From an uncultured Verrucomicrobiae bacterium (GTDB lineage Bacteria; Verrucomicrobiota; Verrucomicrobiia; Palsa-1439), in assembly GCA_963712025.1 (NCBI GenBank), contig CAVQGJ010000011.1:369562-433561 (forward strand): a stretch of DNA of 64,000 nucleotides, written 5' to 3'. Made by a program: the position numbers and the translations under genes. A model generated the notes under the pieces. It searched no databases. It saw nothing but the letters and a program-made list of their open reading frames with translations, and was not told where the DNA came from. Below, one piece after another: positions 1-64,000 of this stretch (within the stretch, counting starts at the first letter, position 1; each line of letters begins with the position of its first letter).

Positions 1-664
1 CGGTGGCGTAGGCGTACAGGCCGAACGATTCGTAGTCGCTGTGGCCGCCGATGAAGCCCGTGAACTCGTGCGCGCGCAATTCGCCTTCGAGCATCACGAC
101 CTCCCCTTCCCGGCTCTCGCGGAAGAATTCACGGTTGAGATCCTTGCCGGCCCCATTCTCGCGGGTCATGCGCTCGTAGCCGACGGGGTTGACGCACGGA
201 TAAATCGTGAGCGCGTAGTTGGATACGAGTTGTGCCGTGCGGGAAAACCGGCGGGCGGATTCCAAGGCGGCGAGAATGCCGTCGGGTTCGTCGCCGTGCA
301 CGCCCGCCACCAGACAGATCGGGACCTGCACGGCGTAGGGTGAAGGCGACAGACGGCTGACGAGTTTGAGGAGTTCGTGTCCCTTCCCCCCGAAGCTCAG
401 GGTGCCGATTCCGTGGACTTCAAACACATCGCCGGCGAGATTGCGAATATCGGCGACGAGTGAGGCGTAATTCTTCTGACGATTGGGGCCGAGACGGGCA
501 AATTCGGTTTGGACGGCTGGCGGAAAATCCTTAATCGAGAAGTTGAAACGATTGTCGGCGAACATCTTCACGACACGCCAGAATTCGTCGCGTTCCCCTT
601 CCCGGAGCATCAATTCGAGTTCGCGAACGACGATGCCGAATTGTTCTGGTGTGAGCGTTGTCAT
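1..664 (-). CDS. M14 family metallocarboxypeptidase (succinylglutamate desuccinylase/MpaA-like), 3' end beyond window edge
   Basis: Manual translation from ATG 664 (absent from the ORF track because it has no stop in the window): MTTLTPEQFG...LVAGVHGDEPDG (HxxE Zn motif)...PCVNPVGYERMTRENGAGKDLNREF...GGHSD. Confidence 0.85.
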   Translation of the reverse strand, partial: MTTLTPEQFGIVVRELELMLREGERDEFWRVVKMFADNRFNFSIKDFPPAVQTEFARLGPNRQKNYASLVADIRNLAGDVFEVHGIGTLSFGGKGHELLKLVSRLSPSPYAVQVPICLVAGVHGDEPDGILAALESARRFSRTAQLVSNYALTIYPCVNPVGYERMTRENGAGKDLNREFFRESREGEVVMLEGELRAHEFTGFIGGHSDYESFGLYAYAT

Positions 665-724
665 TGTCCACGCGCATCGTTGCCGGATGGTCTGCCGGGC
701 GCAAGCTCATTCCCATCCAGCAAA

Positions 725-753
725 TTGACGGAATCGCGGCGGTTTGATACCTT
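725..753 (+). promoter_or_regulatory. sigma70-type promoter for queE, probably leaderless
   Basis: TTGACG-17 nt-TACCTT, ending 6 nt before GTG 760. Confidence 0.55.
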
Positions 754-759
754 CGAAGC

Positions 760-1407
760 GTGGCCGATACCCTTGTCATCAACGAGATTTTTCACAGCAT
801 TCAGGGCGAGTCCTCGTATGCGGGGTTGCCGTGTGTGTTTGTGCGGTTGACGGCGTGCAACCTGCGCTGCACGTGGTGCGACACGACGTATTCGTTTCAC
901 GAAGGCGCGCCGATGAAACTCAGCGACGTGATCGTGAAGGTGCTCGAGTTCAACTGTCCGCTCGTCGAAATCACTGGCGGCGAGCCGCTCCTGCAGCCGA
1001 ATGTGTTTCCGTTGATGGCGCGATTGTGCGACCTGGGCAAACACGTATTGCTGGAGACGAGCGGGTCGGTCCACGTGTCGCAGGTCGATCCGCGCGTGAT
1101 CAAGATCATGGACCTGAAATGTCCCGGCAGCGGAGAGTGCGAGAAGAACCTCTACGACAACGTTCGCCATCTCGACAAGAAGGACGAAGTGAAGTTCGTC
1201 ATCGCCGACCGCGCGGACTACGACTGGGCGCGAGAGGTCATGGCCGAGCGGCAGTTATCGAACACGTGCACGGTCTTGTTCTCACCCGTCTGGGGCAAGC
1301 TGCCGCTCAAAACGCTTGCCGAATGGATCTTAGCCGATAAACTGCCCGTCCGCATGCAGACCCAGTGGCACAAACACATTTGGGGACCTGACACCCGAGG
1401 AGTCTAG
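760..1407 (+). CDS. queE: 7-carboxy-7-deazaguanine synthase QueE (radical SAM)
   Basis: INEIFHSIQGE, FVRLTACNLRCTWCDT (CxxxCxxC), ITGGEPLLQ, LETSG, C-terminal QWHKHIW. Confidence 0.9.
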   Translation: MADTLVINEIFHSIQGESSYAGLPCVFVRLTACNLRCTWCDTTYSFHEGAPMKLSDVIVKVLEFNCPLVEITGGEPLLQPNVFPLMARLCDLGKHVLLETSGSVHVSQVDPRVIKIMDLKCPGSGECEKNLYDNVRHLDKKDEVKFVIADRADYDWAREVMAERQLSNTCTVLFSPVWGKLPLKTLAEWILADKLPVRMQTQWHKHIWGPDTRGV

Positions 1408-1411
1408 CACC

Positions 1412-1684
1412 ATGTCGCTGCGCATCATCGTCAAGGCCGATCAAATCCGAAACTGGATCGAGGAACGCCGCGGCACGCCCGCGCGCCGGCGGAACACCGA
1501 CGCCGATGTCGCCGTGCTGTTCGGGGGCGACAACCCCGACTCCGCCAAGGCTACGTCGGGCAGGGCTGATTACGAAGCCGTCAGCGTCGATGACCTGTTG
1601 GAGGCGATGAGACTCAACCACCTCGTCCTGCTCGTCGACCAGGAGGCGGGCAACACCTTCCACCGGTTCATTCAACACGGCTAG
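1412..1684 (+). CDS. small hypothetical protein (IRxWxEERxGxPA family)
   Basis: 90-aa ORF starting 4 nt after the queE stop and ending 15 nt before the aminotransferase; co-oriented. Confidence 0.7.
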   Translation: MSLRIIVKADQIRNWIEERRGTPARRRNTDADVAVLFGGDNPDSAKATSGRADYEAVSVDDLLEAMRLNHLVLLVDQEAGNTFHRFIQHG

Positions 1685-1699
1685 AGTGGTGCCGTCGTT

Positions 1700-2929
1700 G
1701 TGAACGATTTGCTGCCATCGCGGAAGACCCGAATCCCCGGCCCGAGGTCGCGCGCGCTGTCCCGGCGGCTTCGCCGTTACGAATCCCGCAATATTACGTT
1801 TGTGTCCGAGCACTGGCCGATATTCTGGCAGCGCGCGTCCGGCGCAGACGTGTGGGATGTCGACGGCAATCGCTATATCGACCTGACGGCGGCGTTTGGC
1901 GTCGCCAGTGTCGGACACGGCAACCCGCGCGTCGTGGCCGCGCTCAAGGCGCAAGCGGGAAAGCTCTTGCACGCGATGGGCGACGTGCATCCGAATGAGC
2001 TGAAACTGAAGTTGGCGCGGGAGTTGGTGTCGTTGACCTTCTCGCGGTGGGACAAATCGGAAGCGCGTGTGGTGTTTGCCAATTCGGGCGCAGAAGCCGT
2101 GGAGGCGGCGCTCAAGACGGCAGCGATTCATACGAAACGGCCCGGGGTCATTGCCTTTGAGGGCGCGTACCATGGACTCACCTACGGCGCGCTGGATACG
2201 ACGTGGCGGGCGCACTTCCGTTCGCCATTCTCGGAGCAACTGGGCCATTTCACGGCGCATGTGCCGTTCGGTCGCGTGCCCAATGTGGCGAACATCGGGA
2301 ACTTCGGCGCGGTCATCGTCGAACCAATCCAGGGCCGCGGCGGCATCGTTGTACCGCCGGACGATTTCCTGCCAAAACTGCGCAAGTTCTGCGACGACCA
2401 CGGACTCGTGTTGATCGTTGACGAGATCTATTCGGGTTTCTGTCGCACGGGACGGTGGTTTGCGTGCGAACATTGGGGCGTGACACCCGACCTGGTGTGC
2501 GTGGGAAAGGCGATGGCGGGCGGGTTTCCGATTTCGGCGTGTATTGGGCGTGCGGACGTGATGGACAGTTGGCCCGAGTCGACTGGCGAGGCGATTCACA
2601 CCAGCACCTTTCTGGGCAACCCGCTCGGCTGCGCTGCGGCGCTCGCTTCGATCGGCGAAATGAAACGGATGAGGTTGGATGCGCGAAGCCGCGGGTTGGG
2701 CGGCTGGTTGGCGAAACGGCTGGCGAAGATCGGAAAAGTTCGCGGCAAGGGTCTGATGCTCGGTCTGGAGGTGGGCAATGCGGTCCCGCTCGTCGAGAAG
2801 CTGCTGCAGCGCGGCATCCTCGCACTGCCCGAAGGCGACCACAACGAAATCCTCGGCCTCACCCCTCCCCTCGTCATCTCGAAGAGGCAGTTGGACTTCG
2901 CTGTGAAGGAGCTGGCTCGCTTGCTTTGA
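1700..2929 (+). CDS. class III PLP-dependent aminotransferase (ArgD/GabT-like)
   Basis: DVDGNRYID, NSGAEAVEAALK, AFEGAYHG, VEPIQGRGG, IVDEIYSGFCRTG, PDLVCVGKAMAGG (PLP Lys), STFLGNP. Confidence 0.92.
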   Translation: MNDLLPSRKTRIPGPRSRALSRRLRRYESRNITFVSEHWPIFWQRASGADVWDVDGNRYIDLTAAFGVASVGHGNPRVVAALKAQAGKLLHAMGDVHPNELKLKLARELVSLTFSRWDKSEARVVFANSGAEAVEAALKTAAIHTKRPGVIAFEGAYHGLTYGALDTTWRAHFRSPFSEQLGHFTAHVPFGRVPNVANIGNFGAVIVEPIQGRGGIVVPPDDFLPKLRKFCDDHGLVLIVDEIYSGFCRTGRWFACEHWGVTPDLVCVGKAMAGGFPISACIGRADVMDSWPESTGEAIHTSTFLGNPLGCAAALASIGEMKRMRLDARSRGLGGWLAKRLAKIGKVRGKGLMLGLEVGNAVPLVEKLLQRGILALPEGDHNEILGLTPPLVISKRQLDFAVKELARLL

Positions 2930-4262
2930 GCTTTTGTTGACTCAGGTAAAACGCCAAATCGTCCTGTGGCTCGGTGGACTTGAAATAGATGTCCCCACCC
3001 TTGCGGTCGTCGCCGGGTTTGCGATACTTGAACTCGTGCCACGCTGCGTTGTCGTCTTTCAAATCGGAACCGACGCTCCACAGCACCCATTCCTTTCCCT
3101 CGCGTCGATAACGCAGTGGTTTGCCATCGAACGGGTCGATTGGTATTGATGGCAGTAAATCGGGTACAAGACCATTTAGCATGTCGGGAGGATGGCCGTG
3201 GACTTGCACAAAGCTTTGTATGGCACAAACGATCTCTGTCGCTTCAAAGTCCAAGCGGAACCGCATTTCCCTTGCATGAATTGTTTCCAAACCGGACAGG
3301 AGCATATCGGCCATGATAGTAGCGATTGGCTGATGAACGACAAGTTTCCATTTTGGGCCGTTGAATGGATCCCATTTGCGGACGACGGACTTAGGATCGC
3401 TTTGCCAGAACGGCTTATCAGCTTCGACGATCATGTCCCCGATTGTCGCGTCGAAGACCCGAGCCCCGTGTGGTCGTGGTAGCGCCCAATTCCCATTTGA
3501 CGCCACGATGCTATCGAAGTTTCTCTTGGCAAACCACAGTTCATACCGAAGGACTTCACTTGCGGGTTGTACGCCCGAGCCCATCTCATCCAGACGTGAA
3601 CGAGTACTTGCCGTGGTTGCGAGGGTGGCATGCTGCCGCAATAGCGCTGATCGGATGGCCTTCAGTCCCTGGGCATCAGCGGAGCCTGAAACGAGATAAC
3701 CCAGGGTTGTGCTGCCCTTTCCGCAATCGGTGCCAAGTTTTACGACGTCGAGATAATTGCTAATGGCTGTGTCCATTAGCTGTTCTTGTTCGGCCAGCTT
3801 GCCTTCGCAACAGAGGAGTCCCGCGAATTGTCGAATGTAAGTCCAAGAGTTGCTAAACGCGCCCTCCGAAAAGTCACATGGCATCTGGCAATTTCGCAAT
3901 GCGATGCCTCTGTTTACAATCTCGAGTATGTCGCCATAGTCTGTGATGGCTTGGTGAATCGCCGTGTCGCCGTTCGTCAACCCGCCATTGAGAAAGCCAT
4001 CTACTTCTTCCGTGCTTTGTCTAGGCAAATGCGCCGACTGCACCATTCTTATCGCCTTCGCGTAATAGTACGCCGCATTCTCAGGGGTGAGTTCCGTGAG
4101 TGTTAGAGGCTTCTTGAGGGTTTCGAGACGAACACCATTCGGCGGATGGGGATATGGTGGCAACCCCCAGATGAAACCGATATAGGAGATGATCCAAATG
4201 CCAGCGACCACTCCGCAGAACCACCAAGTGATGCGTTTGACAATCGGCCTCACGGGACGCAT
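2874..4262 (-). CDS. membrane-anchored hypothetical protein with C-terminal GspG/T2SG-like motif
   Basis: N-terminal TM (WWFCGVVAGIWIISYIGFIWG); C-terminal PDMLNGLVPDLLPSIPIDPFDGKPLRY...LWSVGSDLKDD; lower GC than neighbours; start chosen at ATG 4262. Confidence 0.75.
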   Translation of the reverse strand: MRPVRPIVKRITWWFCGVVAGIWIISYIGFIWGLPPYPHPPNGVRLETLKKPLTLTELTPENAAYYYAKAIRMVQSAHLPRQSTEEVDGFLNGGLTNGDTAIHQAITDYGDILEIVNRGIALRNCQMPCDFSEGAFSNSWTYIRQFAGLLCCEGKLAEQEQLMDTAISNYLDVVKLGTDCGKGSTTLGYLVSGSADAQGLKAIRSALLRQHATLATTASTRSRLDEMGSGVQPASEVLRYELWFAKRNFDSIVASNGNWALPRPHGARVFDATIGDMIVEADKPFWQSDPKSVVRKWDPFNGPKWKLVVHQPIATIMADMLLSGLETIHAREMRFRLDFEATEIVCAIQSFVQVHGHPPDMLNGLVPDLLPSIPIDPFDGKPLRYRREGKEWVLWSVGSDLKDDNAAWHEFKYRKPGDDRKGGDIYFKSTEPQDDLAFYLSQQKLKASEPAPSQRSPTASSR

Positions 4263-4311
4263 TATGCGATGGCTGTTGGCGGAAAACCAGCTTCTAAAGA
4301 CTTGATTTGGC

Positions 4312-5421
4312 ATGGACAAAACCGCTCTTGAACTTCAGCAACGCATCCTCGCGTTGATGGCGCGCGGCGTGGCGCCGGCGACGACGGATGAGGAGTTTGA
4401 TCGACTCGCCCGCGAGGTGTTCGCGTTGCAATACGAGCGGTGCGCGCCGTATCGCGCGTATTGCGACCGGGTAAAATTGACCCCGCAAACCGTGACACAT
4501 TGGAAGCAGATTCCCGCCGTGCCGACGAGCGCGTTCAAGGACTTTGCGCTGACGTGTTTCCCGGTCGGGGAAGCGGTCGCGGAATTTCACACGAGCGGGA
4601 CAACTCAGGAAAAGGCCGGGAAACATTATTTGCGGACGCTGGAATTGTACGAGGCGGCGATCCGTCCGAATTTCGCGGCGCATTTGGTTCCGGACAACGC
4701 GCGGTTGCCGATGATGATCCTGATGCCGTCGCCGCAAGAGGCGCCGCATTCCTCGCTCTCGCACATGATGGGGACCGTTGTCCGCGAGTTCGGCGCGAAG
4801 AACAGCGAGTTCTATGTGGAAGACGGCGTGCTGCACGTTGAGCGCGTGGTGCGCGACTTGTCCGACGCGCAAACTGCGCATCGGCCGGTCTTTCTGCTCG
4901 GGACCGCGTTCGCTTTTGTCCATCTGCTCGACCATCTGACCCGCCACAGGTTGAGATTTGAAATGGCCGAAGGCAGTCGGGTGATGGAGACGGGCGGGTT
5001 CAAGGGACGGTCGCGCGAGATGTCGAAAGCGGAGTTATACGGGCTGATCGAGCGGCACATCGGCATCCCGAAGACGCGTATCGTCAACGAATACGGCATG
5101 ACCGAGTTGAGCACGCAATTCTACGACGGCAGCCTGCGAGCGGGTCGCCAGACGGATGGCAAGGCGGCGCCGCCGTGGGCGCGGGTGGTCATTATCGACC
5201 CGAACACTGGCAGGGAGGCTGCTGAGAATGAGCGTGGTCTCATCCGCGTCTATGATTTGGCGAACTTGTGGAGTATCATGTGCATACAAACGGAGGATTT
5301 GGGGGTCGCGCGGGTCGCCGGCCCGGCATCGGGCACGAATTCATTTGAAGTCCTTGGGCGGGCGGCCGGCGCGGAAGTGCGCGGGTGCTCGTTGACGGCG
5401 GAAGATTTACGATTGGAATGA
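4312..5421 (+). CDS. luxE: LuxE-like acyl-protein synthetase
   Basis: IPAVPTSAFK, FHTSGTT (adenylation loop), VMETGGFKG, NEYGMTELSTQ, QTEDLG, C-terminal GRAAGAEVRGCSL containing the acyl-carrying Cys. Confidence 0.88.
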   Translation: MDKTALELQQRILALMARGVAPATTDEEFDRLAREVFALQYERCAPYRAYCDRVKLTPQTVTHWKQIPAVPTSAFKDFALTCFPVGEAVAEFHTSGTTQEKAGKHYLRTLELYEAAIRPNFAAHLVPDNARLPMMILMPSPQEAPHSSLSHMMGTVVREFGAKNSEFYVEDGVLHVERVVRDLSDAQTAHRPVFLLGTAFAFVHLLDHLTRHRLRFEMAEGSRVMETGGFKGRSREMSKAELYGLIERHIGIPKTRIVNEYGMTELSTQFYDGSLRAGRQTDGKAAPPWARVVIIDPNTGREAAENERGLIRVYDLANLWSIMCIQTEDLGVARVAGPASGTNSFEVLGRAAGAEVRGCSLTAEDLRLE

Positions 5422-6728
5422 GCGCAACCATTGAACAGATTCGCGAGGCGATCGGCCGGACGCGGGAGGCCCGCGAGCGGGTGTGGGCAGCATCGCACCA
5501 CCGACGCGGTGATCACGACGTTGGCGCAGGCCGCGAAGAACTGGCTCGACCCGAAGAGTCCGTGGCGGAAGCGCGCCGTGGAGCAGGCGACGACCCCGAC
5601 GGGTTTTTCCGAAGCGATGGTGAACGAGGCCATCGATCTCACGTTTGGCGCGATCACCTACGAGTCGCTGGGCGAATTGCTCGACCGCGAACTGGGCAAC
5701 CGCCGCGTGCTCGACGAGTTCTGCCTGCGCGGCCGCGTGCAAACGCGGGCCATGGCGCCCCGCCTGATCGTGCATTTCCTGGCGGGCAACGTTCCCATGC
5801 CCGGGATCGTGAGCATTTGCGGCGGGTTGCTGCTGCGCTCGGCCAACCTGGTGAAGATGTCCACGCGCGACCCCGTGTTCCCCGCCCTGTTTCTCGAATC
5901 GGTGCGCGAAGTGGACGCGGAACTGGCCGATTGCGCCGCGACGCTGGACTGGCCGCGGGGCGAACTGGCGTTGACGCAGGCGGCGGTGGGTGACGCAGAC
6001 GCGGTGATCGCGTACGGCGACGATCCTACGGTCTCGGCCTTGCGGCAACTGTCCCCGCCGACGGCGAAATTTGCCGGGTACGGCCACAAGATCAGCTTTG
6101 CGGTGGTGGCGAAAGAGGCGATGACCGAGGAGAACCTTCCCCGACTGGCGCAGGCGGCGGCGTTCGATGCGTCCGTGTACGACCAGCAAGGGTGTCTCTC
6201 GCCGCATGTGTTTTACGTGGAGGAACGCGGACAGTTTGGCCCGCGGAAATTTGCGGCGGCGCTGGCCGATGCGATGGCGGCGTATCAGGCGCGCGTGCCG
6301 CGCGGCCAGCTTTCCGTCGAGGAAGCGGCGCAGGTCGTGAAACTCCGGACCGGTTATGAATTTGCGCGCGGCGTCGGACCGGCGGATCTCGGCGTCTGGG
6401 TCGAGTCCCGACGCGGAAAGCGAGCTGGGCGGTGATTTACGACGACAGCCCCGCGTTCGTTGCGTCCTGCCTGAACCGGATCGTGTTTGTGAAGCCGACG
6501 GATGGATACAAGCGCGTGCTGGACGCGATCCAGAGATTCGCGTCGAGTATTTCGACGGTCGGCGTCGCGCCGATGAACGAGCGGGCGCTGGCGTTTGCGG
6601 GCGACCTGGCGCGGATGGGCGTGCACCGCGTCTGCCCGATTGGCCAGATGCAACGTCCCCCGCTCTCCTGGCACCATGACGGCAGGCCCAATCTGGCGGA
6701 TCTGGTCAGTTGGACCGATCTCGGGTGA
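5418..6728 (+). CDS. luxC: LuxC-like acyl-CoA/acyl-protein reductase (frameshifts near 5490 and 6360-6430, probable sequencing errors)
   Basis: ATGA overlap with luxE; HFLAGNVP, NLVKMS, AYGDD, GYGHKISF, YDQQGCLSPH (catalytic Cys), GVHRVCPIGQMQRPPLSWHHDG. Confidence 0.88.
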
Positions 6729-6790
6729 CCACCAGATTTCCACGAAGCGAAGAAGAAGTGGCCGACGCGTCCGGCGGTTGCCGCCGCACA

Positions 6791-7566
6791 TCAGTAGACG
6801 TCGGGATTGCCAGCATCCGCAAAAGGCCACCAGTGATATGGCACCTTGGGATTCCAGTCGCCGACGCTGACCCCCGATTGGTTCCACTGGATGGTGCCGA
6901 ACGGATCCGGTGCATCCCGGACATTGCCTGCCCTGCAGAAGTTGGTCAAGCGCAATCCAATCCGCATGACCATCCCCGAAGACGAAATTGCTGCCCCCAA
7001 AATGTCTCGTCACGGTGTCGTACTGACCGCTTGTCTCGGAGAAGTTGTCTTCCGGCTCCTCGCAGAAGAGAATCGTGTTGGTCGGACTCGTTGCTCGGTT
7101 GCGGCTAAATCCAGCGCGGGTATTCGCATACCGATGCCAGCACGTACTCATCGAATACATGAAATACGGATTTGCCGATGAGGGATTGACATTGATATTC
7201 GTCGCACTGGGGCAGGTCCAAATGCCTCTTCGTGACTGGCGTTGGCGGCGTGCCAGCCGTATACAATTGGCACAAGGGCTTCTGCCCAAGGTACGGAGGG
7301 ATAATATTATACCACGCGTTGGTGTTGAAGGTTGTGTCGCAGGGGTCTCCAGGGTAGCCCACGTATGGAAAGTAATCCCGATAGTCATTGGCGTACAACA
7401 TGAAGCCGAGTCCCCACTGGCGCATGTTGTTGAGGCAGGCGGCGGCCTGAAGTTGCTGCTTCGCGTCATTGGACACGGCCAGCAACATCGTTCCCAAGAG
7501 TGCAGCGACCGGGACGACCACCAGCAACTCGGTCAGCGTGAAGGCGCGTTTGGATCCATGTTTCAT
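6791..7566 (-). CDS. prepilin-type N-terminal cleavage/methylation + H-X9-DG domain protein (frameshifted)
   Basis: MKHGSKRAFTLTELLVV...CLNNMRQWGLGFMLYANDY; WTCPS; RHFGGSNFVFGDGHA in the adjacent frame. Confidence 0.8.
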
Positions 7567-7606
7567 CGTTCACCTGCTCCTCTGCTTGGACGATCCTGAT
7601 ACATCA

Positions 7607-9991
7607 TCATGGCGACACCACGAGTCGAACCCGGTAAAAGCGTTGTGTTTGCACCAGGGCGTTAAAATCCGTCACGGTCACGTTCCCGCCCAAACCGGTA
7701 AAGCCAACCAGCGGAATCCAACTGCCCGCGAGCAGGTCGCCTGTGTACTCGAACACATAGGTCAGGTTGGTGGCGGTCGTGAACTGGACCTGGATATTCG
7801 AGTCAGTCGCCGTGATTGAAATAATCCGGGGAACGCTGTTGGTGGTCAGCACGGCGCCATTGTTCACGAAGCCGGCATGGAAACTCGTGTTGCCGGTGAT
7901 GGCATCAATGGTGCCGTTATTGACGACGGAGCCGTAGGATTCGACCGTGCTGCCGTTGGCCGCCACGATAACGCCGTTATTGGTGACGACGCCCGTGAAG
8001 GTGAGCGTCCCGCCGCAATCGGCCCGCACCAGGCCGCCGGGATCGACGAGAACGGCGCCATTGATCGTGCCGCAGCCGCTCAACACAGCGTTGTTGCGGA
8101 CCTCCGAGCTATTCGCAAAGGAATGGACGCCGCCGAGTAAATGGTATGTGGCGGAATCGTTGCCATCTCCCACATCGAACGTCTGCCCGTTGTTGATTGT
8201 CGTCGCGCTCGTGTTAAACATCCCCGAGCTGAGGCTGAATACGCTGCTGGCGCCGTTGGTGACCAACAACTGATCCACTGTCACCGCGCCCCCGCTTTGA
8301 GCGAATGTCCCAAGACCCGCGAGGCCCACCACAAGCTGCGCCGTCTCGGATTGGTTGGTGATGGAGAGGCTGCCGCCGGTAATCTGAATCACACCGGATG
8401 CGCCGTGGAGCACGCCAGCGAGCATGTTGGACGCGACTGAAAACTGTCCAGCGGCGACAAGGAGAGACCCCTGGCTGTTCGTCCCGAGCCCAACTGCCAC
8501 GGTTTGTGCGAGGAATTGTCCGTTCGACAGAACTACCTGGCCAACGCCTCCGGCAACGACATAGACATTCGTCGTCGAGGCGACGATATTGGAGGTATTC
8601 ACCGCCCCAATAATTAGCTGATCCACCTGCAGCAGGCCTCCGTTTTGAACAAGGGACCCTTGTCCGTACTGGCCGATGGTCAACAGGCCGGTCGCGGACT
8701 GGTTAGTGACGGTGAGGCTGCCGCCCGTGATTTCGATCGCACCGCTTGCATTTGCATTAGAAGACGTTCCGATATAGGCGCGGGCTCCCGCAGTGAGGTT
8801 GGACGCGACAGAGACAGAGCCCCCGGCAATCGTGAGGGTACCCTGCGAGTTTTCACAATCGCCGACGATGATATTCTGTGCCAGCAACGAACCGTTGGAC
8901 ACGCTCAACTGGCCTACCCCGAAACCGGCAACGGTCAGCGACAACTGGCCGGTTCCCAAGCCGTTGACGGACACGCCTTGATTGGTCACCGTCAACTGGC
9001 CGCCAGTAATGAAAACGGATCCGGTGGCGTTCTGGCCCTGAGCGATGGACATTGCGCCCGAAATACTCACCGTGCCTCCCGCGATGGTGAGCGCTCCGGA
9101 AGAACCCACGGCATCGCCCACAATCAGGTAGGAAGCGGCGAGTTGGCCGCTGGAGACAACGACCTGCCCCGTGGCGTTGCCACCGACGGTGACAAGGTAG
9201 TTGTTCGTCGCGATGAGCTGACCGCCGTTAAGGGAGAGCAGCCCCGTCGAGTTGGCGTCTTCCCCAAGACTGAGGTGTTCGGGAACCAAGAGGGTTCCTC
9301 CGAGGATCGACAACTCGCCTTGCGAAGCGGGTCCCAAGCCGAGAAACATGCCGTTGGGAACGGAAACGTTGTCCTCGGTCTGAAGTGCGCCGCTCAACAG
9401 CGTGATCTGGGCCGAACCGTAGAACCCGACGGCCATATACCCGTTGGTGAATGTGGTTTCACCATCGATCACAGAAACGGAAGCGGTGGAGTTTGTGGAA
9501 AAGCCGACGTACAGGCCACTGGAGATGAAGTTGGTGCCGGAAAGTGCGGCAATGCCCTCGACATCAGCCGCGCCCCCGTCGGCATTGTCGACGAGCAGCG
9601 CGGAGTTGGTCGTCGACAGAACGCCACCCGGGTTGACGATCAACGAATTCAGAATATGCAAGGGCGGATTGGAGGCGATATTGTTGACGAACAGCGTATT
9701 TGTGGAGCCGGTTTGGCCGGCGAGGATCAGGTCGCTCACCGTCATCGTGTTCGAGAAGCCGGAAGACGTGGAGGAATCCACGAGGACAGTCTTGTCGCCA
9801 GCGTTGGTAATGAGCATTGATTGCATGGAGGCGGGCGGAAGTCCCAACGACCAACTCGTGGCGTCCTGCCAGTAGCCGCTGGCGGAATTTGTCCAACTAT
9901 TCGTTTGGGCGTTGGCATCAGGGATTGTGAAGCCGAGAGCGACCAGTTCCAGTGGTAGCACAACCAGCAAACGTGTTATCCGCAGGTTCAT
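7607..9991 (-). CDS. secreted beta-helix (autotransporter-passenger-like) surface protein with C-terminal FYR domain
   Basis: Signal peptide, WxxxxSGxWxxxxxWSxGxPP cap, GxLTIAGG repeats, ends WIPL...VTVTD...QRFYRVRLVVSP; GGAG RBS upstream. Confidence 0.85.
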   Translation of the reverse strand: MNLRITRLLVVLPLELVALGFTIPDANAQTNSWTNSASGYWQDATSWSLGLPPASMQSMLITNAGDKTVLVDSSTSSGFSNTMTVSDLILAGQTGSTNTLFVNNIASNPPLHILNSLIVNPGGVLSTTNSALLVDNADGGAADVEGIAALSGTNFISSGLYVGFSTNSTASVSVIDGETTFTNGYMAVGFYGSAQITLLSGALQTEDNVSVPNGMFLGLGPASQGELSILGGTLLVPEHLSLGEDANSTGLLSLNGGQLIATNNYLVTVGGNATGQVVVSSGQLAASYLIVGDAVGSSGALTIAGGTVSISGAMSIAQGQNATGSVFITGGQLTVTNQGVSVNGLGTGQLSLTVAGFGVGQLSVSNGSLLAQNIIVGDCENSQGTLTIAGGSVSVASNLTAGARAYIGTSSNANASGAIEITGGSLTVTNQSATGLLTIGQYGQGSLVQNGGLLQVDQLIIGAVNTSNIVASTTNVYVVAGGVGQVVLSNGQFLAQTVAVGLGTNSQGSLLVAAGQFSVASNMLAGVLHGASGVIQITGGSLSITNQSETAQLVVGLAGLGTFAQSGGAVTVDQLLVTNGASSVFSLSSGMFNTSATTINNGQTFDVGDGNDSATYHLLGGVHSFANSSEVRNNAVLSGCGTINGAVLVDPGGLVRADCGGTLTFTGVVTNNGVIVAANGSTVESYGSVVNNGTIDAITGNTSFHAGFVNNGAVLTTNSVPRIISITATDSNIQVQFTTATNLTYVFEYTGDLLAGSWIPLVGFTGLGGNVTVTDFNALVQTQRFYRVRLVVSP

Positions 9992-10347
9992 GATCTCCTC
10001 CCGCGTGTTCTCCTGCTCACGGGACGAGTATGCGGCAATTCGGAGATTTGTTAAGTAAAAGATATGTAAAAAATTGCCACGCTATGGCGGGAGGATGAAC
10101 AGTCCGGAGATTTCCCCGCCGGCCTCGGATTCCGTCCAATCCGCGCGTCTTGCGAGACTTGCGCATAGCTATCTCATTCCAACCGCAGTGGAAGGCCTGT
10201 TCGGGGTGACGGACGCGATTGGAACATTCTGGAGAGGTAAAGTCAAGGATTGAGAGAGACAGTTTGGCACGAACGGCGTGCGGTGGTTACCACTTGCTGC
10301 GCGAACGATTGACCCGTTTCTCCCATAAAACTTGCTGCTTAAGCTGC

Positions 10348-10377
10348 TTGTCTTTTGGGTTGGTTTGGGTGTATAAT
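10348..10377 (+). promoter_or_regulatory. sigma70 promoter upstream of giant surface protein
   Basis: TTGTCT-18 nt-TATAAT. Confidence 0.55.
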
Positions 10378-10575
10378 AACGACTTCATCGCCGTGTGAGC
10401 CTGTTGTGTTCTGGCCTTGGAAGTGCCAGGTGCAACCGAGGCCAGTTACTGAGCGGCGGTCAGGATGAAAGCTCACACAACGAATTCAAGCGCCGTGAAG
10501 GACTCGCCCATGGAATCGATCCTGGGCCGGGTGTTGCTTGGCGGGGTTTTGGCGGTCCAAGCCCGGCAACGTGGG

Positions 10576-13500
10576 ATGAAGACGAAATTCCTCGCCGTCC
10601 TTGCCTTGGGTGTCGCGCTGATTGCGCCCGCCGTCCTCGCCCAGTCTACCAACAGTTGGGTCGGCGGCCTCGGCAAATGGGAGACGGGCACGAATTGGTC
10701 GCTGGGCATTGCGCCATCGTCCGGTGATCTCGCCGACCTGATCACCAACGGGGGCAACAACACGGCGACCATTGACGCCACGACGGCGACCAATTTCCCC
10801 GGCACCATGACCGTCAGTAACCTGACCGTTATCGGATCGAGTGGCTCGACCAACGCATTGATCCTGGACAATGCCGGTACGGCGATTCCGTTGCAGATTC
10901 TTGCCGATGCGTTGACGCTGGACACCAACGCGTTCATGGTGGTGAACAACTCGGCGGTGTTGGCGTCGAATAGTACTGTCAGCGTCGGCTATAGCGGCGC
11001 GAACTGCACCCTGATTGTCAGCAACGGCGGCGCCGTGTACGACGGCAACGGTTATGTGGGCGACGGCAGCGGCAGCAGCAACAACACGGTGCTGGTGAGC
11101 GGTGCGGGCTCGGTCTGGAGCAACAGCGCCGTTCTCACGGTAGGCTACTCGCAGACCTTCCTCGTGGACGGCCTGTCGGGTTCTGGCAACCAGTTGATCA
11201 TTACCAACGGAGGCGCGGTGTCTGACGGTAACGGGTACATCGGTGACAACTCCGAGAATGACGCCGTTGTTGTTTCGGACAACGGCTCGGTTTGGAACAA
11301 CAATGGACATCTGTACGTTGGCTACGAAGACGACTCTGATCAAGGGACCAATATACTGACGGTGATTAACGGGGGCGCCGTTTACAGCAGTGGCGGTTCT
11401 GTAGGTGGGGGGCCTAATGGGCAGGGAGACGCAGTCTTGGTCACGGGCAGCGGCTCGGTCTGGAACAACAGCGGCAGCCTGACCGTCGGCGATGGCGAAA
11501 ATGCCTCGGGCAACACACTGACGATTGCCAACGGGGGCGCGGTCTTCGCAAGCGATTTGACGGTTAACCCCGACAGAGGTTACGAGAACAGCATGTTGGT
11601 CACTGGCACCGGCTCGGTCTGCCGCGTCAACGGCCAGTTGGAGCTGGGCAATTATAACGGTGACAGCTCGCTCACCATCTCTGGCGGCGGCGCAGTATAT
11701 AGCGGTAGTGCCTTTGTGGCGGCTGACTTGGGCGACGATGTGCTGGTCACGGATAGTGGCTCCGTGTGGGACATCAGCGGCAGCCTAACGCTCGGGGCAG
11801 ACTATGGTTACGTCAATACGCTGACGATCACGAACGGCGGCGCAGTATACAGCGTCGGCGGTTTTTTGATGGGGCCCGGTGAGGTGGTTGTCTCGGGCGA
11901 AGGCTCGGTGTGGAACAACAGCGGCGATCTCGTAACCGGAGGCAGTTTTGCCAACGGGTTGTCCGTCGGCGCCGGCGGCGCGGTAAACAACGGCAACGCG
12001 GCTTTGGCTTCGGGCACCTACATAGAGATCAGCGACCCCGGCTCGGTCTGGAACAACAGCGGTAATTTGACCATATATGATGGGACGTCCCAACTTACAA
12101 TCAGCGGTGGCGGATCTGTTCTTGCCAGCAATGTCTACGTCAGCACGGGCAGCCTGTTCAACAGCGGGGGAGAAGAAGTCACCATTTCGGGCGGCGCACT
12201 GTACGTGACCAACGCATTGGGCAACGGCGTGCTGAATGTGCTGGTCGGCACGCTTTCGCTAAACAGTGGCACGGTGACGGTGGACAGGCTTGTGGCGACA
12301 AACGGCGGATCGAGAGAAGGCGGCCCTGGAATAGTGAGTTTCACCGGCGGTTCGCTGAACACCAAGGGCACGACGGTGAGCAACGGCGTTGCGTTCGTCG
12401 TCGGGGATGGAACGGATGCGGCCACATTCCAACTCGACGGCGGCGTGCATTCGTTCGCCAACAACCTCGAGATCAGCAATAACGCCACTCTGAGCGGCTG
12501 CGGGACGGTCAACGGCAACGTAGTGCTCGATCCCGGCGGCACGGTGTTGGCCGATTGCGGCGGGACGCTGACGTTGACGGGCATCGTCACCAACAACGGC
12601 AGTATCATCGCCACCAACGGGACGACGATTGATTTCCTGGAACCGGTGGCGGGGACCGGGACAATCATCTATACCGACGGGAGCGTGCAGTTTTCGGTGG
12701 TGATCAACACCGGCAGTTCGCCGGCAAATGAAGGTTCGACGAGCGGGGCTGGCACATACTACATTGGCTCGAACGCAACGGTCTGCGCTTCGGCAAGCGG
12801 CTGTTACAGCTTCGTCAATTGGACCGACCAGAACAGCAACGTGGTCAGCGCGTCAGCCTGTTACACCTTCGTTGCGGTGACCAACGAGACGCTCACTGCC
12901 ACTTTTTCGCCGAATTCGTACGCCATTACCGCGAGTCCGGCGCCGTCCGGCGGTGGCACCGCCAGCGGTACCGGCACCTACCCGTGCGGCACAAACCTGA
13001 CAGTGGTGGCGACGCCGAACAGTTGCTTCAACTTCGTGAACTGGACAGACCAGAACAGCAATGTGGTGAGCATGTCACCCAGTTACTCGTTCATCGTCAG
13101 CGCGAACCTGGCATTGGTGGCCAATTTTGCGATCGTGTCCTACACAATCAATACCAGCGCCTCGCCATCCGTCGGCGGTTCCACCAGTGGCGGCGGTACA
13201 GTGGCCTGCGGGTCGAACGTGACGGTCTGCGCGACGGCCAACTCGTGCTACAACTTTGTGAACTGGACGGACCAGAACAACGACATGATCAGCACTTCGA
13301 CGTGCTACTCGTTCACGGCGGCGAGTAACGAGACGTTGGTGGCCAACTTCGCGCTGGTTGGCGTCCCGACAAACGGCAACCTGACGGTTCTGTGGACCTT
13401 CCCCGGCGGCACCAACGGGGCGAATCCCGAAGGGCCCCTGGTGCAAGGCAGCGATGGCAATTTCTATGGGACAACAGTCTACGGCGGGCCAACTGGCTCT

Positions 13501-16500
13501 GGCACCGTGTTCCGGATCACGCCTGGTGGCAACCTGACAAACCTTCACCTGTTTGGCGGCAGCGACGGGGCCTATCCGTCTGCCGCGCTCGTGCAGGGCA
13601 GCGATGGCAATTTCTACGGGACGACAGCCGGCGGCGGCGCGAGGGGCTATGGGACGGTATTTCGGATTTCCCCCAGCGGGGCCCTGACGACACTGCACTC
13701 TTTTACCAACGGGTTGGACGGAAGCTATCCATACTGCGCGTTGATACAGGCGAGCGACGGCAATTTCTACGGCACGACCTATGAGGGCGGATCGACCGGG
13801 GCCGGCACCGTGTTTCGGATGAGTCCCGGCGGCAGTCTGTCGAATCTGTGGTCGTTCACGGGCGACGGCGGCGGCATCTATCCGTTCGCCGGGCTGATCC
13901 AGGGGAGCGACGGCAATTTTTACGGCACGACCACCTACGGCAGCACCAACGACGCGGGGATGGTGTTTCGGATCAGTCCGGGCGGCGGCCTGACGAACCT
14001 TCACTCGTTTGTCAGCAGCGAAGGGAGCTATCCGTACGGTGGGCTTGTGGAAGGCAGCGATGGCAATTTCTACGGCACGACGTACCAGGGCGGGGCCAAC
14101 GGGTACGGGTCCGTCTACCGGATCACACCGAGCGGCAACCTGACGGACCTGTGGTCGTTTACCAACGGAGTGGATGGAGGCGATTCATTTGCCGGCCTGG
14201 TGCCGGGCAGCGACGGCAATTTCTACGGCACGACCTTCGGATCCGGCGAGGGTCCCAGCAGTTACGGCACCGTGTTCCAGATCACTCCGGCCGGCAACCT
14301 GACGAACCTCTGGGAATTCACCGGCTGCGGCGACGGAGGCAACCCCTACGCGGGACTGGTGCAAGCCAACGACGGCAGTTTCTACGGCGTGACCTATGGG
14401 TTGGGGTCCGGGCCGAGTGCCAGTGGCACGGTCTTCCGAATCAATGCGGGCCTCTGCGCCAACGGGGTAAATACCAGTTCCGCGCCGCCGGCCGGTGGAC
14501 TGACCAGTGGCGGGGGAATTTTCAGCTGCGGGTCGAACGTCACGGTGTGTGCTTCGCCGAATACCTGCTATAGCTTTGTCAATTGGACCGACCAGAATAG
14601 CAACGTGGTCAGCACGTCAGCCTGTTACACCTTCGTCTCGGTGACCAACGAGGCGCTCACCGCCAATTTTTCGGTGAACACGTACACGATTACCGCGAGT
14701 GCCTCGCCGTCCGGCGGCGGCTCCGCCAGCGGCGGCGGGACGTATCCGTGCGGCACAAACCTGACGGTGGTGGCGACGGCGAACAGTTGCTTCAGTTTCG
14801 TCAATTGGACGGACCAGAACAGCAATGTGGTGAGCACGTCACCCAGTTACTCGTTCATCGTCAGCACAAATCAGACGTTCGTGGCGAATTGTTCGGCCGT
14901 GTCCTACACAATCAATATCAGCAGTTCGCCATCCGCCGGCGGCGCAACCAGCGGCGGCGGGACGGTGCCATGCGGATCGAACGCGATGGTCTGCGCGACG
15001 GCGAACCCGTGCTACAGCTTTGTGAACTGGACCGACCAGAAGAGCAACGTCGTCAGCTCATCGGCGTGTTACACGTTTTTGGCGTCGAGCAACCAGACCC
15101 TGGCAGCCAACTTCGCGCCGATCTCGTACACGATCACCGTTACCAATTTGGTCGCGGGTGGGGGGTCTGTCAGCGGCGGCGGAACGGTGGCTTGCGGGTC
15201 GAACGTGACGGTCTGCGCTTCGCCGAGTTTCTGCTACAGCTTTGTGAACTGGATCGACCAGAGCAGTAACGTGGTCAGTACATCCGCGTGCTTCACATTC
15301 CCCGCGGCGGCCAACGAGGCTCTGGTGGGCGATTTTGCGTTGATTTCATATGGCAGTGCCGCCAACAGCAACCTGACGAACCTCTGGTCATTCACCAACG
15401 GCCAGGGCGGCGCCAATCCCTATGCCGGGCTGGTGCAAGGCCGCGATGGCAATTTCTATGGCACGACCTCCGCTGGCGGCGCCAGCGGCAACGGCACGGT
15501 ATTTCGGATCGGTCGGAGCGGCAATTTGACGAATCTGTGGTCGTTCACCGGGGGCAGTGATGGGGCCAATCCAGTCAGCCGGCCTCATACAAGGCGGCGA
15601 CGGCAGTTTCTACGGGACGGCGTACGCTGGAGGGGGGAGCGGCAACGGGACCGTGTTTCGGATTCCTTCGGGCGGCAGTCTGACAAACCTGTGGTCGTTC
15701 ACCGGCGGTATTGACGGAGCCAACCCGTATGACGGACTCGTGCAGGGCAGCGATGGCAATTTCTATGGGACAACCTCCGGCGGCGGCACCAACGGCAACG
15801 GGACCGTATTCCGGATTGCTTCGAGCGGCAGCTTGACGACGCTTTGGTCATTTACCGGGGGCAGTGATGGGGCCAATCCAGTAGCAGGTCTTATGCAGGG
15901 CAGCGACGGCAATTTCTATGGGACGGCCTCCAGTGGCGGCGCCAGCGGCAATGGGGATGTGTATCGAATCAGCCCGAGCGGCAGTCTGACGAATCTATGG
16001 TCGTTCACCGGCGGTATTGACGGAGCCAACCCGAATGCTGGACTGGCACTGGGTAGCGATGGCAATTTCTACGGCACAACGCTCGGATCGGGGTCCGGTC
16101 CGAGCGCCAACGGGACCGTGTTTCGGATTACTTCGGGCGGCAGCTTGACGACGCTTTGGTCGTTCATTGGTTGCAGCGACGGAGGTTACCCATTTGCCGG
16201 GCTCGTACAGGGCAGTGACGGCAATTTCTACGGTACGACATCCGGGTCTGGGTCCGGGCCGAGCGCCTACGGCACCGTGTTCCAGATTAGTCCAAGCGGC
16301 AGCCTGACGACACTTTGGTCGTTTACCAACGGTGTGGATGGGGCTTCTTCCTACGCCGCCCTCGTGCAGGGCCTCGACGGGAATTTCTACGGGACGACCG
16401 CTTTCGGCGGGGTCGGCGGCAATGGCACCGTATTCGAACTCTTCGTCTCGTTGAATCCTCCAGCCAATCAAATTTCCGCAATCCAGGCTGGGTCCTCCAA

Positions 16501-16693
16501 CGTCGTCCTGACCCTCCTCTCGGTGGCGGGCGAGACATATCAGTTGCAGTTCAGTAGTTCGATGACCCCGGTCAACTGGACGAACGTCGACGGCGTATCC
16601 ATCACCAACAGCATTGGCGGGCTGTTGTCGCTGACGAACTTCGGCGGGGCATTGCAGCCGCAAGGGTTCTATCGGTTCGACATTACGCCCTGA
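10576..16693 (+). CDS. ~2040-aa surface protein: T5SS/PEP-CTERM-associated repeats + Cys-containing InlB-B-like repeats + two blocks of 7 Gloeo_Verruco repeats + FYR domain (one +1 frameshift near 15575)
   Basis: MKTKFLAVLALG signal peptide; GxGSVWNNSGxLxVG repeats; CYSFVNWTDQ modules; GxxPxAGLVQGSDGNFYGTT...GTVFRI repeats continue across the frameshift; ends GFYRFDITP. Confidence 0.88.
12700..16440 (+). repeat. internal duplication: [Cys-module x3-4 + 7x Gloeo_Verruco repeat] x2
   Basis: Near-identical DNA, e.g. aattggaccgaccagaa(c/t)agcaacgtggtcagc..tcagcctgttacaccttcgt at ~12817 and ~14581; recurrent gatggcaatttcta(c/t)gg. Confidence 0.85.
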
Positions 16694-16737
16694 TTCCTAG
16701 CGGTAGAAAGTGTGCGTGTGCGGAAGGTGTCGGTTCG

Positions 16738-19700
16738 CTACTTCGCAAGGCCGGCTTTGTGCGTGGTCGCAGTATAGTTGAGCGAGCGCTCCACCGCGAA
16801 ACCCAGATCGCCCACCGAGACGACAACCGGCATGGTCACGGGCGAGCCGGGACTTTGGATGGTGGCATCGATCAGGCCGTAGGAGGCCCAGGCGGTGTGC
16901 CAGTCACCCTCGCGCAGCCTCACCTTCAGCGTCCACTTGCCCGTATGTTTGTTGAATTTCAGCCGTGCCGTGTCGGGCGTACTCACTCCGAACCCATTCT
17001 TATTCAGTGTGAACTGTACTTGCGCGTTGCCCATGTCCAGGACCAACACTTGTCCGAGTGGCTTGAATCCCTCGCCCAGGTCCGGCGTCGCGGTCAGGGT
17101 GGCGCCGTCGGAGCTCGGCTTCGCGAAATTCGGTTTCAGTTGCAGTTTGGTAACGGGCATCTCACAGGCGACGGCCACGGCGAGGTTGGTGGTCACAGAC
17201 GCGTAGGCGTTGCTGACCATCACACTCGCGACGAACGGCCCGCAATTGGTGCCGTAGGCGTGGAGGGCTGTGCCCTGCGGCGAAGGGGCGTTGGTAGCGC
17301 CATCGCCAAACTGCCATTGATAACCCAGCGGCAGGCCTTGTGGATCCGTGGCGGTCACGAGGAAGAAATTGGTCTCGTCCACCACCACCACGGCGTGATT
17401 GCCGATTTGCAGCAGCGCGTTCGTCACCGTCGGCGGGGAATTCGTGATGATTGGCGCCAACGCCTGGAAAACGGTGATGTCAGCCGGGTCGGGCCAACGT
17501 ATTCGTGGCGACCGGTCCCTGCGCCGTCAGGCTGACGCGGAAGCTCGCCGCGTTGGTGTAGGTGTGCATCGGATTGGTCGCGGTGCTGGTGGCGCCGTCG
17601 CCAAAGTTCCACACCACGCCGGTGATCAGGCCCGTGGAATTGTTGGCGAATGTGACCGCGAGGGGCGCGATACCCGTCGTTGGCGAGCCGGTAAACTGCG
17701 CGTACGGCGGGGGCACTTGCACGGTGAACGTCGTGGCGCAGGACGACGAGTTGCCGGAAGCGTCCGTGACGGTGATGACAACCCTTGTCGCTCCGGCGCC
17801 CACGACCGTGCCAGCCAGCGGTGACTGGGTTTTGAGCAGTGCGTTGCTGGCCGTGCAGTTGTCCGTCGCCTGCACCTTGGCGGTGAAGTCCGGCAGCACC
17901 GCTTCCCCGACGCCGTTGGCCGGCGCGGTCTCGACGGGAGCGCAGGTAATGATCGTCGGTGGCGTCGTGTCGACCACGGTGATCAATGAGGTTTCGGTCA
18001 ATATATTGGCGCCGCCTGTGCCGCGCACGGTGAGGCTCACGGAGTACGGTCCTCCACACGTGTACGTGTGCACCAGGGTTGTTGCGGCGGTATTCGTCAC
18101 CGTCCCGTCTCCCAGATTCCACGAGCGGTTGGTGATCGTGCCGGTCGAAGTGTCGGTGAACGTGACCATCAACGGAGACGAGCCGTTGGTCGGCGCGGCA
18201 CTGAACCGGGCCGCCGGGCCCGACGTGCCGCTGCCGGTGACAGCGTTGCTCGAGTTGCCGCCGTTGGACACGAAGATGGCGGTCCCGGCGAAACTCCTGG
18301 CGGATGACGGCGTGAAATTGATCACGACGTTGGTCGAACCCAAGCCCGGAACGTTGTACGACGCGCCCGAGCCGACGGCAAATCCCGCGGCGCTGATCGT
18401 CGCCGTACCGCTGAGGGCCGCGCCTCCGCCGTCGCTTACGAGAAAGCTCGCCGAAACGGTGTTGCCGACGGTGACGGTCCCGAAATTCAGTGTGAGCGGG
18501 CTGACGCTGAGTTGCGCGGGCGTGACGGCCGCGCCGGTCACCGCGTTGGACCACACGACGCTGCCACTGGTGAACACGACCGAGTTGGTATAGTCACTGG
18601 CGGATGTGGGGCTGAAAGCCACGGTGACTGTGCCGGTCTGTCCCGCAGGAATCGTGAATGGATTCCCGCCGGGAAGCGCGAACGGGCTGTCGTCAATCGC
18701 CAGCGCAACCGCTCCCGTGAGAAGCGCCTGGGTATTGTTGATGACGGTAAACGACTGATTGCTGGTTTGGCCGGTAAGAAGCGTTCCGTAGTCGAGATTG
18801 CCGGGGCGAACGACGAACGGCGGTGGACTGTTGACGGTGGTGGTGATCGAGGCCGTATTGTTCGACGCGACGGGATCGGGCGTGAGCCCGGTCACGACGG
18901 CGGTGTTCGTGAGCTGGGCCGGGACATTGGGCAGGACGCTGATGGTGACCGCGGCGACACCGTTGTTGGTGAGTGCGCCAAGATTGCAGGTGACAACGCC
19001 GGCGATATTCGTGCACGTGCCCTGGCTCGCGGAAGCGGAACTGAACGTGACGCTGGCTGGCAGGGCGTCGGTGACGGTGACGCCGATGGCGGTGGCCGGG
19101 CCGTTGTTGCCGATGGTCAGGGTGTACGCAAGGGGCACCGTGGCGACGGCCGGATCGGGCGAGGCCGATTCAGCGAGCGCGAGGTCGGCGGCAAGACCGT
19201 TGAGGGCATTAATCAGGCTTTGGCCCCGGGGAGTGCCCCAGCCGGTGCAGAGGTCGTAGCCGGGCGCGGCGAAGAATTTCGTAGGGCTGGCGTTGTTGGT
19301 GTCATTGCCGATGGTGACATCGTGGAAGTTGCTTGTGTAACTGGAACTGTTGCCGATCGAGTAGATCGCGGGATTGAGGAATCCGACGGTCACGCGGCCA
19401 TTGGCGATGGCTTGCTGGTTGACCAGGGCCGTAAATGCCGCCCACAACGGCGCGGCGCAACTGGTTCCACCGAAGTCGCCCGTCTGGCCGTTGTTGTAAA
19501 TGACATAGATGTTGTCCGCGGTGAACGCGACATCGGGAATGTTGCGCATGGACGTCGAGCCATTATTGGCGGACATGCTGGTGCCCTGCTGCCAATTGGG
19601 GATCATATAGGAAGTGCTGATGCCGCCGCTGCTGGCATCGGGCTGCGCGGGCATCCAGTTCCAGACAATGTCTGAAACCCAGGACCCACCGGGTCCGGTG

Positions 19701-20908
19701 GTGGTCAGCGTTGTCCCGCCGACGACGGTGACATAGGGGTCGTCCGCCGGATAATTGGCGGCTGAGATCGAGCCGGAATACGCGCCGGTATCGCCGGAGG
19801 ATTGGAAGAACGATTGTCCCTGGGCGGCCATCTCCCGGAAAAGCTGATCGGTGGTGGCGTTGACGCCGCCGCTCCACGTCCACGAGGAACTGAGTTGCTG
19901 GGCGAGATCGTCGATGACCATGCGGTTCAGGATGTCGTTGGGAACACCGCGAGGCCCGGCTTCGTACACGATCACTTTGGACAGTCCCGGTGCCATGGCA
20001 ATGGCCATTTCGATATCGAGCGACACCTCATCATCGTTGGCGCCGGGCCGGCCGCGGAACCCGTCCAACAGCACGTTGGTCAGCGTAATGCCGGGGAGTT
20101 TGGCCTGCGTCTCGTAGGACGTGATGTCATTCGTGTAGTAACCGTCGAATTCGAGGAGGCCGACGATCTGGCCGGTGCCGGTGAGTGAAACGCCGGGAAC
20201 GTACGCGGCCCGGAAATCGGACCCCATATACGTGCCGCCGGGCCCTGAACCGGCGGCGGGCAGCGCGTTCGCCCGCTGTTTGACCGGAGTCGGCTTGAGA
20301 CTCATCGGGTGTGGGACGACGTAGTTGTCCAATCCGCTGATGTCGAGCATGGGAACGCCGAGGTCGACGGACGGCTCGACATCCGGCGAGTAAAAAGTGC
20401 GGGCTTCCGTCGGGTGTCGATACACGCGCATGGTCACGTGAAAGGCTCTCTCGATGTCCGCCACCGAAGCGTTCACGTCCAGCAGGACTCGATTCGAATG
20501 CGTGGCGGCGACCGTAAAACCATGCGACCTGGCGAAATCGATGACGGCCTGGTAATCCCGGGGTGTGGGGCCAAAGAGTTCGGCGAACTCCCCAGGTCTC
20601 AGGTAGTGACGGTAATTGGGACTGGCCGGGTCGTAAATCTGGTGGAGCAAGCTGTCGAGGCCGTCCCGGTTGCGCAGCGGCAACCCGATCGCCAGATACA
20701 AACGGTTCGTGCCCGGAAGACGGTCGATGGGCTGCAGCTTCAACTCGGTCACGGCGCGTGGCACGTGACCGCGAAGGGAGTGGGTTTCAGATGCCTGAGC
20801 GGGGCTGGCGATGAGAACCATGGCGGCGGTGACCGCCGCCAGAACGTGTGTGCCATGAGCGCACCGAGTGAAGATCTTGGCGATGAAAAGAGGGTGGAAA
20901 AACGACAT
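16738..20908 (-). CDS. sedolisin (S53) serine protease with prodomain, DUF11, Ig/ASH-like, PKD and HYR domains (+1 frameshift at ~17481)
   Basis: Prodomain IYDPASPNYRHYL; EVSLDIE, SSGDTG, RNIPDVA, GGTSCAAPLW, GYDLCTGWGTP; PKD WNFGDG; GAGG RBS before ATG 20908. Confidence 0.88.
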
Positions 20909-21139
20909 GGGAACCTCGCGCCGCCGCGCCCCATGTCTCTGGTGGGCATTTCGACACATGTTCGAACGGTTTGTGCCTTTAGAAATAGCACCAGCCGTGC
21001 CACGGCTGGTATCGCAGGTCGTTCTGGGGCAATGGGTTTCACGATAAAGACGCATGCGCAGACAGATTCGCCACGAAGGCATGAATTGCGCCAATCCGCG
21101 GGAGAATGGTCGATGGGAAATGCGATCTGGCGATTGGCA

Positions 21140-21484
21140 CTAGAGTTTGAGCTTGCCCGCCGCGAGTAATTCGACGATTTCCCGATGCCCCTTCTCCGCC
21201 TCGGATTTCTCGGCGTATTCGCGTTCGTACAGGGGATGACGAAGCGATTTGATGCTGGCCGTGTAGCCGGCCAAAACGCCGCGACAAGAGAAGACCTGGG
21301 TAACGCACAGCGGTGGTGGTGGCGCGCCCGTTCCTTCCGATAGCTTGAGCATTTTTTCGCGCCACTTGAGGTCCGTCTCGACGGTCGAGACGCGCAGATA
21401 CCGTCCCGGCCACCAGCTCGCCACGACGGTGGCGGCGAGAACAGGTGTTGCGAATGGACGCTCCAAAACCCAGCGGGCTCGCAT
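21140..21484 (-). CDS. hypothetical protein
   Basis: 114-aa ORF preceded by TTGCCC-17-TAGATT promoter-like element. Confidence 0.5.
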   Translation of the reverse strand: MRARWVLERPFATPVLAATVVASWWPGRYLRVSTVETDLKWREKMLKLSEGTGAPPPPLCVTQVFSCRGVLAGYTASIKSLRHPLYEREYAEKSEAEKGHREIVELLAAGKLKL

Positions 21485-21559
21485 CGGTGAACACCAATCT
21501 AGCAAGCAACCGGTGCGCGGGCAAGCTTGTCGAGGCGATTCACACTTCCGCCATTGCGT

Positions 21560-22810
21560 TCAGGGCGCTGTCTCGCCCAGCTCGGCGAGTGCGTCCCGGT
21601 AATACGATCCGCCTTCTCCGCCCGAACCGAGATGCGCACGAATGAACCCGGCGATGTGTTGTTTCGCCTCCGAGGCGCCCGGGAACTCCTCATCGGTCCA
21701 AAAGCGCCGTGCCCGGTCGAAATAACCGATGCGCGCGAGAAACGCCGTGCCGAAGTAAGCCGTCTCTTCCAGGGATTCCTCGTCGCGCACACGAAATGAC
21801 CCATCCGGCTGCAGCGATTTCTTCAGGCACCAATCGAGCATCTTGTGCAGCTCCGTGCGGATGGCCTCTTGTTGAAGCGGCGTGGCGTGTTTCCAGCCAT
21901 AGCGAAAGAGAACGACCACATCCATGTTGTGATGATTGGCATAACCCTCATGACTCAGCCAACCGTTTGGGTATCGCTTGTCCTTGATGGCGAGGGTGGT
22001 ATCGATGACCTTCGGCCAATCGGTGATGTCGCCCTTGAGGTAGCTGATGATGTGAAACGTGATGCTCAGGCGATCGGTCTTGACGATGCGGTCGCCCGAC
22101 TTGAACCAGGCGCCCCAGTAGCCGGTGTCGGTGTTGCGCGCCTTGTTCATGAGGAAATCGAGAAACGCTTCCTTGAGCTGGGGATGATACGGGTAATCTT
22201 CCGGTTCGTGGTGGATGACCAGTCGAAGCAGGTTCGCCACGGTTTCATTGAACTCACGGCCACGATCCACGCCGTCGGCATCCGGATCCGAGATGAGGAG
22301 ATTGTTGAGATGTGCGGTGAGTTTTTCCGGGGAATTGATCTGATCCAGAAAGCGACAGGGATACTTGGGCACCTGGTGTTTGTCATCGAGCTCGGAGATC
22401 TCACCGAACGACGCATCCAGCTTGAAGAACCATTCCGTATAACATCGGCCCCAACTGCCGTCGGTCGCCGACTGTTCGTCGGGAGCGTTCATCGCCGAGG
22501 GATCCTTCAACGTGGCGCGAAGATCCCGAATACGGTTCGCGATGCGGTCAAGATCGCGGGTTGAATCCACGAGCCAGTCGGTCTCGTTGAGAATCTGGCG
22601 GGCGCATTGGGTGTTGTTACCCGCTTTTTCGAGAGCCAGGAGCTGTTTGTTCAACTGGCGAAGTTGAACCCAATACCAGGCCTTCTCCAACTTCCCTCGT
22701 TGGCTGACGATCACAACCCCCAGCACCAGGAGTGTCACGAGGACGGGGATCCAAAACCTTCGCTTCACGGAAGGCCCGTTAACGTCTTGTTTGGGCTGAG
22801 TCAACATCAT
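21560..22810 (-). CDS. membrane-anchored hypothetical protein with prenyltransferase/squalene-cyclase-like repeats
   Basis: N-terminal TM FWIPVLVTLLVLGVVIV; motifs QSATDGSWG, RNTDTGYWG, LQPDGSF; start uncertain. Confidence 0.65.
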   Translation of the reverse strand: MMLTQPKQDVNGPSVKRRFWIPVLVTLLVLGVVIVSQRGKLEKAWYWVQLRQLNKQLLALEKAGNNTQCARQILNETDWLVDSTRDLDRIANRIRDLRATLKDPSAMNAPDEQSATDGSWGRCYTEWFFKLDASFGEISELDDKHQVPKYPCRFLDQINSPEKLTAHLNNLLISDPDADGVDRGREFNETVANLLRLVIHHEPEDYPYHPQLKEAFLDFLMNKARNTDTGYWGAWFKSGDRIVKTDRLSITFHIISYLKGDITDWPKVIDTTLAIKDKRYPNGWLSHEGYANHHNMDVVVLFRYGWKHATPLQQEAIRTELHKMLDWCLKKSLQPDGSFRVRDEESLEETAYFGTAFLARIGYFDRARRFWTDEEFPGASEAKQHIAGFIRAHLGSGGEGGSYYRDALAELGETAP

Positions 22811-22901
22811 TCGTTTTGGCGACAAGGGCGGGCCGGAAGCAGAATTTTTCGCGAGGGGTGAAACGATTTGGGGTGGTGGACATCGAAAGTGGCGGAGGAA
22901 C

Positions 22902-23657
22902 ATGACGATGACAACGAATACATCCACGAAGAAGCTTGCGGGCAAGGTGGCGGTGATCACGGGCGGGAATTCTGGAATTGGCCTGGCGACGGCCAAACGG
23001 TTTGTGGCGGAAGGCGCGTACGTCTTTATCACGGGCCGACGGCAGAAGGAGCTCGACGCGGCCGTCAAGGAGATCGGGAGCAACGTGACTGGCGTTCAAA
23101 GCGATGTCGCCAGGCTTGCTGATCTCGACCGGTTGTTCGAGACGGTCAAGAAACAGAAGGGACGGATCGACGTCCTTTTCGCCAACGCGGGCGTCGGCGA
23201 ATGGGTCGGGATGGGCTCGATCACCGAGGAGCATTTCGACAAGATCATGGACATCAACGTGAAAGGCACGCTGTTTACGGTGCAAAAGGCGTTGCCGCTG
23301 TTCATCAATGGCGGATCGATCATCATGACGGGGTCGGTTGCGGCGATCAAAGGCATCGCGAATTTCGGCGTGTACAACGCGAGCAAGGCGGCGATCCGGT
23401 CGTTCGCGAGGACCTGGACATCCGACCTCAAGGGCCGGAACATCCGCGTGAACGTGCTCAGCCCAGGCCCGATCGACACGCCGATTCTAGGCCCGTTGCC
23501 GAAGGAGACGGTGGCGTCGATTGTCTCGACGGTCCCGATGGGGCGCATCGGCGACGCGGACGAGATCGCGAAGGTGGCGGTGTTTCTCGCCTCGGACGAC
23601 AGCAGCTACGTCAGCGGCATCGAACTGTTCGTGGACGGCGGCTTGGCGCAAGTCTGA
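22902..23657 (+). CDS. short-chain dehydrogenase/reductase (SDR)
   Basis: TGGNSGIG, FANAG, YNASK, RVNVLSPGPIDT, LFVDGG; GGAGG RBS. Confidence 0.95.
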   Translation: MTMTTNTSTKKLAGKVAVITGGNSGIGLATAKRFVAEGAYVFITGRRQKELDAAVKEIGSNVTGVQSDVARLADLDRLFETVKKQKGRIDVLFANAGVGEWVGMGSITEEHFDKIMDINVKGTLFTVQKALPLFINGGSIIMTGSVAAIKGIANFGVYNASKAAIRSFARTWTSDLKGRNIRVNVLSPGPIDTPILGPLPKETVASIVSTVPMGRIGDADEIAKVAVFLASDDSSYVSGIELFVDGGLAQV

Positions 23658-23714
23658 GCGCGATTCCGTGCAGGAACGTCTGCCCTGACGAGTCATTTAG
23701 CATGGACTGACACA

Positions 23715-23751
23715 AAACAACGGAGAGGCCGCATTGGCCCCTCCGTTGTTT
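23715..23751. terminator. bidirectional stem-loop terminator
   Basis: aaacaacggag-aggcc-gcatt-ggccc-ctccgttgttt between convergent genes. Confidence 0.7.
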
Positions 23752-23818
23752 CCCAAGTCTTCGGAGAGGAAGGAACGAAGACCTGTATTTTGTGTGTGTT
23801 GAGTAGTCCTCGGTCGGC

Positions 23819-24119
23819 TCAGTGGGCGCGGACGGCTTCCTGCGCCTGTCCCGCCAGACCGAACGCGTGCTCGACGTTCGATCTGGAAGTACTCGTTCCG
23901 GGCTGCCGGCGTTGTCAGCGGCTCGAGGAACCGCTTCAGGTTCTCGACGGAATCCGCTTCCCACAGACAATCGGCTCGATGGCCATCCGTGCTGGGCAGA
24001 TAGGAGATCGCCCTCAAGCCTTTCGGCAGGCGGCCCTCCTCGACCATCGGTCCGATCTTGCTGGTGGTCTCCTCCCACTTCTTGGGATCGGTGATGCTGT
24101 GATGAATCGCAACGAACAT
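23819..24119 (-). CDS. small hypothetical protein (dimeric alpha-beta barrel-like); one +1 indel near 23880
   Basis: MFVAIHHSITDPKKW...ADCLWEADSVE; removing one base gives ...YFQIxVEHAFGLAGQAQEAVRAH*; GGAG RBS. Confidence 0.7.
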
Positions 24120-24411
24120 GATACACGCTCCTTTGGTTATGATGGACTGACTTCCACCCTCGCAGTTGACTCGTACTGCTCCCGTTGAACCAGAAAAACA
24201 CTAGCACACGCTGGCCACCGCGCAATTGGAACGCGGGATGATTTTTGTATAGGAAGAATGCCTAGGGCGGCGGGAGCCAGAAAACAGAATTCATGAGACA
24301 GAAGGCGGAAGGCCCCTGCCCTGTCGAGGACGCAACGAGGCACATCAACACTTGTTCTTGTGGGGTCAACACCCCATAGCATTCCGCCTCTGTCTCCCCT
24401 ACTGTTCTTCC

Positions 24412-24594
24412 ATGAATCGTACTTTAAAATGGTCGGCTTTGAAACTGGCGGTATTATTGGTCGCGGTCGGTGCGTTTTGTACCGGGTGCTTCTTCTGGGG
24501 AGGGGACGATCATGGTCGAGGTGATCACCATGACGATCAAGACCACCATGACCAAGATCACCACGACCAGGACCATCACGACGACCATAACTAG
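24412..24594 (+). CDS. 60-aa His/Asp-rich putative lipoprotein
   Basis: MNRTLKWSALKLAVLLVAVGAFCTGC (lipobox-like) followed by DDHGRGDHHDDQDHHDQDHHDQDHHDDHN; TACTGT 6 nt upstream. Confidence 0.7.
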   Translation: MNRTLKWSALKLAVLLVAVGAFCTGCFFWGGDDHGRGDHHDDQDHHDQDHHDQDHHDDHN

Positions 24595-24685
24595 CATCCG
24601 CAGGCAACCAGCACGGGTTTTGCCACGTGGCGAAGAATCGGGCGATAATTCATTGTCCCGTAGTCGTGGTAAATAGAAAGGCGCT

Positions 24686-24922
24686 ATGACTCGAAGCGAA
24701 ACACAGTATCGAAACCACAAGATTGTGATCCGGGACGAGGTCGAAATCGCGTCCCATGGCGTCATGTTGACGTTGGACCGGCCGCCGCGAGGCAAGCGGA
24801 TCATCGAAGTGGACGACGTGGATGTGACGAGTCGTTGCCGTGTGACCGACACCGACGAACAGAAGACGGAGACGGCCATGCGGTTTATTGATCGTGTCTA
24901 CCCGAAACGCGGAAGCTCGTAG
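24686..24922 (+). CDS. hypothetical protein
   Basis: 78-aa ORF with AAAGG upstream and host-like codon use. Confidence 0.55.
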   Translation: MTRSETQYRNHKIVIRDEVEIASHGVMLTLDRPPRGKRIIEVDDVDVTSRCRVTDTDEQKTETAMRFIDRVYPKRGSS

Positions 24923-24951
24923 GCAGAAGGCAACGACACAGCCCCCTCCCC

Positions 24952-25440
24952 TTACTTCTCCGCCTCAAACTTCTGGCTGAACCGCAGCACGCACTGTCCG
25001 CAGCCTTCACAGATCTGCTGCTGAAGCTCGAAATGGATGTCGCCGAACTCGGCGGCCCAGACTGCGTACTCCGTTCCGCAAATCCGTCGGCCCACGGTCC
25101 CCGAGAGATGTTCCCGGCCGGACTTCACCATTTGGTCGTGCCACGGGCAGCGTTTGACCAGAATGTTGAAGCCATCGCCGGTCGTCTGGGTCTCGAATTC
25201 AAACTCCTCGAGAGCCAGCCTTGTCGTCAGGCATTCCCGGAGCGCGTCGATTCCCCGGTCGGCATTCAGCATGGCTTTGAGCATTCGGGCCTGAATCTTT
25301 GGCAGGACTTTCCAAACGTGATCGTCAACTTCCAAAGCGGCTTCCAACCCGTGCTTCTCCTCGACCTTCACAAACCACAACCCGTCGACTGCCGTGTAGC
25401 AGCGCCGGAAGTATTGAGCCACTTGTTTATCCGTCAACAT
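24952..25440 (-). CDS. DUF6125-like (V4R/HNOX-type fold) protein
   Basis: YTAVDGLWF..VEEKHG.EAALEVD; CPW...IC..EY...C...C motif. Confidence 0.7.
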   Translation of the reverse strand: MLTDKQVAQYFRRCYTAVDGLWFVKVEEKHGLEAALEVDDHVWKVLPKIQARMLKAMLNADRGIDALRECLTTRLALEEFEFETQTTGDGFNILVKRCPWHDQMVKSGREHLSGTVGRRICGTEYAVWAAEFGDIHFELQQQICEGCGQCVLRFSQKFEAEK

Positions 25441-25557
25441 TGTTGGTGATCCCTAAAATGCTGCCCGCATTATCCCACGACTCCGGCCGCCCCGACTCGT
25501 CTCGGAAGTAGTGCGTGACTCGCTGGTCATCTGGAATCTCAGACATGGACTATTTTC

Positions 25558-26130
25558 TCAGGCCGTCAGCTTGAGGAAATTGGTGAGGATATGTTTGCCG
25601 TCCTGGGTGAGGATGGATTCGGGATGGAATTGGACGCCCCAGATTGGGAATTTCTTGTGGCGGAGGCCCATGATCTCGCCTTCGGGCTTGGTTTCGGCGG
25701 TGATTTCGAGGATGTCGGGCAACGTGTCGCGTTTGACGAGGAGCGAGTGGTAGCGGGTGGCGGTGAACGGGTTGGGCATGCCTTCGAACAGGTCGCGGCC
25801 ATTGTGGTGGATGGGCGAGGTCTTGCCGTGCATGAGGCGCTCGGCGCGGACGACTTCGCCGCCGAAGACGTGGCCCATGCATTGGTGGCCGAGGCAGACG
25901 CCGAACGTGGGGATGGTCGGGCCGAAGGTTTTGATGATGTCGTTGGAGAGGCCGGATTCGCGGGGCGAGCACGGGCCGGGCGAGACGAGGATGCGAGACG
26001 GTTTGAGGGCGCGGATCTGGTCGAGCGTGATCTCGTCGTTGCGGAAAATCTTCATGTCCACGCCCAACTCGCCGAGGTACTGCACGAGGTTGTACGTGAA
26101 GCTATCGTAATTGTCGATGACCAGCAGCAT
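25558..26130 (-). CDS. trpG: anthranilate/aminodeoxychorismate synthase component II (glutamine amidotransferase)
   Basis: [45 protein letters not shown]. Confidence 0.93.
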
Positions 26131-26228
26131 ACGCGAAACGGTACGATAACCGGGAGCGTTGACCAAGTCAAAAGACAGCGCGCGTTTTGCTCTTGCGAGG
26201 GTGTGGCGCGTCGTGCAATGTACTGACC

Positions 26229-27278
26229 ATGGACTCGGTGCCGCCGTATCTTGTGAGCCAGCCGCCGCCGCCGCCGAGGCGGACGGGGTGGATTGTGTAT
26301 GGCGTGATCGTGACGTTTTTCCTGTTTCTGAGCGTGCTGGCCAACCTGGTGTTGTTTGCCGCGGTGTTTGGAGCGGGCGGAGCGGATGTCATCTCGATGA
26401 GCCATCGCGGGCGTTACGAGGAACGCTACGTGGAAGGCGAAGAGGACGCGAAAGACAAGATCGCGGTCATCTACGTGCAGGGAGTGATCAGTTCGTCGGG
26501 AGATAGCGATGCCAGCGAGGACGGCATGGTGGAGGACATCCAGAACCAGCTCCAACAGGCGGTCGATGACAAGCACGTGAAAGCCATTATCCTGCGGATC
26601 GATTCGCCGGGCGGCGAGGTGGTGGCTTCCGATAGCATTTATGACGCGGTGGTGGCGGCGCGCGAGAAGAAGCCGGTGGTCGCCGACATCGACACGATGG
26701 GCGCGTCGGGCGCGTACTATGTCGCGGTCGGGGCGGATTATATTGTGGCGAATGAGTTGAGCATCACCGGCAGCATCGGGGTGATCATGGAGAGCTTCAC
26801 GTTCGCGGGTCTGGCGGACAAAGTGGGGGTGAAATTTTACACGTTCAAATCGGGCAAGTACAAAGACATCCTGAACCCGACCCGGGAACCGACGGAGGAC
26901 GAGAAGGCCATGGTGCAGGGGATGGTGATGGAGGTGTACGACAAATTCGTCGGCATCGTGGCGCAGGAGCGCGACATGAAGGTGGATGACTTGAAGAACG
27001 GCCTGGCCGACGGGCGGATCCTTTCGGGCAAACAGGCGTTGGACGCCGGGTTCGTGGACGGCCTCGGCTATTTCGACGACGCCATCGATAAGGCGGAAGA
27101 ATTGGCCTCCATCAAGAAGGCCCGGGTGATTCGGTATGAGGAGCCGTTCAGTATCCGCAATCTGTTTCGGTTCCTGGGCAAGAACGACCGGGCGAAGATT
27201 CAGATCCAGTTGACGCCCGATGAGTTCAAGCTGCAGGCTGGGCGGATGTATTTCCTGCCGTCCTACATGTTCCACTGA
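26229..27278 (+). CDS. sppA: signal peptide peptidase SppA (S49, 36K type)
   Basis: N-terminal [43 protein letters not shown]. Confidence 0.93.
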
Positions 27279-27284
27279 GCCGGG

Positions 27285-27632
27285 CTAGGATTTCGGTTTG
27301 TCGCCGAGCTGATCGATTTTTCCGCCCCACGAAAGCACTGTGGCCAGCCCCTTTTCCTTTTCGGCCATGGCCTTGTCGCCCGCCCGCATGTAATACATCG
27401 ACAGGCTCGTGTGGGCGAGCATGTCGTTGGGAGCGATCTCGATGGCGCGCTTGCCGGCGTCGATCGCCTCGGGGATACGGTTCGCGCGCAGGTAGGCCAT
27501 GCCCAGCGCGTGCCAGGCGTCGAAGTACGACGGATCGATCTCCGCGGCCTTCCGGTAACAGTCGATGGCCCTGTCATATTCCGCCATCGCGAATTCCGCC
27601 ATGCCCTGGTCGTAATGCTCTTCTTTCGTCAT
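27285..27632 (-). CDS. tetratricopeptide repeat protein
   Basis: YDRAIDCYRKAAEIDPSYFDAWHALGMAY...AIEIAPND. Confidence 0.85.
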   Translation of the reverse strand: MTKEEHYDQGMAEFAMAEYDRAIDCYRKAAEIDPSYFDAWHALGMAYLRANRIPEAIDAGKRAIEIAPNDMLAHTSLSMYYMRAGDKAMAEKEKGLATVLSWGGKIDQLGDKPKS

Positions 27633-27829
27633 GTTCTTTGGCGCATCGGTGCAGTCTCTTCTGTCGTCAACTGTTCCCGCTGCAACTTGCGACTCAGCCA
27701 CCAATCGGGGTCATAATGTCCATCGATGTCATTGAATGGCTGGCCGGCACCTTCCAAATGCTCGAACTCGCCCCGCTCCATCGCGTCGCGGATTCGGTTC
27801 TCGGCAATGATGGGAATCGCTCCGATCAT
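27629..27829 (-). CDS. DUF1992 (DnaJ-associated) small protein
   Basis: IAENRIRDAMERGEFEHLEGAGQP...DPDWWLSRKL; ATGA overlaps at both ends. Confidence 0.8.
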   Translation of the reverse strand: MIGAIPIIAENRIRDAMERGEFEHLEGAGQPFNDIDGHYDPDWWLSRKLQREQLTTEETAPMRQRT

Positions 27830-29355
27830 TTCTTCGCCACCAGCGTCAGAATTGATTCCACGAGGCCCGGGATGGTATGCACCTTCGCTTCGATGGCGAC
27901 TTCCAATCCCTTTTCGCGCGCGGCTTGCGATGTCTGCGGCCCGATACTGGCGAATCGCGTCTGCGGATACTGCTTCATCAGCGCCGGAACATCCAGCAGA
28001 TTGCAGAAATTTACGACGGTGGACGAACTGGTAAACGTCACGATGTCGGCGCCTTCGTTGAGTAATCGCGCGCGATGGCCGTTGCGATCCTCCGTGTCGG
28101 GCACGGTTTGATACGCGTCCAAATCGTCTACGATTGCCCCGAGGTCCTCCAACCCGCGTGCCAGCCGCTGGTCCGCCAGGTCCGCCCGGGGCAAGAGCAT
28201 TTTCAGGTTCTCGCAACTTACCGACTTCTTGAATTCCGCCAGCAACGCCTCGGTCGTGAACTCCGTGGGTTGCAGGTCTACCTCCAGGTGCAACTCGGCG
28301 AGTTTCTGCGTCGTCACGGCGCCGATGGCGGCGATCTTCACGGGGCCAATCTCACGAATGTCCTTGTGGCGCACAAAGAATTCCCGAAAGAATGCGTCCA
28401 CGCCGTTGGGACTGGTGAACACCAACCAATCATATTCCCCCAGGCTGCCCACCGCTTCCCGCAACGGCGCCAGACTGGGAGGCCGCTCGATGCGAATCGT
28501 GGGAATTTCCAGTACATCGGCGCCCAGCTCGCTGAGTCTGACGCACCAACTCGCTCGCCTGCTCGCGGCTGCGCGTGACGACGATCCGCCGCCCGAACAG
28601 CGGCCGCTGCTCGAACCAATTCAGGTTCTCGCGCAGCCGGGCCACCTCGCCCACGACCGTGACGGCCGGTGGCTTGAAATCCGCCTGGGAGGCGACGCCG
28701 GCAATGGTGGCCAGGGTGCCTTGAATCGTTTGTTGCCTTCCGGTGGTGCCCCAACGGATCATGGCGACCGGAGTTTCCGGGGACGCGCCGTGCCGGACCA
28801 GTTCCTCGGCAATGGTGCCGATACGTTCCACTCCCATGAGGATGACGCGTGTTCCGAAGAACTTGGCAACGCCCGCCCAATCCACCTGGCTCTCTTCCTT
28901 TGTTGGGTCCTCGTGTCCCGTAATGACCATGAAGGCCGTCGCGACCGCCCGATGGGTCACCGGGATGCCCGCGTAGGCCGGTGCGGCAATGGACGAGCTG
29001 ATTCCCGGCACGATCTCGAATTTAAAGCCGGCCTTGCGCAGTTCATAGCCTCTTCCCCGCCGCGCCCGAACACGAACGGGTCGCCCCCTTTCAGCCGCGT
29101 CACTATCTTCCCTTCGCGTGCCTTCTCAACGAGCAGCGCATTAATCTCGTCCTGCGTGAGCGTGTGCTGTTTCGCCATCTTGCCGGCGAAGATGATTTCC
29201 GCATCGGGCCGCGCATGCTTCAAGAGCGACGGATTCACCAAATTGTCGTAGACAATCACGTCGGCGAGTCCGATGCATTCCAGCCCGCGCACGGTGATCA
29301 GGCCAGCATCACCAGGCCCGGCTCCCACCAGATACACTTTGCCCTTCTTCGTCAT
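27826..29355 (-). CDS. cobA: fused uroporphyrinogen-III C-methyltransferase / uroporphyrinogen-III synthase (CobA-HemD); two indels
   Basis: [62 protein letters not shown] across three frames. Confidence 0.92.
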
Positions 29356-30252
29356 GTGAGAACCTGCTTCGCAGCCCGATTGCCCAACTCTGCCGGGTCA
29401 TTCATCGACCCGGCAATATCCACGCGCCTGACATCCTTGCCGTCGGGGGTGAACGTCGCACCGACCAAATGCAGTTGTCCGCCTTCGACCGTGGCATGAG
29501 CCGCGTACGGCACCTGACAGCCACCACCCAACGCCCGCAGGAAAGCCCGTTCGGCGGTCACGCAAGCCGCCGTGTTCGCGTCATTGATGCCCGCCAACGC
29601 CGCGCGTGTCCCGGCGTCCGCCTCGCGCACCTCGCAGGCGATGGCGCCCTGCCCCACTGCCGGAATCATTATATCGAACCCGATCTCCTGCCAGTGAAAG
29701 TTTCCAAAGTTCTTCCAGAAGCCGAGCCGTCGCAATCCGGCGGCGGCAAGGATGAGTGCGTGAATGGCATCGTTCTCCGCAAGCTTGCGCAATCGTGTTT
29801 CGACATTGCCGCGGATTTCCTCGATCTGCAGGTCAGGCCGCTGCGCCAGAAGCTGTGCGCGACGACGGATGCTGCTGGTGGCGACGCGGGCGCCGTTTGG
29901 CAACTCCGGAATTGATCGGAACGCTTTCGAAATGAACACGTCGTGCGCATCTTCGCGCGGCGGGACCGCGCCGATGGTCAGCCCGTCGGGTAACACGGTC
30001 GGCAGGTCTTTCATGCTGTGCACGGCCACGTCGATGTCACCGTTAAGGAGCTGTTCCTCGATTTCTTTCGTAAACAACCCCTTGCCACCGCCAGTCACAA
30101 GCGAAAGATCGACGAAGTTATCGCCGCTGGTCTTGATGATTTTGGTTTCTGCGCGGCAGCGACGGGTTCGCTTTCCGCAACAGCCCGCGGATAATCTCCA
30201 CCTGCGCCAGTGCCAGCGGGCTGCCGCGCGTGCCAATGAGTAACGGCTTCAT
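29352..30252 (-). CDS. hemC: hydroxymethylbilane synthase (porphobilinogen deaminase); +1 indel near 30158
   Basis: [50 protein letters not shown]. Confidence 0.93.
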
Positions 30253-31343
30253 GAAACCTGGGGGCGGGCGGGATTGCGTATCGGCGCGTCGGCGGCCCGT
30301 CGGCGGTATCGCTCCTCGACAGCGTCACGGTTGCTCTCCAGCCAATCCGCGAGACGACGCACGTGCTGGGTAATCAACACCTGGCACGCGGCGATCTCGC
30401 GCTCGCGCGCCGCCATGTTTTCCCGCGCGATCTGTTGAAGATCATCGATGTCGTACAGGTAGACACCGTCCAATTCATCGCACGCGCGCTCGATGTCGCG
30501 GGGCACCGCGATATCGATGAGAAACAGCGGACGCTGCCGGCGGATTTTCATCAAGGGCGCAAGTTTCTCCTTGGTGAGGATCGGGTGTGGCGCGGCTGTC
30601 GAACTGATGACGATGTCAACCTCGGGAAATTCGCTCGGCCACTGCTCGTAGGAGATTGCCCGTCCCTGAAGTTGGGCGGCCAGCGCCTCGGCCCGCTCGT
30701 GCGTGCGGCTGCAGACCAGAATGGCCCCGGCCCCGCGACTCTGAAGGGCGCGTGCCGTCGCCTCGCTCATCGGACCGGTGCCGATGACCATCACGGCGCA
30801 CTTCCCCAGTTTGCCGAAGATCTTTTCCGCGAGGTCGACCGCAACCGTACCGACGGAAGTTGAGCCGCGGGCAATGGCCGTGGTCGACCGGATGTGCTTG
30901 GCTGCGGAGAACGCTTTCTGAAACACGCGGTTGAGGACCACCCCCGTTGTGCCAGCGACTTGCGCAACGGAGTAGGCGTCTTTCACCTGCCCAAAGATCT
31001 CGGTCTCGCCGAGCACCATGGAATCGAGCCCGCAAGCGACTTCGAGCAGATGGTGGATGCACAAGTCGTCACGATGCTCGTAGAGATGGGCGTCCAGGCG
31101 ATCCGTCAGGCGGTGATGGTCGTGGAGAAACTCCCGCACGGAGCGGGCGGCTTCACTGGCGTTCTCCACGAGCGCATACACTTCCACCCGGTTGCACGTC
31201 GAAAGGATCACCGTCTCGTGCAACGGGCTGGCGGCCAGCAACCGCGTGTGCGCGTCGCCGAGGCTCGTTTTGGCGAAGGCCAGTTGTTCGCGCACTTCCA
31301 CGGGCGCGCTTCGATGATTCAAGCCGATGACAATCAGGTTCAT
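30249..31343 (-). CDS. hemA: glutamyl-tRNA reductase
   Basis: GLNHRSAPVEVRE, LSTCNRVE, GLDSMVLGETEIFGQVK, IDIAVPRDIE. Confidence 0.95.
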   Translation of the reverse strand: MNLIVIGLNHRSAPVEVREQLAFAKTSLGDAHTRLLAASPLHETVILSTCNRVEVYALVENASEAARSVREFLHDHHRLTDRLDAHLYEHRDDLCIHHLLEVACGLDSMVLGETEIFGQVKDAYSVAQVAGTTGVVLNRVFQKAFSAAKHIRSTTAIARGSTSVGTVAVDLAEKIFGKLGKCAVMVIGTGPMSEATARALQSRGAGAILVCSRTHERAEALAAQLQGRAISYEQWPSEFPEVDIVISSTAAPHPILTKEKLAPLMKIRRQRPLFLIDIAVPRDIERACDELDGVYLYDIDDLQQIARENMAAREREIAACQVLITQHVRRLADWLESNRDAVEERYRRRAADAPIRNPARPQVS

Positions 31344-32138
31344 GGCTGGAACAAGTTGACTCCCCAAAACCCGATGAGCATCAGCGCAAAGGACGCCATC
31401 GATGCCAGTGCCACCTTTCGTCCCCGCAGTGTCCACAGGCCCCGCGCGGCAATGAGCGCGCCGTACAGCACCCACACCGAGGATGCCCAGATGATCTTCG
31501 GGACCGTCCAATGGCCTACGATGTGATACGAGATGATGCCACCGACCATGCCCGCGGTCAGCATCGCAAACCCCATAATCAGCAGTCGGAAATGGATGAC
31601 GTCGAGTTGCTCAATCGACGGCAGGAGGAGAAAGGAGGATGTCAGCCGTCGCGTCTTGAGTTGACGCTCTTGAAACAGGTACATGGCGCCCGGTGACAAA
31701 TGCCAGGGCAAACGCACCGTACGCCACGACCGCGATCGCGGCGTGTAACTCGACCCACGCGCTACGCGACGGCGGCTGGGCGCTCACCACGTCCACGGGC
31801 AGCAGCAACGCCGCCAGGCATATCACCAATACCAGCGGCGCAGTAAACGCGCCAAGGAACGAAATCCGGTACGACGGCCCAATCAGCAGAAAGAAAAGCA
31901 CGGCCGCCCAGGTAACGAACACCTGCGTCTCGAACAGGTTCGTCAACGGGCAACGTCCGAGCGCCCGGCCGCGCAAGTACAGGAAAACCGTATGCAACAC
32001 AAACCCGGCCGCCATGGCGGCGTAATTTGCCTGTTGCAAGCCCGGTCCACCACCAGCCGACCGCAGCCGTCGGAGGGTGACAATGCAACTGGCGGCGTAA
32101 AACACCAGTGCCAGCCAGAGAAATGTTCGGTCGGTCAT
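31340..32138 (-). CDS. ccsA: cytochrome c biogenesis CcsA/HemX-type membrane protein; +1 indel near 31690
   Basis: CPLTNLFE, WVELHAA, MYLFQERQLK, LPSIEQLD, WTVPKIIWA. Confidence 0.85.
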
Positions 32139-32642
32139 GATACCTTCTTCTTCGCGCGGCGGGCCGCGCTCATCCTTCTGAGCAGTCGAGGATACCCGCG
32201 ACCAAGGAATCGTTCAAGATCGCGCCGCAACCGCTTGGCAAACGCCGGACTCGCTCCTCCCGTCGAAATTGCCAGTGAAATCCCGCCACGACGTACGTGA
32301 GACGGGACGATGAAATTGCCGCCCGACGGCGGGGCAATGCAGTTGACCAGTACGCGGCGCCGCTTCGCTTCGGCGCACACGGACTCGTTGATGGCCAGGT
32401 CGTTCGTGGCGGCAATCGCCAGAAACGCGCCGCGAAGGTCGCCCCGACGGTATGGTCGACGGACCCACCGAACCCGCCTGCTTCGCGCCAGACGGCGGAT
32501 GGTCGATCTGGCTTCGAGGGCTGATGACGGTCACCCGAGCTTTTGCGCCGAGCAGCGTGCGGATTTTGCGCGTCGCGACACCGCCCGCGCCAATGACGAC
32601 GACGGGTTGGTCTGCGAGATCGAGAAACAGTGGATAGTGCAT
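32135..32642 (-). CDS. sirC: precorrin-2 dehydrogenase / sirohydrochlorin ferrochelatase (SirC/Met8/CysG N-term); indel near 32515
   Basis: YPLFLDL, VIGAGGVATRK, NFIVPS, AISTGGASP. Confidence 0.85.
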
Positions 32643-32656
32643 CTAGGAAATTGGCA

Positions 32657-32683
32657 GCGGGGGTGACCTGATGTCACCCCCGC
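32657..32683 (-). terminator. stem-loop immediately downstream of rnpB
   Basis: gcgggggtgac-ctgat-gtcacccccgc, 11-bp stem; weak U-tract. Confidence 0.5.
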
Positions 32684-32693
32684 CATCCGTTCA

Positions 32694-33057
<364 letters not shown>

Positions 33058-33093
33058 ATCGAATTCAAATCAAACAACACGTCCGGCCAGCCA

Positions 33094-33803
33094 TCATTCC
33101 GGCTGCCAATATAGAATGCGCCCGCAGTAATCGCAACTGGTCAACTCGCTGCCGTGCTTGGCGTTGTGGGCCAGTTGCGGTGGGATACTCAGATGGCATC
33201 CGCCACAATTCCCATTGCGGATCGGCACAATCGCGAAATCGCTCTTGCTGCGCATCAGCCGCTCATAGCGGTTCAATGCATCGGGATCGACCTCCTGGGC
33301 AAGCTGTTGTCGCTCCGCCAGCACTTGTTTCAGGTCCTGATCGATAATGGCAATGCGTTTCTGAAGATCGGCCCGCTCGGCCTCCACTTTGGCCGTGACC
33401 TCTTTCAGCGTCACCTGCTCCGTCTTCACCGAAGGCTGAAGTTCGTCGCTCTTCTCCATCACTTCCAGCTCGTGCGTCTCAATCTCGTCGATCTCCCGTT
33501 CGACCCTGGCGATTTCCTTCAGCAACGCCTGGTATTCGGTGTTCGACTTGATCTAGCGAAAGCTGCGTCCGGTATTTCGTTATCTGGGTGCGCTTGGACT
33601 CGGCGTCAATCTCCCATTTCTTCCGCTCGGCCTCAATGTGTTTCGCCTCGGTCTCGCAAACCCTCCAGACGAGCCGACTCCGCCTTCAGACGTTGTTCGG
33701 CCGCCGCGACCTGCTCGGGAATGCGCATCCGTTCCATCTTGAGTTGCGCAATCCGCCGGTCGCGGTCCTGCACTAACAGGAGTTTTTCGACAGCTGGCAG
33801 CAT
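33094..33803 (-). CDS. coiled-coil + C4-type zinc ribbon protein (CT398/HP0958 family); frameshifted
   Basis: LLLVQDRD N-terminus, coiled coil, CGGCHL...CDYCGRILY; adjacent to rnpB. Confidence 0.85.
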
Positions 33804-33850
33804 GACATCCTTCCGACAACAACCAGTGTAAAGGGACGTGCGACAATGTG

Positions 33851-34457
33851 TCAACGCCGCGCCCGACCCCGCTTTCCCATGAGCTGATCGACGTACTTGC
33901 CCAGGATATCCGCTTCCAGGTTCACCCGGTCACCCTCCCGGCACGCCCGCAGGTTCGTGACGTCCCGCGTGTGCGGGATGATCCAGATGCGGAACCAGTT
34001 ACGACCGATCCCCGCAACGGTCAGGCTGATGCCGTCGACGGCGACCGACCCCTTCTCGACGATATAGCGCATCACCGAAGCCGGCGCTTCGACATCCAGC
34101 ACGTAATCTTTGCCCTCCCGCTCAAACCGCCGCACCTTGCCCCGCGCATCCACGTGACCGAGCACAAAATGCCCGTCGAGCCGCGCATCGGCGCGCAGTG
34201 GTCGCTCCAGATTAACCAACGAACCGCTTCGGACGAGTTCGAGGTTTGTCCGCCGGAGCGTCTCGTCGAGCACATCAAACTTCAACACGCCGCCACGCGA
34301 TCCGACGACGGTCAGGCACGCGCCATTGACCGCGACGCTGTTTCCGACCCGAAGCGACCGGCCAATCGTCGGCGCGCGAACGGTCAATTCCGTCGACCGC
34401 TTGCCCGGAACGGATCTTCTCGACGACGCCCGCTTCTTCAACGATTCCCGTAAACAT
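33851..34457 (-). CDS. ribE: riboflavin synthase; +1 indel near 34412
   Basis: MFTGIVEE, SVAVNGACLTV, VNLER, GHFVLGHVD, KGSVAVDGISLTV, IIPHT. Confidence 0.93.
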
Positions 34458-34460
34458 GGC

Positions 34461-35398
34461 TCAAACGATAGGGACGCGATTCTTGTGTGTCGAGCAAAGT
34501 CTTTTCACGTCCGCGAGTCGCACGAAACCCGGCTCCACGGTCATCGCGTTCGCCGCGCCACAGGCGATCCCGAGACGGATGGCTTCCGCCATCGACTCGC
34601 CGCGCCACAACCCGACCGCAATCCCGGCCATCATCGCGTCGCCGGAGCCGATCGGGTTCTTCGCGTTCACGCGTGGCGGCTTCCACGTCGTCACCGCGCG
34701 ACCGGGCTTCTCGGATGCCTACACGCTCTTCGCGCCATCGGTGATCACGGCGTACTGCGGCCCTTCCCTCACCAACCTGCGCAGCGCGCGTGACATGGCC
34801 GACGTTGTCAGCGCCGTTTACCCGTGTTGCCGCCGCCAGTTCATCGCGATTGATCTTCACGAGAAACGGTCGACGCTTCAACGCATTCCGGAGTTGCGCC
34901 TTCTGCGCGTCGATCAGCACGGGAACGCCCAGTCGTTGAGACTCGGCAACCAACCGCGCATAAAAGTCGTCCCCGCAACCGTCGGGCACCGTCCCCGTCA
35001 GGATGACCAACCTCGCCTTCCGCGCCTCCGCTCCAAACGCGCGCAGCACGTTCCTCACCTCGACGGACGTCAACGCCCCCGATTCTTCCACCAACTCCGT
35101 CGCGCCATCGCCGCCCAGCAACGTCTGGCAAATCCGCGTCTCGGCTTTCACTCGCACGATGCGCGTCCCGAATCGTTGCTGTTCGCAGTTTCGCGCGGAG
35201 CAACCGACCGCGAGCGCCACCGGCCACCGTCAACAGCCGCACATCCGCGCCGAGAATCGACGCCACGCGCGCGACATTCACACCCTTGCCGGACGCCGTT
35301 TCGTCGACGCGCGTCGCGCGGTTGACCTTCCCGGGAACGAATTCTTCAAACACGAGCGTCCGTTGCCACGCGGGCGACAAACCGACGACGAGAATCAT
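34461..35398 (-). CDS. PfkB/1-phosphofructokinase-family sugar kinase; several indels
   Basis: SGKGVNVARV, ETRIC, LVKINRDEL, NPIGSGDAMMAG, AANA. Confidence 0.82.
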
Positions 35399-36497
35399 CG
35401 CGCTACGCTCGCTTCCAGCAGCATCTCGTCCCTGCCGACCCGCCGCCAACGACAATCCCGAAGTCGCACCGCCGTTCCGACCCTCGAAGCGCCTTCGCCC
35501 GCGACCGCCGCGACCGCACCGCGTCCGCCGATGACAATCGGCGCATAGAACAGCGCCACCCGATCCACCAGCCGCGCATCGAAGAGCGACCCGAGCAATT
35601 CGCCGCCGCCTTCCACCAACACGCTCGTAATGTCCCGCTTCCCGAGGGCCTTCAACGCCACTCGTAAATCAACCCGCCCACCCTTGTGCGGCAAGACGAT
35701 TGCATCCACGCCCATCCGCGACAAATATCGCCGCCATGTCGCCGACGACAGACTCGTCGTGAGAACCAACGTGCGCCGGCGTTGCGCGTCCCGGAAAATC
35801 TTTGCCTTCCTCGAAACGCGTCCCCGCGCGTCGACCACCACCCGCCACGGTTGTTGGCCGCGGACCCCGTGCCGCACGGTCAATTCCGGGTCGTCGCGAA
35901 TCACCGTGTTCGCGCCCACCATGATGGCATCGACCCGCGCCCGCCACCGGTGCGCCTCGCGCCGTGCCGCCGCGCTCGTGATCCACTTCGAGTCGCCCGT
36001 GCGCGTGGCGATCTTCCCGTCGAGACTCATCGCCGCTTTGGCGATCACCAACGGCATCCCCGTCGTGATCCATTTATTGAACCCCTCGTTCATTCCCGCC
36101 GCTTCCCCGGCCAGCAACCCCGCCTCGACGCGAATCCCGGCGCGCCGCAACACTCGAAATCCGCGTCCGTTGTGTTTCGGGTTCGGATCGCGCGCCGCAA
36201 CCACGACGCGCTTCACGCTCGCCGCAATAATCGCATCCGTGCATGGCGGCGTTCTGCCCCACGTGCTGCACGGTTCCAGAGTCACGTACAGCGTCGCGCC
36301 ACGCGCGTTCATGCCGCGCAATGCAACACCTCCGCATGCGGTCCACCCGCCTTCTTATGCCATCCCTCGCCGACAACGCGTCCCTTCCTGACCAGCACCG
36401 CGCCGACCGCCGGGTTCGGGCTGGTCTTACCCAACCCGCGCCGCGCCAGCGCCAGCGCCCGTCGCATAAACCGTTCGTCCTGTTTGCCGAAAGCCAT
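35395..36497 (-). CDS. ribD: bifunctional diaminohydroxyphosphoribosylaminopyrimidine deaminase/reductase; -1 indel near 36325
   Basis: [38 protein letters not shown]. Confidence 0.94.
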
Positions 36498-36588
36498 GTT
36501 CCGACTTTACCAGATCTGCTGTTCCGAGTGCACCGACAACCTTCGGTGGGAACCCGCTAAATGAACTGTGACGAAGTACGGGCCGTGA

Positions 36589-37455
36589 TCACGGCCACGA
36601 ATACTGCTTGAGACCGCCTGCCGGTGAGATTTCCTGGGTCCCTTTCAGAGAGTAACAAGACGAGTTCTCCTCGCGAACCACATAAATGGCGGAAACCGGC
36701 GGCGCAGTCTCGGGCGCTGGCTGCGAATCACCCGTTGCGTACGCCATCCCGTAGCCGCGGCCAGGCACTCGTATGCTGCCTTTCCCTCCATAGAGCACGA
36801 TCGTCCCCGGTTGGGCCTGTACCTGGAGCTGTTGCTCCAAAGGATCCTGTCGAGCATTCCATTCCGCATACTTTCGGCTCACGTCCTCAAGGAATCGTCT
36901 GCCATCCTCGTCAAAGTGTGCGCAGACGATCGTCTGATTGGTGAGCGCAAGTTGCGCGACATATCCACCCGAAGGGAGTGCGTTGATCGCGCCATCAACC
37001 TGGAACACCGAGATTACCTCCACATTGTTATTATTTACGTTCGCCTTCTGAATGACCGCTTGCTGTTCCCTCGCCAATTCCTCCTGGACTTCCTGCTCCT
37101 TCTGCGCCGCCTCCAGCGCCGCAGCCTCGCGCTGTTGCCGCAGCCGTTCCCTGGCCTGGATCTCAATCAGGTGCTGTTGTGCCGCCGCCGATTCTTGTGC
37201 ACGGTAGGCTGCGGCCCTCTGCGGGTCGTAGTCGAACCGCTGCTGAAGTTCCGGCGGAAGTTTTTCCAGCGGAATCGACGCCACGCCTGTCTCGTGAAAG
37301 ATCGTAACCGTCGCCGGGGTGACCGTGTGCCAGGTGACGTTTGAATAGGTGACGCCGTCCACGGTGATCGTCGTGGGTAACGTGTTCGTTTGCTCGGCGA
37401 ACGATGCGGCTACAGCGAACACAACAAGCAGGACGGCGACACAAACGGCTTTCAT
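36589..37455 (-). CDS. secreted hypothetical protein
   Basis: Signal peptide MKAVCVAVLLVVFAVAASFA; IPLEKLPPELQQRFDYDP motif seen in PVC secreted proteins; coiled coil. Confidence 0.75.
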   Translation of the reverse strand: MKAVCVAVLLVVFAVAASFAEQTNTLPTTITVDGVTYSNVTWHTVTPATVTIFHETGVASIPLEKLPPELQQRFDYDPQRAAAYRAQESAAAQQHLIEIQARERLRQQREAAALEAAQKEQEVQEELAREQQAVIQKANVNNNNVEVISVFQVDGAINALPSGGYVAQLALTNQTIVCAHFDEDGRRFLEDVSRKYAEWNARQDPLEQQLQVQAQPGTIVLYGGKGSIRVPGRGYGMAYATGDSQPAPETAPPVSAIYVVREENSSCYSLKGTQEISPAGGLKQYSWP

Positions 37456-37520
37456 CACGGTTTCTTCCTTCGGCTACGGCATCCGACATGGTAACGCCGG
37501 AAGGGGCGCGCGGCAAGGCT

Positions 37521-38447
37521 TCACAGCCCGCGCGTCTCTGGACTTTCTGCGAACAGCGCCTCGGCGAACTGCTTCGGGTCGAACGGCTGCAAGTCATCCA
37601 CCTGCTCGCCCAGACCGATAAATTTGACCGGGATTTTCAGTTCGCGGGCAATGGCGACGACGATGCCGCCTTTCGCCGTGCCATCCAGCTTGGTGACGAT
37701 CAACCCCGTGACGCCCAGCGCCTGGTGAAACTCGCGGGCTTGATTCAGCGCATTCGTGCCCGTGGTGGAATCGAGCACCAGCAGGACTTCGTGTGGCGCG
37801 GTCGGCGCCTTCTTCTGGAGTGAGCGATGCATCTTCTTCATCTCCTCCATCAGGTTTTTCTTCGTGTGCAACCGCCCGGCGGTATCGATGATCAGGTAAT
37901 CGACCTTCCGATTGATCGCCGCTTCCAGGGCGTCGTATGCAATCGCCGCGGAATCCGCGCCGTACTGTCCCGCGATCACTTCGCACCCGACGCGTTGACC
38001 CCATATCTTCAACTGTTCGATGGCCGCCGCTCGAAACGTGTCGCACGCGGCCAGCAGCACCGTATTCCCCTGCCCTTTCAACAAATGCGCCAGCTTGGCC
38101 GCGGACGTCGTCTTGCCCGTGCCATTGACGCCCGCCAGCAATATGACCGTTGGCGGCTGAGCCGCTTTCGCCAGCCCCGGTGTGGCAACGCCCAGCTCGC
38201 GCTCAATCTCCGCGCGCGCAATCGCAAACACATCCACCTCGCCCGATTGCCTGGCGGCTTCCTTGGTCAACTCAACGATCTTGACCGCCGTGTCGACTCC
38301 AATGTCCGTCGAGATCAGCGTGGCTTCGAGTTCTTCGAGCGACTCGGCATCGAGTTTCGGCCCGCGCGTGACGATCCGCTTGATTTCGGTCGAAAGTTTC
38401 TCCTGCGTCTTGCGCAGTCCGTCTCGGAATTTTTGGAATAGCCCCAT
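37521..38447 (-). CDS. ftsY: signal recognition particle receptor FtsY
   Basis: GVNGTGKTT, DTFRAAA, DTAGR, TKLDGTAKGG. Confidence 0.96.
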   Translation of the reverse strand: MGLFQKFRDGLRKTQEKLSTEIKRIVTRGPKLDAESLEELEATLISTDIGVDTAVKIVELTKEAARQSGEVDVFAIARAEIERELGVATPGLAKAAQPPTVILLAGVNGTGKTTSAAKLAHLLKGQGNTVLLAACDTFRAAAIEQLKIWGQRVGCEVIAGQYGADSAAIAYDALEAAINRKVDYLIIDTAGRLHTKKNLMEEMKKMHRSLQKKAPTAPHEVLLVLDSTTGTNALNQAREFHQALGVTGLIVTKLDGTAKGGIVVAIARELKIPVKFIGLGEQVDDLQPFDPKQFAEALFAESPETRGL

Positions 38448-39298
38448 CAGGCTTTCGTCCCCAAAAGTGCTTTGAGCGCCTCGACCCGTTCATACGGCAA
38501 TTTGATTCTGCCGAGAAGCATCCCGTCGCGGCCCGAGCCGTGACAATCGCTGCCGCCGGTGGCGCACACGCCGAGCGTCTCGCTCATCCTCAAATAACGC
38601 TCGGTCTGCGCGGGCGAGTGCCGCGAATGCCACACCTCGATCCCCGCCATCCCTTGGGCGACCATGTCATGGATCCGCTCGTCGAGGGTGTTCAATCCCG
38701 GATGGGCGATCACCGCGAGGCCGCCGGCGCGCGTGACGTGGCCGATCGTCTCCGCGGCTTCCATGCGATACCGCTCAACATAAGCGGGCTTGCCGCGCTT
38801 GAGAAACCGCGTGAACGCCTCATCCACGCTCGACACATGCCCACGTTTCATCAGCGCCATGGCCACATGCGGACGACCAACGGTGCCGGACTCCGCGCAG
38901 GCGCGCACATCCTCAATCGTCAGCGCGATCCCCAGCGCATTCAGCTTCCTGACGAACTCCTCCGCGCGTTCTTCACGCACTTGCGTCGCATGGTTCAACA
39001 CGGCGCGCAGGTTCGTGTCCCGCCATGCGTCGCCGAACAAATACGCCAGCATGTGAAGCTCCTGCTCCCCGCAACGGCTGGTGATTTCGACGCCGGGGAT
39101 CACCTCGACGCCCAGTTCCTTGCCCGCCGCCAGCGCCTCGGGGATGCCGTTGATCGTGTCGTGATCGGTCACGGCGATGGCGGCAAAGCCGAGCCGCGCG
39201 GCGTGTTGCACCAACTCGCGGGGCGTGAACGAGCCGTCGGAATAGCGCGTGTGCAGGTGCAAATCCGCAAACCGCGGTGGAGGCGCGGCCGAACTCAT
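38447..39298 (-). CDS. PHP-domain phosphoesterase (TrpH/YciV-like)
   Basis: DLHLHTRYSDG, AVTDHDT, GRPHVA, AHPG, GGSDCHG. Confidence 0.9.
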   Translation of the reverse strand: MSSAAPPPRFADLHLHTRYSDGSFTPRELVQHAARLGFAAIAVTDHDTINGIPEALAAGKELGVEVIPGVEITSRCGEQELHMLAYLFGDAWRDTNLRAVLNHATQVREERAEEFVRKLNALGIALTIEDVRACAESGTVGRPHVAMALMKRGHVSSVDEAFTRFLKRGKPAYVERYRMEAAETIGHVTRAGGLAVIAHPGLNTLDERIHDMVAQGMAGIEVWHSRHSPAQTERYLRMSETLGVCATGGSDCHGSGRDGMLLGRIKLPYERVEALKALLGTKA

Positions 39299-39747
39299 CG
39301 CGTCGAGGTGGAGGTGCGCGATGGCCGCGTCAGATCGGCCTTCAGGCGGTCGAGGATCCCGTTGACGAACGCGCCAGACTCGCGCGTGGAGAATTTCTTG
39401 GCGATATCGACCGCTTCATTGATGCTGACGACAGGCGGGATATCGTCGCGGAACAGCATCTCGTACATGGCCAGCCGGAGAATGTTGCGGTCGACCGCGG
39501 CAATGCGCGGCAGGTCCCAGTTTTCGGTGTACTTGGCGATCTTCTCGTCGATCGCGGCGCGTTTCTCGATGACGCCACGCACCAGTTCCTCGGCGAACTT
39601 GTGGCCCGTCTCTCCCACTTCCTCTTGTGTCTCCCAGAACATCGTCAGCGCTTCGTCCAACGAACCGCCACTCATGTCAAACTGGTACAGGAACTGCACG
39701 ACCAGCTCCCGGACCGCGCGGCGCGTGACGTGTGGGTTTACTGACAT
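39295..39747 (-). CDS. nusB: transcription antitermination factor NusB
   Basis: RRAVRE..QFLYQ, NWDLPRIAAVDRNILR, INEAVDIAK, FVNGILD. Confidence 0.95.
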   Translation of the reverse strand: MSVNPHVTRRAVRELVVQFLYQFDMSGGSLDEALTMFWETQEEVGETGHKFAEELVRGVIEKRAAIDEKIAKYTENWDLPRIAAVDRNILRLAMYEMLFRDDIPPVVSINEAVDIAKKFSTRESGAFVNGILDRLKADLTRPSRTSTSTR

Positions 39748-40205
39748 TTCCATACCCGTGCCATCTCGATGGCGGTCAACGCCGCCTCGCGACCGCGATT
39801 GTGTTTCTTGCCGACGCAACGCACCCGCGCCTGTTTCACCGTGTCGGCGGTGACGATGCCAAAAATGGTTGGGACGCCCAACAGAATCGATATATTCGTG
39901 AGACCGTGCGCGACCGCGTCACCAATATGTTGCGCGTGACGCGTTTCGCCCTGCAACAGGACGCCCAACCCGATCACGCAATCGCATTTGCCGCTTCGGG
40001 CCAGTTTCGCCGCCGCGGCGGTGACCTCGAAGCTGCCCGGCACCTTCAACACCTTGATGTCGCGCATGTCCGCGCCCGCCTTGGCCAGCGTATCGAGGCA
40101 GTTCGCCAGCAAGGCGTCGGCAAGATCGGCGTTGTAGCGGGCGGCGGCAATGCCAAATCGCAGCCCGCTCGCGGAAAGATGTCGCTCGGTTTTGCGGGCG
40201 CGCAA
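39738..40205 (-). CDS. ribH: 6,7-dimethyl-8-ribityllumazine synthase (start uncertain: TTG 40205, or ATG 40209 with an indel)
   Basis: ARYN, VPGSFE, GETRH, PTIFGIVT. Confidence 0.92.
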   Translation of the reverse strand: MRARKTERHLSASGLRFGIAAARYNADLADALLANCLDTLAKAGADMRDIKVLKVPGSFEVTAAAAKLARSGKCDCVIGLGVLLQGETRHAQHIGDAVAHGLTNISILLGVPTIFGIVTADTVKQARVRCVGKKHNRGREAALTAIEMARVWKCQ

Positions 40206-40211
40206 GCATGA

Positions 40212-41433
40212 TTACAGCGCATGCCCCATTTTCGATTTCTTCGTTTCGAGGTATTTGGCGTTGTGCGGCGTGGGCGTGGCGCGAATGGGGACCTGTTCGA
40301 CAATCTTGAGGTTGAACCCCTCCAAGCCGACAACTTTCTTCGGATTGTTCGTGAGCAGGCGAATGCTGTGCAGACCGAGATCGACAAGGATTTGCGCGCC
40401 GAGGCCGTACTCGCGCAAATCGGGCTTGAACCCGAGCTTCTCATTGGCCTCGACCGTATCGAGCCCTTTTTCCTGCAGCGCGTACGCGTGGATCTTGTTG
40501 GCGAAACCGATCCCCCGTCCTTCCTGCCGCATGTAGACGAGAACGCCTTCACCTTCCTGCGCAATGCGCTTCAATGCGTCGTGCAGTTGCGACCCGCAAT
40601 CGCACCGCAACGAGCCGAACACGTCGCCCGTAAGACATTCACTATGGACGCGCACGAGAACGTTCTCCTTGCCGCGCACCTCTCCCATCACCAACGCGGC
40701 GTGATGCTGGCCATCCACAAGGGATCGGTACAGATGCAGCTTAAATTCGCCGTAGGGCGTCGGCAGTGACACTTCCTGCTCTTTCGCGACCAGTTTCTCC
40801 CGCATTCCGCCGATACTGGATGAAGTCGCGAATCGTGCACATCTTCAGGCCGAATTCTTCCTTGAACTTCATCAGGTCGGGCAATCGCGCCATCGTGCCG
40901 TCTTCGTTCAGGATCTCGCACAGGACAGCCACCGGAAACAGCCCCGCCATTTTGACCAGGTCCACCGACGCTTCGGTGTGGCCGGCCCGGCGTAGCACGC
41001 CGCCTTCGCGCGCCTGGAGCGGGAAGATATGGCCCGGCGACACCAGTTGTTCGGGTGTGGCATTCGGATCGGCCAACACGCGGATGCTGCGGGCGCGGTC
41101 CTGGGCGCTGATGCCCGTCGTGACGCCGTCGCGCGCATCGACGCTGACCATGAAATCGGTCTTAAAACTTTCGCGGTTCTCCGCAACCATGCGACCGATT
41201 CCGAGCACCTTGAGGCGCGATTCCGTCGTGGGGACACAGATCAAACCCCGCCCATGTTTCGTCATGAAATTGACTGCCTCCGGGGTGACCTTCTCGGCGG
41301 CCATGATGAGATCGCCTTCGTTCTCGCGGTCCTCGTCGTCGGTCACGACGATGATTTGCCCCGGACGAATGTCCTCAAGGCATTCCTCAATCGAATTGAA
41401 GCGGACCGACGATATCTGGGGCTTATCACTCAT
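40212..41433 (-). CDS. ribBA: bifunctional DHBP synthase / GTP cyclohydrolase II; +1 indel near 40806
   Basis: [50 protein letters not shown]. Confidence 0.95.
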
Positions 41434-41486
41434 GGCAACTGGGTGAATGATACCAGTAACCGTCGCGGAAGGCAAACCCGCTACGT

Positions 41487-41874
41487 TCAGTCGCGCGCGG
41501 GTTCGAACCGGACACCCTTGACGTGCAGCAGCACGACCCAGAAACGATACAGGTCGAGCTGCTCGCCCAGACTGGCGTAGTTCTTGTCGATCAGATCGCG
41601 GATGATCGTATCCATCTCCGAATACTGCATGGCCGTCTTGATGGCAATGTCCTGGAGATCAATTCTTGCTTTAAGACCCCGCTTGCCGTTCAACGCCGCA
41701 AGCAGAAACTTCACGGTGCGCTGGTTCAGCCCCATCTTCTCGACGTTCTCGTACACGATCCTCGGGAAACCGTAGCAACTCGAAGAACTGCTCGGGCACA
41801 TGCGCGGGGAAACTCACCTTTCCCACAAATGTCTTCTCCACGACGACCGCGTCGACAGGGATCTTCTCACTCAT
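41487..41874 (-). CDS. hypothetical winged-helix-like protein; frameshift near 41770
   Basis: Two frames join: MSEKIPVDAV...FFELL / GFPRIVYENVEKMGLN...QDIAIKTAMQYSEMDTIIRDLIDKNY; TTGAGT-17-TACCGT 7 nt upstream. Confidence 0.65.
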
Positions 41875-41981
41875 GGGCGGTACGGTAGTCAGTTCAATTC
41901 GGAGACTCAACCAAAAAACCAACGCCCTGGGTCGCGTTCGCACGCGACCGTTTCCAAGAGATGCCCGGCATCATTCCTAAA

Positions 41982-42010
41982 TTGACACGGTTTCGCCCCC
42001 CCGTTAACGT
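41982..42010 (+). promoter_or_regulatory. sigma70 promoter of gcvTHP
   Basis: TTGACA-17 nt-TAACGT, 9 nt before the ATG. Confidence 0.6.
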
Positions 42011-42019
42011 AACCGCGCG

Positions 42020-43111
42020 ATGAACGGCACTGAATTACTCCGGCGCACACCGCTATACGCGGCGCACCTCGAATGGGGCGCGAAAATGGTGCCGTTCGGC
42101 GGCTGGGAGATGCCGGTGCAATACTCGGGGATACTGGAGGAGCACGCGGCCGTCCGCGAGCGGGTCGGTCTGTTCGACATCTCGCACATGGGCGAGTTTC
42201 TCGTGGCCGGGCCAAACGCCGAGCGCGCATTGAACGAGTTATTTACGAACGATGTCAGCAACATCGCCGTCGGCCAGGCCCAATATACATTGATGTGCAA
42301 CGATCAAGGCGGCATTATTGATGACCTGATTGTGTACCGGCTCGAGCCCACCGTCTACCTCGTGATCGTGAACGCCGGCAACATCGAGAATGACTTTGTG
42401 TGGATGAATACCCACGCCACCGTGTCCGCGGTTATCGAGAACTTGAGCGATCGCTTTGCCGGCCTCGCTCTTCAAGGTCCCGCAGCGAGCAAGTTCTTCG
42501 AGTTTTCCCCGACGCTCCCCCACTTTCATATTCAGCGACAGGAAGTCTTCGGCAAAGAATGCTGGGCGGGGAGAACGGGTTATACGGGTGAAGACGGTTT
42601 CGAGTTGTTTTGCGAGGCGACGGATGCGCCCCATCTCTGGCGCACGTTCCTCGGTCAGGGAGAGCCGTTTGGAATCAAGCCGTGCGGATTGGGCGCGCGC
42701 GACACCTTGCGATTGGAAATGTGTTATCCGCTTCACGGGAACGACATCACGGAGGAGACGTCGCCCATCGAGGCCGGCCTTGGGAAATTTGTCGCGTTTG
42801 ACAAGAAATCGTTTGTCGGTCGCGATGTTCTGGTTGAGCAGAAAGAGCACGGCGTTGGCCGCAAACTGGTTGCCTTCAAGATGACGGGGAAATCGCCGCC
42901 GCCACGGCCGCACTACGCCATTCTGACGGATGGCCGCGAGGTTGGCGAAGTCACCAGCGGCACGCAATCACCCACGCTCGGCATGGGCATCGGCATGGGT
43001 TACGTCGAGACAGCCGCGGCAAAGACAGGCGCACCCATCGAGATCGAGATTCGCCACCGGAGATTTCCTGCTACGATCGAAAAGAAACCAATCCTGAAAC
43101 GAGGCCAATGA
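42020..43111 (+). CDS. gcvT: glycine cleavage system aminomethyltransferase T
   Basis: [45 protein letters not shown]. Confidence 0.96.
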
Positions 43112-43488
43112 ACGTTCCGAAGAATCTGAAGTACACGAAGTCGCATGAATGGGTGCGTATCGATGGCCGTACTGCCGTCGTGGGCATCACCGACCATGCC
43201 CAGGATGAATTGACCGACGTTGTTTACGTTGAGCTTCCCGCGGTGGGCGCGCGCGTCGAGGCCGGCAAGGAATGCGCCGTGGTCGAAAGCGTGAAAGCGG
43301 CCAGTGACATCTATGCGCCCGTGTCCGGCGACGTTGCCGCGGTGAACGAAGAACTCGCCAGCGCGCCGGAGTTGCTCAATCAGGATCCTTACGGCAAGGG
43401 GTGGATGTTTAGCATCACGATCAGTGACCCCGGCGAACTAAACGACTTGCTCAGCCCGGAGGATTACGCCCACCACATCGGCGCCTGA
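43108..43488 (+). CDS. gcvH: glycine cleavage system H protein
   Basis: [16 protein letters not shown] (lipoyl Lys), DPYGKGW. Confidence 0.96.
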
Positions 43489-43490
43489 CC

Positions 43491-46290
43491 ATGCAAGAGG
43501 CAGATCGGTTCGCCGACCGACACATCGGCAGCAGTCCGGAAGAAGTTCACGAGATGCTGCGCGTTCTCGGGTTTCCCGCGCTCGACTCCATGATTGACGC
43601 GGCGATACCGCCGCAGATTCGATTGGCCAAACCGCTCTCACTCCCGCCGGCGGGCAGCGAGTACGAGGTGCTCGCCGAATTGAAGGAGATCGTCTCGAAG
43701 AACAAACTGTGCCGCTCGTTTATCGGTATGGGCTATTATGATTGCATTACGCCGCCGGTGATCCAGCGGAACATTCTGGAGAACCCTGGCTGGTATACGC
43801 CATACACGCCGTATCAAGCGGAGATTTCCCAGGGCCGGCTCGAAGCGTTGCTGAATTTTCAGACCATGGTGTCCGACCTGACGGGTTTGGAAATCGCCAA
43901 CGCGTCTCTTCTGGACGAAGCGACCGCCGCCGCCGAAGCGATGGCCATGTGTCATGGACTGCAAGGGGGCGAAGGCCGAAACGCCTTCTTCGTTTCCGAG
44001 ACTTGTCATCCACAGACCATCGCGGTTGTCCAGACGCGTGCCGAGCCGCTGGGGATAGACGTCGTTGTCGGCGATCACGCCAATTTCGCAGTAAACGAGA
44101 AAGTGCTCGGCGTGTTGCTCCAATATCCCGCGACAGACGGTATAATTCTGGATTACGGGCCGTTCATTGACGAGGTCCACAAGCATAAGGCATTGGCGGT
44201 CTTGGCGACTGACTTGCTTGCCCTCACACTCTTAAAGCCGCCCGGCGAGTTTGGCGCGGACGTGGCCGTTGGCAGCGCGCAACGGTTCGGTGTGCCGATG
44301 GGATACGGCGGGCCGCACGCGGCGTTCTTCGCCACTCGCGATGCGCTCAAGCGGCACATGCCCGGACGGTTGGTCGGCATCTCGAAAGATGCCCAGGGCC
44401 GGCCGGCGTTGCGGCTGGCGCTTCAGACGCGGGAGCAACATATCCGGCGTGACAAGGCGACCAGTAACATTTGCACCGCACAGGTGCTGCTGGCGGTAAT
44501 GGCATCCATGTATGCCGTGTACCACGGGCCCGAGGGTTTGCGGCGAATCGCCAAACGAATCCACGAGCAGGCGGCAACCCTGGCCGACGCGCTCGGCGAA
44601 CCACAGACCGGGCCGTTCTTCGACACGTTGCGGTTCCGCAAGGCGCCAAAGCCAGCGGGCGTGAACGTTCGCGAGTATTCCGACGGATCATGGGGAATGT
44701 CCGTCGACGAGACAACAACCGCGGAGGATTTGCGCTGCATTATCGGGCGGCGCGTCGAAGAGGCCTCCGTGCCAGGATTCGGCGCGTTCACTCGTGCAAC
44801 GCCATTTCTGACGCATCCGGTCTTCAATCGGCATCATACCGAGCACGAGATGTTGCGGTACATCAAACAACTCGAAGCCAAAGACTTGTCGCTCACCACG
44901 TCCATGATTCCTCTCGGATCATGCACGATGAAATTGAACGCGACGGCCGAAATGCTGCCCCTGACCTGGCCTGAGGTCAGCAAGCTGCATCCCTTCGCGC
45001 CGATGGAGCAGACGCAGGGGTATCAGATTCTTTTCCGAGACTTGGAAACCTGGTTTGCGGAGATCACCGGGCTTCAGGCGGTTTCTCTGCAACCCAACGC
45101 CGGTTCACAGGGCGAGTACACAGGCCTGCTGGTCATCCGGAAATATCACCAGCAACGCGGACAAGGTCAACGCGATGTTTGTCTCATTCCGGTTTCCGCA
45201 CACGGGACCAACCCGGCCAGCGCGGTGATGGCCGGGTTCCGGGTCGTTCCCGTCGCCTGCGAAGACGATGGCGACATTGATATCGCGGATCTTCGCGCGA
45301 AAGCGCGCGAGCATCGCGACGAACTTGGCGCGTTGATGGTGACATACCCATCCACCCATGGAGTCTTCGAGGAAACCATTCGTGAAATCTGCCAGATCGT
45401 TCATGAGAACGGCGGGCAGGTTTACATGGATGGCGCCAACATGAATGCGCAGGTCGGATTATGCCGGCCGGGAGACATGGGAGCGGATGTTTGCCACCTG
45501 AATCTGCACAAGACCTTCTGTATACCGCACGGCGGAGGTGGTCCTGGCATGGGACCGATTGCGGTCGCTCCGCATCTGGCTGCGTTTCTGCCGAGGCATC
45601 CTCTGGCCCAGATTGGCGCCTCGAAAGGAATTGGCCCCGTGTCCGCCTCGCCGTGGGGCAGCGCCAGCATTTTGGTCATCCCGTGGATGTACATCAAACT
45701 GATGGGCGCGGACGGGCTGGCGTACGCCAGCAAGATTGCCATTCTCAACGCAAACTACATCGCCCACCGACTGGCAACTTGCTTCCCGACGCTCTACAAG
45801 GGCCACGGCGGCCTTGTCGCACACGAGTGCATCGTCGATTGTCGGCAATTCAAAGCCGCCACGGGCGTCGAGATCGAGGATATCGCCAAGCGTCTCATGG
45901 ATTACGGCTTCCACGCGCCGACGATGTCCTGGCCCGTACCGGGCACGCTGATGATCGAACCGACCGAAAGCGAGTCGAAGGCCGAACTCGACCGGTTCTG
46001 CGACGCGATGATTGCCATTCATTCGGAAATCAAGGCCATCGAATCCGGCCGAATGGACAAGTCCAATAATCCGTTGAAGAACGCGCCGCATACCGCGCAA
46101 GTCGGTTACGGCTGACCGGTGGGATCGGCCTTACAGCCGCGAGCAAGCCGCCTTCCCGGCGCCGTGGTCGCGCGAGCACAAGTTCTGGCCTGCCGTCGGT
46201 CGCGTTGACAATGTTTATGGCGACCGCCACATCGTGTGCACGTGTCTTCCCGTCGAGGCCTACGCGGCTGTAAACGCACAGGTCAAGTAA
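43491..46290 (+). CDS. gcvP: glycine dehydrogenase (decarboxylating), P protein; +1 indel near 46104
   Basis: [30 protein letters not shown]; C-terminal [10 protein letters not shown]...[10 protein letters not shown] in the shifted frame to TAA 46290. Confidence 0.96.
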
Positions 46291-46394
46291 GTCAAGGCCC
46301 GCACGTTTGCGCTTGTAACCATTTGCGGTGCAACGCATTTTGTTTGCGTCCCGCTTAAATCGGCGTATACTACCGCCAGCGCGGGAGGAAATCT

Positions 46395-46817
46395 GTGGCG
46401 AAGGCACGCAAAGAGGTCGAGATCGCAGTACGTGTCGGTAACAGTCCTGCGGCCGCGCAGGAAGTGTTGTCGATCCTGGCGGCCCGCGGTCTGAGCGTCC
46501 TGGCGTACTGCACCTACACGGAACGCGATGATTTGGTGATTCTACTGGTCACGGACGACGCGTTGGCCGCGAAGGACGCGCTCCAAAGCGCGGGCTTTTC
46601 CTGCAAGGCGAATTCGGTTGTGCTGGTCGGGGCGTCGCACGAGCTTGGCTCGACGGCAATCATCGGCGCGCATCTCGGACTGTCGGGGGTCGAGATTCTT
46701 TACTCCTACACCTCATGGTTGGGGGGCGACCAGTCCATCGCGGTCTTCAAGACCACCAACGACGAGCGCGCCATTCAAGCGCTGGAGATTTGTCCGCAAG
46801 CGCGAGCCGCCGCTTGA
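46395..46817 (+). CDS. tandem ACT-domain protein
   Basis: ILAARGLSV, GVEILYSY; GGAGG RBS; TTGCGT-16-TATACT promoter at 46344-46371. Confidence 0.8.
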   Translation: MAKARKEVEIAVRVGNSPAAAQEVLSILAARGLSVLAYCTYTERDDLVILLVTDDALAAKDALQSAGFSCKANSVVLVGASHELGSTAIIGAHLGLSGVEILYSYTSWLGGDQSIAVFKTTNDERAIQALEICPQARAAA

Positions 46818-46844
46818 GCTGACTTCCGTCCCCGCCGCCGATGA

Positions 46845-47841
46845 TCAACTGTGCGGCGTGACATTCGCGCTGGGCGCGTTGGTCGTCGCCGCGGTCGCCA
46901 CACTGTTGGTGCTTGCCGGTTGCGTATTCTTTGGGCCGAATGGCCACCACCAGTGTTTGCGTTTCTTGGGCTTCGTGATGACCGCCGGCGCCGGTTGGAG
47001 ATCCTGATCCGTCATCACCCGCTCGAGCCGCGGATACACCTGCTCTCCGCCCTGCGCCGTGACCACGCCGTCATCCTGGGCGACAAGTTGCGGCGTGGAC
47101 ATGACGTCCGAGTAGATCAGGCGCTTCACGATGTTCGCGTCCGGGATCGATTTCATCGTAGCTGATGGAGCGGGGTCCGCTGCGGTACAACACATGCAGG
47201 TGACCGCTGCCGTCCACTTTGGCGGTCGGATTTCCCAGGGCGATAACATTTCCCAGTGGAATCATGCCATACACCAGATCATGCGGCTCATCCTGCACCC
47301 CCGCGTAGAGCACCTCGTCGTACGAGCTTCGCCGCAGCAGCAAGGAATAGGTGCGGTATTGTTGGTTGGTCACACCCTCCGCCACCGGCAGCCCAACCGT
47401 CTGCCGCCAAATCTCGCGGCCGTTGATTATGGTGAAGTTGACCGGCGGCGATACCACATGGATTCCGTCCGCTTCGACCGCGGCTCGCGCAGTGAAAACG
47501 CCCCGCTGCCGCAGATCGAAATGAGGCAAGAGATCCACGGAAATGCTTTGCGTGCGGCCGGGTTCGATCCTGACCGGTTCCGTTGCGAACGCATCGCCCA
47601 CGGGAGACAGGGTCGCGCCGGCCTCGTCCGTAATCAGAAAGTTGAGCCAATGAGTCTCGCCCTGGTTGGCAAGCTCGATGGTGCGGCCGGAGAAATTGCG
47701 GATGGTGACGACGGCCGGAATGGATTCAAACACGATGAGCGTGTCGCGGTCAATCTTCACCTGCACGGAGATCTGGGCCTGGACACCTAGGGGCGCAGCC
47801 AAAGAGGCCGCAAGAAATACGAGAGCAATCAATCGGCGCAT
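46845..47841 (-). CDS. conserved secreted hypothetical protein; frameshifted
   Basis: Signal peptide MRRLIALVFLAASLAAP; GREIWRQTVG, HLHVLYRSGP; C-terminal KKRKHWWWPFG. Confidence 0.7.
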
Positions 47842-47892
47842 GAAACGACGGTAGCACGCTCGCGCGGGACCGAACAAGGAAAATGCCTCGGG

Positions 47893-48648
47893 CTATCGAC
47901 GATCGCCCAGCGCGGACAACGCCGTTCGCAGAGCCACGTTGTGCGCCCGGGCGCGTTGGTGGAGTGGAACATGCACGGGAGTTTCACTGCCCAGAATGTG
48001 CCGGCAGCCGTTGAGGAACAAATGATACGCCATCGGCCAGCGACGGCGTTGTCTCAGGCGGGACACGTTGGCCTCTCGGCGGATCAGTCCAGGCCCCGTG
48101 GCGCGGTTGCCATCGATGACCTTGTCGCAGTTGATGGGAATCACGTTCCCGACCGCCGCGACAACCCGCTCGCCGATGAACGGCGGCCCCGCGCGAAGTT
48201 CGTACATATAATACCCGGGAGAATCCACATCTTCATGGTGGTCGAACACGAAGAGAAAACGATGGCCGTTCACCAGCCGCGTTACCAGCCGCGCTTCCGG
48301 ACAAGGGGCGGGATTGCGAAACTGGCGATTGATGTCGCGTCCCTGGGCGTTGCGACGCTGGTTGCGCTCCCAACCGTAGGGGTTGATGCACGGCAGAACG
48401 AACCAGTTCACGCGCCACTTCGCCCACTCGCCGCCCTCCAACCAGCGGAGCGCGCCTTCGACACCGCCCGGTTCTTCGCCGTGGATTCCCGCCGTAAGCA
48501 GAATCGTGGGAGCCCGCCGATCGATTTGCCGTCGCACGCGATAGAACGGGTAGTTCCACACGCGACCGACCCGCTCGACTTGCCATTCACGCCGCGGCAG
48601 AGCTTCCAGCCGTTGTGCGATCTCGTGATAATCTCGAATGCGCCCCAT
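47893..48648 (-). CDS. M14 family metallocarboxypeptidase
   Basis: AGIHGEEPGG, PCINPYG, RRNAQGRDINR, DHHED, ETP. Confidence 0.88.
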   Translation of the reverse strand: MGRIRDYHEIAQRLEALPRREWQVERVGRVWNYPFYRVRRQIDRRAPTILLTAGIHGEEPGGVEGALRWLEGGEWAKWRVNWFVLPCINPYGWERNQRRNAQGRDINRQFRNPAPCPEARLVTRLVNGHRFLFVFDHHEDVDSPGYYMYELRAGPPFIGERVVAAVGNVIPINCDKVIDGNRATGPGLIRREANVSRLRQRRRWPMAYHLFLNGCRHILGSETPVHVPLHQRARAHNVALRTALSALGDRR

Positions 48649-48695
48649 GCGGGGAAGTTATCGCACAGAGCGCCCGTCGTGACAACCGGGGCCGA

Positions 48696-49860
48696 TCAAC
48701 CTGACGCCATCGCCTTGAGGAATTCCTTGTTGGTCTTGAATTTGGACATACCCGTCAAGAGTCTCTGGAGCGCTTCGATGGGTGGCGCGCCACTGAGGGC
48801 CCGACGCAACCGCGTAATGGCCTCCAAATCCTTCGGTGCCAGCAGCAATTCCTCGCGGCGCGTGCCGGAGGCGTTGATGTCCACCGCCGGCCAGTAGCGT
48901 TGCTCGGCGATCTTGCGGTCCAGTACCAACTCCGAGTTGCCCGTGCCCTTGAACTCCTGGAAGATCAATTCATCCATCCGCGAGCCCGTCTCGACCAATG
49001 CCGTGGCGATGATCGTGAGCGAGCCACCTTCCTCCGCTTTGCGCGCGGACGCAAAAATGCGGCGCGGTTGTTCCATGGCGCGGGCGTCCAGACCACCCGT
49101 CATGGTGCGACCCGTCGAGCCGATGTAATTGTTGAACGCCCGCGCCAGGCGCGTGATCGAGTCCAACACGATGAAGACGTCCCGGCCGAATTCCACCATA
49201 CGCTTCGCGCGTTCAATGGCCATCTTGGCGGTGCGGACATGCTCATCGATGGTCTGGTCGTTGGTCGAGGCGATGACCTCGCCGCCCTTGACGGAACGGC
49301 GGAAATCCGTGGTTTCTTCCGGACGCTCATCCACCAGAAGCACCATCGTATGGACATCCGGATGGTTCGAGATCACGGCATCGGCAATGTGATGCAGCAA
49401 CGTCGTCTTGCCCGTGCGCGGCGCGGCGACAATGAGGCCGCGCGTGCCCTTTGCCGACGGGCGCGATGAGATCCACAACGCGCGTGGTGTAGCGGTCGCC
49501 GACCGTTTCGAGGAAGAACCGCTCATTCGGGTTCAGGCTGGTAAGATCGTCAAATTTCTTGAGGCTCGTCCATTTCTCGGGCGGTTGGCCGTTCATCTTG
49601 TAAATCTCGGCCAACTGCGGACTGCCCTTCTTCGGCGGCACGGCGCGTCCCTCGATTTCGAGGCCGGGCCGCAACTTGAATTTGCGGATGATGTCCGGCG
49701 ACACGTAAATGTCGTTCGGGCTGATCTGGAAGCTGCGGGCGGGGTTGCGGAGGAAGCCGAACCCCTTCTCGCCGACTTCCAGGACGCCACGGACCAGGCT
49801 CTCGGTTGGTTGCTGTGGTGCAGGCTGTGGTTGTGTTTGCGGCTGTTCTGTCTCGTTCAC
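48696..49860 (-). CDS. rho: transcription termination factor Rho; +1 indel near 49450
   Basis: [68 protein letters not shown]. Confidence 0.96.
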
Positions 49861-50404
49861 AATTCTTGCTCTGCCCGCGTCGAGCGCAGGCGTATGGTTT
49901 TTGTTGTCAGGTCGTGCACCGATTTGATGTAGCGGACCGTCCGTGTTTTGGCGCGCATGACGATCGAGTGCGTGGTGGCGGTATGCCCGATGAAGCGCAC
50001 GCCGGGCAGCAACGTGCTGTCGCTGATTCCCGTGGCGCAGAAGACAATCCCGCTTCCCCGCGCCAGATCCTCCGCGTAGTACACCTGGTTTAGTTCCTCG
50101 TTCACTCCCTCTTGTTCCAACTTCTTTCGCTCGGCTTCGTCACGCGGCTACATCTTCACCGGCTTCACACCCTTCTCGAGCATGTAGTTCCGCACCCGCG
50201 GCCCGTACGCCAGCTTCGCGGATAAAAACTCGGCAAATTCCTGAGCGACTGGCCCAACCCTTCAAAGGCGCTACCCGCCGCATTCTTGTTGCCCTTGCCC
50301 ATCCATTGTGCGGCATTCAACGCAGCCGCTTCCGTGGCCCGCACGAGATCGAACTCGACGATGCGCTCTAAATCTTGAATCGGCTTACGATTCAACTTCG
50401 CCAT
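49857..50404 (-). pseudogene. glpX: class II fructose-1,6-bisphosphatase remnant with the central part missing or replaced
   Basis: N-terminal LVRATEAAALNAAQWMGKGNKNAA (50404-50276) and C-terminal EDLARG...FCATGISD...GVRF...THSIVMR..TRTVRYI, separated by ~130 nt of non-GlpX sequence. Confidence 0.75.
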
Positions 50405-50427
50405 TGAATGGGTGTTACTGGCTCTGC

Positions 50428-51207
50428 TTACCGGGCAATTCCGCGTTCAGACTTGCGACAGAAGTCGATGAAATGTTCGAGCTCTGGGCTCGGCGGAAGT
50501 TCCGACTGTATCCTATCCAATGCATTGCCAACTGTCAACCCTGCTCGGCACATTATCTTAAACGCCTCCCGCAGGCTCCGATGCACCTCGTCGGACACCC
50601 CGTTGCGCTCCAACCCCACCTTGTTCACCCCCCGCGTCTCCGCCGGGTTCCCGTCCCCGATCATATACGGCGGTATATCCTGCACCACCTTCGCGCACCC
50701 CCCGATGATTGCCATCGTCCCAATCCGGCAAAACTGATGGATCGCCGCCAGCCCGCCAACAATCGCAAAGTCTTCCACCACAACATGTCCCGCCAGCGTC
50801 CCGTTGTTACTGAACACCACATGACTCCCCACCACGCAATCATGAGCGATGTGCGAATACGCCAGAAAATTGTTGTGCGACCCGATCCGCGTACTCAGCC
50901 CGTCCCCCGTCGCCGTATGCACTGTCACATGCTCCCGAAACACGTTGTCCGACCCGATTTCCAGGTAACACTTCCCGCCAGAATACTTCAAATCCTGGGT
51001 CTTCAACCCGATGCACGCAAACGGAAAAAACTCGCACCGCGCCCCAATCGTCGTCAGCCCATCCACCACCACGTGCGAGTGCAGCCGGCACCCCTCCCCC
51101 AGCTTCACGTTCGGCCCGACCACACAATACGGCCCCACCTCGCACCCCGGGCCAACTTGCGTGCGCGCATCAACAATTGCGGTAGAATGAATGTTCGAAG
51201 AAGCCAT
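50428..51207 (-). CDS. lpxA: acyl-ACP--UDP-N-acetylglucosamine O-acyltransferase
   Basis: IHSTAIVD hexapeptide repeats, QDLKY, REHVTVH, HIAHDC, LAGHV, IHQFCRIG, QDIPPY. Confidence 0.95.
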   Translation of the reverse strand: MASSNIHSTAIVDARTQVGPGCEVGPYCVVGPNVKLGEGCRLHSHVVVDGLTTIGARCEFFPFACIGLKTQDLKYSGGKCYLEIGSDNVFREHVTVHTATGDGLSTRIGSHNNFLAYSHIAHDCVVGSHVVFSNNGTLAGHVVVEDFAIVGGLAAIHQFCRIGTMAIIGGCAKVVQDIPPYMIGDGNPAETRGVNKVGLERNGVSDEVHRSLREAFKIMCRAGLTVGNALDRIQSELPPSPELEHFIDFCRKSERGIAR

Positions 51208-51233
51208 CAAAACCACCCCACCTTCCCCACGCC

Positions 51234-51262
51234 TTTGTACACCAGCCATCCCTCCACGTCAA
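51234..51262 (-). promoter_or_regulatory. promoter upstream of lpxA
   Basis: TTGACG-17 nt-TACAAA on the minus strand. Confidence 0.45.
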
Positions 51263-51512
51263 CGCCAGCCTTGGTGGCGTATTGCACCCACCACCTCGCC
51301 ATTGCCGGGCCGGGTGCCCAAGTCCAACGAGGGTATCCAGCCGACTCCGGGTCCCCGTTGCAACCACACTTCTTGTCGAAACGCGTTGGCGTCAGTTAGA
51401 GGGGCCCGCGCCTTACAATCTGCAAGAGCCCCGGCCAACGAGCCAGATCCCCCACTCGTCACGTGCCGTTTGCCGATGGACGAATCTACCAGACCCGACA
51501 AGGGAGGAAACC

Positions 51513-51550
51513 AAAAAACAAGCCCCGGCACCGAGGCGCCGAGGCTCGTT
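51513..51550 (-). terminator. rho-independent terminator of the pilin-like gene
   Basis: Minus strand: agcctcggcgcc-tc-ggtgccggggct followed by TGTTTTTT. Confidence 0.75.
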
Positions 51551-51574
51551 CGTGAGTGTCTTGAAGTTGATCCG

Positions 51575-52216
51575 CTACGAGCACTGCACTTCCGCACGCA
51601 GCACGTTGTTCACATTCGGCACGTCGTTGGTGCCGCACGTCGATGGCAGGGAATTCTCCCAGGCCACATGCCCGTCATTGAACAGCACATTCCCGCCCTG
51701 ATCCTTGTGCGGCGCATACGGTATCGTGCCGGAATTCGCCCAGTGCGCCCCGATCGTGTAGTCCGCAGAGATCATGGAATTGCCCATGCGATCCAGGGCA
51801 ATGATCGAATCCGGTTGATCCTCCCAGAAAAGTCCGGCGCAGTACGTGTAGCTAATCGCTAACGGGCCGCCGGTCTGGTTGGTCAGTCCGTAACCGACTT
51901 GCTGCTTGCCGGCGCTGTCACTGGGACACGAGAAGATCTTCGCCGAAGCGACCACATTGCTCAGCAGGTTGAAAGAATCACACGTCGTGGCCGGCGTTGT
52001 CGAGTTGAGCGGCATCCGACTGTTGTAGCTATCCGCGTACATCGCAATGCCCAAGCCCAACTGCTTGAGGTTGCTCAGGCAGTTTGATCGACGCGCCTTT
52101 TCACGCGCCTGATTCAACGCGGGCAGCAGCATCGCCGCCAGTATCCCGATGATCGCGATGACCACCAGCAACTCGATGAGGGTGAACCCGTTTCTGTCTC
52201 TCGTACAACGCTTCAT
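51575..52216 (-). CDS. prepilin-type N-terminal cleavage/methylation + H-X9-DG domain protein
   Basis: [30 protein letters not shown]...CLSNLKQ; FSCPSD; [16 protein letters not shown]; GGAGG RBS. Confidence 0.92.
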
Positions 52217-52502
52217 TGCTTGATCCTCCGTATGGTTGTTCGCATAGGACTGTGTCCCCGTGCACGCGTAACATTATCCCCATACCCCTTCTGTGGCACG
52301 TAAAAGACTTGTAAAAAAATGACGGTCGGGGGTCAGCCTGTCGAAGGGCCTCCGGGCCGTGTTGTCTGCCAATTCGCCATCCGCAAGCATCCATCTAACA
52401 CGCTTATTAGCAATCCTTTACGACAGGTTTACCAATGCGGAAAGAGCGCATCGACACGTTTTCTGTCACCTCTTCATGCTTTCCCGGTACTTATACGGTG
52501 AT

Positions 52503-53969
52503 ATGATGACAAGCCAGACAATGCTTCCGGTAGTAAACAGCGACGAACAATTGGTGGAATGGAGCCTGACGGGCGACCGCAACGCCTACCGTCAGATCGT
52601 CGAGCGGTATCAATCGCTCGTCTGCTCGATCACCTACAATGCCACGGGCAGCCTGACCCTGAGCGAAGACCTTGCCCAGGATACGTTTGTCGCCGCGTGG
52701 AAACAGCTTTCCGAACTGCGCGAGCCCGCGCGCCTCCGCGCCTGGTTGTGCGGCATCACCCGCTTCCTCGTCGGCAAGCAACTCCGCCGACAGGGCCACG
52801 AGCCAGTTCACGCGGCGGAGACACTCGATGCGATTCATGAGCCGCCGTCACCGGAGCCGTCGCCGTCGGCGCAAGCCGTCAGCCGTGAAGAAGAGGCCAT
52901 CCTCTGGCGCGCCTTGGAACGGATCCCCGATGCGTACCGTCAGCCGCTGATCCTGTTCTATCGCGAACAACAATCGGTCGAGCGCGTCGCCGTCGAGTTG
53001 GAGTTGAGCGAGGACGCCGTCAAGCAACGCCTCGCGCGCGGACGCAAACTGCTCCACGAAGAAGTGATTGCGTTCGTCGAGGGAACGTTGACCCGAACAG
53101 CGCCGGGTCAGGAGTTCTCGGGCGCCGTGCTCGCCGCCCTGCCTCTGGCCGCAGCCTCGGCGGCAACCGCCGGCGCGGGCTTGGGAGCCAAAGGCACGGC
53201 GGTGGCAAAATCCGGCGGCTGGGTGGCCCTTCTCGGCGCATGGCTGGTGCCAATCATCAGCATTGTTGGCGGAGTCACTGCGCAATGGTTGATTGTTCGT
53301 GCGTCTCCGACCGATCGCGAACGCCGGGTCAAAAGGAATTGGTTCGTCGGTCTTTGGGTTTTCGCACTGGTTTGGTGTATCCCCGTGCAGTTCGCCGTGA
53401 ATTCCTTGAGCCAACACTTCAAGTGGAGTGACCACATGTATTTTTCTGTGATGGCGGGCTTCTGGTTGTTCTATGCCGTCGTGGCAACCACATTGACCAT
53501 TGTGATGGTTCGGCGGTTTCTGGCCATCCGTCAAGAGAGCGAACGAGCCGTGGGAACCCTCCGGCGGGCCATGACGCCGGGCACATGTGCTGTCGTGGCG
53601 GCCGGCCACTATCTGGTCTTCTTTTTGTACTTTGTCTGGATCGCGTGGCGGTTGAATGACCGGGTGTCGGCCGGAATCCTTGCCGGACTGATGGTCGGGT
53701 TGGGTGTTTGGAAATTCGTCAGTCTACGAGGCAAGACCGGAGTGGCTGCAATGCGAGTCGCTGCCGGGCAACTGGCGTTGACCTGGGCAATAATCTTGGT
53801 GGTCTTGAACCTGCGTTTGGACGTGTGGATGGCAGCCGCGCACGAATGCAGCATTGCCGAAATGCACCGCCTTCTGCCTGCATGGGTGATTCCCGTGCTT
53901 ACCATGGCCTTGGTCCTCTGGGCCGGACTGGTCCTCGTCATCACCAAACCAAAACCCACGTCCTCATAG
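52503..53969 (+). CDS. ECF sigma-70 factor fused to a multi-pass membrane domain
   Basis: SDEQLV, EDLAQDTFVAAW, AWLCGI (region 2); YRQPLILFY...LSEDAVKQRLARGR (region 4); then ~7 hydrophobic helices. Confidence 0.9.
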   Translation: MMTSQTMLPVVNSDEQLVEWSLTGDRNAYRQIVERYQSLVCSITYNATGSLTLSEDLAQDTFVAAWKQLSELREPARLRAWLCGITRFLVGKQLRRQGHEPVHAAETLDAIHEPPSPEPSPSAQAVSREEEAILWRALERIPDAYRQPLILFYREQQSVERVAVELELSEDAVKQRLARGRKLLHEEVIAFVEGTLTRTAPGQEFSGAVLAALPLAAASAATAGAGLGAKGTAVAKSGGWVALLGAWLVPIISIVGGVTAQWLIVRASPTDRERRVKRNWFVGLWVFALVWCIPVQFAVNSLSQHFKWSDHMYFSVMAGFWLFYAVVATTLTIVMVRRFLAIRQESERAVGTLRRAMTPGTCAVVAAGHYLVFFLYFVWIAWRLNDRVSAGILAGLMVGLGVWKFVSLRGKTGVAAMRVAAGQLALTWAIILVVLNLRLDVWMAAAHECSIAEMHRLLPAWVIPVLTMALVLWAGLVLVITKPKPTSS

Positions 53970-53977
53970 GCAATAAC

Positions 53978-55237
53978 ATGACAAAGCTCCCTGTGTTCAT
54001 AGCGCTCGCGGTGTGTCTTCTAACGGCCAGTTACCCGACGATGGGCCAAACTCCGACGGCCCCGGCGGAGGCCACAGTCCCGGATCAGTTCCGCCCGTTG
54101 TACCAGGAACTGGAGGAAACTCTCCACCAAGCCAGACAGACGTACCCTTTCAAGAAAGGAACTGCCCGCCCGCTGGTCACCGCCAATCTTTTTAGGGCAA
54201 CCAGCTCGTACAATGTGCCGGATTCCGAGGACTGGAAGGATCTACTCGCCACACTCGATGCATTCCAGGCCATGCACATCAATGCCGTACACGTTTTGAT
54301 TATGGCTCCGGACCTCCTCGAAACCAATGCCACGGCTCTCGTCGGCTTCTATCAGCGCCTCGCCAGCGAAATCCACTCGCGCAACATGAAGTTTTACGTC
54401 GAACACTTCGTCTACCCACCCGCCAGTGCGCATGTCCCAAAAAAGATGCAAGACTTTCTAAGCAAGCACGCCCTCAAAGGCTTGCATGACGATCCCCAGG
54501 GGAGAAAGGACTTCCTGAATATGATGGAGAAAGAAATCTCCCTAATTTACCGGGAAATCAAGCCTGACTATCTCAGCTTCGTCACCGAACCCGAAACATT
54601 GCTCCGCTGGACGCATCTGTCCTTTTCAGCGGACGACCTGGCCAATTGGGTCGGGGAAGTCACCACGCGTTTGAAAAGTTCGGGCGCCAGTCCCAACACT
54701 CTCTTGGGCGCCGGGGCGCTGACGTGGGAGTCGGAGGATTTCGACCTCAAGTTCGCTCAACAGGCCAACCTGGATTACATCGATATTCACTTGTACGCGT
54801 TGAAGTTGAAGAACGAAGACCAGCTCGACAGGTTGTCCACTCTGGTCCAGAAAATCCGCCAGCAACGACCGAACATGCGGATCGCCCTCGGCGAAGCGTG
54901 GCTGTTGAAAACCACCGGCGCCTCCGAGCCAAGCCCCCCAGTTTACAGGACGGCATTCTTTCAGAACAATTTCAGCTTCTGGAGCCCGCTGGACCAACAA
55001 TTCTTGAGTCTCGTGATGGGAGTCGCGCAAAAGGAGAACATCTCCGTCGTGGTGCCATTCTTCAGCCAGTTCTATTTCACCAACTATACCTTCGCCGACG
55101 CGGAGTCCAGCAACCTGCCTCCGTGGCCCCTTAGCGACGTAACTTCTTGGGACAAAGCCCTCGACCCCATACGCAACCATCAACTCTCGCCGACCGGTAA
55201 AGCCATGAGTGCCATGCTGGATGACGGTGGAAAGTGA
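53978..55237 (+). CDS. secreted protein, putative clan GH-A TIM-barrel glycoside hydrolase
   Basis: Signal peptide; VTEPE (acid/base-like), DYIDIHLY, LGEAW (nucleophile-like). Confidence 0.6.
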   Translation: MTKLPVFIALAVCLLTASYPTMGQTPTAPAEATVPDQFRPLYQELEETLHQARQTYPFKKGTARPLVTANLFRATSSYNVPDSEDWKDLLATLDAFQAMHINAVHVLIMAPDLLETNATALVGFYQRLASEIHSRNMKFYVEHFVYPPASAHVPKKMQDFLSKHALKGLHDDPQGRKDFLNMMEKEISLIYREIKPDYLSFVTEPETLLRWTHLSFSADDLANWVGEVTTRLKSSGASPNTLLGAGALTWESEDFDLKFAQQANLDYIDIHLYALKLKNEDQLDRLSTLVQKIRQQRPNMRIALGEAWLLKTTGASEPSPPVYRTAFFQNNFSFWSPLDQQFLSLVMGVAQKENISVVVPFFSQFYFTNYTFADAESSNLPPWPLSDVTSWDKALDPIRNHQLSPTGKAMSAMLDDGGK

Positions 55238-55348
55238 TGACCATCTGCTTTCATAGAAGCATGATAACAGGCGGGGTCACAAAACCTAATCGTGCGCGAT
55301 GTCGTGCACGACCAGTCGTATAACCATAGGTAGGCCGCTTCACACGAC

Positions 55349-55984
55349 ATGCGTCACCCTTGGCTTGAGATTCCAATTGCCGACTACGAGACGCACATGG
55401 CCTTGCCATCGGTTGGCCAAGCGCAGCTTCTCGGCGCCGCGCTACAGCGAACCGTTACTCAATTTCAACCTCGCTCGTTGGCCGTTCTTGGCGTCGCGGG
55501 CGGCAACGGTCTGGATCTCGTCGAGCGCAACATAGTACATCGCGTGGTCGCACTCGACTTCAATCCTGATTACCTGGCGCTTTGCTCTCGGCGCTATGCG
55601 GCATCCTTTGTCGAGTTCGAACCAGCCCTGCATGACTTGTCACAGGGTCCACCTGTCATTACTCCAGTCGAGTGTATCTTCGCTGGGTTGGTACTGGAGT
55701 ATCTGTGCGTCGAGTCTTTCTGTGGCTATTTAGCATCTCTTCTGATCCCCGGAGGCAGTTTCGCAACGCTGCTCCAGTTGCCATCCCCGACGCTCCCAGA
55801 GGTTAGCCCGTCACCATTTACCAGTCTCACCCGCCTTGAGTCCACATTTTCCTTCGTTCATCCGGTATCCCTGCATCACTCTCTTTCGGCTCACGGCTTT
55901 TCGCGCATCGCCACTGACCGGTACGACCTTGATTCCGGCAAGTCCTTTTACTATACTTCCTACCAAGCCACGAAGTCGGCCTAA
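55349..55984 (+). CDS. class I SAM-dependent methyltransferase
   Basis: HPWLEIPIADYETHM, VLGVAGGNG (motif I), VALDFNPDYL, LVLEY. Confidence 0.82.
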   Translation: MRHPWLEIPIADYETHMALPSVGQAQLLGAALQRTVTQFQPRSLAVLGVAGGNGLDLVERNIVHRVVALDFNPDYLALCSRRYAASFVEFEPALHDLSQGPPVITPVECIFAGLVLEYLCVESFCGYLASLLIPGGSFATLLQLPSPTLPEVSPSPFTSLTRLESTFSFVHPVSLHHSLSAHGFSRIATDRYDLDSGKSFYYTSYQATKSA

Positions 55985-56043
55985 TCCGTCACTGCAAACC
56001 AATGGCCTGCTTTTGATAGCCACAAACCGAAGGTGATCAAATT

Positions 56044-57066
56044 GTGAAAACAATTCGATTCGTAGTCGTGTTGGCGATGTTTCTTTCAAGTCAACGCCAG
56101 GTTCAGGGGCAAACCGCGAATTCGGTTTCAATACCGCGCCCGGACGTTGATAAGTTCGGAATCCAAAAGATTTATGGAGACGCTCCACAACCCGTAAACA
56201 ATTGGGCATTCGATGGAAATACAGTCGATCCCCGTTTTATGGAGCAGAAGATCGTCAATGCAGGTAACCGGTGGTACAAACCGCAAGACGCCGTTGAAAT
56301 GAGAGTCGAGGTGTTGAGTGATGCCTCGGCTGACGAGAATACGATTGAGACATTCGATGTGGCCAACGTATTGCGTAAGGGCTACTTATACAAACCACCA
56401 AACAGCCCGGATGGCAAAGGCGATTTTCTTAATATTGAGCAGACCTGGCGATTCAAGGTGGTGAAAGCCGGAACCGGCACGAAGAACGGGGAGGCCCATA
56501 TTGAGTTGGTCCCGGGCGGTTACAGGCAGACTTCAGACAAAACGAAAGTCGGAAAGGACAAGGCAGTGCCGGCTGGCTGTGAATCTATGAGTTACCATTT
56601 CAACATTTATCCACTCACCGGCCGGGTTAAATTCGAGAAGGACAGCGATCACACCAGTGGATATACCAGGTCTGATCCAGAGAAGGATCATGCGGTGCCG
56701 AGATTCGATGACGGTCAAGTAGTGGTGCAGAAGGCAATTCTATACCGTACAGCGCACGGGATGAAATTGGAATCGTATCTGGATATGTCTGGGAAAGGCG
56801 ATGGTTTCCAGAAGGTGTTGGACTTTGAAGATCGCGGCCAATGGGGGCCGACGCGTGGAGGAAATTCCGAATGCCATTGCTCAGAGAACGTCGTTCTTTC
56901 AATGGCTCGCGTGGCGATTGGATACCGTTGTGACAATATGGTGGACTTCGAGTTTAAAGACATGTCGATCCGGTCAATTGATCCCTCAAAACCATTGCAC
57001 GCAGTAAAATCAACAGAGGCAACCGGCAAAGTTATGGGCACGATGCTGGATGACGCTGGAAAGTGA
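56044..57066 (+). CDS. secreted hypothetical protein (possible beta-sandwich/lyase-like)
   Basis: Signal peptide; DKFGIQKIY motif; lower GC than backbone. Confidence 0.7.
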   Translation: MKTIRFVVVLAMFLSSQRQVQGQTANSVSIPRPDVDKFGIQKIYGDAPQPVNNWAFDGNTVDPRFMEQKIVNAGNRWYKPQDAVEMRVEVLSDASADENTIETFDVANVLRKGYLYKPPNSPDGKGDFLNIEQTWRFKVVKAGTGTKNGEAHIELVPGGYRQTSDKTKVGKDKAVPAGCESMSYHFNIYPLTGRVKFEKDSDHTSGYTRSDPEKDHAVPRFDDGQVVVQKAILYRTAHGMKLESYLDMSGKGDGFQKVLDFEDRGQWGPTRGGNSECHCSENVVLSMARVAIGYRCDNMVDFEFKDMSIRSIDPSKPLHAVKSTEATGKVMGTMLDDAGK

Positions 57067-57085
57067 AGCCCTTCGTCGTCTCGCT

Positions 57086-59314
57086 ATGAATGTTTTCCGA
57101 CTTGGCATAGTGTGTCTGTTGGGTGCGGCTGTTTTCCTCTTGCTCAGCGCTCCTGTCCCCGGAGCTGAAGCCGGCAAGGAGCGCACCAAATGGACCTCAG
57201 GCGCGGGACAATGGACCGATACAGCTCACTGGTCGGATGGATTACCGGATCCATTCGAGAGAGTACAGATCCACGGCAACAGCACAGTGGTCGTTCCTCC
57301 CGGCACGTATTTGGTCGGCGACCTGGAGGTCGGATTCAATCCCGGCGATCACGCACGTGTGGAGGTGAATGGCGGAGAATTGATCGTGATGCAGGATTCC
57401 TTGCGCGTGGGTGAATTGACCGGCGGCGAAGGAGAGTTCGTGCTCAAACAGGGTGCTCTGCATGATGTCATGGATGTGTTTGTCGGGGGGACCGACGGCG
57501 TGCCCGGTCACGCCACGAAGGGCACGTTGCGTATTCAAGGCGGAAGTTTCCTCGGTCGAACGCTGACGACCGGCGTTGGTTGGGGCGCTGAATCGCTTTT
57601 GTCCATCGAAGGCTCCGCGTCTTCGGCTGTTCACGCGCTCGATTACGTCTATATTCAGGGCTTCGCCGACCCCGCCGGAAAACCCGGCTCGTCCACGCTT
57701 TCCTTCACGCTGGACGAACGGGGCGTCACCCCCATCACGATCCAGTCACGCCGCCGTGGTCTACGGATCATCAAAGACCCACAAAGCCACTGCCGCTTGC
57801 AGATACTTTTGAGTGCCGTGCCGCCGCGTGAGGATGTCACGTTGGTTTCGGGGCACGTGCCGATTCAGGGAACCTTCGATGATTTGCCCGAAGGAAGCGA
57901 AATCTCGGCGCAATACGCGGGGCGGTCCTATCGTTGGAAACTGACCTATCACGGGGGCGCCGGTGGCAACGATCTGGTCTTGAAAAACCAGAGCGAGTAC
58001 GCTGCTGATGCACCGATGACCCACACGCGGCCGATTCCAGAAATCCCCACGCCGCTGTGGTTGGCGCACCGGCTTTATCCGCTGTCAACAGTAACAACCG
58101 TGGAGGCGGCATTCCCCGGTGCCGAAGGGTTTGGTGCGTTCACGCCCGGTGGCCGCGGCGGCAAAATGATTTGCGTGGACAATCTGGATGATTCGGGACC
58201 GGGCAGCTTGCGCGCAGCGGTGGAGACATCGGGCCCGCGGACAATTGCGTTTCGTGTGGGTGGCGTCATCCCGCTTAAATCCACGCTGGTTGTCAGGGAA
58301 CCGTTCATCACGATTGACGGCCAGAACGCGCCCGGCGCGGGAATCATGCTCCGCAATCACGGGATCGAGGTGCGGTCGCACGATGTCGTGCTGCGCCACT
58401 TTCGCGTTCGCGTCGGCGATGACAACGTCCGACCGGAAAACAAGAGCAGTTACGCCGGCGGTGCGGGCGAGCACGCTCTGTATTTTACCGACGGTTCGAA
58501 AAACTGCATTGCCGATCACCTGTCCCTGAGTTGGTCCACGACGAAAATTCTGTCGGTGACGAAGATGAGTGACTTGATCACAATTCAATGGTGCCTGTTG
58601 AGCGAGGGACTGAACTTCGCCGAACACGGTTACGCTTCCATTGCTGGCGGGAACCGCGTGACGTGGCACCACAATCTCTTTGCCCATAACCTGAGCCGTA
58701 ATGTCCGCTTTCAGGGAATGGTTGACGCCGACTTCCGCAATAACGTGATCTACGATTGGGGTGACACGGCGGCGTATGGCGAATTTGACCGGCTCAATTA
58801 TGTCGGCAACTATCTGAAGTCAGGGCCGTCCACGACTCAAAAACCGTGGCTGCTCTTTCATGATGGTGGCGCGGTGGTGATGCCCCACTCGTTGTTCGTG
58901 ACGAACAACATTTTGGAAGGAGGCCGCGCGGCTTGGGTGAATCCGGAACTGCTCGTGCTCAGGGGGTTGAGCCTGCTGTACGGAGACCATGCGGCGACCG
59001 GGGTGAATCAAGACAACTGGCGGGGAATGGGCTATTATTCCGAGCGGGAAACCGTTGCCGCCACGGAACCGTTTCCCGCGCCGCCGGTCACGACGGAACC
59101 AGCGCCACTCGCCTACGAACACGTTTTGAATGATGTCGGAGCGACACTTCCACGGAGGGACGCGGTTGACGAACGCATTGTCCGTGAAGCGCGGGAAGGG
59201 ACCGGGCACATCATCAACTGGGTCAGGGACGCTGGAGGTTGCCCCAACTTTCCGTCGCCCGTATTCCGATCGCCAGAGTCGACAGAGAATTCCAATCTGG
59301 CAATACCGAAATGA
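57086..59314 (+). CDS. PL1-type pectate lyase with N-terminal beta-helix passenger-like domain
   Basis: AFPGAEGFG..TPGGRGG, NLDDSGPGSLR, DHLSLSW, HHNLFAH..SRN.R, DFRNNVIYDWG, RDAVDERIV. Confidence 0.88.
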   Translation: MNVFRLGIVCLLGAAVFLLLSAPVPGAEAGKERTKWTSGAGQWTDTAHWSDGLPDPFERVQIHGNSTVVVPPGTYLVGDLEVGFNPGDHARVEVNGGELIVMQDSLRVGELTGGEGEFVLKQGALHDVMDVFVGGTDGVPGHATKGTLRIQGGSFLGRTLTTGVGWGAESLLSIEGSASSAVHALDYVYIQGFADPAGKPGSSTLSFTLDERGVTPITIQSRRRGLRIIKDPQSHCRLQILLSAVPPREDVTLVSGHVPIQGTFDDLPEGSEISAQYAGRSYRWKLTYHGGAGGNDLVLKNQSEYAADAPMTHTRPIPEIPTPLWLAHRLYPLSTVTTVEAAFPGAEGFGAFTPGGRGGKMICVDNLDDSGPGSLRAAVETSGPRTIAFRVGGVIPLKSTLVVREPFITIDGQNAPGAGIMLRNHGIEVRSHDVVLRHFRVRVGDDNVRPENKSSYAGGAGEHALYFTDGSKNCIADHLSLSWSTTKILSVTKMSDLITIQWCLLSEGLNFAEHGYASIAGGNRVTWHHNLFAHNLSRNVRFQGMVDADFRNNVIYDWGDTAAYGEFDRLNYVGNYLKSGPSTTQKPWLLFHDGGAVVMPHSLFVTNNILEGGRAAWVNPELLVLRGLSLLYGDHAATGVNQDNWRGMGYYSERETVAATEPFPAPPVTTEPAPLAYEHVLNDVGATLPRRDAVDERIVREAREGTGHIINWVRDAGGCPNFPSPVFRSPESTENSNLAIPK

Positions 59315-59440
59315 AATATTCCGCTCTTGCTGAGATGACCCGCTCGCGTCTGCCGTCCGCCGGTCCGGAGTGGTAATGACCCCAATGCGCCGCTCCTAGC
59401 CTCGCCGTCTTCGCGTGCTTCGTGGCGAACGGCCCTAGCC

Positions 59441-60760
59441 TCACACCACGCTGAACATCACGTCCGCCTCGCTCACGACTTCGCCTGCCACCTTGCACAC
59501 ACCCTTGGCCTTGGCGATTTTCGCTCGGGCGCGGCCCATTTCGATTTCGATAATGAGTTGGTCGCCGGGACGGACGGGCTTGCGCCATTTCACGTTGTTG
59601 GCGCTCATGAAATATGCCACCTTCCCCGCGTTCTCGCCCGACCGCAGCATCAGCACGCCCGCCACCTGCGCCATCGCCTCCAACTGCAGCACGCCGGGCA
59701 TGATCGGATGACCTGGAAAATGTCCCTGGAAGAACGGCTCGTTCATCGTGACGTTCTTCAGCCCGATGATCTTCTCTTCGCCCTCGATCTTCAAAATGCG
59801 GTCCACCAGCAAAAACGGATACCGATGCGGCAGCACGTTCAACAACCGCATGATGTCCATCGCCGGCTCCGTCGGCGTGTCCGACGGAATCGGTGGCGCG
59901 AACGCCACCGGCCCGGGCTGCTCCTTCTCCATCAATCTCGCCAGCGCCGTCGTCAGCGCCGCGTTGCAGGAATGCCCCGGCCGAATTGTGATGATATGCG
60001 CCGCCAGCGGTCGCCCCAGCAGCATGATGTCCCCGAGGATATCGAGGATCTTGTGCCGCACAAATTCGTCACGGAACCGCAACGGCTCGGTCGCCAAAAT
60101 GGTCTCATTGCGGATCAACACAGCGTTTTCGAGGCTACCGCCCTTGATCAATCCGTGGTCGACGAGATACTGAATCTCCTCGTACAAGGCGAACGTCCGC
60201 GCCGGCGAAATCTGCGTCTCGAACGTCTCCGGCTCGATCCCCAGGCTCAAAAACTGCGCGTCCAGCCCCGGTTTGCCGTAATGGATCGTGCAACTGATCC
60301 GCAACTGGTCGCTCGGCACGACCACCGCCAGCGAATCGCCCACCTCGACGTGCACCGTTTCCTGTGGATGGAAAATCTCCCGTTTCCCCTCTTGCGGCTG
60401 GATGCCCGCTTCCTTGACCAGGTTCACATACGGTCGCGCGCTGCCGTCGCCGACAGGCGGCTCGTTCGCATCCAACTCGATGATGAGATTGTCGATCCCG
60501 TAGCCGTTGAGCGTCGCCAGCACGTGCTCGACCGTATGAATGACCGCGCCGTTCGTGCCGATGGTCGTCCAGCGCGTCGTGTCGCCGATATTGCGGATGT
60601 TCGGCTCGATTTCCGGTTTGCCGTCGAGATCGACCCGCACAAACCGGATGCCATGGTCCACCGCCGCAGGTTTCCAGGTCATGTTGACCTTGGAACCCGT
60701 GTGAATGCCAATGCCCGAGTACGACACCGGCCGTTTGATCGTCTGCTGCTGTTTCAGCAT
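59441..60760 (-). CDS. lpxC: bifunctional LpxC deacetylase / FabZ dehydratase
   Basis: TVEHVLA, DGSA, ARTF, KGGSLENA, RHKILD; LPHRYPFLLVD, FFQGHFP..PIMPGVL. Confidence 0.96.
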   Translation of the reverse strand: MLKQQQTIKRPVSYSGIGIHTGSKVNMTWKPAAVDHGIRFVRVDLDGKPEIEPNIRNIGDTTRWTTIGTNGAVIHTVEHVLATLNGYGIDNLIIELDANEPPVGDGSARPYVNLVKEAGIQPQEGKREIFHPQETVHVEVGDSLAVVVPSDQLRISCTIHYGKPGLDAQFLSLGIEPETFETQISPARTFALYEEIQYLVDHGLIKGGSLENAVLIRNETILATEPLRFRDEFVRHKILDILGDIMLLGRPLAAHIITIRPGHSCNAALTTALARLMEKEQPGPVAFAPPIPSDTPTEPAMDIMRLLNVLPHRYPFLLVDRILKIEGEEKIIGLKNVTMNEPFFQGHFPGHPIMPGVLQLEAMAQVAGVLMLRSGENAGKVAYFMSANNVKWRKPVRPGDQLIIEIEMGRARAKIAKAKGVCKVAGEVVSEADVMFSVV

Positions 60761-60895
60761 GGGGTCGTTTGTAACACGCCTGCGATACCGTAAGCAAGCC
60801 TCCGTCTACGCGACCGTCCGTGGCCGCGCCCGCCTTTGAGATTGCAGGTGGTCGCGACTTATGCGACGAATCCTGCTGGCATTCGACATCGCCAA

Positions 60896-62545
60896 ATGAA
60901 ATTACGCCTGTTAATTGCCGCGTTATTCGTTTTCGCGACCATCGCCTTCGCCGCCGACCCCATCGTCATTCAGGGCCCGGAGCAGGCGCAACTCGACCTC
61001 AGCCTGCCCGATGGTGGACTACCGCCCGTGCCGGGCGTCCAAAACATTCAAGTCTTCCGCGCCTCACGCGACAAACCCGATCTGGCCGACGGCAAAGGTT
61101 GGACGTACAATCATCACGTCGATATGGCCGTCTGGAACGGTCGCCTCTACGTCGCTTGGAGTTCCGGCCAGAAAGACGAAGACGTCTGGCCCTGGCGCGA
61201 AGTCTACAGCACTTCCACCGATGGCGTCACATGGTCGTCCCCGGCCGAACTCTTTCCCCAGGGCGTCTCGAACCCGCTTCGCATGCATTTCTTTCTCGCG
61301 CCGAACCGTCGCCTGCTCGCGATCTCCGGTCTCCGCCGCGATGAGATCACGCTGACCGACAAGAACCGCGACACGCTTGTCGTCCGCGAAATCCTCGCCA
61401 ATCACACCCTCGGCCCCTACTACGCGCTGCTGACGCCAACGCCCGTCACCTCTCCCGCCCCCTATACCAACTCCGCCGACAAAGGTTTCATCGAAGCCTG
61501 CAATGCGCTTCTCGCCGACCGCCCGTTCCTCGAACAACAGGACTACGGCGCGTTGCTCGGCCCGCGCCGTATGAAGTGGCACGACTCCGGCGATACAAAC
61601 ATGACGCTGAAGGCGATGTCGTTGTTCCATCGCAAAGACGGCGCGCTGGTTGGCATCTGCAAGTACGGTTGGGTCACTGTCTCCACCGACGACGGCGCCA
61701 CATGGTCACAGCCCGTTATCCCGCCGTCTCTGATTACCGGCACGGGTAAAGTCTGGGGCCAGCGCACCGCCGATGGCCGCTACGCGCTTGTGTATAATCC
61801 CGACAGGAAAAACCGCTACCCATTAGTCATGGTCACGAGCGACGACGGCGTCAGTTTCGGCAACATGCGCGTTGTTCATGGCGAGTTGCCGTTCCAGCGC
61901 TACGTCGGCGAGCACAAGAACGTCGGCCCGCAGTACGTCCGCGGCATTTCCGAATGGTCAAACGATGGCACGTGGAAAGACAATGCGCTTTGGGTCGTCT
62001 ACAGCGTCAACAAGGAGGACATTTGGGTCACCCGCATCCCGCTGGCGAGCGAGGCCAATGCCTGGAATACCTACAGCCCCGTCTGGGCGCCGGTCACGCT
62101 CATAAAGGATGGCGTGACTCTGACTGACCGCGATCCGTACGATTACGCCCGCGCCGTCCGCCTCTTCCCAGCCAGAGAAAAAGTCACCGTGTCCTTCGAC
62201 GTCACGGGGACCAAAAACGGCGATGCCCCGCTCGTTGTCACCCTGTTCAGCGGCGCCGTCGGTCGTTGCGCGCCAACGTGGGGGCTGGCGGCAAGAGGTT
62301 TCACGGGCGATAAGCTCTCGTGCCGAATCGAGGCCGACGCACAGAAACACCGGTACTCGCTCTACTTGCGCAACAAGCCGCTCGCCACGAACGTGCCGTT
62401 GGCGAATTGGGCCACCAATTTTACCGGGGTCTCCTTCTGCACCGGCCCCGCGCGGCCGATCATCGACCGCGCCACATCATCCGTCACCAACGACATTCCA
62501 CTGAAGTCGACCTCCTACACGATCCAACGGCTGACGATCCAGTGA
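60896..62545 (+). CDS. secreted BNR/Asp-box beta-propeller glycosidase (sialidase/GH143-like)
   Basis: Signal peptide; GWTYNHH, STSTDGVTWS, VSTDDGATWS, TSDDGVSFG, GPQYVRGI, YSVNKEDIW. Confidence 0.75.
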   Translation: MKLRLLIAALFVFATIAFAADPIVIQGPEQAQLDLSLPDGGLPPVPGVQNIQVFRASRDKPDLADGKGWTYNHHVDMAVWNGRLYVAWSSGQKDEDVWPWREVYSTSTDGVTWSSPAELFPQGVSNPLRMHFFLAPNRRLLAISGLRRDEITLTDKNRDTLVVREILANHTLGPYYALLTPTPVTSPAPYTNSADKGFIEACNALLADRPFLEQQDYGALLGPRRMKWHDSGDTNMTLKAMSLFHRKDGALVGICKYGWVTVSTDDGATWSQPVIPPSLITGTGKVWGQRTADGRYALVYNPDRKNRYPLVMVTSDDGVSFGNMRVVHGELPFQRYVGEHKNVGPQYVRGISEWSNDGTWKDNALWVVYSVNKEDIWVTRIPLASEANAWNTYSPVWAPVTLIKDGVTLTDRDPYDYARAVRLFPAREKVTVSFDVTGTKNGDAPLVVTLFSGAVGRCAPTWGLAARGFTGDKLSCRIEADAQKHRYSLYLRNKPLATNVPLANWATNFTGVSFCTGPARPIIDRATSSVTNDIPLKSTSYTIQRLTIQ

Positions 62546-62636
62546 GGCGCACTTGTGGCTCGCGTCACATGACCGCGCCGGGCTTGCCGCCGCCTTTGAG
62601 ATTGCCTGTGCCGGTCGTTTGTGACACAAACCCCGC

Positions 62637-63833
62637 ATGAAACGATTGTCCCTTTCGCTCGCCCTCGGTGTGCTAGTAGTGGTCTGTTCCGTCGCGCGGG
62701 CGGCTGATTCCCCGGTCATCAAGATCGTCTCCAGCCTGCCGCGCACGGGCAGCGCCACCGCCCAGGCGCAAACGATGGTTAACGGCATCCGCATGGCCAT
62801 CGAAGAAGCGGGGGGCAAGGTCGGCAATTTCACCATCGCCTATGAAGACTGGGACGATGCCTCGCCCGAGCGCGGCCAGTGGGACCCCGCCGTCGAAGCC
62901 GCCAACGCCCAGAAGGCCGTTGAGGACCCGGACATCATGGCCTACATCGGCACCTACAACTCCGGTGCCGCGAAAATCGCGATGCCGATCCTGAACAAAG
63001 CCTCGCTCGTGATGGTCAGCCCCGCCAATACGTACCCCGGCCTCACCAAACCCGGCACCGGCGAAGCCAACGAACCGCAGGTGTACCGTCCCTCCGGCAA
63101 GATCAATTACTTCCGCGTCGTCCCCGCCGACGACATCCAAGGCGAAGTCGCGGCGGAGTGGGCCAAAGAACTCGGTGTGAAGAAAGTTTTCGTCCTTCAC
63201 GACCGCGAACTGTACGGCAAAGGCGTGGCCGACGTGTTCAAGCGCGCCTGCGTTAGGCTCGGCATCCAGGTCGTCGGTTACGAGGGGATCGACCCCAAAG
63301 CGGCGAACTATCGCTCGCTCGTGACGAAGATCAAGAGCACCGACGCCGACATGGTTTATTTCGGCGGTACCACCCAGACGAATGCGGGTCAAATCGCCAA
63401 AGACCTCGTCGCCGGTGGCGCGAAAGTGAAACTCATGGTGCCCGACGGTTGCCGCGAACAGGCCCTCATCGAGTCGGCGGGCAAAGACAACCTCGACGAC
63501 CGCACCTACGTGACGTTTGGCGGGTTGCCCCCGAGCCAGCTTCAAGGTCGCGGCAAAGAGTTCTACGAGAACTACAAGAAGAAGTACAACGCGGAGCCGG
63601 AAGCCTATGCCGTGTACGGCTACGAAGCCGCGCGCGTCGTCCTCGAAGGGATCAAGCGCGCGGGCAAGAAGGACCGCGCCGCGATCACCGACGCCATCGC
63701 CAATTTGCGCGATTTCGACGGCGTCCTCGGCAAATGGTCGTTCGACCAGAACGGCGACACCTCCCTTAAAGTCATGGCCGTCGAAGAAGTCAAAGACGGC
63801 AAATTCACCCCTGTGAAGATCGTGGGGATGTGA
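62637..63833 (+). CDS. livK: branched-chain amino acid ABC transporter substrate-binding protein
   Basis: Signal peptide; IGTYNSGAA, SPANTYPGLT, FRVVPADD.QG, YGKG, FDQNGD. Confidence 0.88.
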   Translation: MKRLSLSLALGVLVVVCSVARAADSPVIKIVSSLPRTGSATAQAQTMVNGIRMAIEEAGGKVGNFTIAYEDWDDASPERGQWDPAVEAANAQKAVEDPDIMAYIGTYNSGAAKIAMPILNKASLVMVSPANTYPGLTKPGTGEANEPQVYRPSGKINYFRVVPADDIQGEVAAEWAKELGVKKVFVLHDRELYGKGVADVFKRACVRLGIQVVGYEGIDPKAANYRSLVTKIKSTDADMVYFGGTTQTNAGQIAKDLVAGGAKVKLMVPDGCREQALIESAGKDNLDDRTYVTFGGLPPSQLQGRGKEFYENYKKKYNAEPEAYAVYGYEAARVVLEGIKRAGKKDRAAITDAIANLRDFDGVLGKWSFDQNGDTSLKVMAVEEVKDGKFTPVKIVGM

Positions 63834-63956
63834 AGGATAGCTACTCTGAATTTTCGTTGTTGTACGCCAGCCTCCTGACCGCGCACATCGATTGACCGAC
63901 GGTCTCCCTCTTCTTTGCGATTGCGACGCTCCTGTAGCGCCGCTACAGTGGGCCGC

Positions 63957-64000
63957 ATGTCGGGCAGTGAGATTTTTCTGCAACAACTGATCATCGGGCT
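63957..64000 (+). CDS. livH: probable BCAA ABC permease (5' fragment)
   Basis: MSGSEIFLQQLIIG... following livK; only 14 codons visible. Confidence 0.55.
   Translation, partial: MSGSEIFLQQLIIG

Follow-up and report, generated by a model that had tools for sequence, protein, structure and literature searches.

LuxE, LuxC and an aminotransferase form a true acid-to-aldehyde-to-amine module that is held across phyla, and one copy of it lies in the stretch of 64,000 nucleotides analysed here (the window). The neighbouring gene, queE, points to a possible substrate. From this gene context we tentatively propose, with chances that we place somewhat short of even, that LuxE would activate 7-carboxy-7-deazaguanine (CDG), LuxC would reduce it to 7-formyl-7-deazaguanine, and the aminotransferase would make preQ1, in place of QueC and QueF.

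Anatomy of the locus

The functional unit is best explained as queE–orf90–class-III aminotransferase together with luxE–luxC, and we judged the M14 gene and the gene for a 481-residue protein to be bystanders outside the module (Table 1). The gene set that the initial annotation had listed is real. Its description of the arrangement needed revision, since luxC is split, the 481-residue ORF is inserted, and the M14 gene is cut at the window edge.

Table 1. Features of the module and its flanks in the window.
Feature	Position	Strand	Evidence or remark
M14/AstE-like metallopeptidase, N-terminal 221 residues only	2..664	-	Weak Pfam matches
queE, CDG synthase, radical SAM	760..1407	+	TIGR04349 304.7 bits, cut-off 300
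orf90, small conserved protein, no assigned role	1412..1684	+	Between queE and aminotransferase, same operon
Class-III aminotransferase, omega-amine type	1700..2929	+	PF00202 332.1 bits
481-aa membrane-anchored protein, family unassigned	2874..4319	-	Sits between aminotransferase and LuxE
LuxE-type acyl-protein synthetase, adenylating	4312..5421	+	PF04443 65.3 bits, cut-off 24.9
LuxC-type acyl-thioester reductase, three frames in assembly	5418..6728	+	PF05893 199.1 + 59.5 bits

LuxE was recognized by its family profile and keeps both of the motifs first noticed in it. The TSGTT stretch (T94-S95-G96-T97-T98), which we take to be the adenylation loop, and Cys359 of the C-terminal GCSL, presumably the acyl acceptor, do not vary in any of the 22 relatives aligned. 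The coupling of luxE to luxC through an ATGA was likewise borne out: the luxE stop overlaps an ATG at 5418-5421, and the identical overlap is present in three relatives (L001, L002 and L003). The sole PDB relative of LuxE was chain E (LuxE) of 7xc6 (E 7e-23), and that of LuxC was chain A of the same entry. Against the NCBIfam equivalogs of the two proteins (the pair NF052244 and NF052251), LuxE scored 77.9 with a cut-off of 550 and LuxC 107.2 with a cut-off of 750. The LuxE score indicates that the window protein is not a luminescence orthologue. No luciferase (Bac_luciferase) or LuxD family was matched among the 57 window ORFs scanned, a set that excluded the giant repeat ORFs 7607-9991, 10465-15714 and 17480-21094 as well as 36243-36560; this agrees with the initial annotation.

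The DQQGCLS motif of LuxC, whose cysteine is the active-site residue, is present in frame 5431-6435, which covers positions 5-291 of PF05893; positions 309-401 are matched in frame 6432-6728. The gene is coupled to luxE as first described, but it is not a single open frame: the sequence is broken into three reading frames. Comparison with L001, L002 and L003 (92% mean column identity) located insertions of +1 at 5485-5487 and then of +1, +2, +1, +3 and +1 at about 6366-6425, so that luxC read from its ATGA start needs frames 0, 1, 2 and 0. These three net +1 shifts in 1.3 kb are far above what is seen in the rest of the window, and the gene is intact in relatives (423-461 aa). Assembly indel errors are the more likely cause; as an alternative, the window copy may be genuinely decaying. 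Two single-domain window genes, encoding TP_methylase and RibD deaminase, are likewise split, which fits with assembly errors in luxC.

As initially noted, the aminotransferase gene precedes luxE and shares its strand. Its PF00202 match covers profile positions 8-402 of 403, and its translation contains a VGKAMAGG stretch, presumably the PLP lysine region of the class. Because the minus-strand 481-residue ORF intervenes, the aminotransferase and LuxE genes are not one transcription unit here. Homologues of this ORF (36-49% identity) occupy the same position only in L001, L003, L006, L008, L019 and L025, and its place in other loci is empty or taken by an ICMT-like gene; no match to the protein was obtained in Pfam or NCBIfam profile searches. 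A promoter-like site at 4237-4265 precedes luxE, with promoter counts only slightly above shuffles across the scan, and a hairpin at 2914-2932 follows the aminotransferase gene, with terminator counts not above shuffles; we place no weight on either feature. An Rfam search of the window matched only RNase P and no preQ1 riboswitch.

Conservation of the module across phyla

We compared 80 related loci, 22 from Verrucomicrobiota and 58 from other groups. Of the 72 loci in which it could be tested, 56 have an aminotransferase homologue ahead of luxE in the same orientation; luxC comes after luxE in 73 of 74. Among 77 longer LuxE forms, 23 are fusions of LuxE to LuxC and two predicted proteins (P0184 and P0186) are fusions of the aminotransferase to LuxE. 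The activate, reduce and transaminate logic that the initial annotation had seen in these three genes is therefore supported by their co-conservation across phyla and by the occurrence of fusions. Outside luminous bacteria, LuxC/LuxE homologues abound, with 6209 matches at E<=0.001 among 8000 scored candidates.

LuxE proteins of the Verrucomicrobiota loci are 51 to 92% identical to the window copy. These loci form one clade, and the synteny they have in common may partly be inheritance; two of them (L012 and L016) carry luxE–luxC without the aminotransferase or queE. The LuxC tree follows phylum boundaries, and the Verrucomicrobiota and Myxococcota-type copies can be told apart at only 12 alignment columns of LuxE and 12 of LuxC. 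At those columns the Bacillota copies divide 4 against 3 and 1 against 6, siding with neither. Elsewhere the aminotransferase beside LuxE is of the omega-type class III (Bacillota) or of class I/II (a Sumerlaeota locus). Zinc alcohol dehydrogenase–LuxE fusions, which account for 46 of the 77 longer LuxE forms, fall together with plasmid LuxE-LuxC-SDR operons in an alcohol-context clade of their own (98% support), apart from the aminotransferase-linked clades. The substrate of LuxE–LuxC can thus differ between clades, as related pairs in alcohol-type contexts clearly serve other ends. A luciferase-like monooxygenase was considered as a module partner in eight Myxococcota-type loci and set aside, since its positions were inconsistent.

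The M14 gene does not share this conservation. It is present on the minus strand and is divergent, as described, but from queE and not from luxE. The initial annotation had assigned it the deprotecting step of a four-gene route in which LuxE, LuxC, the aminotransferase and M14 would reproduce the ArgB-C-D-E or LysW logic on an N-protected amino acid. M14/AstE-like enzymes remove N-acyl groups, an activity that suits such a step, and the aminotransferase resembles acetylornithine and LysJ aminotransferases. The best NCBIfam match of M14 is to N-acetylornithine deacetylase, but it reaches only 25.9 bits where 400 are required, and its two Pfam matches exceed their cut-offs by little (31.4 over 25 and 25.0 over 21.6). 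Its homologues were found in 7 of the 22 Verrucomicrobiota loci, all close relatives and at variable distance, and in none of the other 58, so that over the 80 loci the four-gene pathway fails the test of co-conservation that the initial annotation itself had set. Moreover, M14 lies on the strand opposite to queE, often with other genes in between, and none of the conserved neighbours encodes an N-acyl or gamma-glutamyl ligase. We therefore regard the four-gene route as highly improbable. No evidence at this locus speaks for the products it had been expected to yield, a fatty amine, a polyamine or an ornithine-like diamine; they are possible for the Myxococcota-type copies.

The queuosine link and a candidate preQ1 route

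The suggestion that queE may be a passenger was contradicted by its distribution. Where the upstream sequence is long enough to tell, queE precedes the module in 16 of 19 loci from Verrucomicrobiota and in both from Bacillota, and the outer flanks of the Verrucomicrobiota loci vary, with M14, GFO/IDH oxidoreductase or NADH dehydrogenase genes. The window QueE has a CxxxCxxC motif and is about 50% identical to annotated QueE records of Legionella, Pseudomonas and Acinetobacter. The small gene between queE and the aminotransferase gene, orf90, recurs in 13 Verrucomicrobiota loci with 63-92% identity, and only 34 cluster representatives matched it at E<=1e-3 among 1.84 billion; it has no Pfam, NCBIfam or PDB relative, and its distant library matches have no common family.

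In Bacillota, queE recurs with queD. Two loci (L035 and L038), which are 94-95% identical and were counted as one lineage, carry a five-gene run queD-queE-luxE-luxC-aminotransferase, whose first two intergenic gaps measure 3 nt and about 100 nt, the third being an overlap and the fourth 3 nt. The run is flanked by unrelated genes. Within it, LuxE, LuxC and the aminotransferase are the sole companions of queD and queE. The aminotransferase of this run is 30-31% identical to that of the window and sits at the opposite end of the module, which indicates that the module was put together in a different way around these que genes. At 262-265, the scores of the Bacillota QueE copies are under the TIGR04349 cut-off of 300, and the adjoining QueD passes its model (100.7 against 89.25). 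QueC and QueF models matched no ORF scanned in these run loci, and neither gene was seen within 10 kb on either side of LuxE in the loci or in the window. Four predicted proteins among 80 longer QueE forms (P0241, P0264, P0265 and P0267) read through from QueE into the aminotransferase, the QueE part being 46-54% and the aminotransferase part 55-64% identical; they extend the adjacency of queE and the aminotransferase to a further, more distant lineage. Fusions of QueE to its canonical partner QueC make up 23 of the same 80. A QueD-type gene 1.2 kb past LuxC in L025 was examined as a further que link and judged weak, because it barely passes its cut-off (89.7 against 89.25) and stands beside an SDR, with which it may form a pterin pair. 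No preQ1 riboswitch or other Rfam family was found near the module in L035, L038, L001, L010, L015, L017 or L018.

The preQ1 reading is favoured because queE adjoins the module in two phyla with different aminotransferases and a different gene order. CDG is suggested as the substrate because it is the only carboxylic acid of QueE and LuxE enzymes act on carboxylic acids. By chemistry established for its family, QueE would supply CDG; LuxE would adenylate the carboxylate and move the acyl group to Cys359, reactions that are established for LuxE and here extended to CDG. LuxC would then take the thioester on its active-site cysteine and reduce it with NADPH to 7-formyl-7-deazaguanine, which the aminotransferase would convert to 7-aminomethyl-7-deazaguanine, known as preQ1, which Tgt would then insert into tRNA. 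The route would stand in for both QueC (CDG to preQ0) and QueF (preQ0 to preQ1). According to one report, 7-formyl-7-deazaguanine is a known, detectable compound that arises as a hydrolysis product of QueF variants (PMC13740343). It is conceivable, at odds slightly below even, that a QueC/QueF-free route of this kind operates in Verrucomicrobiota, in one Bacillota lineage, and perhaps in Myxococcota and others. We found no paper that ties LuxE/LuxC or an aminotransferase to the making of preQ1, in a search that lay outside the supplementary tables of comparative queuosine papers, where pathway holes are possibly listed.

The module could instead be a generic one acting on another acid, such as a fatty acid, a dicarboxylate or the side chain of glutamate or aspartate, with the adjacency of queE due to co-regulation or inherited synteny. 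Myxococcota and Spirochaetota-labelled loci carry orthologous aminotransferase-LuxE-LuxC sets, and all 26 testable loci of the former and all four of the latter have the module without a nearby que gene; queE was also within reach in none of six Gemmatimonadota loci. Neighbours in these queE-less loci are cation efflux, PAPS reductase, Suf and B12 radical SAM genes, with no hint of queuosine. Related LuxE–LuxC pairs accompany SDR or alcohol dehydrogenase partners and transporters. The closest solved structures to the aminotransferase are GabT, acetylornithine/LysJ and putrescine aminotransferases, enzymes that act on GABA, acetylornithine and putrescine. In tambjamine biosynthesis, as described in a preprint, the LuxC-like reductase TabE and the omega-transaminase TabA make a fatty amine (bioRxiv 10.1101/2025.08.11.669332). 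However, a generic module leaves unexplained both its position right after queE in two phyla, with differing aminotransferases and gene order, and the five-gene run with queD. No fatty-acid, polyamine or arginine genes are among the conserved neighbour families. The aminotransferase falls below the cut-off of all 25 NCBIfam models listed among 70 matched (best 325.9 against 552), including the ArgD, GabT, putrescine and ornithine aminotransferase equivalogs. We consider the generic reading rather unlikely.

A 7-deazaguanine or pterin acid might also be turned into a product other than tRNA preQ1, for example a deazapurine secondary metabolite, a DNA modification precursor, or an aminomethyl pterin from 6-carboxy-tetrahydropterin, the product of QueD and also a carboxylic acid. 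Adjacency to que genes serves this reading equally, and QueD and QueE are common to several deazapurine pathways. Yet no glycosyl- or phosphoribosyl-transferase, DpdA-like or other tailoring genes are among the conserved families of the loci, and the module resembles a housekeeping gene set, tracking phylum boundaries in the LuxC tree. Nor do LuxE relatives occur in phage deazaguanine clusters, with one weak partial match in 50,697 phage records. Since the conserved neighbour in Verrucomicrobiota is queE and not queD, the product of QueE is indicated, against the pterin version. Such an alternative product is improbable in our estimation.

If the preQ1 route is correct, queuosine biosynthesis through QueD, QueE, QueC and QueF would gain an alternative branch, a second and convergent answer where a single one had been assumed, and the LuxC/LuxE family would receive its first assigned non-lipid role. 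Genomes scored as preQ1-incapable for missing QueC and QueF would need re-scoring, which would affect models of how microbial communities exchange queuosine precursors. The LuxC/LuxE homologues of non-luminous bacteria would then be seen as two-component carboxylate reductases of general use, with the product determined by the tailoring partner, be it an aminotransferase, an SDR or an alcohol dehydrogenase. Of interest for biocatalysis, the module would supply a natural cascade from acid to amine that works on a polar heteroaromatic acid.

Comparison with known systems

The LuxC–LuxE fatty acid reductase of luminous bacteria (PDB 7xc6) belongs to the same families, PF04443 and PF05893, and is likewise encoded by an adjacent, overlapping gene pair. 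The window proteins keep the LuxE adenylation loop and acyl-carrying C-terminal cysteine and the LuxC active-site cysteine, but score far under the luminescence equivalog cut-offs. In contrast to the lux operon, no luxAB or luxD was matched among the 57 window ORFs scanned; the partner is an aminotransferase and the neighbour is queE. The substrate of the window LuxE/LuxC is probably not a fatty acid.

The ArgB-ArgC-ArgD-ArgE and LysW routes also activate, reduce and transaminate a carboxylate, but they rely on a kinase, a reductase that depends on phosphate, and an N-protecting group that a deacylase removes. In the loci of the module, neither a deacylase nor an N-acylating enzyme was seen to be conserved. 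For TabE and TabA of tambjamine BE-18591, the preprint describes LuxC-like thioester reduction to an aldehyde followed by class-III transamination to an amine, as proposed here. Unlike the window set, TabE works on acyl-ACP or acyl-CoA and has no LuxE partner, and it handles a C12 fatty acyl group within a secondary-metabolite cluster. The plasmid LuxE-LuxC-SDR operons of Pantoea, Lactiplantibacillus, Azospirillum and Priestia and the alcohol dehydrogenase–LuxE fusions of Chloroflexota have LuxE at 34-47% identity, an adjoining LuxC and an aldehyde-tailoring enzyme alongside, as in the window. They differ in that the tailoring enzyme is a reductase, from which an alcohol product is expected, often with a transporter, and in their separate LuxE clade; as far as we searched, no characterisation of these operons or fusions was found.

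For the preQ1 stretch of queuosine biosynthesis, the current literature names only QueD, QueE, QueC and QueF (PMC11130926). The proposed route would have the same start (CDG from QueE) and the same end (preQ1) as canonical synthesis through QueC and QueF, and the module genes directly adjoin queD and queE in the Bacillota run. It would differ in using unrelated enzymes and in passing through an aldehyde intermediate rather than the nitrile preQ0. By stoichiometry it would consume a single ATP and a single NADPH together with an amino donor, compared with two ATP, ammonia and two NADPH for the canonical QueC/QueF route.

Organization and conservation of the LuxE–LuxC–aminotransferase module

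The gene order at the left end of the window was obtained from the ORF listing together with Pfam and NCBIfam family scans (see the table). The observation made in the initial annotation was confirmed in part. The motifs that it quoted were all found, namely TSGTT and the C-terminal GCSL cysteine of LuxE, DQQGCLS of LuxC, and the ATGA overlap at 5418-5421. TSGTT and the GCSL cysteine of LuxE are unchanged in 22 of 22 relatives. As that annotation had also stated, no luciferase-like or LuxD family was present; the scan covered 57 ORFs of the window, a set without the three giant repeat ORFs and a further small one. Since the 481-aa gene lies on the minus strand between the aminotransferase gene and luxE, the set comprises at least two transcription units in this genome. 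Fast-evolving homologues of the 481-aa gene (36-49% identity) occupy the same spot in six other loci. The 90-aa ORF (orf90) is kept between queE and the aminotransferase gene in 13 Verrucomicrobiota loci. No Pfam, NCBIfam or PDB relative of it was found, and a library of 1.84 billion proteins yielded only 34 cluster representatives for its family.

Features of the window and of related loci
Feature	Sequence	Position (nt)	Strand	Remarks
M14/AstE-like gene	window	2-664	-	cut by left edge, 221 residues; Pfam 31.4 and 25.0 bits, barely above cut-offs
queE	window	760-1407	+	NCBIfam TIGR04349, 304.7 vs cut-off 300
orf90	window	1412-1684	+	no family
Class-III aminotransferase	window	1700-2929	+	PF00202, 332 bits
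481-aa ORF, membrane-anchored	window	2874-4319	-	N-terminal hydrophobic stretch; no family
LuxE	window	4312-5421	+	PF04443, 65.3 bits
LuxC	window	5418-6728	+	PF05893 match in two frames
Very large repeat-rich secreted/autotransporter-like protein	window	7607-9991	-	
Same type	window	10465-16693	+	apparent frame change near 15557-15714
Same type	window	17480-21094	-	
TP_methylase (single-domain gene)	window	28957-29355 and 28430-29011	-	split
RNase P RNA, bacterial class A	window	32690-33057	-	225 bits
RibD deaminase	window	36309-36506 and 35395-36321	-	split
DHBP-synthase and GTP-cyclohydrolase-II domains	window	40212-41475	-	overlapping ORFs
LuxE locus of a Sumerlaeota MAG	L063	8769-12287		LuxE between HD-domain phosphohydrolase and class I/II aminotransferase
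Module of an unclassified MAG	L077	7144-12426		3′ of def (peptide deformylase) and fmt (methionyl-tRNA formyltransferase), same strand
Plasmid LuxE-LuxC-SDR	L081	1624-6321		
Plasmid LuxE-LuxC-SDR	L082	7956-11303		
Plasmid LuxE-LuxC-SDR	L083	7944-13780		
Plasmid LuxE-LuxC-SDR	L084	8025-13866		

LuxE relatives are very numerous: among 8000 scored candidates, 6209 were hits at E ≤ 0.001. One genome per species was scanned, giving 585 confirmed LuxE relatives, and the best 80 loci were taken with 10 kb per side and searched with the proteins of the window. Among these best 80 of 585, LuxC was located 3′ of LuxE in 73 of the 74 loci that extend at least 1300 nt past it. An aminotransferase homologue preceded LuxE, in the same orientation, in 56 of the 72 loci with at least 1400 nt upstream. 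The upstream aminotransferase, 43-53% identical to that of the window across phyla, was found in Verrucomicrobiota (17/19), Myxococcota (26/27), Spirochaetota-labelled (4/4), unlabelled (6/6) and Pseudomonadota-labelled loci (3/6), and in none of the Gemmatimonadota (0/6), Sumerlaeota (0/2) or Bacillota (0/2) loci. Longer predicted LuxE proteins (n = 77) included 23 LuxE-LuxC, 46 zinc alcohol dehydrogenase-LuxE and two class-III aminotransferase-LuxE forms. Because they are co-conserved across loci and joined in longer proteins, LuxE, LuxC and the aminotransferase constitute a real module, in support of the acid-to-amine reading first given to them. The M14 peptidase, to which the initial annotation had assigned a deprotection step, lies outside this module. 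It was present in only 7 of 22 Verrucomicrobiota loci, with intervening genes in some, and in no other loci, which makes the proposed four-gene route very improbable.

In the Sumerlaeota MAG, LuxC lies 7 kb from LuxE and adjoins riboflavin genes. Named sources of the alcohol dehydrogenase-LuxE fusions (among P0123-P0178, the predicted longer proteins) are Chloroflexota (Nitrolancea, Thermomicrobiaceae).

Frame breaks in LuxC

LuxC is not one open frame, a point absent from the initial annotation. Its Pfam match is divided, 5431-6435 covering profile positions 5-291 and 6432-6728 covering 309-401. When the region was aligned with three related loci (L001, L002 and L003; mean column identity 92%), the window carried an extra G at 5485-5487 and an insertion cluster of +1, +2, +1, +3 and +1 at about 6366-6425, so that LuxC passes from its ATGA start through frames 0, 1, 2 and 0. 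Relatives have an intact LuxC of 423-461 aa. Since the TP_methylase and RibD deaminase genes of the window are likewise split, and the two riboflavin domains fused in the Sumerlaeota locus are overlapping ORFs here, the evidence points to indel errors of assembly. Real decay of this LuxC copy is possible instead, as its three net shifts per 1.3 kb are much denser than those in the rest of the window.

Association of queE with the module

The initial annotation had suggested that queE may be a passenger. Among the best 80 of 585 loci, queE was found upstream of LuxE in 18 of the 71 with at least 2200 nt upstream: 16 of 19 in Verrucomicrobiota, 2 of 2 in Bacillota, and zero elsewhere. Of the three Verrucomicrobiota misses, one contig ends inside orf90 (L008) and two loci are missing the aminotransferase too (L012 and L016). 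Within Verrucomicrobiota, LuxE is as little as 51% and QueE as little as 71% identical to the copy in the window, and the genes outside the queE-module set differ from locus to locus.

In the two Bacillota loci (L035 and L038), queD, queE, luxE, luxC and a class-III aminotransferase gene are consecutive on one strand, with 3 nt between queD and queE, about 100 nt between queE and luxE, an overlap of luxE with luxC and 3 nt before the aminotransferase gene, amid uvrC, a deacetylase and an MFS transporter gene. QueD scored above its curated cut-off (100.7 vs 89.25). The aminotransferase, here 3′ of LuxC and not 5′ of LuxE, belongs to another subfamily, being 30-31% identical to that of the window with omega-aminotransferases as top models. 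The two loci are 94-95% identical and therefore represent one lineage. In this run queD and queE have no companions other than LuxE, LuxC and the aminotransferase, and QueC and QueF models matched no ORF scanned at these loci.

Among the longer QueE forms (n = 80), 23 carried a QueC domain, the canonical partner, and four continued into the aminotransferase of the module. Out-of-frame stretches between the QueE and aminotransferase parts mark the latter as adjacent genes merged by error, not true fusions. The adjacency thus extends to a lineage with a QueE that shares only 46-54% identity with that of the window. No riboswitch was found in the window or in seven module loci (L035, L038, L001, L010, L015, L017 and L018). 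queE, which recurs beside the module in Verrucomicrobiota and Bacillota, is judged not to be a passenger and is the best clue to the substrate of the module.

A candidate route to preQ1

QueE produces 7-carboxy-7-deazaguanine (CDG), a carboxylic acid. Acids of this class are adenylated by LuxE enzymes and carried in thioester linkage, and LuxC reduces such thioesters to aldehydes. The aminotransferase of the window lies within the branch of the GabT, putrescine and acetylornithine aminotransferases, its nearest solved structures, which interconvert terminal aldehydes and amines. CDG may hence be the acid that LuxE would adenylate and hold as a thioester; LuxC would reduce this to 7-formyl-7-deazaguanine, and the aminotransferase would convert the aldehyde to 7-aminomethyl-7-deazaguanine, that is, preQ1. 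On the basis of gene context throughout, we tentatively propose such a QueC- and QueF-independent route, which we consider plausible. A product that is another deazaguanine or a pterin seems improbable.

A different substrate for the module is somewhat unlikely. No que gene was found within 10 kb in the Myxococcota-type, Spirochaetota-labelled and Gemmatimonadota loci, whose neighbours were uninformative. Related LuxE-LuxC pairs, moreover, clearly have other partners such as SDR proteins and transporters, and therefore the substrate may vary by clade. LuxE-LuxC with an SDR gene behind it is also found on plasmids, namely those of Lactiplantibacillus plantarum, Pantoea dispersa, Priestia megaterium and Azospirillum lipoferum. 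An SLC23-type transporter precedes the SDR partner in Lactiplantibacillus, Pantoea has the SDR partner, and an ABC transporter and SDR stand beside LuxE-LuxC in Azospirillum and Priestia. This arrangement resembles an operon, as yet uncharacterised, that would turn an imported acid into an alcohol. A guaC or xanthine hydroxylase gene is nearby in two of the four plasmid loci. In eight Myxococcota-type loci (L021, L026, L043, L045, L048, L071, L075 and L080), the gene immediately 3′ of LuxC encodes a B12-binding radical SAM protein with DUF4070. Beyond it there are often an Rrf2 regulator gene and Suf genes for iron-sulfur assembly.

Trees of LuxC and LuxE were built by a quick method without a mixture model, and their deep branches are weak. 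The LuxC tree (75 rows) was split at 99% into Myxococcota-type copies and a group of Verrucomicrobiota, one Sumerlaeota row, the unlabelled L077, Bacillota, and Gemmatimonadota together with three Pseudomonadota-labelled rows. In the LuxE tree (108 rows), the alcohol dehydrogenase-fused and plasmid LuxE-LuxC-SDR copies formed one clade (98% support), apart from the Verrucomicrobiota (99%) and Myxococcota-type (99%) clades; the placement of the Bacillota pair was not resolved.

As to the proposed preQ1 route, a full-text literature search found nowhere a LuxE/LuxC or an aminotransferase tied to preQ1. The passages of PMC11130926 on the pathway stretch to preQ1 name QueD, QueE, QueC and QueF alone. 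The aldehyde that the route would require, 7-formyl-7-deazaguanine, is a known compound, described in a section of PMC13740343 as released by QueF variants.
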